DNA of 64,000 nt from assembly GCA_002633005.1 (NCBI GenBank), contig NMRA01000476.1:7340-71339 (forward strand), given 5' to 3'. The DNA is from Phoronis australis. Lineage: Eukaryota > Animalia > Phoronida. This document shows, piece by piece, positions 1-64,000 of this stretch. How positions within the stretch are numbered: the first letter of the stretch is position 1; each line of letters begins with the position of its first letter. The notes under the pieces are model-generated. The model was not told the DNA's origin. It worked only from the letters and a program-made list of their open reading frames with translations, and did no database searches. The translations under genes were made by a program, and so were the position numbers.

Positions 1-296
1 CACGGGGCTTCAGCATCCACACACTTTTTGTCAGTTAGTTGACCCTGTTGACCGCAATTGTCCACGAATATAGTAACCTTAGGTCTTTTGGGAATTTGTG
101 GCCACCTGTCGAAGACTTGCACCAGGGAAATTAGCAGTAATAAGGCTTAGCGCGACGACGTATTTTGATAAAAATTCCATCTTTTACCAGTTGTTTACAT
201 GCAGACAGCCACGCATGCGCAATTCAATCACCACTAGTACAGCAGCGACACCGCGAGGAGAATTCTCCGAATAGCCCCATTGGTGGGCAGATTTCG

Positions 297-367
297 CCTA
301 CCACCCGTTCAAAATATGTGGGACGAAATTAGCACAGAAAGCGATGGAAGTATTGTAGCCTCTAACC
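297..367 (-). repeat. Dispersed repeat fragment, inverted partner at 62526-62598
   Basis: Shared ggttag.ggctacaa.acttcc.atcgctttctgt....atttcgtcc. Confidence 0.7.
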
Positions 368-853
368 GGTTAACTAAGGGGCTATGTGTTGCCTAGGCCT
401 TGCCAAAAATACATTCTACACATTCTATACACTATCACTTAAAAAACGCTTACTTTCCTCAGTGATCCTTTCTGCTTCTACACATATCTTCGATGAAGCA
501 TAGCTACGAGAATTAAGGTGACTTTGGCGAAGAATTCCAACTCCACTTTTTTGGTCACCGTTAACTTTTTCACTGCGCGCGCAATAACCACAAAGTATTT
601 CAAATGAGTCACGTGAGTTAGGCAAAGGCTAGTGCGAGACTGAGCGAAGCGCGTGATACCTGAAAATTAGAATGGGAAGACATGAGGTGAAATTATTACT
701 AGCTTTGTATCCCTTGGACAGCAGGCGTGATTTCACATAAGTTCCTTAAAATGGCACCTCGCGAGAGAAACTTGAGCGAACCGTGGCAGATTATCAGTTA
801 TGTAGACAGTGACCACAGTCTTTACTGACTCCGCAATAGAGACTGTTGGAAGA

Positions 854-1110
854 TTTTCGGCGAATTATGCCTTGCACTGACTAAAACATCAATGCTACAT
901 TGTCATACATACTTTTTGCGCATAGAGGGGCAACCTAGGAGGCCCTCGATGTATTTAATTCATTCCAACTCCAACAAATACTCCCGTTATCAAACTTTTT
1001 CTTCAAGTAGTCCCTCGTTCAGTTCCCAGAATCGGTAGCACACCATTTTTTACACTGCACGCACCAGGGGATATGACTTCATGCCACCAAGCGCGCAATG
1101 TTAAAAATGG
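854..1110 (+). mobile_element. Diverged single-arm copy of the 3017-3916 MITE family
   Basis: ttttcggcgaattatgcc...aacaaatactcccgttat.aaactttttctt...cagttccca aligns colinearly with 3093-3310. Confidence 0.8.
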
Positions 1111-1265
1111 TGAGTTACCAATTTTGGAAACTGAATGAGGGACTGCTTGAAGAACGAGAGTGCTCGGAGGAGTGACACTTGGCGAAATTAACCGAAAAGA
1201 CGACAACGGAGATGATTGTTACGATAATGAAAATGGCGAGTATGAACAACACGATGACATTCAAT

Positions 1266-2254
1266 TGCGGAGTTATCGATTTTGTGACATTCCGTGATCA
1301 ATTGGCAACTGCTGTTCAACCGTAACTCATCGGATAATTCCGTACCCTGCGCGTGAGACCAGGGAGTTGCTCCAGACGAGCTTTTTGGGAAGACTTTTGT
1401 GCTTTGACCGCGAATTTCTTGCAAACTCGGTGGAGCAGGACACCATAAATGGTATTGGTAGAAAGAACAATTCCTCATGGTTTGCTGAACCTCTGTTTTG
1501 AGTAAATTTAGGTTATTGTTTACAATCCGACTCCATTAACGTACATACTTGATACTCCTATTTTCTGAATCCTCTAGTTATGGTGATTCCAAAAATGTAT
1601 TACTTGTACTGATTGGTTGATTATTATTCATAATTTCCAAGTTTTTCCAAAGCGTTCATTCGCAACGCGGATTTAGTGAGACAGCCATTTTTAAAAATGC
1701 GACACCTGTCGGTAGGATTGATAACTAACGGTTAACCGCGAGATGTCAAGTGTTTTCGAGGACGACATTTGTCCGCGAGAACACGCACTCTTGTGTTTTT
1801 TCTAATGAAGTTTTGAAGAGGGAATCCTTTATCAATGACTATTACTGTTTTTTACTCAGAGTTTCCCTAACATGCCACGCGGTATCTTCAACATACTAGC
1901 CAATTTTGGGGTCTTTTTGACACACGCATGATTGTTGTAGTTATCATTCCCGCCGACAGGTGTCGCAGTTTTATGATGGCGGTCACTCGAGATCGGCTGC
2001 CGCAAATGAACACCTCGTAAAAACGGTGAATGCATGAATAAAAAGAGCCTAATCGGTACGAGTAATACATTTTTGGAATCACCATGATCACCCTGACGAG
2101 AGGATCCAGAAAATGTTATTATCAAGTATGTATGTTAATGGAGTCAGATTGTAAACAATAACCTAAATTTATTGAGTTCTGTGTTTGCTATGGACGGCTG
2201 AAGTGAAGCAACCGTGGAATTTCAAGTCCGGAGTGTCATACCTTGTAGTATTAT
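1266..2254 (+). mobile_element. Older repeat fragment interrupted by the 1511-2163 MITE
   Basis: 1266-1510 joined to 2172-2254 aligns with the reverse complement of 4284-4615 (tatggacggctgaa, ccgtggaatttc, gagtgtcatac.ttgtagtattat). Confidence 0.7.
1511..2163. mobile_element. 653-bp MITE with ~240-bp imperfect TIRs (GGTTATTGTTTACAATC...) and 8-bp TSD TAAATTTA
   Basis: TSD at 1503-1510 and 2164-2171. The terminal ~44 bp are inverted with 2 mismatches. A homologous empty site is visible at 4367-4374. Confidence 0.85.
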
Positions 2255-2257
2255 ATA

Positions 2258-3938
2258 TAGTGTATTGGGGACCATCAGAAGCTGAGGATGCCTGTGGCTA
2301 GAACTGGAACACTGACTTGTAGTGAGACGTTATATGACGCGTTAGTGTTATTGCAAGGTAATACACTTTTGCAAGCCAGGTTAGACATTTTGGGATACTA
2401 CAGACTGTATCTGACTGGCAGTAGCAAGTATGCATTTCATTAGCACACTGCCTGTAGACTAAGAACTAGGTTCATTTTTCTAAAAAAAATTAAAACGCTC
2501 GAGATCATCCGCAATAATTGTGAAACTCTAAAAATACCTGAATCGCCGACAACTATTACTCTCACTTTGTCGATAGCAGCCATACCACTTCCTAATTAGT
2601 AGTAGTATTTATTTCCGTACGAACGTGATTGTTTGTGACTTTTACAGTGATCAGCTTGAATTACAAATCCTTATTAAATAATTATCATGAATTTTGTGGC
2701 CCAAATATCACTGAAATGTTATGGTAATGGGCTTAAGCTGATGCACGATTGAACTGATTGAATTAAAAAGTTATTCGTTTATATTTGTTAATCGGAAATG
2801 AAGTCGTTCTCTGTTCACCGTGTTTGTTGTTCATGTGGTGCTTCTTACCAGCTAAGCAGTTGCTGACAGTCCTTCAGTTTCAAGAGGAAAACTTTGATAA
2901 TAGAGGTACGTAGATGCTTTGTGTAGTTTTCAGAACGTATGAAAACACGTTGCCTTATCCAGACGTGGTGTGCTCTGTAATAGACCACAGGCATCCTTAA
3001 GCTTCTGATCGTCCCCTAGGCAATGACCATCGCCTCTGTTGGCCCGAAGCAGAGGCGATGTAGAGGCTATAGGCGCTCTGTACGCCGGAAGCTTTTCGGC
3101 GAATTATGCCTCGTACCGACTAAACCATCAAAGTCACGTTGTTACAAATACCTTTTGCGCTTAGAGGAACACCTTAGGAGGTTGTCGATGTGTTTAATTC
3201 CTTTCAACTCGAACAAATACTCCCGTTATGAAACTTTTTCTTCGAGCAGTCCCTATTTCAGTTCCCAAAATCGTGAACTCACCATTTTTATACTGCGCAC
3301 GCTCCAATTCATGACCTCAATCTTTAAATAGGCCAAAGGTGAGCCATTGCGGTCTTGGCAGTCAAATGTTCGTTTCCAAAATGCCACCACTTATACTTGT
3401 CTTTAATTGGCGTTACTTGAAACTGATTGTATTTCAATGAATCATTGTTTGTATTTGATAAAAACAAATGCTGTTGATATGACATTTAATAGTCTTTTTG
3501 CACATATTTGACATTTTAATGTTTAACAACACGGCAAATGCACGGCTGGTTCCCGGCAGCACGTACGCGAAGGGCGGGAACTTCAGCTTTCAAAGTTCGC
3601 CGGTAGGTCCGCAACTTCTGACCTTCGGCCTGGTTAAAAAAATGAAAAAGTTGAGTTCACGATTTTGGGAACTGAAATAGGGACTGCTCGAAGAAAAAGT
3701 TTCATAACGGGAGTATTTGTTCGAGTTGGAAGGAATTAAACACATCGACAACCTCCTAAGGTGTTCCTCTAAGCGCAAAAGGTATTTGTAACAACGTGAC
3801 TTTGATGGTTTAGTCGGTGCGAGGCATAATTCGCCGAAAAGCTTCCGGCGTACAGAGCGCCTATAGCCTCTACATCGCCTCTGCTTCGGGCCAACAGAGG
3901 CGATGGTCATTGCCTAATCGTCCCCAGGCAATACACTA
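2258..3938. mobile_element. Putative older element with ~45-bp inverted ends; right end interrupted by the 3017-3916 MITE
   Basis: Left end tagtgtattggggaccatcagaagctgaggatgcctgtgg versus reconstructed right end ccacaggcatccttaagcttctgatcgtcccc[insertion]aggcaatacacta. Confidence 0.55.
3017..3916. mobile_element. Young 900-bp non-autonomous foldback/MITE with 265-bp TIRs and 9-bp TSD (Mutator-like by TSD length)
   Basis: Arms 3017-3281 and 3652-3916 are reverse complements with 2 mismatches by eye. ATCGTCCCC is duplicated at 3008-3016 and 3917-3925. Confidence 0.92.
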
Positions 3939-4283
3939 CAGTCTACACATAGTCAATGTACCTCATTATCGGAGGGACCATAAATATCAGCTGAAATTTG
4001 GCTACAAGGTGCCCGCAGCCATTACTTGGTTAGTCAGTTTTCTGCAGTGTGGCGTATGGGGAATGGTGGTGTGTTATATTTAGGTTCTCCGAAGGTTTGC
4101 TAGTTGTGTTTTTTAAAGATTAGTCAGAACATAAATGTGGCTTTCGGTGACAAGATATAGTAACAGAACAATTCCATAAATGTAAGTCTTTATTTCAGCA
4201 AAGAATTTACAACAATCCATAGTATCAATTAAATATAATGCAAAGTGTGCCAAATCGTCCGATAATTAGGTCACTTGATTGTA

Positions 4284-4615
4284 ATAATACTACAACGTAT
4301 GACACTCTGGGCTAGAAATTCCACGGCTGCTTCGATTCAGCCGTCCATATCGAACACATTACTCAATAAAGTTACACAAAACGGGTTCAACAAACCATGA
4401 ACAATTGTTCTTTTTTATAGTACCATTCACGGTGTCCTTTTCCGGCGACTTCGTAAGAAATTCGCAGTCAAAGAACGAAAATGTTCCCAAAAAGTCCAAA
4501 CACACTTACAACTGTGTCGGTTCGAGGTCAAGGACGGTACGGAAATTACCGATGAATTACAGATGGACGGCGTTCTCGACATTGTGACTGTATGCGACAA
4601 ACCGGCAATTTCCGT
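4284..4615 (-). mobile_element. Uninterrupted inverted copy of the 1266-2254 repeat
   Basis: Colinear similarity with 1266-2254. CpG-rich compared with its flanks. Confidence 0.7.
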
Positions 4616-5089
4616 ACATTTTGTTATCTTAGTTTTTTATGAAAATCAAAAAATGTCTAATTTTTATTGCCCTGATAGAAAAGGGCAAGCTTTTAAAACT
4701 TCCATAAACTATTTGTAGAATAGTGCATAAAGCATAGCCAATGTATTCTTAAGTAGAGATGCACTTGTCTGTATTAGTGGGATTGTGGAAATTATCAAGT
4801 AAAAATCGAGCTTGTATGTTCTCAAATTAATACATTGACTCTGACAGTGAAATCTATCAGTTGTAATCTTGTAGACCTACTTTTTGATTGGGCTGTAGGA
4901 TTTAGTTGGTGGACTTGTTTTGAACCTGTAAAAGTGATTTTATCACCTTGAGGCATTCCAATTTCTGAAAGCCATTCAAAATGCCTTTTGAGAATAGCTT
5001 TGATCAGAACTTGGAATGCACTAGGTACATTTTAGATTTGCAGACAATTGTGAGACAATTGCTAACTGAAAATGCGTGTTGTTTTCAGA

Positions 5090-5760
5090 ATGACTTCAAC
5101 ACCAAGGTCAACCCCCTTTGAACCTGAATTGCTGACTGAAGTGCCTTCCGTTTTAAAGAAATTGGTACGCTACATTCTACACGGGTTTTACGGAGTAGAA
5201 TTTGCTGTTGTCATGGATATGTTGGTTCGCAACCCATGCATGAAAGAAGAGGACATACTAGATCTGCTCAAGTTTGAACAGAAACAACTTCGTTCGATTC
5301 TAAACAAACTCAAGATGGAAAAGTTCATCAAACAGCGAATGAGAGTAGAGACAGATAAGGAAGGGAAGACAACAAAGCACAACTATTATTTTATCAACTA
5401 CAAAATGTTTGTCAACGTTGTCAAGTATAAACTCGATCACATGCGTCGGAAAATCGAAACGGAAGAGCGAGACGCGACCAACAGGGCATCATTCACTTGT
5501 CCATCCTGCGGGAAATCGTACACTGATCTAGAGGCAGACCAGTTGTATGACTTCGTCTCGCAGACGTTCAAGTGTATGTTGTGCCTTGTCGAGGTGAAGG
5601 AGGATGTTAGCGCAAAGCCTCAGATTGACGCGCGGACGTTTTTGGCCAAGTTTAATGAACAGATTGAGCCGGTGTACGTGATGTTGCGGGAGTGTGACAA
5701 TTTCAAACTCGCCCCAGAGTTGTTAGAGCCAGAACCAACTGACATGAAGAAATTATTAAA
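5090..5760 (+). CDS. GTF2E1: GTF2E1 coding exon 1 (winged helix + Zn ribbon)
   Basis: Acceptor ttttcag ends at 5088, ATG at 5090, donor gtatgt at 5761 (phase 2). Lies within ORF 5072..5782. Confidence 0.95.
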
Positions 5761-8700
5761 GTATGTTGTCCTATTTCGATGAAATTTCTTCTTGTAACCT
5801 GGCAAAATTTCAAAGTGTAAATTTATGCCAGTTTTCAAAGGATTTTGTGTTTTTGTCTGAGGTTCTCAGTTTTTGACATAAGCTCAACAAAATTAAACTC
5901 ATTTAGCCAACAAACATACTAATTTTAAGGATATTCAATTGAGGAAAGACTAAGTTATGATCAAGCTTATCCACTCTCCAGACATTTTTTGTCAAAAGAT
6001 TATTTTATTGCACATGCCAAAATGATGCTCAGTGTGCAGACGTGTGTACAGATCCATCTTAAGCAAATAGTCTTAGTTTGCTCTACATAATCATCATTTA
6101 TTACTGGACGATATTTTTTTGGCAATTTGTGATGTGCCGTTGACTTTGGGGAAAGCTATGAGGAGCTTTTCATGTTCAAATTTTCCTTTAAGTTTCAAAT
6201 GTTACGAGCAAAAATATGCTTGTGAGATAAGAGTGTAACTTTTTTCTTTTTGACTGTTTTAGGTCCTCTATTGGTACATTGTTACACATTGTGTTAGGAA
6301 ATGTTGTTGATAGTCACTCATACTAGCTGCAGTTCTGCGTCGTTAGAATTTTATTTGTTTCTATTTTAACTCCACTTCACCTGTTCTAGATCTGCGGGTT
6401 TGACAGAGAGCTCTAAGAAAACACTTGGGGAACGTACAGTATGGTCTGGGGATGCGAGTAAAGAGCGTACATATGGTTACAATGAGAGTACAGTCACTAT
6501 CAACATGGGCGACCAAGTCAGTAATGCACCAATGGATGAGCGACCGAAGAAAGAACAACCCATATGGATGTCACAGAGCACTGTAGATGGCGCTGTGTCA
6601 GAGTCTGTGTTTCAGGTACTACCAAGATATTGCACTTATTTTCTTGCTTCAGTTATCAATGCTATTTTTTCAGAACAAAATAAATATTTTCTGCCTTGCT
6701 TTATTTTTGTATATAAAAATCACACTGTTACACTGTTACATATTTTAAACTTTGTATCAGCTTCTTTTGTCTTGGGGTTTTATCAGAATGATTGATGTTT
6801 GGCAGGAACTCTTTATTTTTACCCATTAAGTTGCTTGTGATTGTGGGTTAGTTTCTGTTGCCTAGGCAGTATGGCCATCCAAGGAATGACTGTCAATTTA
6901 TTGTGAATCAATTTTAGATCAAAAGTTTGTATCTGAAATCGAATTTGAACTTGTTTTTGACACTTTCCACTCTGCTTTAGTACAGGGGCAAGGTAAGTGT
7001 GTATTATTCTGTGCTGGAATATACATGGATGACTGACTAATCATAGTGTGCACTTGATGACCCGAGCATTAAAGTTATAAGCTCAAGTCTGAACTCCAAA
7101 TCTAAAGGTTCTAATTGAGTTTATAGCTGGAATTTAGGTGTCACTGAGTGCAAACTTGGACTTGAGCTACTAACAAAGTAAAATGCAAAATGTCAAAAAA
7201 TAATTTCCGAGACCAATTCCATGTGTTAAGATAAGCACACGAACACAGAACATTGTCTTGGACCTTTGTCCAATTAAGTTGATCAAACAATCTTCTTCCT
7301 CTATAAATCCTATCTACGTGACTGTATTCTTTAACGAATACCCAAATAACGATCTCAAGGTGGATTTTTGATGAATTTCCAGCCTGTTGATCAACCTGGC
7401 ACATCAAAGACAGTTAAAGATCCCATGGCTGTGGAGAACAAAGAGATTATTCAGACATTACTTGTGCACGAAAAGAAGGCCCCGGCTGTACACGTGCCGG
7501 CGGGGAGTGACGAGGGCTCTTCAAGTAGCGAGTCAGACGACGAGGTTAAACCTGGGAATGCAGGTAATTGCATGTTGATTAAAAAGTTTATTTCATTCAT
7601 TTTAGAAATGATTAGATACAAAGTTTACTCATTCTGGCTATGGTTTGTGTTTATTTCTGAAAATGCATTTCTTTCAAAGAACCTGTCCTGACCAGATGGT
7701 CATTTATGGACAATGAACACAGTTGAGTCGGAGGACATTCCTGGTGTGCGAGGTAGATGCGACAACTTGAGATAACGCAAGATCACGCAAGACCTCGTTA
7801 GATATTGCCATGTGCTACACGCAAAGCATGTGAACACACTTGCTTCTGCGGCAAGATTCTTGTTTCTACGGAACCCGGGTTGCACTGATAAGGATTTATT
7901 TTGGCGCTAATGATTTGTCCAGCCACAAGTCCTTTTTGTGAACTGTAATTACAAATGTAGACTTAGCCCACTACCCAAAAGTACTATTTAGTGAACAACT
8001 AGTATATTTTACTGTGAATTATTTGTTAATAGTAAGAAATCCAAAATAAACCAAGGAACTTGTTATTCACGAATTAAACAGTTACTTGAATGGTCAATAT
8101 TGTTATGGATTGAAATCAGTATTAGTACACGTTTATTTGCAGTAACATTTATTGAGTAATATAATAGTGTATACACTTAGTGTCAAGCTTACTCAGTAAT
8201 AAAAAATTGATGTGAAATACAAGTTACGGTTCTGATAAACACTGTCATATGTCAAATGGGTCGTATTTAAAGGCAGAACAAGTATTGGGAACTGTGACTT
8301 TGCAATGAACATTTAGATATGGAGATTACACCAAGTTGGTGGTGTAATTTCAATATTTTAATGATATTGGTTTGCATTACAAAATCAACGCTGGGGAAGA
8401 CCAATAATAATTTGTTCCAAGTGTTGAAAGAGGGAAGAAAACCTTCAAAGGTATCCTTAGGCTGTCTTTGTGCTCATTTCATCTTTCTCTTTGACACCAG
8501 GTGGCACTAGTAGTTAGCTCTGGATAACATTTAATCATTCTTGGTAAACAAATCAAGTTCTTTTTACAGAAGATTAAATTTATGTGACGGAGTTTCCTGT
8601 CCTTTTTATCCATATACTTACATGCGCTTGTTTGTGCAGTATAAATAGATGAGACTGAATAGATTGCATGAAATGCCCCACTTTTGGGGCCGAATATCAC

Positions 8701-11700
8701 CCCAATTATCGATAAAAGCTATTTATAAAAATCATGTAAAATTGACCTCATCAAGCCAAATTTTCAAACTCTGATGATTTATAAATTACACTTAAGGTTT
8801 CCGTTAGAGTCACTTCTGCAAAATGTTAGTCCTGGCTACTTGAGGCATTGTCAGTGAGGTTTAGTGACCAGGGAGTGGACTCTGTGGTAATGGGGGGGGG
8901 GGGGGATTTTGCTATCAACCAAAAAATATGTTGGAAGCATACTACATTACAGAAGTTTTAAAAAAGTTGACAAAAAATTCTTCTTTTGGAAAATAGGCAA
9001 AGTTTCGAAGCAAAACATTTTGGCCAATTTCCAGAAGAAACAAACGGGATAGTGCTCTCAATGATCATTAGGTGTCTCTCGTGATGTGCACTTACTGCTA
9101 ATTTTCAAATGAGACAAACAGATGCACTTCTAGAGTAAGTGCTTTTGACGACTGTTAAATATCTTTAGTGATATGCGAGCAGGTACAGGTGTAGTAAACA
9201 TCAGATGTCACTAGTTATGTGCATTACTCAGGACAGTGCATGAACTGAATTCCTGTATTTACCAATTACCAGAAGGATTGTCTGCCATTCCCACTGTGTT
9301 CTACTGACCCCAAGTTCTGACAACCTGTTTGAAATCAACCAGTTATGTCCTTAAGAAATAAGGTAATGGGTAACAGTATGACGCCAGGTTCTGATTAGTA
9401 CAGTTCAAATGGGGGTGTATTTAGGAGCAAGTTTATTGTAAAAAATAAATCATTTTCCACTTGAAATCCTGTGCTTGTCACTGCTGCTGCTTCTGACAAG
9501 TTGATGTGGAGTCTTATACATGGATAATGATATCCTGCATATGTGTACAAGTTTTTGTGTAGTGCTTTTCATTTCGCCGGAATTTTTACATGTTAAATTG
9601 AGTCTGAAATGTTACTGGTGTATAATATCTCAGCAAGCGTAAAGTTCCATCTGGTGTTGTCTCGATATAGTGTAGGTACACTGCGTCTCTATGTGTCAAT
9701 TGTCTGTTGTTGGCATGTGTTTGAAGTTGATGGTACAACATGTGTAACACAGCTTAATTCATTGCAATAATGTTGGTCATAGACTCAGACGTCTTTAGCT
9801 TGCTACATCCGTGACAGTGCATATTCTGAGAAAACATAAATTTGCAGGCTGCCAGTCCCAACTCACCACTTTCCCACCCTCAGACACCTAGTTTGCTTAT
9901 TTCTTTGAGTGCATGGGCCTTATCGTGACCCAGAGAGTCATGACCCTTCTGTGCTTCACTGATAAAAATACACTGAGTGTCATGTGGTTTAAACAAACTA
10001 ATTAGATTAATTATCGTATTGTTCTATTCCCTTTCTGCGTAAAGTCTTGATTTAAGCCTTGTCTGGTGACTTGCTTTCTGTTCTCGAATGTTTTTCATGG
10101 AATTGGATGTTATCCTTTGTAAAGGATAACAATCCTAAAAGCTTTTAGTCCTCTTGGATTAGTTCAGTCGGTCATATTGCTTAAGCTCAATTTCACCATA
10201 TTTAGCTGGCTGTAAACAAAATTAGGCCTTTTACTTTCATAAAATCGATCAGATAATACTCCTTATCGTGATATGATTCTAATTTGCTTTATTTACAAGA
10301 ACACTGGCACCATCAGCGACTCAAAGAAAATGCTTTAGAATTTATTGGATTGGACAACTGTAAAATTGCAGTTTCGAAAATGGCACGTGTACACATTCTC
10401 TGTGACTTGAGTTACCCGGAATTCAACACTGACAGCTTCAACAGTGAAGAAGCGTCCCTTTTAAAGCTTTCTCTTGCAGTTCTTAGTTTTTCATCTGTAA
10501 AAACTGAAGACAGTTATACAATTTTTAAAACCTCGTCAAGTCCATGTTTTCAAAACAAGGTAAGCATGGTTGGACATCAAGAAAATGGAGCTAATGGTTT
10601 CCAAAACTTTCTCAGTGCTTTAGTAAATGTGCTCTTGAAAAATAATCAAAATTCAATTTTAATTGAGCAGACTGTTTCAAAGTAAGTAGCTTTTACTACA
10701 GCTCCATTATTCATAGTACTGTAATTCTTCGGTTTAACGCCCACACTCAATTTATACAATGCAGACTTCGTTAAAGGTCCCCATGTCTTTGGAGTGCCTG
10801 TCTCTTGAGAATATAATCTCCAACTTACCTCATGAGCACTCAGTTTCAGTGGCACCTTGCCCTATTCAAGTGGGAAATACCTGTTTTTACTGTAGCCAAA
10901 GTGAAAAACGGTTCTTTTGACTTCTGTGCAAAAGAGGTGAAGGCATTTGTGTGAGAGCATGGACTGTTTACGTTTGCATAAGCGACCATCCCCCCTTTCC
11001 AAAATTTTGTTTTAAACATCCATAGTCGGCATNCCCCCCCCCCCTAGTTGTTCGCTTTCCTAATTTAAGCGATCTGGGTGTTAACCCGGATAAGTGCATT
11101 ACATTTCGATGTTAATGTTAAAGTGAATACATGTCAACATCAATAATTTTGTTACCAATAAGTCATGCTTCATTCAACTGTTTTGTATGTACTTGCATGG
11201 GCCTCATTCTGAATAAAGGTGCGGCTTCACTTTCTGGCACAAATAGTTCTAAATACATTGATATATGGTATGAGATAGCAATACTGTATGAACTGAGTCT
11301 GCAAGTATGGCTCATGGGAAGAATTTCTACAACTTATGCTTCGCACCGGCTAAAGTGTCAGAGTCATGTTGCTATAAGTACCTTTCCAGTGTAGAGGGAT
11401 ACCACTGGAGGCCGTTGACGACTTTGAATCCTTCCATCCTGAAAAAATGCCCATGTAGATAAAATTTCTGTCTGCCGTGTTTCTTCATTTGCCAACAAAA
11501 TTGTTGACGTTGCTACTTTGCTGTCCAGGTGGCCCTGGGTATGACAGTACTGATGCTGGGGCACAAGCTTTAGGCACCAGCAAGTCTTGCAGATCCCTGA
11601 GGCAGCACGTTTGCGATTGGCTTATTGCCAAGGTCAACCTCGAGGTGAACAAAAAATTTACATGTAATAGACATGCCTAGTTATGCAGTCACAGCAAAAA

Positions 11701-14700
11701 TGGCTGATTCACGATTTTGTTGGCAAATGGCTCAATTGACGTTTTGAAATGAAATCTTAATTCCGCAAGTATTCATTCAAGTTGGAAAGATTGAAAAACA
11801 TCTTCCTTAGATCTCGGTCTATGCGCAAACCATACAGTCAGTGATGTGACTCATGGTCTGGCCAGGATGAAGAGTCGTAATATGCCGAAAAGCTTCTGGT
11901 GTACATAACTTATGATGCGCAGCCGCCATAACACAATATGTGTTTAGCAGTAACAAACTGTGACAAAATGATTAATTAATGCTTGCTAAGTGCTAGTTGT
12001 CTGTGGTTTGACTGCTCTTAGAGTTTTGTTTTTTAACATGGTCTATAAACTGATTAGGTTTTTCCATCTGCTAATAGTTATCAACCATAGTTATTCATTT
12101 CCCAACTGTTTCTGTTATAAGGCTTTTGCACATGGTCTGTCTGTTTCGGATATCAAGAAGGGAATAGTTGTTTGTGTGTTAGTCTTTTAATAGACCATGT
12201 GTTTTTACAGCCTTTGTCTGTCTGTTACATGTGTTGGTGTGTTCAAGGTTGTGTCATTTTGCCCAACACTACAGTAAAATTCATTGAAAATTTAGAGACT
12301 CAAAATATTAGTTGCCTCCTTAAGAATTGGGGTGTGTGCATGGTAATTTAAAACTGTAAACTTGTGTTTGCCAAGAAAAAATATTTAAACCTGTTTCTAC
12401 TTATAACTTACTAAGAGCTTACTAATGAATGAACTAAATGTCTAAACCAAAACTGCTTGTGCAGGATTTGAGGAAAGAAAATGATGTCATGTTGGTTTAA
12501 GAAACATTTGAAGGTAATCCACCTTATTGGATCTCAGCTGAGCTGTGAACACTGGGAGGCCTCCTAGTGAGTGTTAGCAAAACATAAGTGGCACTGGCAG
12601 ATTTAATGAGATTGTGGCTTTAAAGGTCAAAGGTCACTGACATTTTGGAGCTGTTTTTGAATACAAAAAGTTTCTGTTTTGTAATTGATATCACCTAGTG
12701 AGGTACAGTAACTGTTCCAAAAGATTGTTTTATATCCAGTGCAGATGTCTTAAAATTATGTAATATGAACCTAGAAAAATGTCCTAATTTAGGTAAATTT
12801 GAAACATTGGATTCATGTGAAACCCCGGGTGCTAATCATACTACTACTTTACACACTTTTCTCACAAACTGTGTTAGGAATTGTTTTTACAATGCTACAC
12901 TTTGCATGAGAGGCTATAAAAAATGGACGGTCATGACTTTCATGAAAAAAACACAAGTTTCACGAAACGAAATGAAAATAATTCTTGTGAAAACGTTTTT
13001 AAGATTTCTTCTTGAGCATTTATACCAAATGATATTTGGTTATGTTATGGATATCACTTGTATCTAATCCACGATATGAAAATACTGTTTTGACTGTAAC
13101 TTGTCACCAATAGCAACAGGCAGAGTAATTGACACTTGTAAAATCTAGCTACATACATAAATTAATTCCAACAGAGTATATTAGGAGTGACATTTTTAGT
13201 GAAATCATGTGAGTAATAACTACACAAATGAACGTGACTACAGTACAACTCAAATGCCACTCTCCTGCCCCAGCTGGACTCCCTAGGGTTTGATCTTTTC
13301 TAAATTACTCTTTTGTTGATGTCCATTTCCTCAATCATAAAACTGTTCCTAGCAGTACAACAGACACCTGTTTTCACCAGTCTGGTCCATGTTAGGCATC
13401 AACATTGCTCTTGTTGAGTTTTATGTCTTGCATTTCCTGTTGTTAACAAGTAGTAATTGTCCCAACTTTTTTGGGTATCCTCGCCACATTGCATTGAAAT
13501 TGTGATTTCCTAGTTTAGTTCTAGTTTAGTTTTATGTAACAGATGAATATTTCACTCTGTCTGAATGAAATGATGAAGAGTTATTTTAAAAAATTGTTAG
13601 CAAAAGTTTATTTTACTGTTAATGAAGTTCATCGTGCATTGGGTACCAAAGTAAATGAAAGGCACTTGAGTTCTAATTATCGTCTCGTGAACAAAAATAT
13701 AAACATTCATTTTGCCACCTGTTTCTTAAAAATCCTTGTATTTTTCAAACCAGGTTATTAATGTTTTTTTACGTCGGGAACTGCTTTAATTCTAGTAGGA
13801 AGGGTACTCTGATTCTGCTGAAAACTTCCACAAATTTAAGATCAAAGTCTTAACGAACAGTTTGACTGAGTTTTTTTTTTCAAAAGTAACCACTTTCTTG
13901 TTCACTGGTGTGGAGCCTCAAAGTCTGGTATCCATTAAGTCAGGGCTGGATTGTAAGATAATCTGCATACCTACTAGTTTGCTGTAGTTTGCTATAGTTA
14001 GCTGAAATAAGCTCTAAAATAAGATGGAAGTTTAGGAATTGACAAAATATAAGGTTATCCAAGATAGATATAATTATGGAGTCTGTAAAACTCACAGCTT
14101 TGTCATCTTATTGGAGTTATGAAGCTGACCTGGATGTTAACAGCCCAGTCCATGGGACTTGCAAAATTGCAATGAAGTCCACATTTTTTTTGCTGTACAT
14201 TGTGCATTGTCTGGGAGATGTATATTCCTGCAGGAAATGGCCTGTTGTGATGATTGGGTTGTCGCCAGATTTGCATTGATCCATTCTCCATTTCATGACA
14301 TTAACAGCTTGTTTCTCATGGGACAAGTGAAGGCAAACCTTAAAGTGACTAATGATATTTTCTCCAAGGATATGATAACTTCTTATTTTCTGAGAATAAC
14401 TTCCATCAGTATGCACACCCTTTTCCTTCTCTACTCCTGAACTTCCTTATTAATACCCAACAAACAATGTGTGTCTGTGTGTGTTTTGCTGTCGATAAAC
14501 TCTTACGTTACTAGGCGGGAAACAAAAGTTTAGTCTGCTTTTGACTCAATGCATTTTATTTGAAATCTGACAAAAATATTTTCCATTGCAAAATGAATAT
14601 TTGTGCAAACAAATGAGCACACACGACAACGAAAAATGAAACCCTTTTATCGACCAACCTACCTATTCTGGAGAGGTGAGAGCACGGAGAGGAGAATGAA

Positions 14701-15326
14701 TATTATTTTAAAGATTGCCTTATCGTAGACGTTCTATATATTTTGATTTTTTTCTGACTGTTGCCATTGTAAAAAACGCAAATGAAAATTTCCAAGTAAA
14801 ATGCTTACAGTGCAGACTATAATTCATCAGAAATGTTTATCAATTTATGTTGCATTTTCTAAAAATATTTTGTTTTTAAAAGGACATTATCATTTTTACG
14901 TCTGAAAAATGCATTCTTGGTATTATTCTTGGATGTAATGTCACTTGACGTAAAATCTCTTTTATTCACTTGAAAAGCTATCATCAGAGTCCTGTGCTGT
15001 TTTAGTCACACTGCTCTGGATCACAATTTTGACTGAGCTTGGATGCTTGAAGTTTTTCATGCAACCTGTATGCCGAAGTCTATGGATTCTGTCAGCAGAA
15101 GTAGTGTTTCCATTGTTTTTCCTGATCAATTTGTTGTGTTGTTTTAGTTACTGTTGAAACCATGGAGACAGATGAAGAGGAAGAAGAGGTTGCCATGGTA
15201 ACCATCGGCTCGTTGAAGGTTCCCTACGATGAAGTGACTGACGAAATGGTGTCCAAGATGACGCCTGATGAGAAAGAGGCTTACATAAAACTGGGTCAAG
15301 AGATTTACGCTCATATGTATGAATAA
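5090..15326 (+). CDS. GTF2E1: General transcription factor IIE subunit 1 (TFIIE alpha), spliced CDS join(5090..5760,6390..6615,7383..7563,15148..15326), 1257 nt, ~418 aa
   Basis: N-terminal winged-helix ([22 protein letters not shown]...[25 protein letters not shown]), Zn ribbon CPSC-x-CMLC, LARFNEQIEP-like motif, PIWM-x-STV motif, LLVHEKK motif and acidic C-terminus ending [22 protein letters not shown]. All introns are GT-AG and phases 2, 0, 1 are consistent. Confidence 0.95.
6390..6615 (+). CDS. GTF2E1: GTF2E1 coding exon 2
   Basis: ttctag|A acceptor. Encodes [20 protein letters not shown]...[23 protein letters not shown]. Donor gtac at 6616. Confidence 0.9.
7383..7563 (+). CDS. GTF2E1: GTF2E1 coding exon 3
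   Basis: ttccag acceptor. Encodes PVDQPG...[12 protein letters not shown]...SSSSESDDE. Donor gtaatt at 7564 (phase 1). Confidence 0.9.
10299..10418 (+). repeat. Dispersed repeat fragment, partner at 39351-39463
   Basis: Shared gaacactg..accatcagcgactcaa.gaaaa...acacatt..tgt.acttgag. Confidence 0.6.
11310..11910. mobile_element. Old two-armed member of the 3017-3916 MITE family in the GTF2E1 intron
   Basis: Left arm ttatgcttcgcaccggctaaagtgtcagagtcatgttg. Right arm in reverse complement reads gtacaccagaagcttttcggcatatt...caaaatcgtgaa. Both resemble the young TIR. Boundaries approximate. Confidence 0.65.
15148..15326 (+). CDS. GTF2E1: GTF2E1 last coding exon (acidic C-terminal domain), missed by the ORF track
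   Basis: gttttag acceptor, phase 1 matches the previous exon. Encodes [59 protein letters not shown], stop TAA at 15324-15326. Confidence 0.93.
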
Positions 15327-15391
15327 GTTATACATGTGGATCTGTTTTGCTGTGTAGACCTGAATGCCGCAAGAAGCGAGGGTCTTACTGT

Positions 15392-16002
15392 GGAGCCAGT
15401 TTCATGAAAATGTCTCGAGCTTAAGTTAAACCATAGTTGGGCTAAAGTAAGACTAATTTGTCTCAGCACCATTTCATGAAATTTCTTAAGTTAGACCAAA
15501 ACTAAGACCAAAATTGGTCATTTCAGTCTAAGCCAAGACCGAAAGTTAGTATGCTGCGGAGCTGGCTTAAGATTGTATTTTCGTCTAAATGACCACACTT
15601 TATGACTGCCGTCACTGAAAAATCTGTTTAGGAACAAGTTTTGTTGGTATTTCTTACTGTTCTACAATTTGTTGGCCACAAGCAGTGTCAAATTGGAGGC
15701 CGTCTGCTTTTGATTTGAGAACCGGCAAAAAGCCATAAAGACAGTGCAGTGCGACTTACCTGCAAATGTGATGTTTTCCTGCCTCACCAGGGTTTTCTCA
15801 AGTAAACAAAGCCCCATTTAGAGTTTCAATACCACGATTATTCTTGAAGCTGGATTTCGCACTTCAGCTTGTTTAGTATTTTGACCAAAAGCCAACTTTT
15901 TATTCATGAAACTGTTTTCTGAATTATCCTCTTTGGTCTTAACTTAACCCAAATCTTGGTCTTAACTTGCTGGCTTGAGTCACTTTTCATAAAACAGGCA
16001 CC
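15392..16002. mobile_element. PIF/Harbinger-like MITE just downstream of the GTF2E1 stop codon
   Basis: Ends ggagccagtttcatgaaaa and ttttcataaaacaggcacc are imperfect inverted repeats, with inverted subterminal ttaagtta/taagacca motifs. Superfamily inferred from TIR style. Confidence 0.6.
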
Positions 16003-16112
16003 TGGTAGTGTTGCGATCATTGTCTTTTAAGACACTTTAAAAAGTGGAGCATGTGTGGAGGTGCTGCAGTGAGTGACAAGCTTTGCATCCTGTACAGTCA
16101 AGTTAAATGTTT

Positions 16113-16208
16113 CACACACAGACACACAGACACACACAGACACACACAGACACACACAGACACACACAGACACACACAGACACACACACACACACAGACA
16201 CACACACA
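16113..16208 (+). repeat. (CACACAGACA)n / CA microsatellite
   Basis: Read directly from the sequence. Confidence 0.97.
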
Positions 16209-16347
16209 TTTATTCACCAGAAATCCACCAATCTTGAACCAAATAGTGCAATGGATGAACAGCATAGTCGACGATCATCACTATATGTTGCCAACTAAAA
16301 CAAGGTAACAAACCTATCTTCTGCTGTTTTGTTGATTGATCTGTTTG

Positions 16348-16461
<114 letters not shown>

Positions 16462-19400
16462 TGCCACCACTGAGTGACAAAAGATGGAAAATCGTTACTT
16501 CAGGCTTCTTGGTGACTGAATGTATCAACTTAGGTAAAGACAACAATTTCCCACAGTCTATACCACGTTCCTTCTATCGATAAAAATGTCAATAGTAGAC
16601 AGTAAATTACCCGTTATTTAAGATGGAGATGAAGGGAACTGAAACTGCCTTACTAAGGATTTTGGGGTCTAGTCAGTGAGGGATCTCATTGTGTATAAGT
16701 TGAATGTTTGAGAGACACAATTGTGCTGCTGCTACTCAGGACTGAGAGTGAAGGGTTGGTTTGTCACTTTATGATATGGGATGGTGAATCACAGATTATT
16801 TTGAATAGACACTTGGGACCTTGAACTGCATTACAAGGGAAGTGGTTAGTGGGTCTTCTCGGAAGTTAGAAGGAACCCTTGTGATGCACTTGTTCCCGGG
16901 AATTCTGCAAAAATCAGGATATACCAGGAAACAATGGGCACAACTCCAATTTTATTATAACTGTATTCAATAAAGCCTATTAGTATCTCTGTAAGAATAA
17001 CACATTCTGCTAGTACTCAGTGCCAGTAAACCTGTTTTCTGAGTGCTCATATCAAAACAGACGCATGGTAAAAATAAGTTTGTCTACATGCAAAAATGCC
17101 CTCCAACCCATTCAGTGTCTGTTTTTTGACTAACTTTGGAAATCAGTTGGTGAGGAAGGAAACCAAAAACCCACTTTAGAGAACCCAGTGCTGTAATCAA
17201 GGTTTCGAATACCAGTAATTTTTGTCAAAAATGCCAAGGGACGAAAAAACACTTGTGACATGATCAGTGTCGTGAGGTGTGGTGAACAGTGATACAAGGT
17301 TGCCTTTTGTTTAAGGTTCTTCTTCAGGTGGGTGGTTTATGCTCCTTGTTTCTGGGGGGGGGGGTGTATAAAAGACTTTCTAATGACCATTATTCTCTTA
17401 CTGGACTTTTGTCCTTTGGTTACTGTTGTGTCAAAATAAGCATCCATTTTTAACCGGTTGGGTACCTACAGTTAACTCTGCTTTGGAGCTCTCATTCACT
17501 GTTGTTATGGTAAAATCTCCAATTTAGAAGGGGTGAAATTTCTTTTTCTCCCTTTTTCATAAATCATACTGTACCAAACTAATGCTTTGTTATATTCAAG
17601 TTCTGTATCACTGCTTCCAACTCACAGTATGTTGAGAAATGGTGGGCCTCGACAATGATGTCAAAATCCTTTAAAAAATGTAAAAAGTGCAATTTTGGCA
17701 ATTAGTTTTGTCTGAAATTGGTGAGATTTTGCTGTAGTCTACTGAGGAATCTGGCTGTAATGTTATGAAGATGCTCAAAATAATCAACATTCGCGGTGTA
17801 GTTCAATTAATATTTTCATAGATCTTATCCTTTATATGTCAGTACTTCTCAATTGTCTTAAATGTGTGCAAGTCATTTCATCCCCCATTTACTGGGTATT
17901 GCCATCCAATGCACACATCTTCGTTTTATTCTCCAATCAAAATATTCATGGTGCAGAGCTTTACCAAATAGTGTTTTAACAATAAAAAGATGACTACATT
18001 TCTTGAAAGATGGAGTGCTGTTTAGTTAATGCACTGTATTGCATTGTCTCAGGACACCAGTTTCACACAATGAGGAGTGAATGTTACAGAAGTCATAAAA
18101 ATCTAGCTCAGAAATAAGGCAAGTTAACTTCTTATTTTCTGTAATTGTGCTGATGGCTAATAAACTACTTCATTCTTATTTTACTGTACCTTAAGGTTGT
18201 CAATTATAGACTCTCCCTGTAGTGGGAAGGATAACTTAACATTAGGAACATAAGTTAAAGTAACATAACATTCATCCTGTTGCGACTGTGGGCAAATGAA
18301 TCTGAAACACATAACTACTGATCTGTAAAAGGTCCAATCCGTGAGCTTCCCCCATTGTTGATATTGAACACTACTCAATAAGGCCACTTCATCCTGACCA
18401 AACTTTACCTTTTTTTCTCTAACTTTGTATTGTTTTATGGATGGGTGATGTACCAGATCTTGCAATCCTGAAAGTTAACCATGAGTTTGATGTACTGTTG
18501 CAAGTTGTTTCAGTATTATTTTTTAGTGTGTTGCTACTTCTGTATTGATGTTTATGTTTGTTTCTTAAAGCGGCAATAAATCCGAATTCCAACAAAAAAA
18601 CTTAATTTTGGTTTAAATCATTTACCATGTAAATTTGGTCTGTTAAGTTAAAACTTGTTCCTTGCTTATAAGGGAAGTGAGTTTTGTTTTTTCAAAGAAT
18701 TGAAAAATCGTTATTGTTCGAGACCCATGACTCCAGTGACATGTCAACTTGTACAGCCTGGTCTCAAGCAATAATGAACTGCCCTTCCTTCCAGGGTCAG
18801 AAATCTGATCTGGTTTGACTAAGGAACAGTTTGAGATCAGTTTAATGAAGCTAAGTGGCCTACAAAATATCTTTTAAACAATTCCTGATGAAAGTACCAT
18901 CTCGCAATGTCTAGTACAGAGTAATCCACTTTCCCCTGGGAGGAAATTTCTAGAAAAAATCACAAAATTCATGATTTTTGAAATACGCGAAGGAAAAACT
19001 ATGGTTACCACAAAGTTTCTAATCTCCCTCCCACTTATGATAAATGCGCGCATGCACCCACAGCCAGTTTCTTGAAATCGCTTGAGGTCAAAGGTCAGAT
19101 TTTCCATATGAGGGAAATGTGCTATGTCTTTTGCCATACCAAATAAGGAGACGTGCTTTGCCTTGTGGGAGAGAAATCCACGAAGTGGCGAGGAGTTGAT
19201 AGATCGTTTTTTTTTTGAAATTTAAAACTAAAAGAAAATGGTTTGATATGAACAGAAATTAAAAAATCTTAATGAACAAACCCTAAAAATGCCTCGTGAG
19301 CAGGTAGAATTCTGTTTCAGTCGCAGGAAACCACTTTCAATAACGCAATTTAGTCTGTTGATCGGGTTTCGGGCCTCTTTAAAAGTTGTTTATTTCGTGA

Positions 19401-20285
19401 CGGAAGGCGGGTTTAATCGTTAACCGTCTGACCTGAATCTCTGAAGCTGAAAGCTCTTCGCTGGTAGTTCTCATGCTTCTTTCCTTCTCAAGATGCGTTT
19501 ACCTGTCACAGGTGTTCTTTTTGGTCTCGTGACACCCGTGGCTATCTCAGCGCATTATCATTTCAAATAAAGGCACCTTCACTTGAACATAAAGAATGTT
19601 ACCATTATTACTTTAATTCCTAAATAGAAAGGCCTGATATGAAACTCAATTACAAACAGTAGTCGATTCAGGTGCAATTATCGGCCCAGCGTCATTGGCT
19701 GCAAATGCCATGAATCCTAGCGGGACATTTGTTGAACGGGTGTAATTTTCGGCAGAGAAAAGGCAAATTGAGGCAATTTCCAATCATCAAACGAAGCTGA
19801 CTAAGAGCACCGAGTATTTTCTTTGTATTGGATTTCATTTTATCAACTGGCAAGCTAATGTGCTTTTGTAGACATAGTGCTTGAAAATGGGGTAAAAATT
19901 CTTCAATTTGTGATGCGTTTTGTCGAAAAAGGAAAATTATTCTGTTGACAGAATGCTGTGCACAATCATGGACAAGATCGGTTGGTACACAGCAGCCTCT
20001 ACTGAATGACGTTTGAAAGTACAAGGTTTTCGAAACGAAATACAAAGACATTTTGAATGTTAAAAAATGAAAATATTTGAAATGCAAATTTAGTATTTAC
20101 TTTAGCTCTCAGTTGAAGAGTTTTATTAAGGTATCATTTGCGTCAACTACTTTTACATCGACTTTGGTAAAAGTACTCACTCAGCCTTTCATTTCTCTAT
20201 CTAGTTTCGATTTACCCTAGAGTTAGAAAACTTTCCGAACAACTCAGCTTTGTTTACACATCAGGCCATGATTAGGCCATATTGT

Positions 20286-20579
20286 CAGTGGCGGAATTAG
20301 GGGGNNNNNNNNNNNNNNNNNNNNNNNNNNNNNNNNNNNNNNNNNNNNNNNNNNNNNNNNNNNNNNNATCCAGGGGGGCTCGGGGGGTGAATAAACAATG
20401 CATAGGCTCTGAACAAACCCCGTTTACTTTTTTTTCAGTCAAACTCTCCGCAGACCCAAAAATTCGAGACCCCTGCATCCCTACAGTTTAGGCTGAGCGC
20501 GCGCGTCTGCCGAAATTTTGGTTATTCCGTTATTCCTGTGTCCTGGCCCCCCTAACTCAAAATCCTGGATACGCCCCTG
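20286..20579. mobile_element. hAT-like MITE (CAGTGGCGGA...GGATACGCCCCTG) containing an assembly gap
   Basis: Inverted CAG(G/T)GGCG ends with G-run and C-run subtermini. No clean TSD. Confidence 0.55.
20305..20367. other. Assembly gap (63 N)
   Basis: Run of n, flanked by G-runs. Confidence 0.99.
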
Positions 20580-23324
20580 ATTGCATATCTGGTTCTTGCC
20601 TGTGGAGGCTTGGTTATTGATGCGGAATTTTTCCGAGGTTCACATTTTGAAGATAAAAAAGACCTGATATCAACTAAAGTGTGGGTATTTATTTGCCATC
20701 CAAACCGGATTGAATCTAGCGGTGTGCTGGTGTCGACCGGGAGGGGTGACGCTGTTTTTTTTTTCAGATAGTGGTTATAACCTATTTTTATTCAGTTCAA
20801 GCTATTGAGGAAGCGACTGTGGAGAACGTGAAGTCACTTAGCCTAAAAGGTTCCTTAGATGCGTGTGTGCGGCTTTTGACAAAGAAGGTAGGATACCTTT
20901 GCTGAAAGTGGTATGGGCGGGCGCTATGTGAGTCACATGTTTCAGTGCAGGTCGGGGCACAGATAAGAACAAAACAAATGTTTTTTGTCTTAGGTAATAC
21001 ATCGACAATCACTATTTTTCGAATTCCCTCTTCACGGTTGAGTGAAAATCGGCTCACGCCAATCTATATTCTTCAATGATCTTGGATTAATCGCACAAGC
21101 CTTGGCAAATCCAGACTTCATGAAAAGTACATATATGTACAATAACAAGTACATTCTACCTCTCAGACGCCTTGTATACCACTAACTGCCATTTTAAAAA
21201 CTACTGTTGGTAACTCGTTTCAACTAGGGGTGGGACGATGCACGTTTTTCAAAATTCGATTCGACTCTTTTTCAAGACGAATTCTATTATTTTCGATTTG
21301 AGTCTTGTTTGTCAAATTTTTTTTTTCTCAAATATAATTAGTAGCCAACTTACCACTCGTAACACTTTCAACTACAGAATTGTGATGAAATATGATATGA
21401 AAGATCCTGAGCTGCTCATTTGTTCCATTTTCGCACTGATATTACTCAAAAGACAGGAATGCAGTGTGTCTAAACTTTGTGATGCACTTAACGGCAAAAA
21501 TTGGAACTAAGAATCGAATCAAATTTGATCGATATCAAAATCGGTTACTCCCGCATCGCGATTCGACCTCCGTTTAATCTCCGCACCCGTAGTTTTAACC
21601 TTCTGTGTTTAAACAGTATTTTATCATTCATAACTGTGAAGACTTGAATTAATGGCCTTCCCAACTTAATGTGTACGAAGTAATTATGTTCCGTGCGATT
21701 TCCTTTTCGTCTCTTGCATACCCGCACTTAACGATGCTGTTTGATTGGTGGTAATTGGTCGTACAGCAAAAAAAGAGAAATATTTATTCCAGACCAGGTT
21801 ACTGCGTGCACATTGACGTTGAAACTCAGGCATTTTTCTTCATTGGTCGCGAACAATACCATCATTAACCTTGAGTACCTCTTTACCAAACAAGGTCTCG
21901 TGTGCTGTAACTTCTCGTCCCCTCCAAGTGGTCTTGTCCTGTCCGCTTCTGTTGTTACACGCTGCAGAAAACCACCCCCACAACGAAAGCTGTTGCGCGA
22001 CGGCAAGAAATATCAATTGAGTCTCACGACTTGACGACTCCAGATTGTCTTCTGGCTGAAAGATATCAATGGTTTCCCTCAGCAGCGGCTAGGATTTAAG
22101 ATAATTGGATAATCCCTTCAAGAGCGTGAGAGCCACCAGGTATCGACGACTGTCAGTGTACCTAAGCCCCATATTTGTTTTGTGGGCTTGCGTCTTGTGT
22201 TATGACATATGTCATTTAACCCCAGGGTTACCCTCAGTTACCTGCTGTGCCAGATGGCGACAAAGTACAAATGAGGGAACACTATCCACAATATATTCTC
22301 AGACACACCTACATTCATTGCCTGCACCATTCGATGAGTGTGGATTTCCATCCACGGGTTGAAATTGCATCGTTCACATTTAAGTTGGAGCTTAAACATA
22401 CCATGGCGAGACTATTATGCAGTTGGTGTGAGCCTCTATAACGGGAAAGAACGAGCTGGAATGACAATTTGGAAGCTAGGCCAATGACAGGCCCACATTC
22501 GCCATGATAAGTGTTTCAGGAACGCCATCATCGTTTCAAAGGTCCGCCATAGGTGGCGCATTAATTCATTTCCAATCAAAGTGCTTTATTACCAGTTTCA
22601 GGTGAGATCACCGTGACAGAAAGCGATGCTTGCCATCAAGGTGTACAGATATCTTTTGGTGAATTACCGAATGCACCAAATACTGGATACTGGTTTATCC
22701 GAAAACTTGCATTTAGAAAACAAAATAGTCTTTTGTTGATAACAAAATATTAATTTTGAATGCAGGCGCGGGGAATATACAAATACTTTGAAAACGCCAG
22801 CAGCCTCTCAAAACTCATTCAAAATAGACAGAAAATCGCTTGGTGTGTAGGCAAGTATTATGAAGCCTAAATTTGTGCTCTCATGCTATGATGGTTTTCC
22901 AGCAGGCACTTTGTCAGAATTGAACAAAGGGCCGAGCATCAAATAAAATAACTGCGGATTTTGCATCTCAAGGCTCTCATTAAAGATATTCAATTAAAAG
23001 CAATTTAGGAATGATGGTTTTGCTTTGCTGAGGTTGGTTCAATTGGTACAACTTTGTCGCATTATAACTCGGTGCAATCTGCCTATTTATTTACATGTTA
23101 TCATAACAAACGGCAATTCGCCAGAGTTGATCGACACGCGAGGAAATCCCAGCTCAAGCTCAACAGTGATTGGAAGGTTTTCTTCATGACGTCACCAGCT
23201 GCTTGAAGTTGAGTACTCAGTAGTTTTCTTGACAGCGAGTCTGGTGGTCGTGCAAATGAGTTGTGGTTGCGATGAAGTTGTGGAGTTATAATACAGCGAT
23301 TTAAAAACAGTGTTACTGACGAAA

Positions 23325-23759
23325 ATGGATTCCAACATGGTTGAGGAGTGGCTTCGGTCACTTGATTTAGTGCAATATACTGAAGCATTTCTGGACAACG
23401 GCTACGACGATTTGGAAATTTGCAAACAAATTGGACAGCCAGATTTAGACGCTATTGGAGTTAAGATTAGTATACATAGACACGAAATTCTCAAAGCTGT
23501 CGCCAACTTACGGGATCAAGGTGCAACAGCAGTATATTTTACGTTGGAAGAGTTCCAAAATGGGGACGATTCGGGATTCCAGGAGAACAGCTCGTGCGAC
23601 GCGCACGCGCCATCTCCCGCCAGGCTGTCCGGCTGTTTTGACACGTACGGTTCAGGGAAAAATTTAGTGAAGTTTCCTAAACTCCAGTTGAATTTGATGA
23701 TCCAGAATAGACTCTTAGAAGAGGATATAAACTTGACGGATTATCCTTACTGCACTCCG
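23325..23759 (+). CDS. SAMD5: Exon 1: SAMD5-like N-terminal SAM domain + first half of duplicated module
   Basis: MDSNMVEEWLRSLDLVQYTEAFLDNGYDDLEICKQIGQPDLDAIGV...VYFTLE...LVKFPKLQLNLMIQNRLLEEDINLTDYPY closely matches recalled SAMD5. Start context aaaATGG. Donor gtaagt at 23760 (phase 0). Confidence 0.92.
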
Positions 23760-26700
23760 GTAAGTCTTTTGTTTACTGACATAAATTTGCCTGTATATTT
23801 TCTTTGTCACCTGTCAAGCATTTGTCTTCGGTAGTGAATAGTTGGACACTACTTGAATATTTCTAGCTCAATCATAAGCATGCGCCCTTTCAGTTTTAAC
23901 ATTTCTGAAACTATTTCACACTAACACCGCTGCAACTGTCCCAGACAGTGTAGTAGACATTGCTGTTACTCATTGCTTAGAAAGAAAACTATCCTAAATA
24001 CCACTCCATTGTATTTTAATAGTATAATTTGCTTGTTGAATAGTTTCATTACTGGTTTAGTCAAAACATGAATGAACTTGCGCTCTTATCTTGCCGAACT
24101 TGGATATGTCCTTCCTTCTGAATGAAACCAAGGTGTAACACATTTAATGTTTTATGCAATTTATTGTTGAAATTATAGCAGGCTCAGTGAACAAAATATT
24201 CTTGTGGTCATATAATGACCACCTTCTGTTGCTGGCCTGTAGAGACGGTGAAGCTCCTGAACAGACATGTTTTGTTATATTCTTGCTATCACCATGAATT
24301 AAATTTAAAGAATTTTCATAGCCACGTATTTCTTCACTTTTTCTATCTATGCCATTGGTAAAAAGTCCACATGTGTAGGATGCTAGTATATTCTCCGTAT
24401 TACATGGGCATAAGAGCAAGGTTCTACTGTTGCCTGGCTGAAATTCAAGCCAGTAAGAAATCTTGCTTGTGGGAAGTGTGGCATATCTAAACTTGTTACC
24501 TCATTTAGCAAGGAATTTATTGAACCTGTCCAGAGTTGCAACCTGCTTCCCTAACTTGTGTTCAAGCCTGGGAGCTCCTTTGCCCCAGAACAACTGTTAA
24601 AAGGCATTCCTGTGACCACTTGTTCAGTTATAAATTATAAATTTGACACATAGCCAACCATCTGTTGACTATTGAGGCCTCACATGCTTTGAGTAGCATG
24701 CGATATGTTGTTCTCTTTCTTGATTTTCCATAATCTCGCTTCATTTATTTAACTATATATTTCTGCTGAGTGAAACTCTCCATCCAGTCATGATTTGGTG
24801 GTGATTTTGTGTGCGTTAGATCTTGGATAATGCAGGCTCAACTCACTAAACTTATACACTACCCAAGTCCATTCATAAAATGACTTGTGTAACATGTTTC
24901 AAAGATTGTCAGTTGTTTTATGGACAGTTCATACTTGACCAGTGGCATGGGGTTCTTGATAATCAAAACTGACCACTCTGAAATCTGGCACCTGCTGTGA
25001 ATTTGTGAATGGTAGCTATAATGATCCACCCAGTTTCCTCCCAGTAATTGCCCAGTTATTCAATGTCCAGGCAGTAATGTTCCCAACCCTGCTGCTCTAA
25101 TGATGGCTCAAGTGAATAGTATCAGTCTAAGTGTTTGTTTATAGTTGAAGCACCTGGCACTGGCTTACTACTAATATTGTGTCTGGCTGCCAGTTGTATT
25201 CACTGGCTCAGTATCCCTAAAGTTTGATTGGTTTGGCCTACTGCAGTCTCTTGTTTGAGTAATGGGAAAATTTTCCTTATTTGGATAATGGATGTCACAT
25301 GACTGAGCCCAGTTGGTATTGTTTCATGTACGCATTATAACTAACAGTAAATTTAGAATCAGTTTAACTGAGATCCATCCATAATCCATGATTATTTCGG
25401 TGTCAAGTAAATGTTTCCATATGTCCCTTACTTTGTTGAGCACTTAAAATACAGTAGGTGAAAATTTCAAAACAAAATCTGTTCTGAGAAAAACAACTAT
25501 GAGTCAGGTGTTATTTGAATATTGAGTAGGTTGGCACTAACTACAATTAAAGTGACACCAACTCCCACACATGCGTGGCATTTACCCACTTATCCTTTTC
25601 AAAAGTAGATGGGGAGGACAGACAACTCTGAACAGGTCTGTTACACTGTTTAATGGAACAATTACCTTTTGCTAACCCTTTGTCATTTTGTGAGTATGTC
25701 TCCTTCCTCAACAGGGTGATTAGCAGGTGCAGCTTTTGATAAAATAAAGCGGGTCATGGGAGGGGGGTGTGAGACGTTGGGCAGTTGCTTTTAGGTTTAA
25801 CAGACATTTTTGAAAGTGTTGGTAGTAAATCTGTAATTTGAAATGTTACGATAAAGCGAAAATAAAACCCTGTTTTGAAAATACATTGTTTGAATGAATG
25901 TCGTGACATTTCTTTTGATTTTGTAGTTATCATATCCCCTGTGACCACTGATTGTGATTGCCATAAATGAACTCATGTACTTTAGTTTGATATTGAATTT
26001 GGCATTATGCAAGGCCATTTAATTGCCCATCAATTGGTTCTTGGTTATTGCTTTCAAGGTGGTGTAGCATGTCTCTAGAGTTAGAACGAATGCGGATGTT
26101 TCTTGCAAATCATAATCCTTTGGATGAAGGTTTAGCAATTGTAGGGATTTTATGAGAATTTCTCACATAAAAGTCCTTTTCCATGGCTATAGGATTTGTC
26201 TTTATTGATCAGCAGCTCTGCTCAGTTAGGTTATAAATGGAAGCTTATCCTTCAGAAAACTCCTTTGAACACTATTACAGTTTTGTTCCATTCTGTGTCA
26301 TGGTGAGGTCAGCTTTCAAAAGCTGACTTATACTTTTTGCCCAAATACAGTTTTGTTCCATTCTGTGTCATGGTGTCATACTTTTTGCCCAAATGTTTTT
26401 CTCTATGAGTGAACTTTTAAGTTTGACCAACTTCCTTTCTTGCATCACCTACCACCAACAAATTCCACTTTGATGCTAGCCAAACAATCTAGCTTTCATT
26501 TCCATTAAACGTTATATAATTTGGCAAAACATTGGGCAGATATCAAATAACAATCTATTTTCTCTCAATGTCATCCACTGGCATTGGAAAAGTGTGTCAT
26601 TTATTTGTGTAATCGAGTGACTCATTCATGACACTTTGCAGTCTGTTGTTAATACAATCCCTTATTCTACCATTTACAGTTATGTAGTACATGCAAGTCA

Positions 26701-29700
26701 ATCAATGTCCGTTAATCCTAGTTTTTTGTTGTTCTTGCTCATGCAGCGTGTTACCAGCTTATGTAGGGATACTGCTTGTTCCGGCCTTGAACCTGGCTAG
26801 TAGGAAAACTTGAAATTTTTCCTGCTATCACATTCTGACACCATTCTGATTGATATCCTACTGTCCATGTCTATTAATTAATATTTTTCTACCTGTGAGT
26901 GGATTTATCAGATCAGTGCCTAATCTTTGATAAGATCGTGTTCTCCCCAGGTATGTGTCCCGACACACAGTGGTGACAAAAATATTCCCTTCTGCAAACA
27001 TGTCGGGTAAATCTTGATAAATTGTTGACTAATTGGGCAGATGATATTAGGTGGGTGGGACAGATGATTTTTGAACATTACCTGTCAAATGTATTAGTCA
27101 TCGATTATGGATACATGTATCATTTGAACTCCAAAACATATCCAGCTGGAAGCTGAACATTATGATTTTTTACTGTGGAATTATGATTCTCTTATTTTAT
27201 AACTTTGTATGGTAGTTTGAGTATAACAAAACAGTCTTCTCTACTGTTCCCTGTTCCTGTGGTCTGCAACAAATTCATGTCCTGATTGTCAATGCAAACA
27301 CTTACATGGTATAGTTGTGTATGTGTGCGACGTTATCAATGAAAACTAGCGCATCATTATAGGAGGTAACTAAGATCTCACCTTTATACATGTTTGCCAT
27401 TCTCAGTTGTCTCTAAAATAACCTGGACACTATCATCATCAAAGGTTCCGACAGTCATCATTTGCTCTAAATATACTCTGAAGTGTTGGATAAGTTGGTA
27501 ATCAAAATGTAAACATCTGAATTAATTGTGGTTTTGACTTCTGAAATAGAAACCTAGTTGAATGTCTTCTAGGAAGCCTCCTGAAGTCCCACTAGTTTTG
27601 AACCTGAATAGCGTACTGTTTGTTTGGATAGCTAATTCAGTTGAAGATTTGCACAAAAGTGTTGTGGGTTTTGGGTACTGTTTAGGTAGTTAAGTCCATA
27701 ACTTTGCCATGAATATGTCTGATGTCTCAGCGATAAATGTGCCCACCCTTTGACAATCCTTTCACTCATGTCTTATAGTAATATTGATACTGGGGTCCGT
27801 GGAGGTGTAAATCTAAACACTTTGTAGTTAGGAATTGTATGGTCGTGTTTGCACACATGATTTTTGCATGGTTTGATGTGGCGTGTCCGACTCAGTGTCT
27901 CCGCGAGTGTCTGCACGTAAAATAGATGATAGTGACTCTTCATAACTTAGCAAATAGAACAGAGCAATAGGGTTAATGTAGTGAGGGTTATGGCGCGACT
28001 CCATTACTTATTGGTACAGCTGATTAGGTCATAGTGAAAGTGTATTTAAAGTTACCTTTGTCAGAGGCGTGTATTTGTTTGTTTGCTGAATTAACCGTTA
28101 AAGTCCCATGCCTGTTATGTATACACGAGTGTTTTTAACTTGAGGCGTTTTGAACCCTGTAACTTCAATTGGCGACAGAAGTGTTTATTTTTGCATTTCG
28201 TTTTTCAAATGTTTATTTGTACATACTGGATGTTTAGCTGGAGTTAGCCTGCATTGCTTGTGCTGGTGTACTTGGTTGTTCAGTGCAGGACCAGTGGGGT
28301 TCACTAATCCTTTTGCAAATATATGATCAATAGTGAAACTATAATTCACACTTGTTAGTAGCAGAATGTCAATAACAGCATCACAAATCTACTTAATTTG
28401 CTTCACACAAACCAAGAAAATTACAATTATTTAGCTACTAATATTTCGACATTAAGCATTGTTACCATCAAATCAATAGAACATCGTAAGGTTTGATTTT
28501 GTGTGTATTTTTTCCTTTTTTTACCCATTTAATGAGGTGGTGTTTCCTGAGCGTTCCGTGCTGAACCTGTTTCCTGTTCCATTGATTGCTCGATTCAGTT
28601 TGCTGCACGTCATCGGATTTTGTCTATTTACAAGCATTGGTCGAGAAAATTCTAAAGAGAATACGCACTTGATAAACTAAATCAATACTTTCTCCTGCTC
28701 AAACACAAACCGTGGATACAGGAACCCTCTCAGTTTGAAGGTTGGTTCAGTTCAAGATCCCAGCAGCAAGAAGTGATCCAAAATTTCCTGTGCTACAGTT
28801 GTCAAATGGAGAGCCAGACAAATTTGTTTTGAAGCCAAATGGATGCTTCAGGCATCTATTTGTCCTGAAATGTAATTTAAGATGATGTGGACAATTTAAA
28901 AACAATCCACATTGGATTTGATAGCTATTTCACACACAAATGACTCTGAATGGTTGAATGTCCAATTCTCAGCATTTGCAATGATAGTCATCTTTCTCTC
29001 AGTTATTCCTCTCAGTTGAGGGTCAACAACTGATTTTATCTGTACACTGAACCAGAATAAGAGACTGCCCAGCAGTGTCTATTTGACCAGTGACCTGTCC
29101 ACTCAGTACTGCCATGTGTATTGGCATGGTCAGCCAGCTGGGACAGCAGCCACTATGATAACATCAGTGACATGTCAGTCAGAACTTCTCAGAATCTGCA
29201 AGGCTATGCTGGGTGAACTTACACCTTAGTGAACTTGTGTTTGGAAAGGGTAAGAAATGGCATAGTATTTGAATGTTCTAAGCTTAGCTCTGAAAATGGG
29301 CACAACATTTCTTGAATATATTTTCTCATTCAAATTTGTTCTTTTGATACAAACAATAAATCAAATTATAGTGTGTAGGTGAATGGCAGCTTTTACACGC
29401 AACAAATTTTTGATATGTTTTCCTTTGTTTTGTTCATTGACGTTTTGATGTAACTTCAGATCCAAACTGTGTTAATTTTCTTTTATTTTCCTTTGCCTTG
29501 CAACTTTGATGACGTACATTGCATTGTTGGTCAGAATACTGAATCAGCTAAGTATGAGGTCTTTTAAATGTGTTCTACTGTTTGCCACAGTATGTTATTC
29601 TGATGATTATCAGAACATTTTCAAGTCGAATTACTGCAAAGAATTCTTTCAGGTTTTGCCAATCAAATTGCTGTGAACAGTTTTGGGCTATGGAGAAGGC

Positions 29701-32700
29701 CACCCACACACATACACACACACACACAGTGGCTAACAAATATCTCAGGGGTACTTTGTGGGTCTGCTGGCCTTATCAGCACTTGATCTTATCACATTGA
29801 TCAGGGGTTATTGAAATCTTATGGTACATTTATTGTGTATTGTAAATACATAGTGCCAACATTGTTCAACCACATTCAATGGATACCTGTCAATGTTACA
29901 TCAGATAAGTGAAATAGAGGTATTTGTTTTTTTTTTGTGAGCCATTGACTGCTTTTAGTCTATGACTGCCAATCAATCCTGATGACAAGTTGTGGTATAA
30001 AAGCAGGTGTATTTTTTGTAATGTCATGTGATGAAGCATCTATTTGAATTCATTTTTGAGGAAGTAGAGGAAATTTGTTGGTTGACTTCTCGGATGATAT
30101 ATAGAACCTGCTAGAAACTTTATAATATCCAGAAGTGGAGTCTCTACCTGGTATTTCACCCTCAGTAGCACACAAAGTGTGTTGAAATCTTGTGCTTACT
30201 GCAGTATCATAATCAAATGCACAGGCCAACATTGAATTTCTAGAATTTTTAGGAATGACCGAATGACTAATAGTCAATGCAGTTAAGACTACACTACTAT
30301 ACTAGTACACATTTCCATGACACTGCCATGTCACTATATACTTTGGTGGCATTTGCTCAACAATAAGGTACCATGCAGTGGGCTGGACTGGAATTGTTTA
30401 GTGACCACATTTCTTGCTGGTTTCTGGTGTCAGAAGGACATCAGCTGACCTTGTTCCTTGAATGTCTCATAAGTATTGGTCACCTCTTTAGCAATGATGT
30501 TTGGGACAGCAGGATGCTGGGGAGAAGGGGAATGCTATCAAATTTGTTACGTCAAATGCACAAGCGCCACTTCCTACTACCATGATCTGACTCATTCTTT
30601 TCAGTATTTGAACAAAATCTGGGGTGCCGACTTTGTGTTCCAGTCAGCACTACCTAAAGTTTTTTCGTCAAAATTGCCCCAAGGTGCAACTATGAATTGC
30701 TGGTATAAAATTGATCCAAATACTTCATTGGCTGTTAGGGTGATGTATGGATATTCATCCGGATTGATTATGTTTTCGTCGTAATATTGTTCAATTAACC
30801 TCCTCTGATATTTTCAATATTCACATATTGACATGTTCACAATCACTCTTGAGTGTGAAAGTATCGGAGTTTTCATTGATGACTGCCTTGATACACAATT
30901 AGAAGTCATTTTACCATTGTTGCCAGAATAGTCACTTGAATTCCTTTTATTTCTTCTTAGCACTCAGACTTTTCTGTAATCAGTTAAGCAAAAAATCTTG
31001 CTGGTTTATTGATTTTTCCTGTAGTTTATGTTGTCTTGGAAACGTGTCTGTGGGCAAGTGTTTTGTTCATGACTAAGTTTTATACTATTCTCACTTGAAT
31101 TCATTGGAAATCTGTGTAGGGATGCTCCTGCATTTTATTTCATTTTTTTCCGAACAAAGTGATTATTTGGTTATTAATAATATTTCTTGGTTTCAAAATA
31201 AATCTGTCAATTTATTCCCTTCAAGAAACCAAAGCAGCTCAAGTTATCTAGTGCAATTTTAATTTTAAAATTTCATGTATAAATCTGACACTTCTTGAGT
31301 CAGACATAATTTAATTTCTGACGTGTTAGTTATCCGGCTGACATGTAATAGTTATCCGTTGACTCATTCCTTTTTATTGGCTTTATACATTTTTCTTGCC
31401 ATGAGAGCAGCCAGCATTTCCTGTTTCAAAATAAAAATACACTCTTTTTGTTTGACAGTAATTAAATATATCCTCTTTCTGTGGCCAACTCAGTTCAAGA
31501 GACAATTAAATGCACAGGGCTCTTAAGTGTCACCCATGGCCAGGTTTGTTTGGACCAATTTTTATATCACTGATAAGAAAAGGCCTCGAGTATTGATCAT
31601 TCACACAAATGGATGCCAAAAAGCAGACATGGTGTCACGAACGTAACTCAACACGGTTACATTCTATTCGCTGCTGCGTTACACTTTGTTCACATGGAGT
31701 CCAGTTACATGCGCAGATCATTTTTTTTGCCTGATTGTTTTGTGATTGTTCTTATCTGATTCTACTGTCAATTGCCATAGCTTGACCGGGTAGTAGGCTG
31801 ACAAATTGGTACATAGCTTTTTAACCACCTGCACAAGAATGCATTGGACCGTTGCATTTCTGAGATGGTTTGATTCTTAGGGGATGAATGTCCACAAATA
31901 CCTTTCATGGATGCCTTTTCAAAACCCTCCGATTTTGAACAAATCTATGGCCATCCCGTGCATCATTTATTTGACCTATGTAGTTAAGACAATTTCACTT
32001 TGTCATCAATTTGTTGTGTTGTGTTATGTACTGTGGCACACTGGCTACCCAGGGTCTCTTTTGAGTTTGCCTGGTGAGGAATTTCACTGTCAAGGCAGGT
32101 GTCATGACACGGCTATTAAACACAAGATCAGATAAATGTGTTGGCCAAGCTTTTATCAGTTGCATGAAGGTTATAGTGATAGAATTGTGTATTTGGCCAG
32201 GGGTAGTGATTGACAGATTCTGGGATGATCATCTGTGGCTCAGTATGTGGTTGTTGCTGCAAGATACCCAGTAATGGTCTAAGATCACTGAATGCCTACT
32301 ACGGGATGTCTTCAGCATGTCAGTCTGATTTGTATATCTCTGCTGGTGATAAGGTTCTGGCTTTAAACATGGAACTGCACTTCCAGCAGATGCATTTTTT
32401 GATGTTAAATCAGGCAACGGTTACTTGGTGCATTGAACTGACCATTCTAAAGACTATTTGATCCAACCCTGTATCAATTTCCTGCTCACACTGTTTGTAA
32501 GTTGGTAAATATTGAAACTGTGCTACACCATAATTTGTCTGTTTGAACTATTGATGAGTTTGTATTGGATTTTCTGTGTTGGACATCTTGCAAGTTGTCA
32601 CTCCTCTTCCGGGCACATCCAGTGTGGTTTGACGGGTTCACTCGTGCTCAACGAGCTGGATAATGAATATCATTTCATCATTAAATGGCAACCCACTCAA

Positions 32701-35700
32701 ATTTAATACAGACCTTATTCCCAGAATTGCGTACAGACTAAAAAGTCCTTTCTGTATGAGAAGACTATATGTAAACACTTCCACTGACCGTGAAAATCTG
32801 ATTGTGTCATATTTCCATGTTGTGGACAAAATTCTAACTGAGGCAAAACTTCTGCTGCGGCTGTTCTAGCAGTCATAATTGTTTCCATATCAGAATAGTC
32901 TGTACAAACTTAAGTACTCTCTACTAGATAAATTCAACATCTGATCACACCAACTTGATTTTTGATTGTTAAATGTAAACTGAAGTGAATAAACACGTGA
33001 TAAATATGCAGGTGTAATTCGTGCTGCGATGTGATCAGTCTAAATGTGTCAATGTCACCTGCATCATAACGAATGTATTTGGTTCCACTTGACTAGGCAC
33101 CAGTTTGTGTGATACACTCAGGTGCAGGCAGTGACTTGTGTGGTGGAGTTTACTGCCTGTCAGATGCTTGGTAAGCTAATAACCACTGGGTAAATAAACA
33201 GTGCCACTTGCATTTTTGCAGTTCAACTGTGGAGTGTTGAATTTTGTAGATAACCATTAGTCAAAACAAATCATGGGCAAGTGCAAACTGTGACTATAAG
33301 TTGGATTAATTAACGGTGTAAATGAGATTTATGATGGACAAAAACTGAGCTTCAGGACAGTATCACTCATTTTGTTGCCATGTCCTCAAATCTTAAGCAT
33401 TGTCAGGTGAATTCTTTGGTTTGTGTCAAAGTTAATTGATGCACACCCAAACATCAGCAGATTACTGCCTATAGTTTCAATGAAAAGTCTTGTTTTATTT
33501 TGCACACTGGATTGTTTCTTGATAAAACTTGTACCTTATGCTCTCTTCTCGCATTCTTAACAGAATGGGCAAACTTGTTCAGCCACGATGCAGCCGCTCG
33601 CTTTACGGTATGCCGAGGACTTCAACACACACTGGAAGGATGTCATGGAAAGAATGGACGACATCAAAAGAAAGAAGTTGATGTGCAGTGCAGATTCGGT
33701 GAGTACTTGTTGTCGTTTATGGTTTTCTGTATATGGTGGTCATGAGCAAGACGAAACCTTTACAAAGCTCTGTTCCAATGTGACATTATTTTGGTGGTTT
33801 GTTGTAATTGTAGTTTGGATTTTAAGGATGGGAGTCACATATGTCCCTGATGCCTGTGATGAGAAATTACAACAAGTTAAATTTTTTTTTTGTTAGAATG
33901 CTTTCATAAATTCCCAGTTGTCCTCATTATACTGCCATTGTATTTTAGCCAAAGAACACTAGCTCCCCCTCTTGGGATGTACACAATCAATGCACTGCAC
34001 AGAGTTCACCGCGTGGTGTTGCTCCTCCACTCCCCTCTAGTCCACCGGTAAGTAAATCAATTGTGTGTTGCCGAGAATCTTGTCACAACTTGTTATAGCT
34101 TGTAAAGCCTCCTTTTTGTACCTGCTTCAGGGGTTTGATAACCGATTTTCTTGATCAGCAACTAAATCTTCACTGCTTAATAACATGCTTTTACTGTCGT
34201 CATTATCAATCAATTTTTCCCCGCTTGCTCAGCTAATCACATTAGAGCTGTGCAGCTACTTTTTCCCAGTATACGCCCTCTAATTGATTTAGTCGCTGGA
34301 CTGAAACTAATGCTTGAAAATCGAACACAGCAAAATTGACTTGACCCATTTCCGCCAATTGTGCCTGACTCGGTCCCTCTCTACAGTCTTCCTCGACAGC
34401 ATAGTTATGTTAATTGATCACAATTAATCAGCATGTTATCTCTTGTCTGCCTAAAAGTGAGAATCAATGATGTGAATGAAAGAGGTGAATATTAATTAGG
34501 CAAATGTTGACCTCAGACACCGATGTCAGTTGATGCCCTAATGAAAGCAAATATCAAAGATGTTGTGAAACCTATGAATAGTGTCTTCACTTTGTGATGT
34601 TTTGACAACTGTTTGTCTTGTCTAAGTCTGTTTGTATTGTCTGAAATGCGGAAGCAATTTTGTGATGTGTCCCCTACATTTTGTCTGCTACTTCTGTTTA
34701 TTACCCCAAATTATAACTATTAGCGAACATTGATAACTGAAAGTGTTATAATACCTGTGAAACTCAAGGATAGAACGGGAATTCATCATTTCAACAGTCT
34801 ATGCCCAATGGGTGTTGGCTGCCTGAAGGTTTTTGATGAAACGAGAGAGCTGTCAAAGCAGATTTTTGTTCAGTGTTTACACATCTGAGGGATAGGAGAG
34901 ATCTGTGTCTTGAAATCTTATCACTGCTTGTTTCCCTGGTCACATGAATCACACTTTAGAATGGATTAAAAAGTGCCTTGGGCATAATCTTAAAACTACC
35001 CCTCAAGTCAGCAAGGGCTGACAACTCTAGATTGATGTCAGTTTTGAGTGCTGGGTCTACAATACACAGTCTTGTTCAGTAATCTTGTCTATTGTCAGAA
35101 CAAGTGGCTCTTGGAGACACTGATACTTTCAAATACATAACTCTGACTTGAGTTAAATTGTTTGACAAACATTTCTTTTCATGAATTTACCTGCAATGTC
35201 ACCACCAAAGTGAAGTTAGGGGCCAGAATTAGACACATATTGGCACTTACTTTCACACAAATGCCTTGCACTTCCCCTACCTTACGGGAGGCAGACGCAT
35301 TAAATAAGTCTTTGCAAACCCTGTGTTTGTATTCTGTAGTATTTACTTTTTGGATGAGTTGTCTGACATCCCAATACCCAGTGAATTGGCTACGATTAAA
35401 TTTGTCTTTCAGGCACTGAATCTAAAGATAAAGCATTTCTAATTCTTTTTATTGATACAATTGTCCCAGTTTAACACTTGCTTACACTTCATGCTTTTGC
35501 ATCACTGACAAATACATTTAAAGATTTTTTCTTTTTTCTGGTTTGTGTGCCTTTTGTGTCTGCAAAATAAGACATAGCTTACATTGTGGGAATTTTACTT
35601 TCACTGTTCATAGAAGAATTTGTCTGCCTAAAACTCAATTCCTTTCTCTTGCCTCGTGCTTGCCGTAGCATCTGAGCTATTCGTGGATATATAATGATGG

Positions 35701-38700
35701 CTACGACAGCCTTGAGGATGAAGTGCTCATTGTACACGCTGTAAGTCGCTTGGTGTGACCTCTGACTTCTGACATGACCCCTACATCAGGCTTTCTCCTC
35801 TCGACTTATTTGACTAAGCTTCATTTGAATTGGTTGTTTTGAAAAGGATTCAAATCAGAAAAAAAACAACTGTTTGGTGTGTTCAAGTTTCTCTGTATTC
35901 TTTTTTCGTTTTTGTGAGCTAGCCCAATTTTGTTATTATTTCATGTACCCTGTCTTAAAACCAACTACTGTCTCTTTGATGTTGCTGCTTCTGACTTCTA
36001 ATTGTGTAAAATTAAATATGTCACTGCAAAAGTTGTCTGAATCGTTTACATTTACGTTATGTGTACACTTCCAGTATAGCACAAAAACTTGCTGATTAAC
36101 TGCAATTAAGGAATCTTAAGCTCGGTAAAATCTTTTCAGTGTAGAATGCAATAAGGCGGACACGTGAAATTTTGCTTTTTCATTTTTCAAAAAAAAGCGC
36201 CAAACCGGTTGCTTTATATTTTAAGAGTTCTATACCATACCTACAACCAGACAATGTTCTGAGAAGCTGTGGGGATTCTCAATAATGTTAAAAGCTTTTG
36301 AAAATGAAAAAAAGTATAAATTTTGGCAATTATTTTTGTCCAAATATAGTGAGATATTATGCCTCTTGTATTTTTCCAGCAGTGGACCCACTCTGGTCAA
36401 GATGACGTATGTGCTCATGTCACACTACAGATTTATGTATATGTTCGACATGGCAAAGTGTTATTCATATACGGTATGTGCTTGGTATGGAACTCATGTA
36501 GAGTATCTTCTGATCATGCATTTTTCCATTTGCTTTATAGCCATCGTCAAGCCCCAGGGACTATACAATGCGGACAGTTTGCACCCCACGGTAAGTAATG
36601 CTCACAAACTCAAGGTGTGAAGAATGATCCAAATTTTACAGGGTTATTCTGTAGTAGACATCCATTGGTGTCAGACAATGGCAGATTTATGTCAACATGG
36701 TGAAGGAGTTATTGATCCAAGACAGGTGCAACCATGCATTCAATGGGTTCAATTTGACTAAACCCATTATCTAATTTCAGATTCTGTTTGTGTTTATCTC
36801 TATTCTAATGTGCAATGTTGTTTGCACTTGAATATGAGCTACAAACAGCTGATAGTAAGCAGCCTCACACAGATATCACACCTTTTCATGTTGTTGGGAA
36901 CAATTTTCATTGAGTTCTGACAATGGGCAGGTGGGCTGTAGGCTAATGAAATTTGATGCATCAGCACCTCACAATCAAATCCTGAAGGAGGCCTGTTTGC
37001 CAGAGTGCTTGCCAACATTCATTGACTAATTATCATGCTCTTGGCACCTTATTGAGTAGATTTGTCTGTTCCTTTTGTTACTTCAGGGTTCACAAGTAAA
37101 GTCAATCAGGTGAAGTTAGCTTTGATTCTGATCAGGAGTGCTTTAGCATTGGCAGGTGGCCATTTGGAAGTATTGTGTTGTGGTTAGAGATTAAAACACC
37201 TTGATGGCCATTAGAGCTTTACAGGCAGTACATGTCAGCTGGAGAGATGAGCGAAGACAATAATTGAGTGTGAAGACTGTTTGGGATTAGCAGCTAGTTT
37301 ATACATAAATTGGGACAACCCTGAACTGTAACCATGGCCCCAGTTATTCTCCTTGAGCATCATACATAATCCATTTGATTAGGGCAAAGATCTCTAAACT
37401 TTTTACCTTAGGGAGAATCCCCACCATATGTCTTTGTTTAGATTTGAGGGTGCTTTGTTTCTAGGAGCTTAATAACTCAGTTGTTAAAACAATTCTCCAT
37501 CTAGCGTCTAATTATTTATTTGATTTGCCCAGAAGATTGCTTGCTAACAATATAACCAATGAAAATTTAATCAAACTTGGAGATGGAACATGCCATAACC
37601 TTTTAGCGAATGCTTTATATGCCAACGATTTGGTTTCACACTTCAGCCACAGTGGGTCGTGTTACTGTTTTGACAGGTTGTGACATTGTTCAGTTTTCAT
37701 AACACTAGTGAATTATACATTGTCACCGCTTTCTCTTTTGTATCTCCTGTGAGGAAAACTTTAAATTTCAACCTTGTCAAGAGCTTTGTCATTCACTAGT
37801 AGCTTAGGTTGTCTGCATAAAATTGCAACTTCAATTGTCAACCTGTTTACATTGCCAGGTTGTCATATTTTGGTAACACTAGACAGTGTTCACTCTTTAA
37901 TATCCTTAGGCCACAGGCACTAATCTATCTGTTATCACTTGTGTGTTGGTAATATCAGTGCTTGGTGAAATATTCATGCAGTGTGTGTTGGCTTAAAGAG
38001 AACAGACAGTTTGTTGAAGACTTAGCTATATACTGTAAATTGTATGACTCGAAATTGATTGACAGATTTATATTGAAGGTACATTTGATTTGATATTTTG
38101 CCACTTTTCTGTGCTTTGCATTATTACTAGATAGTAGCAGGGTATATTCGAAGTTGCAGTGCTGTCATAAGACTTCAAGTTGTGTACACAATTCAACAAA
38201 ATCTTGACAAACAAATCACACGTGTTGCATAGATCTGGATAAATTGACAAAATTTTACCAAGCCTTCTCTCTCAGCCTGAGGTTTACTTAACTTTGTGTG
38301 AAACTGAAAGTGCATATTTTTATCCCAATCATACTCCTGTTGTTTACGGGGATGTCACTCGGGTTACGTTTTTCAAACCTCTTGCACAATTCATTGTTGT
38401 CATTTTCCGATAATGGGCCAATCTTTCGCTTGAACACTTTTTTAGTAAAACTGATGACTTTAGTGATGTTGTCACCATTTCGGTTTCATATTTGTCTTGT
38501 AGTAGGCAAGGTGGGTCTTCTATGAGTCGTTAGAAGTGAACCTGAAGGGGAAGATGAAGTGTTCCTTGCTAGGAAGTGAAATGATTCGTAATTCTCTTCT
38601 ACCGTTGCTTCAAAAAGTATTATAATTACAGTCTATGCACATTCTTTGTTTCCTCTGAAGATAATGATTGGAAATCAAGGAGCCCTTGTAATTAGTACTG

Positions 38701-41700
38701 AGTAACCGGAACTCATTTGATTGCTTGCTGTTGGGTGCAGTGGCAACGAACTAATAAGCGATTATGACAGACTGCAGTTTAATCAGCCGCCTGCTGAGAT
38801 GGCAGTGTTCCTGCATAATGGCCAAGCTTCTTAGTTATCACAGGACCAGACATAATGCACTAATCAGTGAACAATACTCTGTGGTAATGATGAAGTGGTC
38901 TCTGTAAGGCCTATCCTATAATGGTGATGCTGATTAATTAGCATTTATAACTAACAGGGGGCAGTTTTGTGAGGACCAATTACTGCCGATTATCTCATAA
39001 TGTCTGATTGAAGACGATGACTCACCAGAAACACGACTGGCTAGCTCTCTGTCAGTGATAATTTGTTATGTTATTGTTGTGACTAATCATTGATTTCATT
39101 TTCTTGCTAAGACAAACTGAATAGTACAAAAATGTCAAATGCATTTCTAGTTTTCTAGAGTGTATTACAGGTTAGCAATAGTCATTTCATTGTGATCTAA
39201 TATTTCTACTGAGCATCTTGAAGCAAAGTGGTCAAACTGCACTTCGCCCTGTTTACCTGATGAAGAATAAAGAAAATAGACTTTTCACTTTCATAAAATC
39301 GGTCTAGTAATATTTCATACCGTAAAAAGACCGTATCCTTTTGCAAACTAGAACACTGAGACCATCAGCGACTCAAGAAAACTCTTAAGTTTATTTTGGT
39401 TGTGCTACCCTAAAACTAAGAACTTAAAACTGACATATGAACACATTGCTGTTACTTGAGACCAACTTGATAAGTGTCAGTTTAAAAAAAATCATAATTA
39501 GATTTGCTATCTATGCATTTGTCAGGATAAGATGTTGACATATCTGTAGACCATCTATGTTGATATCTACAATTCACTATAATCCAAAGTATAATAGTCT
39601 TCATTGAGTTGTATTCATCACTCAAGTACAACACTGCTACAAAGTGGTAGTAGTAACAAGCTATCATCAGTGTTTCAACAGTCTACCTGCTAAGACGTTT
39701 ACACAGCACCACTTGACACAGGATTGTTAAAACATTTTAAGCTGCTCTCCACACAGACAAGGTGAAGTGAATGTTTTATAATGCCTATAAATTAGTTAGG
39801 AGGACATTCTGCTGTCTGGACATTAGCTCATCTTTTATTCATGACTTGGTTTGTCACTGCTAGTTTGAGTTGAGCTATTAGATTTAAAAAGAGGCAAGCA
39901 ACGAGAATAGTTATTATCGAATTCGACTTGCAAATAGAGGTTAGTTTCACTGGTTCATTGCATTCATATTTCTGTGGTTTGTTAGAAATTTAATTTCACC
40001 TGTAGTGTCCTCATCTTAGTTTCATTTCTGTAATGAAGTGATCAACATTCGAAGATTAGACATTGAAACTAGCTTGGTTTGCTTGTGAGATTGTCCTGAT
40101 GAAAGGTGCCAATATTAGGATCAATCAGTGCATGTCACTCCATTGTAATCTACAGCCAAGCAGCCATGTCCAGCTGATAAATCAGTACTACTACAAGCTC
40201 ACCCCAGATTTGTGAAGACCACTGACTACAAACTATGGGGCTTTAAGATAAACAGTTGTTTTTCTGACCGCCCACTAAGACTGTAAGGTCTGATTAAAAT
40301 GGCTACAAACAGTTGCAGTCTGCTATTGACTTAAAGTAAAGCTTCTGCAGTGGGGAGTTCACACTAAAATGGCCACACTGTCTGTAGCAATCTGCTGGTG
40401 ACCTAAAGCTTCTGCAGCAGGGAGTTCTGACTAAAATCAACAGGAGTTCACTAAAATCAGCCCGCTTTCAATTTGCTGAGTAATTGGAATTTCACAGTTG
40501 TTTGGATTTTGTAAGGGAAAACCATTTGACAAAGCATTTTCTTAAGTGATCATCCCTGCAGGTTAACAAACTTACCTGTGATGTAACTTTTAATCCCATT
40601 ACTAGCAGTCAGGGATTATTGTACAAGGAGAGCTGATCAATTAGTGCTCGAGAAATGTCTTTGTCTGCTAAATAGAATCATTAAAAGTGTTTTTTGTTGG
40701 ACAGTACTTCTGCCAAAGATATTAAGTTAAATCCCTGTTAGGTATTTTTAGAGGCGTCTCTAAGACAGATACCTGTCTCAACTGATGGCTTCTGTTGAGT
40801 CATTAATTAGATTTAATTATATCTTGGTCTAGTTATGTAATAGCCGCAGATTTTCTGATTGACATCAAGTTTAGTGGAAAACGTCTTTTGTGAGGCTTCT
40901 TTGGTGTTATGTGGGAAATTGTGCAGGCGACCAGCTTGTGACTAAACACCCACCAGTTGGGGGAAATGTTATTAGAACACTGACAAATGGAGTGCTAATG
41001 AGGCATTGTGCGCCTTAGATGGCTTCAGCTCCTGTGTGGAGAAAAATTCAATAGAACTCTGATGATGTTTTATAGATTTGCCGATAAGGTTTTATAAAAT
41101 CTATACTCCAAGTTGTAGCTAGTAATAAGTCTTCTAATGATAGTTGGGTTGCACCTGACTGTTGGGTGCTTCACAAATAAGAAAATTTGCTTTATTTAGA
41201 ATTTCAAATTTGTTCTCTTTATCTACAAACTAATCAATGCATTGGATGTTTTATATCTGAGAACAGTCTGGTTACATCAAGGATGATTGTTTAGATTTCT
41301 TATCATCATTTAATGGACTGTTGACTCCAGAAGGGTGTAAGGAATGATTCTTAATAAGTTCCAAAAATGTTTTGGACCAGCCAGTGAGACACATTAACAC
41401 GCCACCTTATCAACAATCTAGTTTGCCAGTCTCCACAATGTCTGACAATGCCCTTGGAAACTTTATGCTGGACCATTAGTTTTTGATGGAGGTAATCTCA
41501 GTGCATTAAGCTGTTCCTTCATTGTCCACCTGAATGACTAGCTGTTCTTGATGACTGCTTATAAAGATTGACTTCCATTTGTTGTTACCTATGCCTCTCT
41601 ATTTGTGGCGCCTCAATACCAACCTTAGAAGGTGCCGCCTGTAAGCACAGCTATTACCATTAGCAGTCAGCTGATGGTGATTACAGTCAAAGTAAACAGC

Positions 41701-44700
41701 AGTCTCTCTGGACAAAGAGCTGCTTGATATTGTACATAAAACCAGAGACACACATAGACCTGTTTTGGCTTGCACAATGATGTCTAGGGTTTACATAAAC
41801 TACAGTTGCTGCAGAAATAATAATCCATCTAAACATTGACACTTGGCCATATTGTCAACTGCAATGGATTACAGTCTGTTGATGAGAGGCCATCTAATAA
41901 AGTCATGGAAATTTATGTAAATATTGGGCCCCCAACAGAGGAAGTGAACCACATTTGGGACTATAATCGATGAATTCATGTTTTTAATGAAAATAGCTGG
42001 TCTCCCATATTCTAGGTAATTCGATTAACATTAAACCCATCTGAACCTTCCTTGCAGTTTACTGTGAAATTTGTCTGTGTTGGACAGAGTTTTTAGAAAT
42101 TCTGGGAGTTGTGAAAACAAAGGCATGTGCTTTGTGCACTTAGCAAAACGCTTTTCTGTGGATAATGTCTATAATGCCCGTAAAAGGGCTTCAAAATCAA
42201 TGTTATTTGAAATGTAAGCAACTGTTGTCTTGACATCAGTCGAATCTTATTTAGTTTTTATCAGGTGTTGTATTGAACACATGGTTCTGTTCACGTGTGA
42301 TTGTATTTTTTACCAGTGCCGTTTTAAACTGCCACTGGCACGATCTTGCTCCTAGCAGAATTAACTGTTTAAATTATTTAGCAAGGGAAATGTGAAACTA
42401 TTTTCAGTGTCCCACTTGACATTTAAAGCCACGTTTGGTCTACGCTTCTTTTGCTTCCTCAGCTACTGTGGGTAATTTCATTATTTTTTACTTAGGAGCC
42501 AGCTTATTTAATTTCCTTTCTTGAGGTCTCTCCAAAAATAACGTGGCAGTTTAACATGACTGTACTCAGCACTGGTGTGGCTGCGATTGTGAGGTACAGT
42601 GAATAGCTAAGCTCAAAATATTGTCATGGATTATCCAATTTCAGAATTCTAGCTAGTATATTTTCATTGTGTGATGTTTTTGTTATTCTTTTGACGTCAT
42701 CTTTTGAACCATCATTTTCCAATGAGCTGTTCATTATCTTTTGTTTTCAGTGTTATCTGTAGAATGTACCTAATTGTGTTCTTGAGCTCATCTGCCTTCA
42801 CAGAAATTTCCTGTCAGCACTCAAATAGTAAAGCAAATCTCACCTGAGGAGCACCAATCAATTACCTGTCTCCATCCTTTATTATGCCAGACCCTTTTGC
42901 AATTGTTATGGTGCTCTGCTCCAATTGCCTCATGTCTACACTATTCAGGCATTTTGTTGATGAAAGGAGTGATTGGTTATGAAACTATTTGTCTAGATAT
43001 GTTTAAAAATGGGTACCAGTATTAGAATGAACAATTAGTACTACTCTGTGGAGCCTGAACAGGGATTCCTGTATAAGGAGCCTGAACAGGGATTCCTGTA
43101 TAAGGAGCCTGAACAGGGATTCCTGTATAAGGAGCCTGAACAGGGATCCCTGTATAAGGAGCCTGAACAGGGATCCCTGTATAAGGAGCCTGAACAGGGA
43201 TCCCTGTATAAGGAGCCTGAACAGGGATTCCTGTATAAGGAGCCTGAACAGGGATTCCTGTATAAGGAGCCTGAACAGGGATTCCTGTATAAGGAGCCTG
43301 AACAGGGATTCCTATGTAAGATTTTGTCTTGAAGGGTGCCATTGGATTAATAAATCACTTGTAATAATATCTGTTCTTATATCCTGTTTGGATTGATTAC
43401 ACCATTTTTGCAAATTCTTGTGAAATTAATTCCCAACTTTTTCCTCGTTTGAATGATTTTACTTTATTCACGACAACTCATGTACTATACTACTTAACTA
43501 AATATATAGCCATTTCTTCAGAATGGTCATCAAATCAATCATTTGTTGACAGAAAACTACTGTAGATGTGACCACTGTCTCCCATGTAATGTATATTGAG
43601 CTGATGTATGAGCTGATGTACACCAGAATGGAGTCATTGTTGGATCAATTGGTGTTCAGTTGCTGGTAGGGTAGCAGTCTGGTGAATATTGCATGCTGGG
43701 TCATACAAAATTCATGGCTTTAGGGATGGTCAGTTGACATTCTCTTACTTGTTAGAAATGTTTAGCCATATGGTGAGTTACTGTTATGAATATTAGATTA
43801 ATGGCATTTTATTATCTCAGATGAGTGGTGGTCAACACACTGAGGGGTCTGCACTACCGATTACATAACACAAGTTTTCATTACTTAATTAGTGTGTTGA
43901 CATTCGTAATTTGGTTGGAGAATACTGCAGCTGTTCTAATCTAAATGAAGTTTAAATATCATTTCCAGATTGAAGCAACTCTGAACACAATGCTGCTCTG
44001 TTGCTAAAGTACCCCTCAATTTTACTCCTAGCTGTTTAGAGGCTATACATTTGTTGGAGTTCTTACACAATTTTAGAACAGTCTTGTCATGAGGTTGTTC
44101 ACCATGCAAGTCAATAGACACTGTTCCATGGATCAGTATCTGCCAACTGCTCTTGTAATTACGTAATGTTATGCCAGTAGTCATTAAGGTATTCTGTGCT
44201 CAATTACAGCTTACAATGGAACACAATGATTGTGTGAGGATTGCAAACAATTGGACTTGTGTTGTGTAATGTTTGAATGTTGGGAAGGATATAGGTAATT
44301 GAGAAATATTGATTGTGTTTCAGCAAAAACAAACTGTGGATAATAGGTGGGCTCATTTACTCTATAGCCAGAATGGATTTGTGCTATTAAAAACAAAAGA
44401 AACACCAAAAGGTCTTGATTGGCTATTTCTGTTGTCATTTACTACCTATATGTTGAAGAGTTAGTGAGATGGTTACGTACTATGGTCCTTGTTTTTTGTG
44501 CTAACGTAAGGCATTTGTTTTGATTGCATTTTGACAGTCATTTTTGCACTTGATATGCGCCTGTACAAGAAACAATCCCAACTTAACAGGCAGATTAAGG
44601 GATGATAGCAATGGAATGATTAATAGGCTCCACCTGGAGGCTACCTGCCCTATCACTGGCAGGTGTTCTCGATGCAGTGATCCCCTGACAGTACGTTCCC

Positions 44701-47700
44701 ACCAATCTGAACAATGTAAGCTCCAAGTTTGATCCCTGCCCATGTAATGTGCGTGTGCGTCACTGCTTGCGGTGCTGCCTACTGTTGTCTAGTACAGGGA
44801 TATTTCACAGCTGCTGTTTCTATTACTAGGTGTTTGTTTGCTATACTGTGCTGAATAGCTCAAACAGCAGCTTGGTAAAGTAACTGAAACACTTGCCATT
44901 CATATTTTGCCTTTCAAGTTTTCACACCTGTTAACGATGACAATTAAGCGTGTTTAATTTTTGAGACTTACGAATTATTTCTCTGATTACAGGTCTGGTC
45001 ATTCCTCTGGTGGAGACAGTCCATGCCCAGACACCACAGGTAAGATCATTTGTCACTGCAGAGTTGTATAGTTGGGGCGTTGATAGCTTTGAGAATTCTT
45101 AAAAAGTAGTTTTTCTCAGTAGATCATAGTCTGAACAGAATTAGACGTGTGTGTGTATGCGTGCGTGCGGACGTGCGTGTGGACGTTCCACTAGTAATAG
45201 GATGTGTGTGAATGGGTGTGCGCGCTCTACTAGTTATCAGCGTATTTACTGTAGTTTTTGTTCCTGATAATATTTTTTGTTGTTATACATCATTGGAACT
45301 ACACAGGCTTCCCCAACTGGCACATTTGATGTGTAATAAACTTAGTGTTATGTCCATTTGATAGCCATTGTGTTCTGTTGTTAATGACCAGCCAGCTTAT
45401 TGTTGCTAAGCACCTTTGCAAAACCATGGTGTCCATGCATTAATACTAGTGTTTGAGAAAGTATTCCTTCACGTTATTTAGTCTGTGTAGTGCCAGTGGT
45501 GCCACGGTGGTACAGTTTTCACAAGAAGTCATAAGTTATTTGGTTTATTCATGTTATTAATATGTCCAGTGTCTACCATTATAGTCAAATAATTGCTTGT
45601 CATCAGCATCTTGACGCCAACGTTGTGTCTCACCTGCGTTTTCAGGTAGACATTCCCTGACAGTAACTCCACCCACAAAGTTAAAAAGGGAGCATTTTTA
45701 TGAGATATATTTCAAACTAACATAGTTTGCCACCAGTTAGAACCAAATCTTTTCTGCTGCATTGATTTTTCATAGAATTTCATATTCTTTAATTTTGACA
45801 CTCCATTTGTAGTTAATTTTCAAAAATTGTTTCATGAGTCAATTTTGCTGTAAAGTCACAAATCTCAGTTTGATGCATTATATGAGAGTTGACAGTCATG
45901 AAAAGCTGGTTATTGATCACCCTGGCTCTTCAAAAGAGCCGACAGTTAGGGCTCCCTGTTATTATCAACAACAGCCTGCAATCCTTGGAAAGTCAAATGG
46001 CTGATATCTGCTTCCACAAACAGACCAACACATAGTCCTGTAGACACTGATACTCAGACATTGTTTGGGTTATTTTTAATGCACAATTGGTCACAAAAAA
46101 TAGCATTACGTTTGCTGGCTATTGTGTCTGAATTCCAACTGTTCATGATACTGGCTTAAGCCTTTGGGAGCTATTGTAAAAAACTAAAAGGCGGAACGAT
46201 TTTAGGAGCCGTGTGTGCAGGGTATATTTGCTCTTGCAACATCATGACAAAAACCAAATAACAGTGGGTCAACTTCGGGAAAACAAGACTTGTCGCCACA
46301 TTGCTTGGGAGTTGCTTGTTTTCTGTTTGCCTGAGAAGTGTTTACTGTTTACACAGTGATGTTTTGGGCTCGTTTTACTGTTACATTCCACAGGCTGGCT
46401 TGTGTGTGCCTTATTTGTGCCACGGTTTGAATTTCTCAATGTTTGACACAATTCCTTTGTCTTTTAGTGTGAATCGCCAGGTCACTGGCCAGTGACCTGG
46501 CGACTCTTACACTCGTGGGAAACATTGTTGAACAACCTGTAACTAACCATTCTAAATCTGCTTTTATAGAAAATCCTGTCTGTTAGGTGTTTGAATGGTT
46601 TCTGGTAATTTGTATAGTAACAATTTAGCTTGAGTCCTTCGAAATTGATATTTTTGTCTTTGAAGGGTCTGTGGCATAATACACATTGGAGCACAAAAAT
46701 GTAATTTTTAAATTCAGATTATATAATAAAAATGAACATCAATAAGTTATTGCATTAGTAGAGTATTTTACACAGACAGGTTTTATTACATAGCTTGGTA
46801 AAATTTAACCATTGCAGCAATGTAGTCAGCTTCCGAAAATATAAAATTGTTATCAATAATTAAAGAAAATTTACAGTTATACATAAGTTTCGTTAAACAA
46901 ATGTGTTGATGCAGCCCCAGAGTCACAACTGTCCACATTTGTGAAAGTGACTTGGTTTCCATTGCAAACTTGGTCATGTTCACCTGTATTTGACATTCAT
47001 TAATCCACCGTCTTTGAAGTTTCTCTGTTGAGGCAGATTATAGTGTTATTTTATTTGATTTCCTACAAACACCTCTAATTATGGGTCAACATTTTGCAGC
47101 CACATTGGCTGTGTTACCTGTTTGTGTTGGCTTGCAGGCTGGTAACCTAAAGAGTTTGATTGAATTCTTTTCTAACTGTTGTGAACCAACTATGTGTGAG
47201 TTCAGGATTGATTTGTGTGTACTGTGCATTATCCCCCCTGGAATATGTTTGTTGTCTGCTGAACTTCAAAGTGATACTTTATTTGGACAATTTCCCCGTC
47301 TCTATTGGCCTCCAGGGATTAAACTGTAGGGAAATCCCTGACTGTGCAAATGAAGGTTGTAAACATAGTCACATATAGTTATCCAAAAATGTTGGGTTTG
47401 AAAAACTGTTTCACTGTCATCATATTTAAAAATTTGAGTTGTCTCTGGCCAGTGTTAGAGTAGTAAGCAGTTTGTGACATGACCGTTGCCTTGTTAAATG
47501 TTTACAATCATCCCTGTATGAGGACTATAGGTGTTTTTCTTAACTTATTTCAGAAAAAAAAACATTGCCAAAATATCCTTTTTTTTCTATTTTCTGTGGT
47601 AAACCGTTGAAAAACTTGCAAATAATGAAAACTTAACCATATGTTGTTTTTTGATATCTGTGTAATGCAAACCACAGACTAAAACAAACAGACTAACATT

Positions 47701-50700
47701 TTCTTAATCTTTGATTTTCTTTGAGAAATTTGACAAAATAAAATCTCCCTTGTTTGCCATGTTGAATTCTAAAATGAAACCATTGCTCTTTGTGTCTTCA
47801 ACTTACGATAGTTTTCTCATAGCTGAGACAGTCTCAAGTTTATACCCAGTTCTAATCATCCAAAGACGCTTACAAGATTTTTTCATGCTGCTCAGCTGTT
47901 TTCATTTACATTCATATCCCTTAAGTCCCTTGGTAGTCTGCCCTAGTCTGCTTAAACTCATTTGTTTAATGTTTTCAGAGCTAATTCAATAACCATTCAG
48001 TAATGGCTCTTGTTCAAGCCATTGACACATGTACTGAGCTGGTTTCTAAAATACAATTTTGCTCTTTCATATTGAATTATCTGCAAGGTTTTCATCTTCG
48101 CATGATCAAATATTTGATTTTACTATCCAATCTACTGTGGTTGGGGGTGGGGGGGGGTCATTGGGTTTAACGCCAACAACTAGGAATGTAGTACAAGACG
48201 AAAGTAATGGGACAAAGTATCATTTCCCAGTCACGACAGCTAGTCCAGTGATCAGGAAAAATGACCAGCAATAACTGTTATGGCTGCAAAATTCTAATTC
48301 AGCATCTTACTAACATTCCTGTTAACTCCTGGTCATTCTCAATCATTATGGAAGACTACTCTAAACATTAATTTGACTACCACTCAATCATCATGACGAA
48401 ATCCGAGTAATTCTGCGTTTTCCGAATATTGCACTTCCCGGCCTGAATGACCAGACCTCTGTTTTCAAAATCATAGGTCTACCATTGGATTTTATTCACT
48501 ACAGACTTTTAGGGGATTTCGAATGTAGATTGAAATACATTCATGCCATGACATGACCCATTTAGAACCTATAAACAACCACAGTGTTTGGTCTCTATTC
48601 ATTTTTGTCCATTAAGAAGTACCAGTGCCAGGGTGGCCATAGGTAGTGCATAATGCATTTGTTCAATTTTCTTATAAACCAGTAATAAAATGTCTGCCAT
48701 GGATAATTAAGAAATTTCCTTCTTTGCAGGACTATTTTTTCTATTATTGAATGCAATACCGTTCTTGTACAATGAGGCCTAGACGCTGAATACTTCCCCA
48801 ATCTTTTTAATTCATCAAAGAGTGATGATTAACAATATGTATGCTTTCTCCAATACATGTTTTTCTTTCGAAATAGAAATGAGCTATATACACAATAAAT
48901 CACATTACTCTATTGTATTGTTACTTTTAATTGTGAAAACATATCCACAGTAAAAAGCTTTTGTCAGTGTTTGAAAGTTAAACCTATCTGTTATAGAACA
49001 CGATGGTTCTAGACGAGGCTCAGGCATCGGCAGGTTTTTCCGTGGTACAATTCGTCGATCGGCACGGAAGTACTCCTACAAACAACACCAGGGGGACCCT
49101 CTTGCAAGTGAAATTACGATGCCTGAAGAGGAGCGTATTGAACTCATGCTCATGGTGAAAGAAGGCAGAATCAGCTTAGAGGATGCTATGTCTAAGGTAA
49201 GGGATGTCTCATTGTGTCACTGTGCGTAGTTTGCTAAGTGATTTAAGTTGCAAGTGTACTTCCCAAAAATACTGGTATTGTACAAGAGTTTAAATGAGTT
49301 CCAGATCGCAATCTCTTGTATCTAAGGATTAGTCTTTGAAAAGAATTGTTCTCTTTCTTCATTTATGCCATGTTAGCCTCATACTCAGCATCACCTCGTT
49401 TGAAGACTTATCTTGAATGGCCTAAGTGTTCACACCAGTAGGTCTCAACAGTGTCATTGTCTGATAGCCTCTCTGTTGATTGGTCTGTTCTGCTGAGTGT
49501 TTATATTATGCCACTCCATTCTATTTATAAATACTCAAGCAACACTTCAGTGTTTATCTCATGAAGGAGATAAAAACTTGTACTGTGGGCAAGTTTCAGG
49601 GTTAAGTTACCTTTGTTTGTGCTGCTTGCTGTGATCAAATGATCCCGGCTTCCTGTTTTTGAGCCCTATTTTGATCAAGGATGTTAGATATCTGCTTTGT
49701 TGCAGTAAGAGACATTGTTGCTGGTTTGGTTGACATTTAGTTGGCTTTCTTGTTTGCAGCTTAAAAATTACGAAGATGCTCACCGACCTCAAAATGAACA
49801 CAAAGAAAATAAAAAAGACAAAAGTGGAAAGGTAGGAATTGTGTATTGTTACACAGTTTCAGCGAATTATATTATGGAAAGACCTTTTACGAAACTTAAA
49901 TAATGTCAACTACTCTGAATTACAGGATTCAAAGTGCATGACTTCTGTTTATTTTATTCAGCTGTCTGTTTGCATTGTTAGTCGGAGATTAGTTTTAATA
50001 CTCAAATTTTGTGCCATTGCTTTTCACAACTGGCTGCTTCCACTGGACTCAAGCTGGGCAATAAATATTTTCACATTTCATTTTTCAAGCTGTCTTCACG
50101 ACGGAAGCGAAGGAATGGAGACAAGCGGACCCGCAGCCAGTCTGGTAAGCCTGTGTGCAGTACAGTTTTCCACTACTTGTTTGCCATTGCTTTTTCTCTA
50201 TGAGATTTTAGGTCTTCTGTAATTATAGTGTAGAAATGATTTCCAAAGAATCATTGTGCAGTTTAATCAAGAACGCCTTTTCAAAACATCTGCTTCTTAT
50301 TTCATTTTTCTAGCACATAAAGGTTAATGTTTTTCTGTGAAATTGTGTGTCTTGTTTAACAAGAACATCCTTTCAAATCATATTTTTCTTGTTATTTCAT
50401 GTTTCTAGCATTCAAGCTCATTGTATTGCTTTGGAATTTTGTGTCCTGATTCTGCTCTTTTTATATAATTTATGCACTCTGATGATCAAATTAACTCTAT
50501 ATAAGTGTTTTAATGTAACAGCAGTGTGCCTGTAGCCATTTGCTTAGGTTGCCAAAAGGTCATGTGGAATAGCCAAGCACTGATATCAGTAATGTGCACA
50601 GCCTAGATTTCATTCAGGTCTGTGATTAATTCTGTTCAATGACACTATGACTCACCCTCGTGTGGATCGTAATAAATGAAATTGTCTGGCGTTCCACATT

Positions 50701-53700
50701 AATGCTCATCGTGTTATGCCTTGTTCTATTATTGGATTCTCACATTATTCCCCTGTGAGTTTCATCCTTTCCCAACCCAGTGGCTTAGCTAAATATCATC
50801 ATAAGGTTGGGTAAAAGTTGAAACTATTGCCAGTGCTCATTGTGCAACATCATAGGCAGTAATGAGCTACACTGTGTCCACCAGGTGGCACTGGTAAAAA
50901 ACACGTTACGGTCACTTGTTTTGTAGTAATGAAATGTCCTCCAATTTCAATAGTTTAGCTGCCAAAATTGAATAACAGATAAAATGCCCAATTCTGCGTA
51001 TAATGATTGGCTTACTGAGTGGATGCATTTCTACAGGAAGGAGGTTTGTTACTCTAGTGCCACCTTGTGAATTTTGAGTTATCCATTGACAATATTGTGC
51101 CAAATGAAATATTGTCACTGTCCAATAAGTAATATAGATGCAATTGAATGCTGTTTTGTATTGTATTATATAATATTATATGCATAATTCAAATAAGTCT
51201 TTAACTTTTTTCTTGTGTTATTTCAAAGCATTGTTTTCTCCACAGATGGTGGTAATGTGCGCTCCTTGAGCTGCAGTCCATGTCGAGGGTTCAGTGACCT
51301 CAATGACCTTTCACGGGAAAGCCCCGCATCACGACGGCTCAACAACATGTCTCCTGCTCAACAAGGTGGCTTACAGTGTGTACGTCAGCGCTCGTTTGAG
51401 TCCGGTGCTCTCCCAGCTCACCTGCGAGATCCCTTGTCCAGGAGTAACGCTGGGGTTATTCGCTCAATGCCCAATTCCCCTTGTCATTCATCACGGACCA
51501 GCTCAGTCAGCTCTGTCGGTAACATCTCGCCTATGTCTGTCAGGTCAGACACTAAGAGTTCTCCTCCATTGCCTGAGAGACAATATTCACAGAAAAATAT
51601 TCCTAGCCACAATATACAAATGCAAGAAACACCGAGTCATAAACAAGTGTCAAGGACACGTTCAAGTTCCCCGAGTGTACACCAGCTTAGTCATTCATCA
51701 TCACCAATCAGTGACCGTTTTGCTGCTGCCAGTGGCTTTCTTGCATCACAACAAGCAGCCATTGCCCAGTCCTCCTCACCTCAAGTCGCTAGGCGGGCCG
51801 TTCAGGTAACTTTCACCACTGAAGATCCTCCTGCCTTGCCTCCGAGGAACAAGCCCCAGTCCCCGCACACACGTTCTCATGCCAAAATAACCCACGCCCA
51901 GGTTCACTCTACAGGCACGGACTCTCTGGAAACTAGATCAGTTGTTGAGTCTGACAGGTCATCCGTACAGAGCCCCCTGGAAGATGACACAAGAAGCATA
52001 TCCACAATGTCTGTTGGATCTGACATGTCTCCAGTGTCCGAAAGGAAACAGAAGGTGCTTCATGGTGTACGAAATCGATCGGTGAGTAAATGGAGAACTA
52101 GTGACATCTATTTTTCTTCAACAAAATCATGATTGTTACACCTTCAGCTTACGATACTATCAGTTCTTTTCTAAATTTGTAGGATTTGGTGCAGTCTTGC
52201 ACATCATTTATATGGTGCTTAAATTGGGTAAAATGGCATAGATGTTGATAGGGCATCGGACACTTTTTGTACTTGCGTCTTTTTACTTGCAGTGGCGGAG
52301 TAATAGCTCCTGTGGGGAAGAAGTGAACTCATCAGATTATGAAGATCAGGATGAGTTTGATCAAGTGAGTTAACTTAGCCAAAATTAGATGAACTTTGAG
52401 CTTTGGAAAGTACTGTAAAAATCCTTACTTTTGGACATTGAAAAAATTACTGAATTTTTGTTTTTGGCAAGTGTTTATAGTAATCTTCAGCAACCAAGTT
52501 TGAACATTTTCAATAGTTCAACCAAATTGTGATAGTTTTTGTTTGAAAAGGTGTTGCTAATACTGTAGACCAAGTTTGCAAGGTGCTTGAATTTCTGAAA
52601 ATGTACCTAGTGAACTTTGATCTATTGTAATTGTGGTCTAGACAGATAAACAGTATTGAGTTTCTGGTAATACCCATCTGCTTGTCGGAAAGTGCTATCT
52701 GTTTTCAATTGTCAGACATATTTTGTATTTATGTGTGGAAATATAAAGTTACCTGAAAGGTGACATGTAACTTAAGACATGCTTTGAGGGGACATTGTTA
52801 GTCTATGATGACTTTATGGCCCAGTGATAACACTCTTTTGGATAATAAATCTGACATCAAAGAGTCACCTGCTATTTCTTTGATCTTCTCTGGTAATTGA
52901 AATGCCATTAGATATTCATGGCTATTCTCTTGTGAAACCCCTGAATTGTATTCGTCAACTGGACTGGTCCATCTCTGAGAAAGTTAGTTTTATGAAAACT
53001 ATAAAAAAAATGATTTTACACAGCTCTGTGTTAACGTTTACTTTTATTATTCAATATCTTAACTCTTCACTGACTGTTAATGATGTTGTAAAGATGTCAA
53101 CTGGCAAAAAGTGATTTACACTAAGATAATTTTATGTGAATTTCAAATTGCTGAATCAGTTCAAGAATTTGAGAGTGAGAGATGCTGTACTCATTTGTGG
53201 TACACAAAATGTATTTTTACTGAAAAAAAATCATTATTTTCAGGATCTTGAGAGGTCTGCCATCCACAGAGAGAGTTTCAATGACAAACTGAAGAATGAA
53301 GTGCGCAAACATTTCTCCCAGATACCGTCCCTCAGTATGACCAAGGAGGTAAGGATGTTAATCAGTTGAGTTCTTTCTGCCTCAACAAAAGTGTTGGTTA
53401 ATGGTACCCGATGTGACCTTCTAACAAGTCTTCTTGTTTACAAGTAAATGGTTTTTACACACAGTTACTAGGAATTGTTTCCATGTTTTTACTGTGTTAA
53501 TTGACACATGACAGTTTATGGCAGGAAGTTCTCTCCCATTGACCCAGACAACTGGAAGGTGTTGAGTGAATAACAAGGTCAAACAAAGCACTTATGCCAC
53601 CTTTCAGTTAAAACTACATATGAAAGTATGGAATGGAAATCAATCTTTAGTCATTTTCTTTTTTGTGTTGAAATTTTTGGAAAGATATCTGAAATGCAGG

Positions 53701-56700
53701 GGTTGATTTAATGTGTCCAGCATTATGTAGATTTCACCAACAAACTTTGACCATTTCCACGTGGGGCTGCTCGATGAGGTTTTGCAATCATAAATTCAGA
53801 AATAGAAAAGACAGTACTATATTTTAAATGAAAATACCAGTACATGTGTGTATTGGAATGATATACAACAATTAAGTATAAAATGTATAATAAGACCAAT
53901 ATATATTAATAATTTATTAATACATGTTATTATTGACTATTTGTCAGATCATGGACGTTGCCAACAAGCATGCCTCAGGCAGTAGTTCCTGTGACAGCGC
54001 CCCCAGTAGTTCATCATGCAACAAACGCTCACACAGTTCAACGTCAACGGAGGAGGACTCTAACCAATCCAGTGGGATTGTGGGAAGGGCCAGAGCCGTG
54101 GCAGACTATGTACCAGATGACCACGAAAAAGATCGTCTAACTTTGAAGGTAAGACGAATGAATCATAAGTTGTTAATTGATTCAACTGAAAAGGTAAAAT
54201 GCAAATAATGATGACAGCATTTTAGGAACTCGTTCCTTCATACAAAAAATGTTTCACTTAATATACTTCTTTACTATTATGTTTGTAGAGGGGTGATGTC
54301 ATCAGTGTGATAGAGAAAAATCCTTCCGGATTGTGGACAGGGGCACTGAATGGCCACACGGGCAAGTTCAAACTAGTCGATGTGGAGATAATCTCAGATG
54401 GCTCACCAAGGCTATCACGGAAGAATCTCAAGCACTCATCAAAGAAACGATTCTCCAAACGCAGTAAACCGCGAACACTCGAAGAACTCCTTAAAAGACT
54501 GGGACTGGAGGTTGGTATATGCTCAGAGAACTTCTATAAAATTAGTTTCACTTTGTAACCTGAAATTTAAAATGGATTAACAAAAGACAATTACACAAAC
54601 TTGATCTTCGATTTTACAGTGCTCTGATGAAACTGTGCAGAGATCAATCGTTAGTATTGTTGTGTTGTATTTAACCTCTTGCTGACGTGTCTTTTAACGG
54701 TTTCTCTTCAGTCACTGACGCAAGTTTTCGTCCAGAATGGTTACACCAACCTTGAGGCATTCAGTGAGTTAGAGAACAATGACCTAGATGACCTGCGTAT
54801 TACTAACCCTGAGCAGCGAGCCAAGCTGTTGACTGCTGCTGATCTTGTCAATGATCTGGATTATGACAGTAAGTTGGAGATTTGTTTAATAAGTGCTGAT
54901 GCTCTGAGCGGTTTCTTTCATTTTGTATGTACAAGGTTAGGACATGAGCTTCCCAGGGATAATACAGTAACTGATCAGGTCTCATTGTCAGTATTTGATA
55001 TGGAAGGTGTTTGATCTCCGTGTGGACAACTAAATTAGTAAATACAGTAAATACTGTTACTATTGAAAATTTTGGACAGTCTCTTCACTTTGCTACAGTG
55101 AAAGCAGATGTTATTTACAAAATTCAATGTGATCTCAAGACTCTGATGCTAATTAAATTTTGCTGTCTTTAGACCTCGAGTGTGCCTAACTGTAGAGGAA
55201 AGTGTGATTGCATGCAATGAAAAAGTGCGTCTGAAAATTAGCAAGGCATTCTAAGGCATATAAAGTAGTTTTTGTTTACATTCTTTTCTGTATGTTTCCA
55301 GCTCCTGATTCTCCAGAGATCACTCCCAGGAACCAGCTGTTGGATGTTACTAGGTCGCACGTAACTTCATGTGACTCACCACGCCGCGACTCTGGCTGTT
55401 ACGCCAGCAGTGAGAACCTAAAGGAGCGATCGCCACCTAGCACAGTGGGAAAGTCGAGCTCTAAGTGTAGCAGTGCTTCTGAAGAGGTCGCTGCTATCAA
55501 CGGCTGTGGCAACATTCCTCCCAGTGATGTAGATACAGAAGTGCAAGACACCTGCACACAAACTGGAAACACTTTAGAGAAACTTGATGAAAATAAAGAA
55601 AACCAACTGACCCCTCCTCTCAAACCCAAAATAAAGCCCAAGCCTAGTAGAGCAGTTTCCATGACGACCAGTGCCACAGTAACCTCACCCACAGTTGACA
55701 ACTTCACCTCTGTGGTGTCCCCTAGTCGAAGTGCTAAAGAGTATCCACCTGTTCCACGTAAAGCGAAGCCTCAGGCCCCCGCCAGGAGTGTGTCACTCAA
55801 ATCTCAGGTCAACATCGTCACGTCACAGGCATCATCATCATCATCGTCAACCCCATCAGGCTCACCGTGTCACGTTCCAAAAATGCATCATTCAGCTTTG
55901 TCTTCGCCAATTCACGCTAGCAACAACAGTCAGTCACTTCACGTGACCAAAGGCCATCCCGTGGTGCTGCAGAGTTTTGCCAACTTAGCTACGCCTCCCA
56001 TGTCGCCTCAGGGTCGGCAGCGCTCCAAGCCACCCGTCTCTCCCAAGGGGGCTGCTGGTCATATAGCATCTCAGAGGCAAGCATCTCGTCCTAGTGGAAC
56101 GTCCATTGAGAACCTTGTCATCACCAAACTCCAGCAGGAAATGATTCAATTGACTGAAGAGCCTTACACAGATATGGTAAGTTTTTTGCACTCACTTTCA
56201 CTTGTTTGTGTGAACTGTCTTTGAGTAATTCTTATAAAGTTACATTTGCTGAAGTCATGTAAGTACAATCTTTATATGCCAACTATCACTGATGTTAAAG
56301 CTCAGCTTTCTCACCAGTTTATGTCTGGGTGATTTGAAAATTAAATTAGATTTAGTTGGCTGTAGTACGTTGTAGAAAGACTTCTCCTATCATCATTAAC
56401 TGTCCTCCTCGGTTCTAACAAAAACCTTTACTTTCTTTCAGGCTGGTTTCTGTGGTATACCTCCAGCACTTGTACTTCGTTACGCTGAGGAACTCGGTCG
56501 ACAAGACATCCGCAGTATGGCCAATGCGATGGAGAATGTTCGCTGTTTACAACTCAAGTCCTTGGGGCTGATTGCAGTGAGTTTAGATGATTATTATAGT
56601 GTGCTGGTTAACAGATGAAAAGGATTTGGAAAGTACTGTTCACCTATGGAAATCTGTTCCAGTAGATTTGGAAAAAATGTTTGACTCAGATCTGTTTAAA

Positions 56701-57132
56701 TGGTTTAAATGTTTTGAGATAATTTCCTGACAATTATTAGCTCCTGACTAAATTATAGATCAATGTGTAGGCCAATTGTGCTGAGTGTGTTGGTCACTGA
56801 TGGTCATCCTCTGTCCACAGGTTCCTAATGACCAGTTGGGTGAGAGCTGCATCAACCCCATCTATGACAATGTTTATTCGTCCATGGAAGACTTCCTCAT
56901 CGTGAATGGTTTACCCATGTACATAAATGCGTTTCACACGGCGGGTTACGTGACACTTGAACTAATCAAGGACATGCAAGAGACGCAGCTGAAAAAATGC
57001 TGTGTCAAAGATGGCCGACACGTGCGTCGCTTAATTGCAGCCATTGACGCGCTACGCTATTTCATGGCATCCAAGGAACTTCCATGTCCTCATCATTGGA
57101 AAGGAAAAATCGACGTCATGGACAAAGTGTAG
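23325..57132 (+). CDS. SASH1: SAM and SH3 domain-containing scaffold protein (SASH1 family with SAMD5-like N-terminus; SAM-SH3-SAM-SAM), 19 predicted coding exons, 4107 nt, ~1368 aa
   Basis: join(23325..23759,33564..33698,33949..34047,35669..35740,36380..36406,36541..36590,44993..45039,48997..49196,49760..49831,50090..50144,51246..52081,52293..52364,53244..53348,53948..54148,54289..54510,54712..54868,55302..56176,56442..56576,56821..57132). All junctions are GT-AG, phases are compatible and there are no internal stops. Recognisable SASH1 blocks: EITMPEEERIELMLMVKEG, SH3 GRARAVADY...W.G.LN, SAM, RDSGCY, LTEEPY...CGIPPALVLRYAEEL, C-terminal SAM GLPMY. The small exons 3-7 are less certain. Confidence 0.85.
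26276..26394 (+). repeat. Local tandem duplication (~70-bp unit, second copy internally deleted)
   Basis: tacagttttgttccattctgtgtcatggtg and atactttttgcccaaat each occur twice. Confidence 0.85.
33564..33698 (+). CDS. SASH1: Exon 2 (135 nt), SASH1 N-terminal conserved helix block
   Basis: aacag acceptor, gtgagt donor. Encodes NGQTCSATMQPLALRYAEDFNTHWKDVMERMDDIKRKKLMCSADS. Confidence 0.88.
33949..34047 (+). CDS. SASH1: Exon 3 (99 nt, phase 0-0)
   Basis: ttttag acceptor, gtaagt donor. Encodes PKNTSSPSWDVHNQCTAQSSPRGVAPPLPSSPP. Confidence 0.75.
35669..35740 (+). CDS. SASH1: Exon 4 (72 nt, phase 0-0, possible cassette)
   Basis: Pyrimidine tract + cgtag acceptor, gtaagt donor. Encodes HLSYSWIYNDGYDSLEDEVLIVHA. 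Confidence 0.6.
36380..36406 (+). CDS. SASH1: Exon 5, 27-nt micro-exon (CAGCAG tandem acceptor)
   Basis: tttttccag|cag acceptor, gtatgt donor. Encodes QWTHSGQDD. Confidence 0.5.
36541..36590 (+). CDS. SASH1: Exon 6 (50 nt, phase 0-2)
   Basis: tttatag acceptor, gtaagt donor. Encodes PSSSPRDYTMRTVCTPR. Confidence 0.7.
39351..39463 (+). repeat. Dispersed repeat fragment, partner of 10299-10418
   Basis: Shared gaacactg..accatcagcgactcaa.gaaaa...acacatt..tgt.acttgag. Confidence 0.6.
43050..43320 (+). repeat. Minisatellite, 10 x 27 bp (GGAGCCTGAACAGGGAT[T/C]CCTGTATAA)
   Basis: Read directly. Units 4-6 carry the C variant. Intronic. Confidence 0.97.
44993..45039 (+). CDS. SASH1: Exon 7 (47 nt, phase 2-1)
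   Basis: ttacag acceptor, gtaaga donor. Encodes SGHSSGGDSPCPDTT. Supplies the phase change needed between exons 6 and 8. Confidence 0.72.
46474..46503. repeat. Perfect 30-bp palindrome TCGCCAGGTCACTGGCCAGTGACCTGGCGA
   Basis: The sequence is its own reverse complement with no spacer. Confidence 0.95.
48997..49196 (+). CDS. SASH1: Exon 8 (missed by ORF track)
   Basis: ttatag acceptor, gtaagg donor. EHDGSRRGSGIGRFFRG...EITMPEEERIELMLMVKEGRISLEDAMSK matches the recalled SASH1 block EERIQLMMMVKE. Confidence 0.88.
49760..49831 (+). CDS. SASH1: Exon 9
   Basis: ttgcag acceptor, gtagga donor. Encodes LKNYEDAHRPQNEHKENKKDKSGK. Confidence 0.85.
50090..50144 (+). CDS. SASH1: Exon 10 (basic, NLS-like RRKRR)
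   Basis: tttttcaag acceptor, gtaagc donor. Encodes LSSRRKRRNGDKRTRSQS, phase 0-1. Confidence 0.8.
50861..51087. repeat. Small degenerate inverted-repeat element with CAC(C/A)AGGTGGCACT in each arm
   Basis: 50861-50902 resembles the reverse complement of 51044-51087. Confidence 0.5.
51246..52081 (+). CDS. SASH1: Exon 11, Ser/Pro-rich disordered region
   Basis: ccacag acceptor, gtgagt donor. Within ORF 51215..52132. Contains PPLPER and PPALPPR motifs. Confidence 0.88.
52293..52364 (+). CDS. SASH1: Exon 12
   Basis: cttgcag acceptor, gtgagt donor. Encodes WRSNSSCGEEVNSSDYEDQDEFDQ. Confidence 0.8.
53244..53348 (+). CDS. SASH1: Exon 13
   Basis: ttttcag acceptor, gtaagg donor. Encodes DLERSAIHRESFNDKLKNEVRKHFSQIPSLSMTKE. 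Confidence 0.85.
53948..54148 (+). CDS. SASH1: Exon 14, start of SH3 domain
   Basis: gtcag acceptor, gtaaga donor. Ends ...GRARAVADYVPDDHEKDRLTLK. Confidence 0.9.
54289..54510 (+). CDS. SASH1: Exon 15, rest of SH3 + start of SAM2
   Basis: ttgtag acceptor, gttggt donor. Encodes RGDVISVIEKNPSGLWTGALNGHTGKFKLVDVEII...PRTLEELLKRLGLE. Confidence 0.9.
54712..54868 (+). CDS. SASH1: Exon 16, SAM2
   Basis: cttcag acceptor, gtaagt donor. Encodes SLTQVFVQNGYTNLEAFSELENNDLDDLRITNPEQRAKLLTAADLVND. Confidence 0.92.
55302..56176 (+). CDS. SASH1: Exon 17, Ser/Pro-rich region + first half of second module copy
   Basis: ttccag acceptor, gtaagt donor. Contains SPRRDSGCYASSENL and ends IENLVITKLQQEMIQLTEEPYTDM. 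Confidence 0.9.
56442..56576 (+). CDS. SASH1: Exon 18 (135 nt; missed by ORF track)
   Basis: tttcag acceptor, gtgagt donor. Encodes AGFCGIPPALVLRYAEELGRQDIRSMANAMENVRCLQLKSLGLIA. Confidence 0.9.
56821..57132 (+). CDS. SASH1: Exon 19, C-terminal SAM domain and stop
   Basis: ccacag acceptor. Encodes ...SSMEDFLIVNGLPMYINAFHTAGYVTLELIKDMQETQLKKCCVKDGRHVRRLIAAI..., stop TAG. Confidence 0.9.
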   Translation, partial: VPNDQLGESCINPIYDNVYSSMEDFLIVNGLPMYINAFHTAGYVTLELIKDMQETQLKKCCVKDGRHVRRLIAAIDALRYFMASKELPCPHHWKGKIDVMDKV

Positions 57133-58389
57133 TTAACATATAGATTGTAATTTGTTCTTCTGCCAAGTCTGTTATTAAATATTACCAAAATACGCATTTT
57201 ATTTATAGGAATATATACTTCAAGTTTTTGAAGACCCATCTGTCACATTTTTGGTTTACATGAAGTGGGTCGCACATTTTAGTAAGTTATTCCATGTAAC
57301 GCTGAGTTTTTCTGATTCTTATAACTCCAAGATGCATTACTCAACAAAATTGTTACAAATTTTTGAGGCATACCTCTCGTGTTCTCAAGTCACTGGCTAT
57401 TTAAAAGCTTGCTCTCATATCGATTGTTTGACTGTTCTATCTGATCTTGAAATTTCTTTGTGCTGTAAAAAATATTTTCCACCAGCAACTCAAATTGATT
57501 TTGCTTTCGCTGAAAGTTTCCAGTTGAAGCACATTGCTGTTTTTTATGAATTATTTCCCATTTTCTTTTGCTGTACCATTGTGTGTTATTGCACCTATAC
57601 AATATATGAGTATTTGGTAGAGAATGTCTCTACATTCAGTGCTAAAAAAATCTAGTTTTTGTTCATTTTAGTCAATGTGTGGTGTGTATGTTTTAAGTGA
57701 ACACCGAGTTAACTTGGTTATCAGTAGATAAGCAAGTAGTTTTCATTGTGTACTTGCATTCTATTCTGTTACACTCTACATTTTGTAAGATAATTTTAAG
57801 TTATGTAATTATGATTTGGTTAAACGTTTTAAGAGGTTTTCTATAATTGATTGAGAAGCTGTATAAAGATTGAGAAATAATTAAAGTTATATTCGAATCA
57901 TATTTGTCATGTTGATGAGGACTTCGTTCTGTTTTCATCAACTGACGTAGTTTAGTTTGGGATCAATGTGCAATCGTGGATTTAGCTGGAGCCAAAACAC
58001 TGTTCAGCTCTTTGTCAGGACAAGGTGTCAAGGACTTTTAAGTCCTTAAAAGGTGGAATGGAGCTCAACTAGAGAAGATAGCGAGTGGTGTCAGTTAGGC
58101 CCTGTGTCAAAGTGTCTCAGGTCTCTGGAGACAATGAACACTGCATTAGTAACAACATAATAGTGACAACGCTGCTGCGCCACCTGAAACATTTGAAGGT
58201 GGAAGAATACAACTTAGTTGAGCAAGCGGACTATTTGTGAAATTGTAATTATTCAAAGTAATCATAAGACCACAAATTGTTGAATTGTCGCTTATTTTTG
58301 AGTTTATTGAGTTTCAAAGGTAATCGAAATCTGTAATTTTGTTAAATGCCACTGTTAACAGCTAATTGCTAATGACAGCGTTATTATGT

Positions 58390-58395
58390 AATAAA
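58390..58395 (+). terminator. Candidate polyadenylation signal of the SASH1-like gene
   Basis: AATAAA preceded by TGTA and followed ~20 nt later by U/GU-rich ttggcttctttttgtg. Confidence 0.45.
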
Positions 58396-58489
58396 CAATT
58401 GACATTTTAACATTGGCTTCTTTTTGTGAGTAAAGCAATGATATACCTCTTCGTTTTCACAGACTCTATTGCCAAGCATCATAACAGTA

Positions 58490-59505
58490 AACAAGAGCAA
58501 CGCGGAGTGTTGAAATGCACCCACGAATGCACCCACGAATGCACCGCAAACAGTGTGCTTTTAGATTTGTTCATTTGTATCATAAAAATGGCCACTAGAT
58601 AGCCCAAAACGTCCAATCCATCTGAAAACGGAACATGCCATCGCTTCTTTAGTATAAAGCCATTTACCAAATTTCATGAAAATCTGTCAAGGTACTTCAG
58701 AGAAACAAAAGAAAACAGAAAAAATGACATTTCAACTAGGGGGCACAGTGTCCGCCTCAAAATTGGAGAATAGCGTCATCTCACCAATAGATGACTACAT
58801 TCCAAATTTTACGAAAATACGTTGAGGAACTTTGAAGATACAGAGGTAAAAGTAAAAAACAAAAATTGCCACTAGGGGGCGCATCGGTGGTTCGATCCGT
58901 GCCAAAGTCGTTGTCATCTGTTGTCAACATCATATCAGTACACTGCTAAATTTAGTAAAGATCCTGCAAATGGTTTAGGCGATACACCCATGGGCACAAA
59001 AAAACAAAACTGTCACTAGGAGGTGCCACAGTAGTCAAAGTTGTCGAAAAATCATCGTCAGCCATCCTCTTCATAGCACGAACATACATGTCCATTTTCC
59101 CAATCATCCCTAGAGCAGTTTGGTTGATTACAGGATGGATGCCAAAACAGTAAAAAATGGCCATTAGGTGGCGCAAACTGCATCGAATCCATCGGAAAAC
59201 GAGAGGATAGCATCATCTCACTAATAGATGCTCATATTCCAAACTTTATGAAAATATGCTGAGGACTTCCGCAGACACAGAGGTAAGCGTAAAAAATTAA
59301 AATTGCCACTAGGAGACACACTGGTATTCGGAGAGGTCCGAAATTCGCCGTCATCCGTCATCAGCTTCATAGGAACACATCTGCCAAATCTCATCAAGAC
59401 CCTGTGAGGGGCTTAGGAGATACAGCTGCGCACGCTGGACGTCGCACGCCCAGACAGAGACGATGGCAACATACGACCACATATAAATATGTGGGTGCAT
59501 AAAAA
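58490..59505 (-). mobile_element. DINE-1/HINE-like non-autonomous Helentron with internal ~143-bp tandem array
   Basis: Minus strand starts TTTTTATGCACCCAC with an adjacent hairpin, followed by GTCT/GCGT-like simple sequence and six diverged repeats. It closes with the inverted subTIR GTGGGTGCAT, a short stem-loop CAACAC..GCGTTG and terminal TCTTGTT. Confidence 0.75.
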
Positions 59506-59974
59506 GTGACCTTCACCTTGTGCATTTATTTACAAGATTGCCACACAAATAAAAGTCAAGTTATAACGGATAGATTTCAGTGACAATCTGTTCTGTCTTA
59601 ACAGTGCTATAACACAAAATAAATCCTTGCTAACTGATATGAATTTGTGAGCTATGGCCAATTATGGCAATTCTCCACTTATTTTGCACAAAATAAGTTA
59701 CATATATTTTCCTAATAGTCAAGTATGCAAAAGGGACTGAGAAACCAAGCATCACTAATTGACTATGTGCGAACTGAAGAAATGCAACCTAATAGTTGCC
59801 AACATGATCCAATACCATACCTTGTTCTATTTCAATATGACCATACTTTACCCGATCATTGGTGAATACTCTATAAGAAAATGCCTCTGTGTCAAACAAC
59901 AGCTTGGTCACTGCTTGCACCTAATGTTCACAAAAGCATGAGATATCCCATAATGAATGGATGAATGATGTGTT

Positions 59975-60012
59975 CCCAACTGGGAATCAAACCACGGGTC
60001 TCTAGTGCTCTT
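59975..60012 (-). repeat. Truncated inverted copy of the tRNA-like sequence
   Basis: Minus strand agagcactagagacccgtggtttgattcccagttggg versus plus copy agaacactagactggcaatcgagagacctgtggttcgattagcagttggg. Confidence 0.6.
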
Positions 60013-60098
60013 TGTCGAAATCTCATGTGAAAAAGGCGAAATGCCACTCATGGTATGGATAACAATTGGCTGCAAACAGTAATTACACAGAAATTGGG

Positions 60099-60170
60099 CC
60101 CTCAATAGCTCAGTGGTAAGAACACTAGACTGGCAATCGAGAGACCTGTGGTTCGATTAGCAGTTGGGTT
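60099..60170 (+). pseudogene. tRNA-like sequence (tRNA-derived SINE head or pseudogene), apparent anticodon GGC
   Basis: A-box TAGCTCAGTGG and B-box GGTTCGATT at tRNA spacing. The anticodon, T and acceptor stems are mismatched. Confidence 0.65.
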
Positions 60171-61971
60171 TCCAGATTTTTCTGCGTTTATTAAATATTG
60201 AAGTGTATTAAAACAAAACAGATATTAATAATATTCGCATAATGTTTGTACTGTGAGCCTAAAGCTTTAACTTGCCAATATGCTTACAAATTTTCAGTTA
60301 CTTACAAGTTCCACAATGTACATAGATGAAATGGATTTGTTTTATGTACTCATTTACACCAACAACTTGTTATATATACTCTGACTGTTTCACATGGTCA
60401 TCATTATCTACTCTCATTGAATTATACATTCTGGTTACAAGTAAAAATTGTTTTTTGAAGTTTTTCTTTCATCACTCTACTTCAAACTATCCTACCCAAA
60501 GCCATGCATTAAATTAAAATTCCAGAAGTTGTATTTCAAATGACAAGCTTGTAAAACTAAGGAATGCAAATTAAGTTAATGTAAAAAATGATAACAATAA
60601 GACTTGGGCCCACAAAAGTCATCTCATACAAAACCCCAAGTTCATCATCTCATCAGTCGCGTCAGACCCATTGCACAATAACGACCCCGAGTCATTGTGT
60701 AACAAACAACATTTTCCAGCAGACAAAAAGTTAAGTTTTATCCATCTTCTCAATTATAGTACTATCAGTCAATGACTAAGTTGCAATCGAGTAAACTAGT
60801 AAATTCTGATACACCTCAGCCCCTGACATAAAACAGAGTCTTTTGTTAAAAGAAGTTAAATCAATTCACAAACATATTATTCTTCAAGTCAGCATAGCCT
60901 AACTCTACAAAAAATACCAATCTCTTTTCATAAATTGAAATCTCCAAGTTTCAATGAAGATTATGGCTAAACTCGCAAACCAAATCAGAAACAAATTGGC
61001 AGAAAATCGGGATGTAATCAACAAAAAGAAATCATTATAAAACCTCTGCAATTTCTATGTAAATAGACATTGTCAATATTTTGTAAAACTTCTTCATTGT
61101 CATTTGTAACAACGCAATATTCAAAATCTCCAAGCAACGTTTATCCCCATTGATACAAAACTTTGAACGAAAAGTAGGGAAGCCCTATCAGATTACCTTA
61201 AGTTTGAACTTCTACACTCAATATTAACAAGTGATATTTACAGCTTGGCCTCAACATCCCTACCAAGGTCGAGCACCGTGGTCAAGTGTAGTCTCAAATA
61301 AGGACGGCACAAAATTAGGGTGAAGATAAATGTGACCTTGACAGTCATTTAGCTGACTTTGAAATCAACTGTTAGAAACCACCTGTGTATCAAGTCTGAA
61401 AGTTCTACTGTCAGGCATTTTCTAGTAAATGCACCTAGAAGTAAAATGTAGCCTTAACCATTGTCCTCCTGAAGTCATCTGCAGCCTGGGATCAACTTTC
61501 GTACCAAGTCTGATAATCATAATAATGGCTACCGTCTGACCTGTACAATTTAAGCAACAAGCCTCCTTGTGAAGGGGTATACAACTAGATAATATGAACA
61601 CAATTGGACTGACCCTGCTAGCAAAATTCTCTTCACAATCTGGGATGTCAAATGCTCATCAATGGAGACATTTGAATTTAGGCATCCCACAATTCCAACA
61701 ACTCAGCTGAGAGCAACATTGATGCCCCCCCAACGATCAACACAACTGAACTAAAAGACTAAACATTGTTATTCTAGTCATGACATGAATTTTTCTAGAT
61801 GGACAAAGGTCAACACTTTAACATTTTATGTGAAATATTCACTCTCTCAGAAAATTTCCCTAACAATCCAAATGGCCTTCAATGAATTTTGTAATGACTA
61901 AGAGATTCAAATAAAAATTGTGCATTCCCTTCTAATGTCAGTTGTACAAGGCAAGTCCAAGATTAGCATGG

Positions 61972-62095
61972 TCAGTTCTTGTTACCTAAGTCCTCGCTTA
62001 ACTTTTTCAATTCTCTTTCTTTCATTTTCCGTCGATCACAAAATCCCAATCCTCCCTTGCCAAATGAGTTAGGGCCAGCTGCAGTTGGGGTGTAC
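61972..62095 (-). CDS. PCNP: PEST proteolytic signal-containing nuclear protein, last coding exon (rest of gene presumably beyond the window)
   Basis: Minus-strand ttctag acceptor, then (R)YTPTAAGPNSFGKGGLGFCDRRKMKERELKKLSEDLGNKN*. Matches the recalled PCNP C-terminus [22 protein letters not shown]...WER. Confidence 0.88.
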
Positions 62096-62525
62096 CTAGA
62101 ACCACAAGCAGACAGCGGATTTATAATTTGTTTCACACACAGTTTTAGTCTCAAACCAACATTCAGAGGTTACTCAAGTGAGTTACAACCTGGAATAAAA
62201 TTGATTCAAAGAACTACGTTATCCCAGTGTTTTGGTGTAGTCTCCCCCATGTTTACAACATAAATGACAAAAACAAGTCTAGCAGGCAGCAAACAGCATG
62301 CAGAAGACCACAGAGCATGGGACATACCTTTGTTCTGATCAGTAGCATTTACATCGCTTTTGAATTAAAGTCAAATGGAAGCTTATGGTTTTTTTCACAA
62401 GGAATTTTGAGTAAAATGTATGACTAAGACCTGTTTTAAAATGCACTTCAAACAAATCATGTAGTAGAGAAACTCAGTGAACTTGCACGCTATCCTGTAG
62501 GTAACACGTATCCCATCGCATGACT

Positions 62526-62598
62526 GGTTAGGGGCTACAACACTTCCCATCGCTTTCTGTACACATTTCGTCCTGTGTATTTTAAACTGGAAGGTAGG
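62526..62598 (+). repeat. Dispersed repeat fragment, partner of 297-367
   Basis: Shared ggttag.ggctacaa.acttcc.atcgctttctgt....atttcgtcc. Confidence 0.7.
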
Positions 62599-64000
62599 TG
62601 TACAGGAGGGGGACGGCAGTTCAAATAAAAATTTATGGGAGGTGTTTTTCAGAAGAAAATTTAAATTATGGGTGGTCCAACTTGAAAGAAGTTAATCATT
62701 AAAACTAGGTGGTGTTTTCTGCCCTGTAAATGTTAAAGGAGCATGCCACCCAAAAACAACCTAATTTGTATCAATTTAGATCGAGTAGTTCTACTCCATA
62801 ACGGCATGTACGGTTGCGTTACCTGACACCTGACGGCAGAGGAGGTGTTGAAATTATCCAATGACATAATTGGTTTCAAACGCAGTCTGTTCAGCAGTTC
62901 ACAACACGGGTTACTGGTGTCAGCTTATCGCTTGAATTCATTGTTTAACACCAATAAATCATCAAACTTTGATGAAAACCCTTAAAAATACACCAAGTTT
63001 TTATAAAAACGTTTTATTTCGCTGTTACGGATTTATTGGTATTTGGACACACCGTAGCCAACAAAGTTCGGCAGGCCAATAAGGTCCGTAGCAGGAGTTT
63101 GGGGTCTGTTCGGAGACAAATTCGAAGTATTTTCCGTGAGATACAGACAGGAGAACCCAGATCTGCATTGTTTAGACTTGTGATTTTTTGAGTTCTAAAC
63201 ACACAAAACGCTTGTTAGCCTGGCCAGTGGCTCGGAGCCCGATCAGGCCCATCGTGGCCGCCGGCCAGTGGCTCAGAAACTGATCAGACATCACAAACAT
63301 AAACCAGCCAAAGTTGGAAACTAAACTTCCAGTCAAGAAAATACTATACTAGTGAGCCAAATTAATGCGCACGTGATTATGATGGTGAATTACCCACGAA
63401 ACTGCAAATCTACTTACTCATCGGGAGCCGCGAATTTAGGTTCCACTTTGGCCACAGCACCGTCAGGGCAGAAGTTGTACATTGACAATCATTATTGTAA
63501 TAATGTAAATGTAAATAAACACTCCCCTAACACCAAGATGTGGGATGGAAATCGACTGAGTTGTTTCACAAAAGTTTCTGCCAGCAAACACTAAATTAGC
63601 ATGAGCTCACACGGCCTTGGTGCCCGTCAATTAGTTTTATTGCACCTAAAGCCGGTAATGCAGTGATTGCTGGCTTCTCAAATCATTTGCACTCACGAAC
63701 ACTCCGAAGGCATTACAAATTGCATCTAATGAAGCAGACTTTGTTTCAGTTTTATGTAAGTATTGGTTAGGGTGAGAATAATTCATTTTGAAACAGAATG
63801 CTCAGCAATCATAACATCAACATGGCAACTCGCAATCCCGACTTAAACAAGAGCTCATCAGTCGATCCCTGCGAAGACTTCGCAGGTGGATCGTTAAGTT
63901 TCACAGGCTATCAATTCGAACAGAAGAAATACCAGAGAGGCGCCGTGAACAAGCTCAGACAACGGAACGCATGAATTGGATAGTTATTTGGTAAGTCAGC

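Follow-up and report, generated by a model that had tools for sequence, protein, structure and literature searches.

An internally duplicated SASH1/NUB1 homeodomain-like domain in a phoronid SASH1/SKIP-family gene and the likely ancestral nature of the human SAMD5-SASH1 transcript

The stretch of DNA analyzed here (the window), 64,000 nucleotides of Phoronis australis contig NMRA01000476.1, contains one gene of the SASH1/SKIP family with two homologous copies of a SASH1/NUB1 homeodomain-like domain, each predicted to be a three-helix bundle and each interrupted by a phase-0 intron at a matching codon. We are fairly confident of this reading as a whole, in which the copies likely arose by a single duplication before cnidarians and bilaterians separated, the human SAMD5-SASH1 'fusion' likely represents an ancestral isoform, and the module likely acts in docking together with a SAM domain.

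The gene in the window and its two module copies

The peptides that an earlier note on this DNA had quoted for the two copies were all found in the window sequence on the + strand, where the note had placed them. In tblastn comparisons with 13 relatives, the blocks of the SASH1/SKIP family mapped in order along the window, SH3 being followed by SAM, and by this collinearity the gene is assigned to the SASH1/SKIP (SLy) scaffold family. Vertebrate SASH1 (SLy) and insect SKIP (Shal K+ channel interacting protein) share with it the SH3-then-SAM order, the RDSGC motif and the collinear blocks. The window gene has the full SAM-copy1-SH3-SAM-copy2-SAM layout, whereas the insect proteins examined (SKIP) lack copy 2 and SAM3, and mammalian SASH1 in its canonical form is without SAM1 and the first half of copy 1. 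PF12485 (SPIDER) was seen on vertebrate rows only; it matched neither the single, unspliced window ORFs scanned nor the invertebrate relatives. The features are as follows:

23325..23759, +, coding part of the SAMD5-like exon 1: SAM1, linker, helix 1 and loop of copy 1 (SAM_2, E 5e-14; donor GT confirmed by reads)
23334..23513, +, SAM1 (domain match; Tyr27 and Asp40 kept)
23565..23579, +, DDSGF motif, unconserved and outside the module (present in 1/238 relatives)
23670..23759, +, first half of copy 1: predicted helix 1 and loop up to PY+3 (copy alignments, predicted model)
23760..33563, +, phase-0 GT-AG intron of 9804 nt interrupting copy 1 (RNA reads, 6 in one run and 2 in another)
33564..33698, +, exon 2, 135 nt: second half of copy 1, predicted helices 2 and 3 (reads, alignment, predicted model)
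33699..33948, +, intron of 250 nt 3' of exon 2 (4 RNA reads in one run)
49002..49196, +, conserved middle segment common to SASH1/SKIP relatives, start approximate (tblastn of relatives; read joint at the 3' end)
54030..54510, +, SH3 region in two exons, about 54030-54148 and 54289-54510 (tblastn of relatives; read joints)
54712..54870, +, exon with most of SAM2, 3' end approximate (SAM match, tblastn, reads)
55385..55399, +, RDSGC motif, family-conserved, 240 aa upstream of copy 2 (in 234/238 relatives)
56087..56176, +, first half of copy 2 at the end of a large exon (copy alignments, predicted model; GT follows 56176)
56177..56441, +, putative phase-0 GT-AG intron of 265 nt interrupting copy 2 at the same codon as in copy 1 (splice signals and homology)
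56442..56576, +, second half of copy 2, exon of 135 nt (AG/GT ends, alignment, binned read coverage)
56821..57132, +, last coding exon: SAM3 and stop codon (SAM match, tblastn of relatives)

The proposal that a SAMD5-like exon is joined to a SASH1-like exon within a single gene was borne out by same-species raw RNA reads, eight of which, from 2/4 runs, carried the 23759 to 33564 splice; four more, from 1/4 runs, carried the splice from 33698 to 33949. Elsewhere, RNA reads were piled on a repeat near 58400-59500.

Comparison of the copy-1 and copy-2 families yielded a profile-profile probability of 98% (E 1e-13) and a score of 70, while the highest score was 18.3 in 100 column shuffles and 8.4 with a reversed profile. 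The two window copies themselves gave a Smith-Waterman score of 51, which none of 20000 shuffles reached. With significant profile similarity and a predicted three-helix bundle for both copies, neither a lack of similarity nor a difference in fold, the two outcomes that the earlier note had set against its own claim, was found, and the internal duplication stands. The common intron position was confirmed as well: in the window both introns are phase-0 and lie three codons past PY, as judged by splice signals and, for copy 1, by reads. In a tree of the copies (68 columns, no outgroup), 24 copy-1 and 20 copy-2 rows were split by one branch with support 99/99, Hydractinia being present on both sides, and one cnidarian protein carries both copy 1 and copy 2. 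Both copies thus likely descend from one duplication predating the cnidarian-bilaterian split.

In the window the exons at 33564-33698 and 56442-56576 do both measure 135 nt, are in phase 0 and are bounded by AG and GT, but their equal length is rejected as a relic of that duplication in view of the indels between the copies and of unequal lengths in relatives. In the alignment, copy 1 has two additional residues before LRYAE and copy 2 one additional residue after it, so the equality reflects offsetting indels. The vertebrate copy-1 exon has 43 codons (129 nt), with the donor signature there in 38/42 vertebrate-type ORFs; the copy-2 segment has 44 residues in 13/13 of the relatives listed, and the vertebrate exon is likely 132 nt long. 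The copy-2 donor signature was also present in two herring ORFs.

These lengths bear on the larger unit that the earlier note had envisaged, in which a whole SAM-DSG-module cassette was duplicated and left equal 135-nt exons behind. Both motifs it named, DDSGF (23565) and RDSGC (55385), are present, and SAM1 and SAM2 are more alike (mean identity 34.5%) than either is to SAM3 (26.9% and 24.3%), which fits a duplication of a SAM domain plus the module. However, this value may be ordinary for the SAM class, since the comparison contained no outgroup SAM domains. A DSG precedes copy 1 in just 1/238 relatives, which rules it out as a component of the repeat. RDSGC, found in 234/238, lies 240 aa from copy 2 in the window and 280-365 aa from it in relatives, and copy 2 immediately precedes the third SAM and accompanies that domain instead of SAM2. 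We therefore regard duplication of the entire cassette as improbable and retain a duplication of the helical module.

Identity and predicted fold of the module

The module is not new: as judged by sequence, both copies are the already-named SASH1/NUB1 homeodomain-like domain, and the notion of a module without a name was not upheld. Profiles built from the relatives' copies, to whose copy-1 and copy-2 families the window copies align, matched residues about 6-69 of NUB1 with E values of 2.5e-5 (copy 1) and 1.2e-4 (copy 2). NUB1 entries were the only PDB sequences under E 0.001 for both profiles, the next matches being at 0.27 and 0.041. UniRef applies the label 'SASH1/NUB1 homeodomain-like' to a protein with copy 2 and without a Pfam SAM match, and PF26285, probably the accession of this domain, was precomputed on 120/120 rows listed in each of three relative listings. 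NUB1 was not seen by architecture among the best 150 of 306 matches in a representative protein search. It differs from the window gene in having a single copy of the domain, ahead of its UBL domain, whereas a single protein of the phoronid gene would carry two, the coding sequence of each being interrupted by an intron at the matching codon. In addition, window copy 1, unlike the NUB1 domain, depends on the choice of the first exon.

Models of relatives' sequences predicted matching three-helix bundles for both copies, with helices at 4-18, 37-48 and 52-64 for copy 1 (pLDDT 75) and at 5-17, 38-48 and 52-69 for copy 2 (pLDDT 80). Their best structural matches were homeodomains and winged-helix proteins, with Z scores of 5.8 (rmsd 2.7, 56 aligned) and 5.2 (rmsd 3.1, 68 aligned), weak values level with those of unrelated helical folds. 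The structural matches listed for the two models included no NUB1 and no SAM domain, and an Atlas search gave no usable match for the module. The kind of these best matches, together with a report of overexpressed SAMD5 in nuclei (PMC5384680), would be in keeping with a genuine helix-turn-helix that binds DNA or RNA and through which these scaffolds act in the nucleus. Yet Z did not exceed 5.8, Foldseek returned no match with E < 0.001 for either model, and the mean net charge of copy 2 is -5.8. Moreover, the WFxN motif, the signature of the homeodomain recognition helix, occurred in 0/15 copy-1 and 0/17 copy-2 sequences. Nucleic-acid binding is accordingly highly improbable in our estimate, and the module is more plausibly a unit that binds proteins.

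The module also bears on a region of human SASH1. AlphaFold2 packs residues 1092-1170 of the human protein against its last SAM, and a 2026 review of SASH1 describes this segment as a 'SAM-like helical bundle' and possibly an artefact (PMC13467429). Copy 2 occupies the same position, directly before the last SAM (residues 1084-1160 in the 1243-aa SASH1 of a seal), and likely is that bundle. As copy 2 is conserved between animals as distant as a cnidarian and a primate, an artefact is unlikely. A SAM-like nature of the module was considered and rejected: against the profiles of SAM1, SAM2 and SAM3 hhalign gave probabilities of 0.1-0.7%, so that copy 2 resembles none of them by profile (<1%), and three helices are predicted, not five. 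Given its conservation, its N-terminal twin and the match to NUB1, we regard the bundle that precedes the final SAM in SASH1 as likely real and not SAM-like.

Joined gene models and the human SAMD5-SASH1 transcript

A SAMD5 exon joined to SASH1 exon 2 was found in public gene models of lamprey, fish, frogs, reptiles, birds, platypus and one monkey, forms which annotation pipelines had already built and which in vertebrates are predicted gene models, not observed proteins. All 98 of the 98 new rows (birds, turtles, lizards, a snake, platypus and Sapajus) had the order SAM-copy1-SAM-copy2-SAM with the junction at the matching place, and the joined region was 91% identical between reedfish and monkey. 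In one relative listing mammals made up 3/120 of the rows listed and placentals 1/120, and mammals may thus seldom have the join or have it poorly annotated. The SAM of a primate SAMD5-type protein is identical to window SAM1 at 41/63 residues, Tyr27 and Asp40 being kept, and both SAMD5 and window exon 1 encode the first half of copy 1; unlike in short SAMD5, however, splicing connects window exon 1 to the downstream exons of the gene. The view that vertebrate SAMD5 and SASH1 each hold half of the domain is thus right for short SAMD5 and canonical SASH1, but not for the joined isoforms annotated across vertebrates. Taken overall, the earlier reading holds for the ancient duplication, the common intron position and the single gene, and fails for the equal-exon relic, the DSG unit, the unnamed module and the halves-only vertebrates.

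In humans, SAMD5 exon 1 has been found joined in frame to SASH1 exon 2 in 4/5 chordomas without a change in copy number (PMC5352057), and the junction is listed for two samples, a tumour and one typed 'Pituitary', at low read counts of 2 and 6 (PMC11852724 Table S11), where both coordinates are offset by 321,136 from the chordoma ones. The patients from whom the reference pituitary samples were taken had undergone surgery for suspected tumours (PMC11852724). This junction, which spans 880,747 nt (881 kb) as against the 9.8-kb intron of the window, likely corresponds to the first intron junction described here. The transcript has been termed a translocation, a rearrangement or a possible oncogenic fusion (PMC5352057, PMC7653769, PMC6489307, PMC11852724, PMC13429291), is catalogued in cancer fusion databases, and was suggested to play an oncogenic role as late as 2026; it was absent, along with other fusions of the same study, from a paediatric brain tumour set (PMC6489307).

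We consider that the human transcript very probably arises by the same conserved splice, with no DNA rearrangement needed, and that it is likely the ancestral long isoform because joined models occur across vertebrates, a cnidarian has both copies, the junction is in frame, copy number is unchanged and a reference pituitary sample contains it. Were it instead a tumour-specific oncogenic fusion that matches the ancestral arrangement by coincidence, its reports in chordoma, neuroblastoma, meningioma and a CNS tumour, the suggested oncogenicity and the higher SAMD5 expression of carriers would be accounted for. But raised activity of the SAMD5 promoter alone would be expected to increase the long isoform, carriers are mostly low-grade or non-high-risk, copy number is unaltered, the reference pituitary junction is identical, and gene models of healthy animals, lamprey through monkey, contain the join, all of which makes a tumour-specific event very unlikely. 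A fission in progress deserves more weight, though we still think it unlikely: here an ancestrally single gene would have become separate SAMD5 and SASH1 genes in placentals, the 881-kb join being a leaky vestige with little or no protein. The single placental row in 120, the low junction read counts, the length of the span and the separate first exon that canonical SASH1 uses in seal, herring and other species fit this. On the other hand, the second half of copy 1 is nearly unchanged in one canonical mammalian SASH1, which, like the reedfish-monkey identity, is expected under selection on the whole domain, and the in-frame transcript recurs in several human sample sets.

A transcript that cancer fusion databases carry is therefore likely a normal isoform that has been conserved, with consequences for the interpretation of RNA fusion reports. 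The repeat by itself is modest, since neither the domain nor the gene family is new. A literature search, with most subscription papers outside its coverage, found no paper making the point about the isoform or the bundle. A further step, which in our judgement could equally well prove right or wrong, is that human SAMD5 and SASH1 are one gene whose SAMD5-led transcript corresponds to SASH1 at its ancestral full length, yields protein in normal tissue and couples a high-affinity Eph-binding SAM to the scaffold, the first-exon choice making or breaking a folded junction domain. Work with the canonical form of 1247 aa would then have used a truncated isoform.

Pairing with SAM domains and possible function

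The SAM of SAMD5 binds Eph receptor SAM domains, with Tyr27 and Asp40 on its mid-loop surface (PMC5993539), and window SAM1 keeps both residues of this Eph-binding type by sequence. Splicing of the SAMD5-like first exon to exon 2 would complete copy 1, so that a SAMD5-led form would combine the Eph-binding SAM with an intact copy 1, a canonical SASH1 start would provide neither that SAM nor helix 1, and short SAMD5 would have the SAM and helix 1 only. The choice of the first exon probably acts as a switch in this way.

The homologue in NUB1 offers no function for the module, because deletion of the NUB1 domain left FAT10 degradation unaffected. The module is likely a protein-docking unit paired with a SAM domain; more tentatively, and with somewhat less than an even chance, each copy may pack on or tune the adjoining SAM and bind proteins, not DNA. 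Complex prediction for SAM1 with copy 1 from one fish protein, run without an alignment, was uninformative (score 0.00). For copy 2 the pairing was close: SAM3 without copy 2 occurred in 0/243 long proteins, both were missing together in 120/385 proteins, mostly of insects, and copy 2 without SAM3 was present in 11/385 of this redundant, query-chosen set.

Structure, homology and identity of the two module copies

A sequence check of the window bore out the peptides and coordinates of the earlier note, which had described an intron-split module occurring twice in one gene. The gene is of the SASH1/SKIP family and has the layout SAM1-copy1-SH3-SAM2-copy2-SAM3 (SAM1 to SAM3 being its three SAM domains). 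In both copies the intron lies at the same position, three codons past PY. The exons concerned are as follows.

23325-23759, + strand, coding part of exon 1, ending at a donor joined by RNA reads
33564-33698, + strand, exon with the second half of copy 1, 135 nt, canonical phase-0 ends
56442-56576, + strand, exon with the second half of copy 2, 135 nt, canonical phase-0 ends

Copy 1 is produced as a single reading frame, because stranded RNA reads join 23759 to 33564 (6 reads in run X2, 2 in X4) and 33698 to 33949 (4 reads in X3); the three runs belong to one study under the same species label, and about 1/5 of each was read. The predicted joints of copy 2 were placed by splice signals and alignment to relatives.

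The claim that the two copies are homologous was confirmed. In the window their Smith-Waterman score is 51, a value reached by 0 of 20000 shuffles, and comparison of the family profiles, built from 15 (copy 1) and 17 (copy 2) non-redundant sequences out of 238 relatives (a set built so that every member has copy 1; 125 also have copy 2), revealed significant similarity (probability 98%, E 1.3e-13). The profile-profile alignment was repeated with 10 and 11 sequences, and the profile-profile score was 70 versus at most 18.3 across 100 column shuffles. AlphaFold2 models of relatives' copies contained three helices at matching positions in both, and the intron site falls in the loop that follows helix 1. 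A tree built on 44 rows and 68 columns, with no outgroup, had one branch (support 99/99) separating copy 1 from copy 2, and the cnidarian Hydractinia had one copy on each side; the simplest reading is a single duplication predating the cnidarian-bilaterian split.

The module had been thought possibly unnamed, but it is a real feature whose domain and family are already known. Both copy profiles match NUB1 residues ~6-69, the sole PDB sequences with E < 0.001, and a 283-aa fish protein carrying copy 2 is named 'SASH1/NUB1 homeodomain-like domain-containing protein' in UniRef. PF26285, probably the accession of the SASH1/NUB1 homeodomain-like family, is precomputed on all relatives among the matches listed. 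A SAM-like module was ruled out by profile comparison, and the homeodomain signature is missing; fold searches gave weak helix-turn-helix matches and nothing better.

The intron site and the extent of the duplicated unit

The equal 135-nt exons, previously regarded as a relic of the duplication, are a coincidence of indels, because two additional residues precede LRYAE in copy 1 and one additional residue follows it in copy 2. In vertebrate-type ORFs the copy-1 exon spans 43 codons and is followed by Val in 38 of 42, which reads as the trace of a GT donor, and insect ORFs continue in frame past this exon; the copy-2 segment, its end placed by homology, is 44 residues long in all 13 relatives shown. 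Of 147 new representative proteins, 115 fit a pattern describing how exon 2 begins, 105 of them without the first half of copy 1, and in 79 of these 105 Gln directly precedes exon 2, the residue that a CAG acceptor leaves when genomic DNA is translated. Among these sequences are vertebrate-type as well as insect-type ones, and two herring ORFs depart from the full protein just past the same position of copy 2. The intron site is old.

The proposed duplication of a SAM-DSG-module unit was not supported, as a DSG motif lies upstream of copy 1 in just 1 of 238 relatives; RDSGC is present in 234 of 238, where it precedes copy 2 by 280-365 aa (240 aa in the window). Joint duplication of a SAM domain and the module is a possible though unproven alternative, in line with the somewhat greater closeness of SAM1 and SAM2 to each other (34.5% identity) than to SAM3 (26.9% and 24.3%, respectively). 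RDSGC (window 55385-55411; Y usually next in relatives) resembles a beta-TrCP phosphodegron. The term 'TrCP' is absent from a 2026 SASH1 review (PMC13467429).

One gene across animals and the human SAMD5-SASH1 transcript

The single-gene model was supported by the copy-1 splice in RNA reads and by joined models from insects to the monkey Sapajus. The SAMD5-like exon is joined to the rest in public models of insects, chelicerates, molluscs, an annelid, a brachiopod, a nemertean, crinoids and hemichordates, in a lamprey gene model, and in at least 120 models of fish and frogs, all among the matches listed. SAM-copy1-SAM-copy2-SAM with the same-site junction was found in 98 of 98 new rows among the matches listed (birds, turtles, lizards, a snake, platypus and Sapajus); mammals were 3 and placentals 1 of the 120 matches listed, out of 1617 in total. 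The notion that vertebrate SAMD5 and SASH1 each hold half of the domain is true of canonical SASH1 (seal, herring), in which exon 1 is replaced and the second half of copy 1 alone kept, but not of the joined models found across vertebrates.

Among the relative proteins collected (P-numbers), insect SKIP models (P0001-P0118) and an Artemia protein (P0262) are without copy 2 and SAM3, and chelicerates and a myriapod keep both. The Hydractinia cluster (P0497, P0257) carries SAM1, both copies and SAM3, with no SH3 or middle SAM detected in the domain scan. Short proteins with SAM1 and a whole copy 1 (P0370; P0511-P0514, blowflies; P0396, octopus; P0246) are named SAMD5 or uncharacterised; P0375 differs, with half a copy. 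Short SAMD5-type forms may have arisen several times.

Of 5 chordoma samples, 4 carry an in-frame junction of SAMD5 exon 1 with SASH1 exon 2, with no copy-number change (PMC5352057), and the transcript occurs in 3 of 48 neuroblastomas (PMC7653769), four grade I meningiomas (PMC6489307) and a CNS tumour, where an oncogenic role was suggested (PMC13429291). A pituitary study lists the transcript for two samples, a tumour and one of type 'Pituitary' (2 and 6 reads across the junction); its reference tissue was histologically normal, taken at exploratory surgery (PMC11852724). Both coordinates differ from those in chordoma by 321,136, so the junction is the same and only the genome build differs. 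Exon numbers, together with monkey and seal models, suggest that the human and window junctions are equivalent, so that a tumour fusion can probably be re-read as an ancestral isoform. In the accessible, mainly open-access literature, including PMC10252437, PMC5384680, PMC10453029, PMC12069159 and PMC6997181, we found no publication that unites SAMD5 and SASH1 in a single gene or reports the repeat; the transcript may already be marked as ordinary read-through in subscription papers or in supplements of fusion surveys. Fly SKIP is called an ortholog of SAMD5 in a preprint (10.1101/2025.06.12.659376).

Possible function and neighbouring features

The SAMD5 SAM binds SAM domains of EphA5-8 and EphB1-4 and requires Tyr27 (PMC5993539); SAM1 of the window retains Tyr27 and Asp40. 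In the 2026 review, a predicted bundle of helices, termed 'SAM-like' and located at 1092-1170, packs on the last SAM of SASH1 and is called a possible artefact, and its main text contains none of the terms SAMD5, NUB1 and homeodomain (PMC13467429). Within 385 long relative proteins (a redundant set), SAM3 occurred without copy 2 in 0 of 243, copy 2 without SAM3 in 11, and 120 had neither. We tentatively infer a protein-docking helical module paired with a SAM domain; a first-exon switch probably adds the Eph-binding SAM and completes copy 1 at once. The NUB1 homologue gives no functional clue, because its deletion left FAT10 degradation unaffected (bioRxiv 10.1101/2024.06.12.598715). The domain assignment probably settles the nature of SASH1's unexplained helical bundle.

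A block at 49002-49196 is conserved between vertebrate SASH1 and invertebrate relatives; the sole Pfam match near it was weak, SHOCT-like and below cut-off (reedfish protein, E 0.0015). Other features are listed below.

5066-5779, + strand, TFIIE alpha subunit gene, upstream neighbour (PF02002, E 1.7e-28)
6370-6792 and 7350-7688, + strand, further open frames by the TFIIE alpha gene
43050-43320, open on both strands, a 27-bp unit present ten times, the copies 98% alike, between known exons of the gene
~58400-59500, multi-copy repeat just beyond the 3' region of the gene, where partly matching reads pile up deeply on the opposite strand
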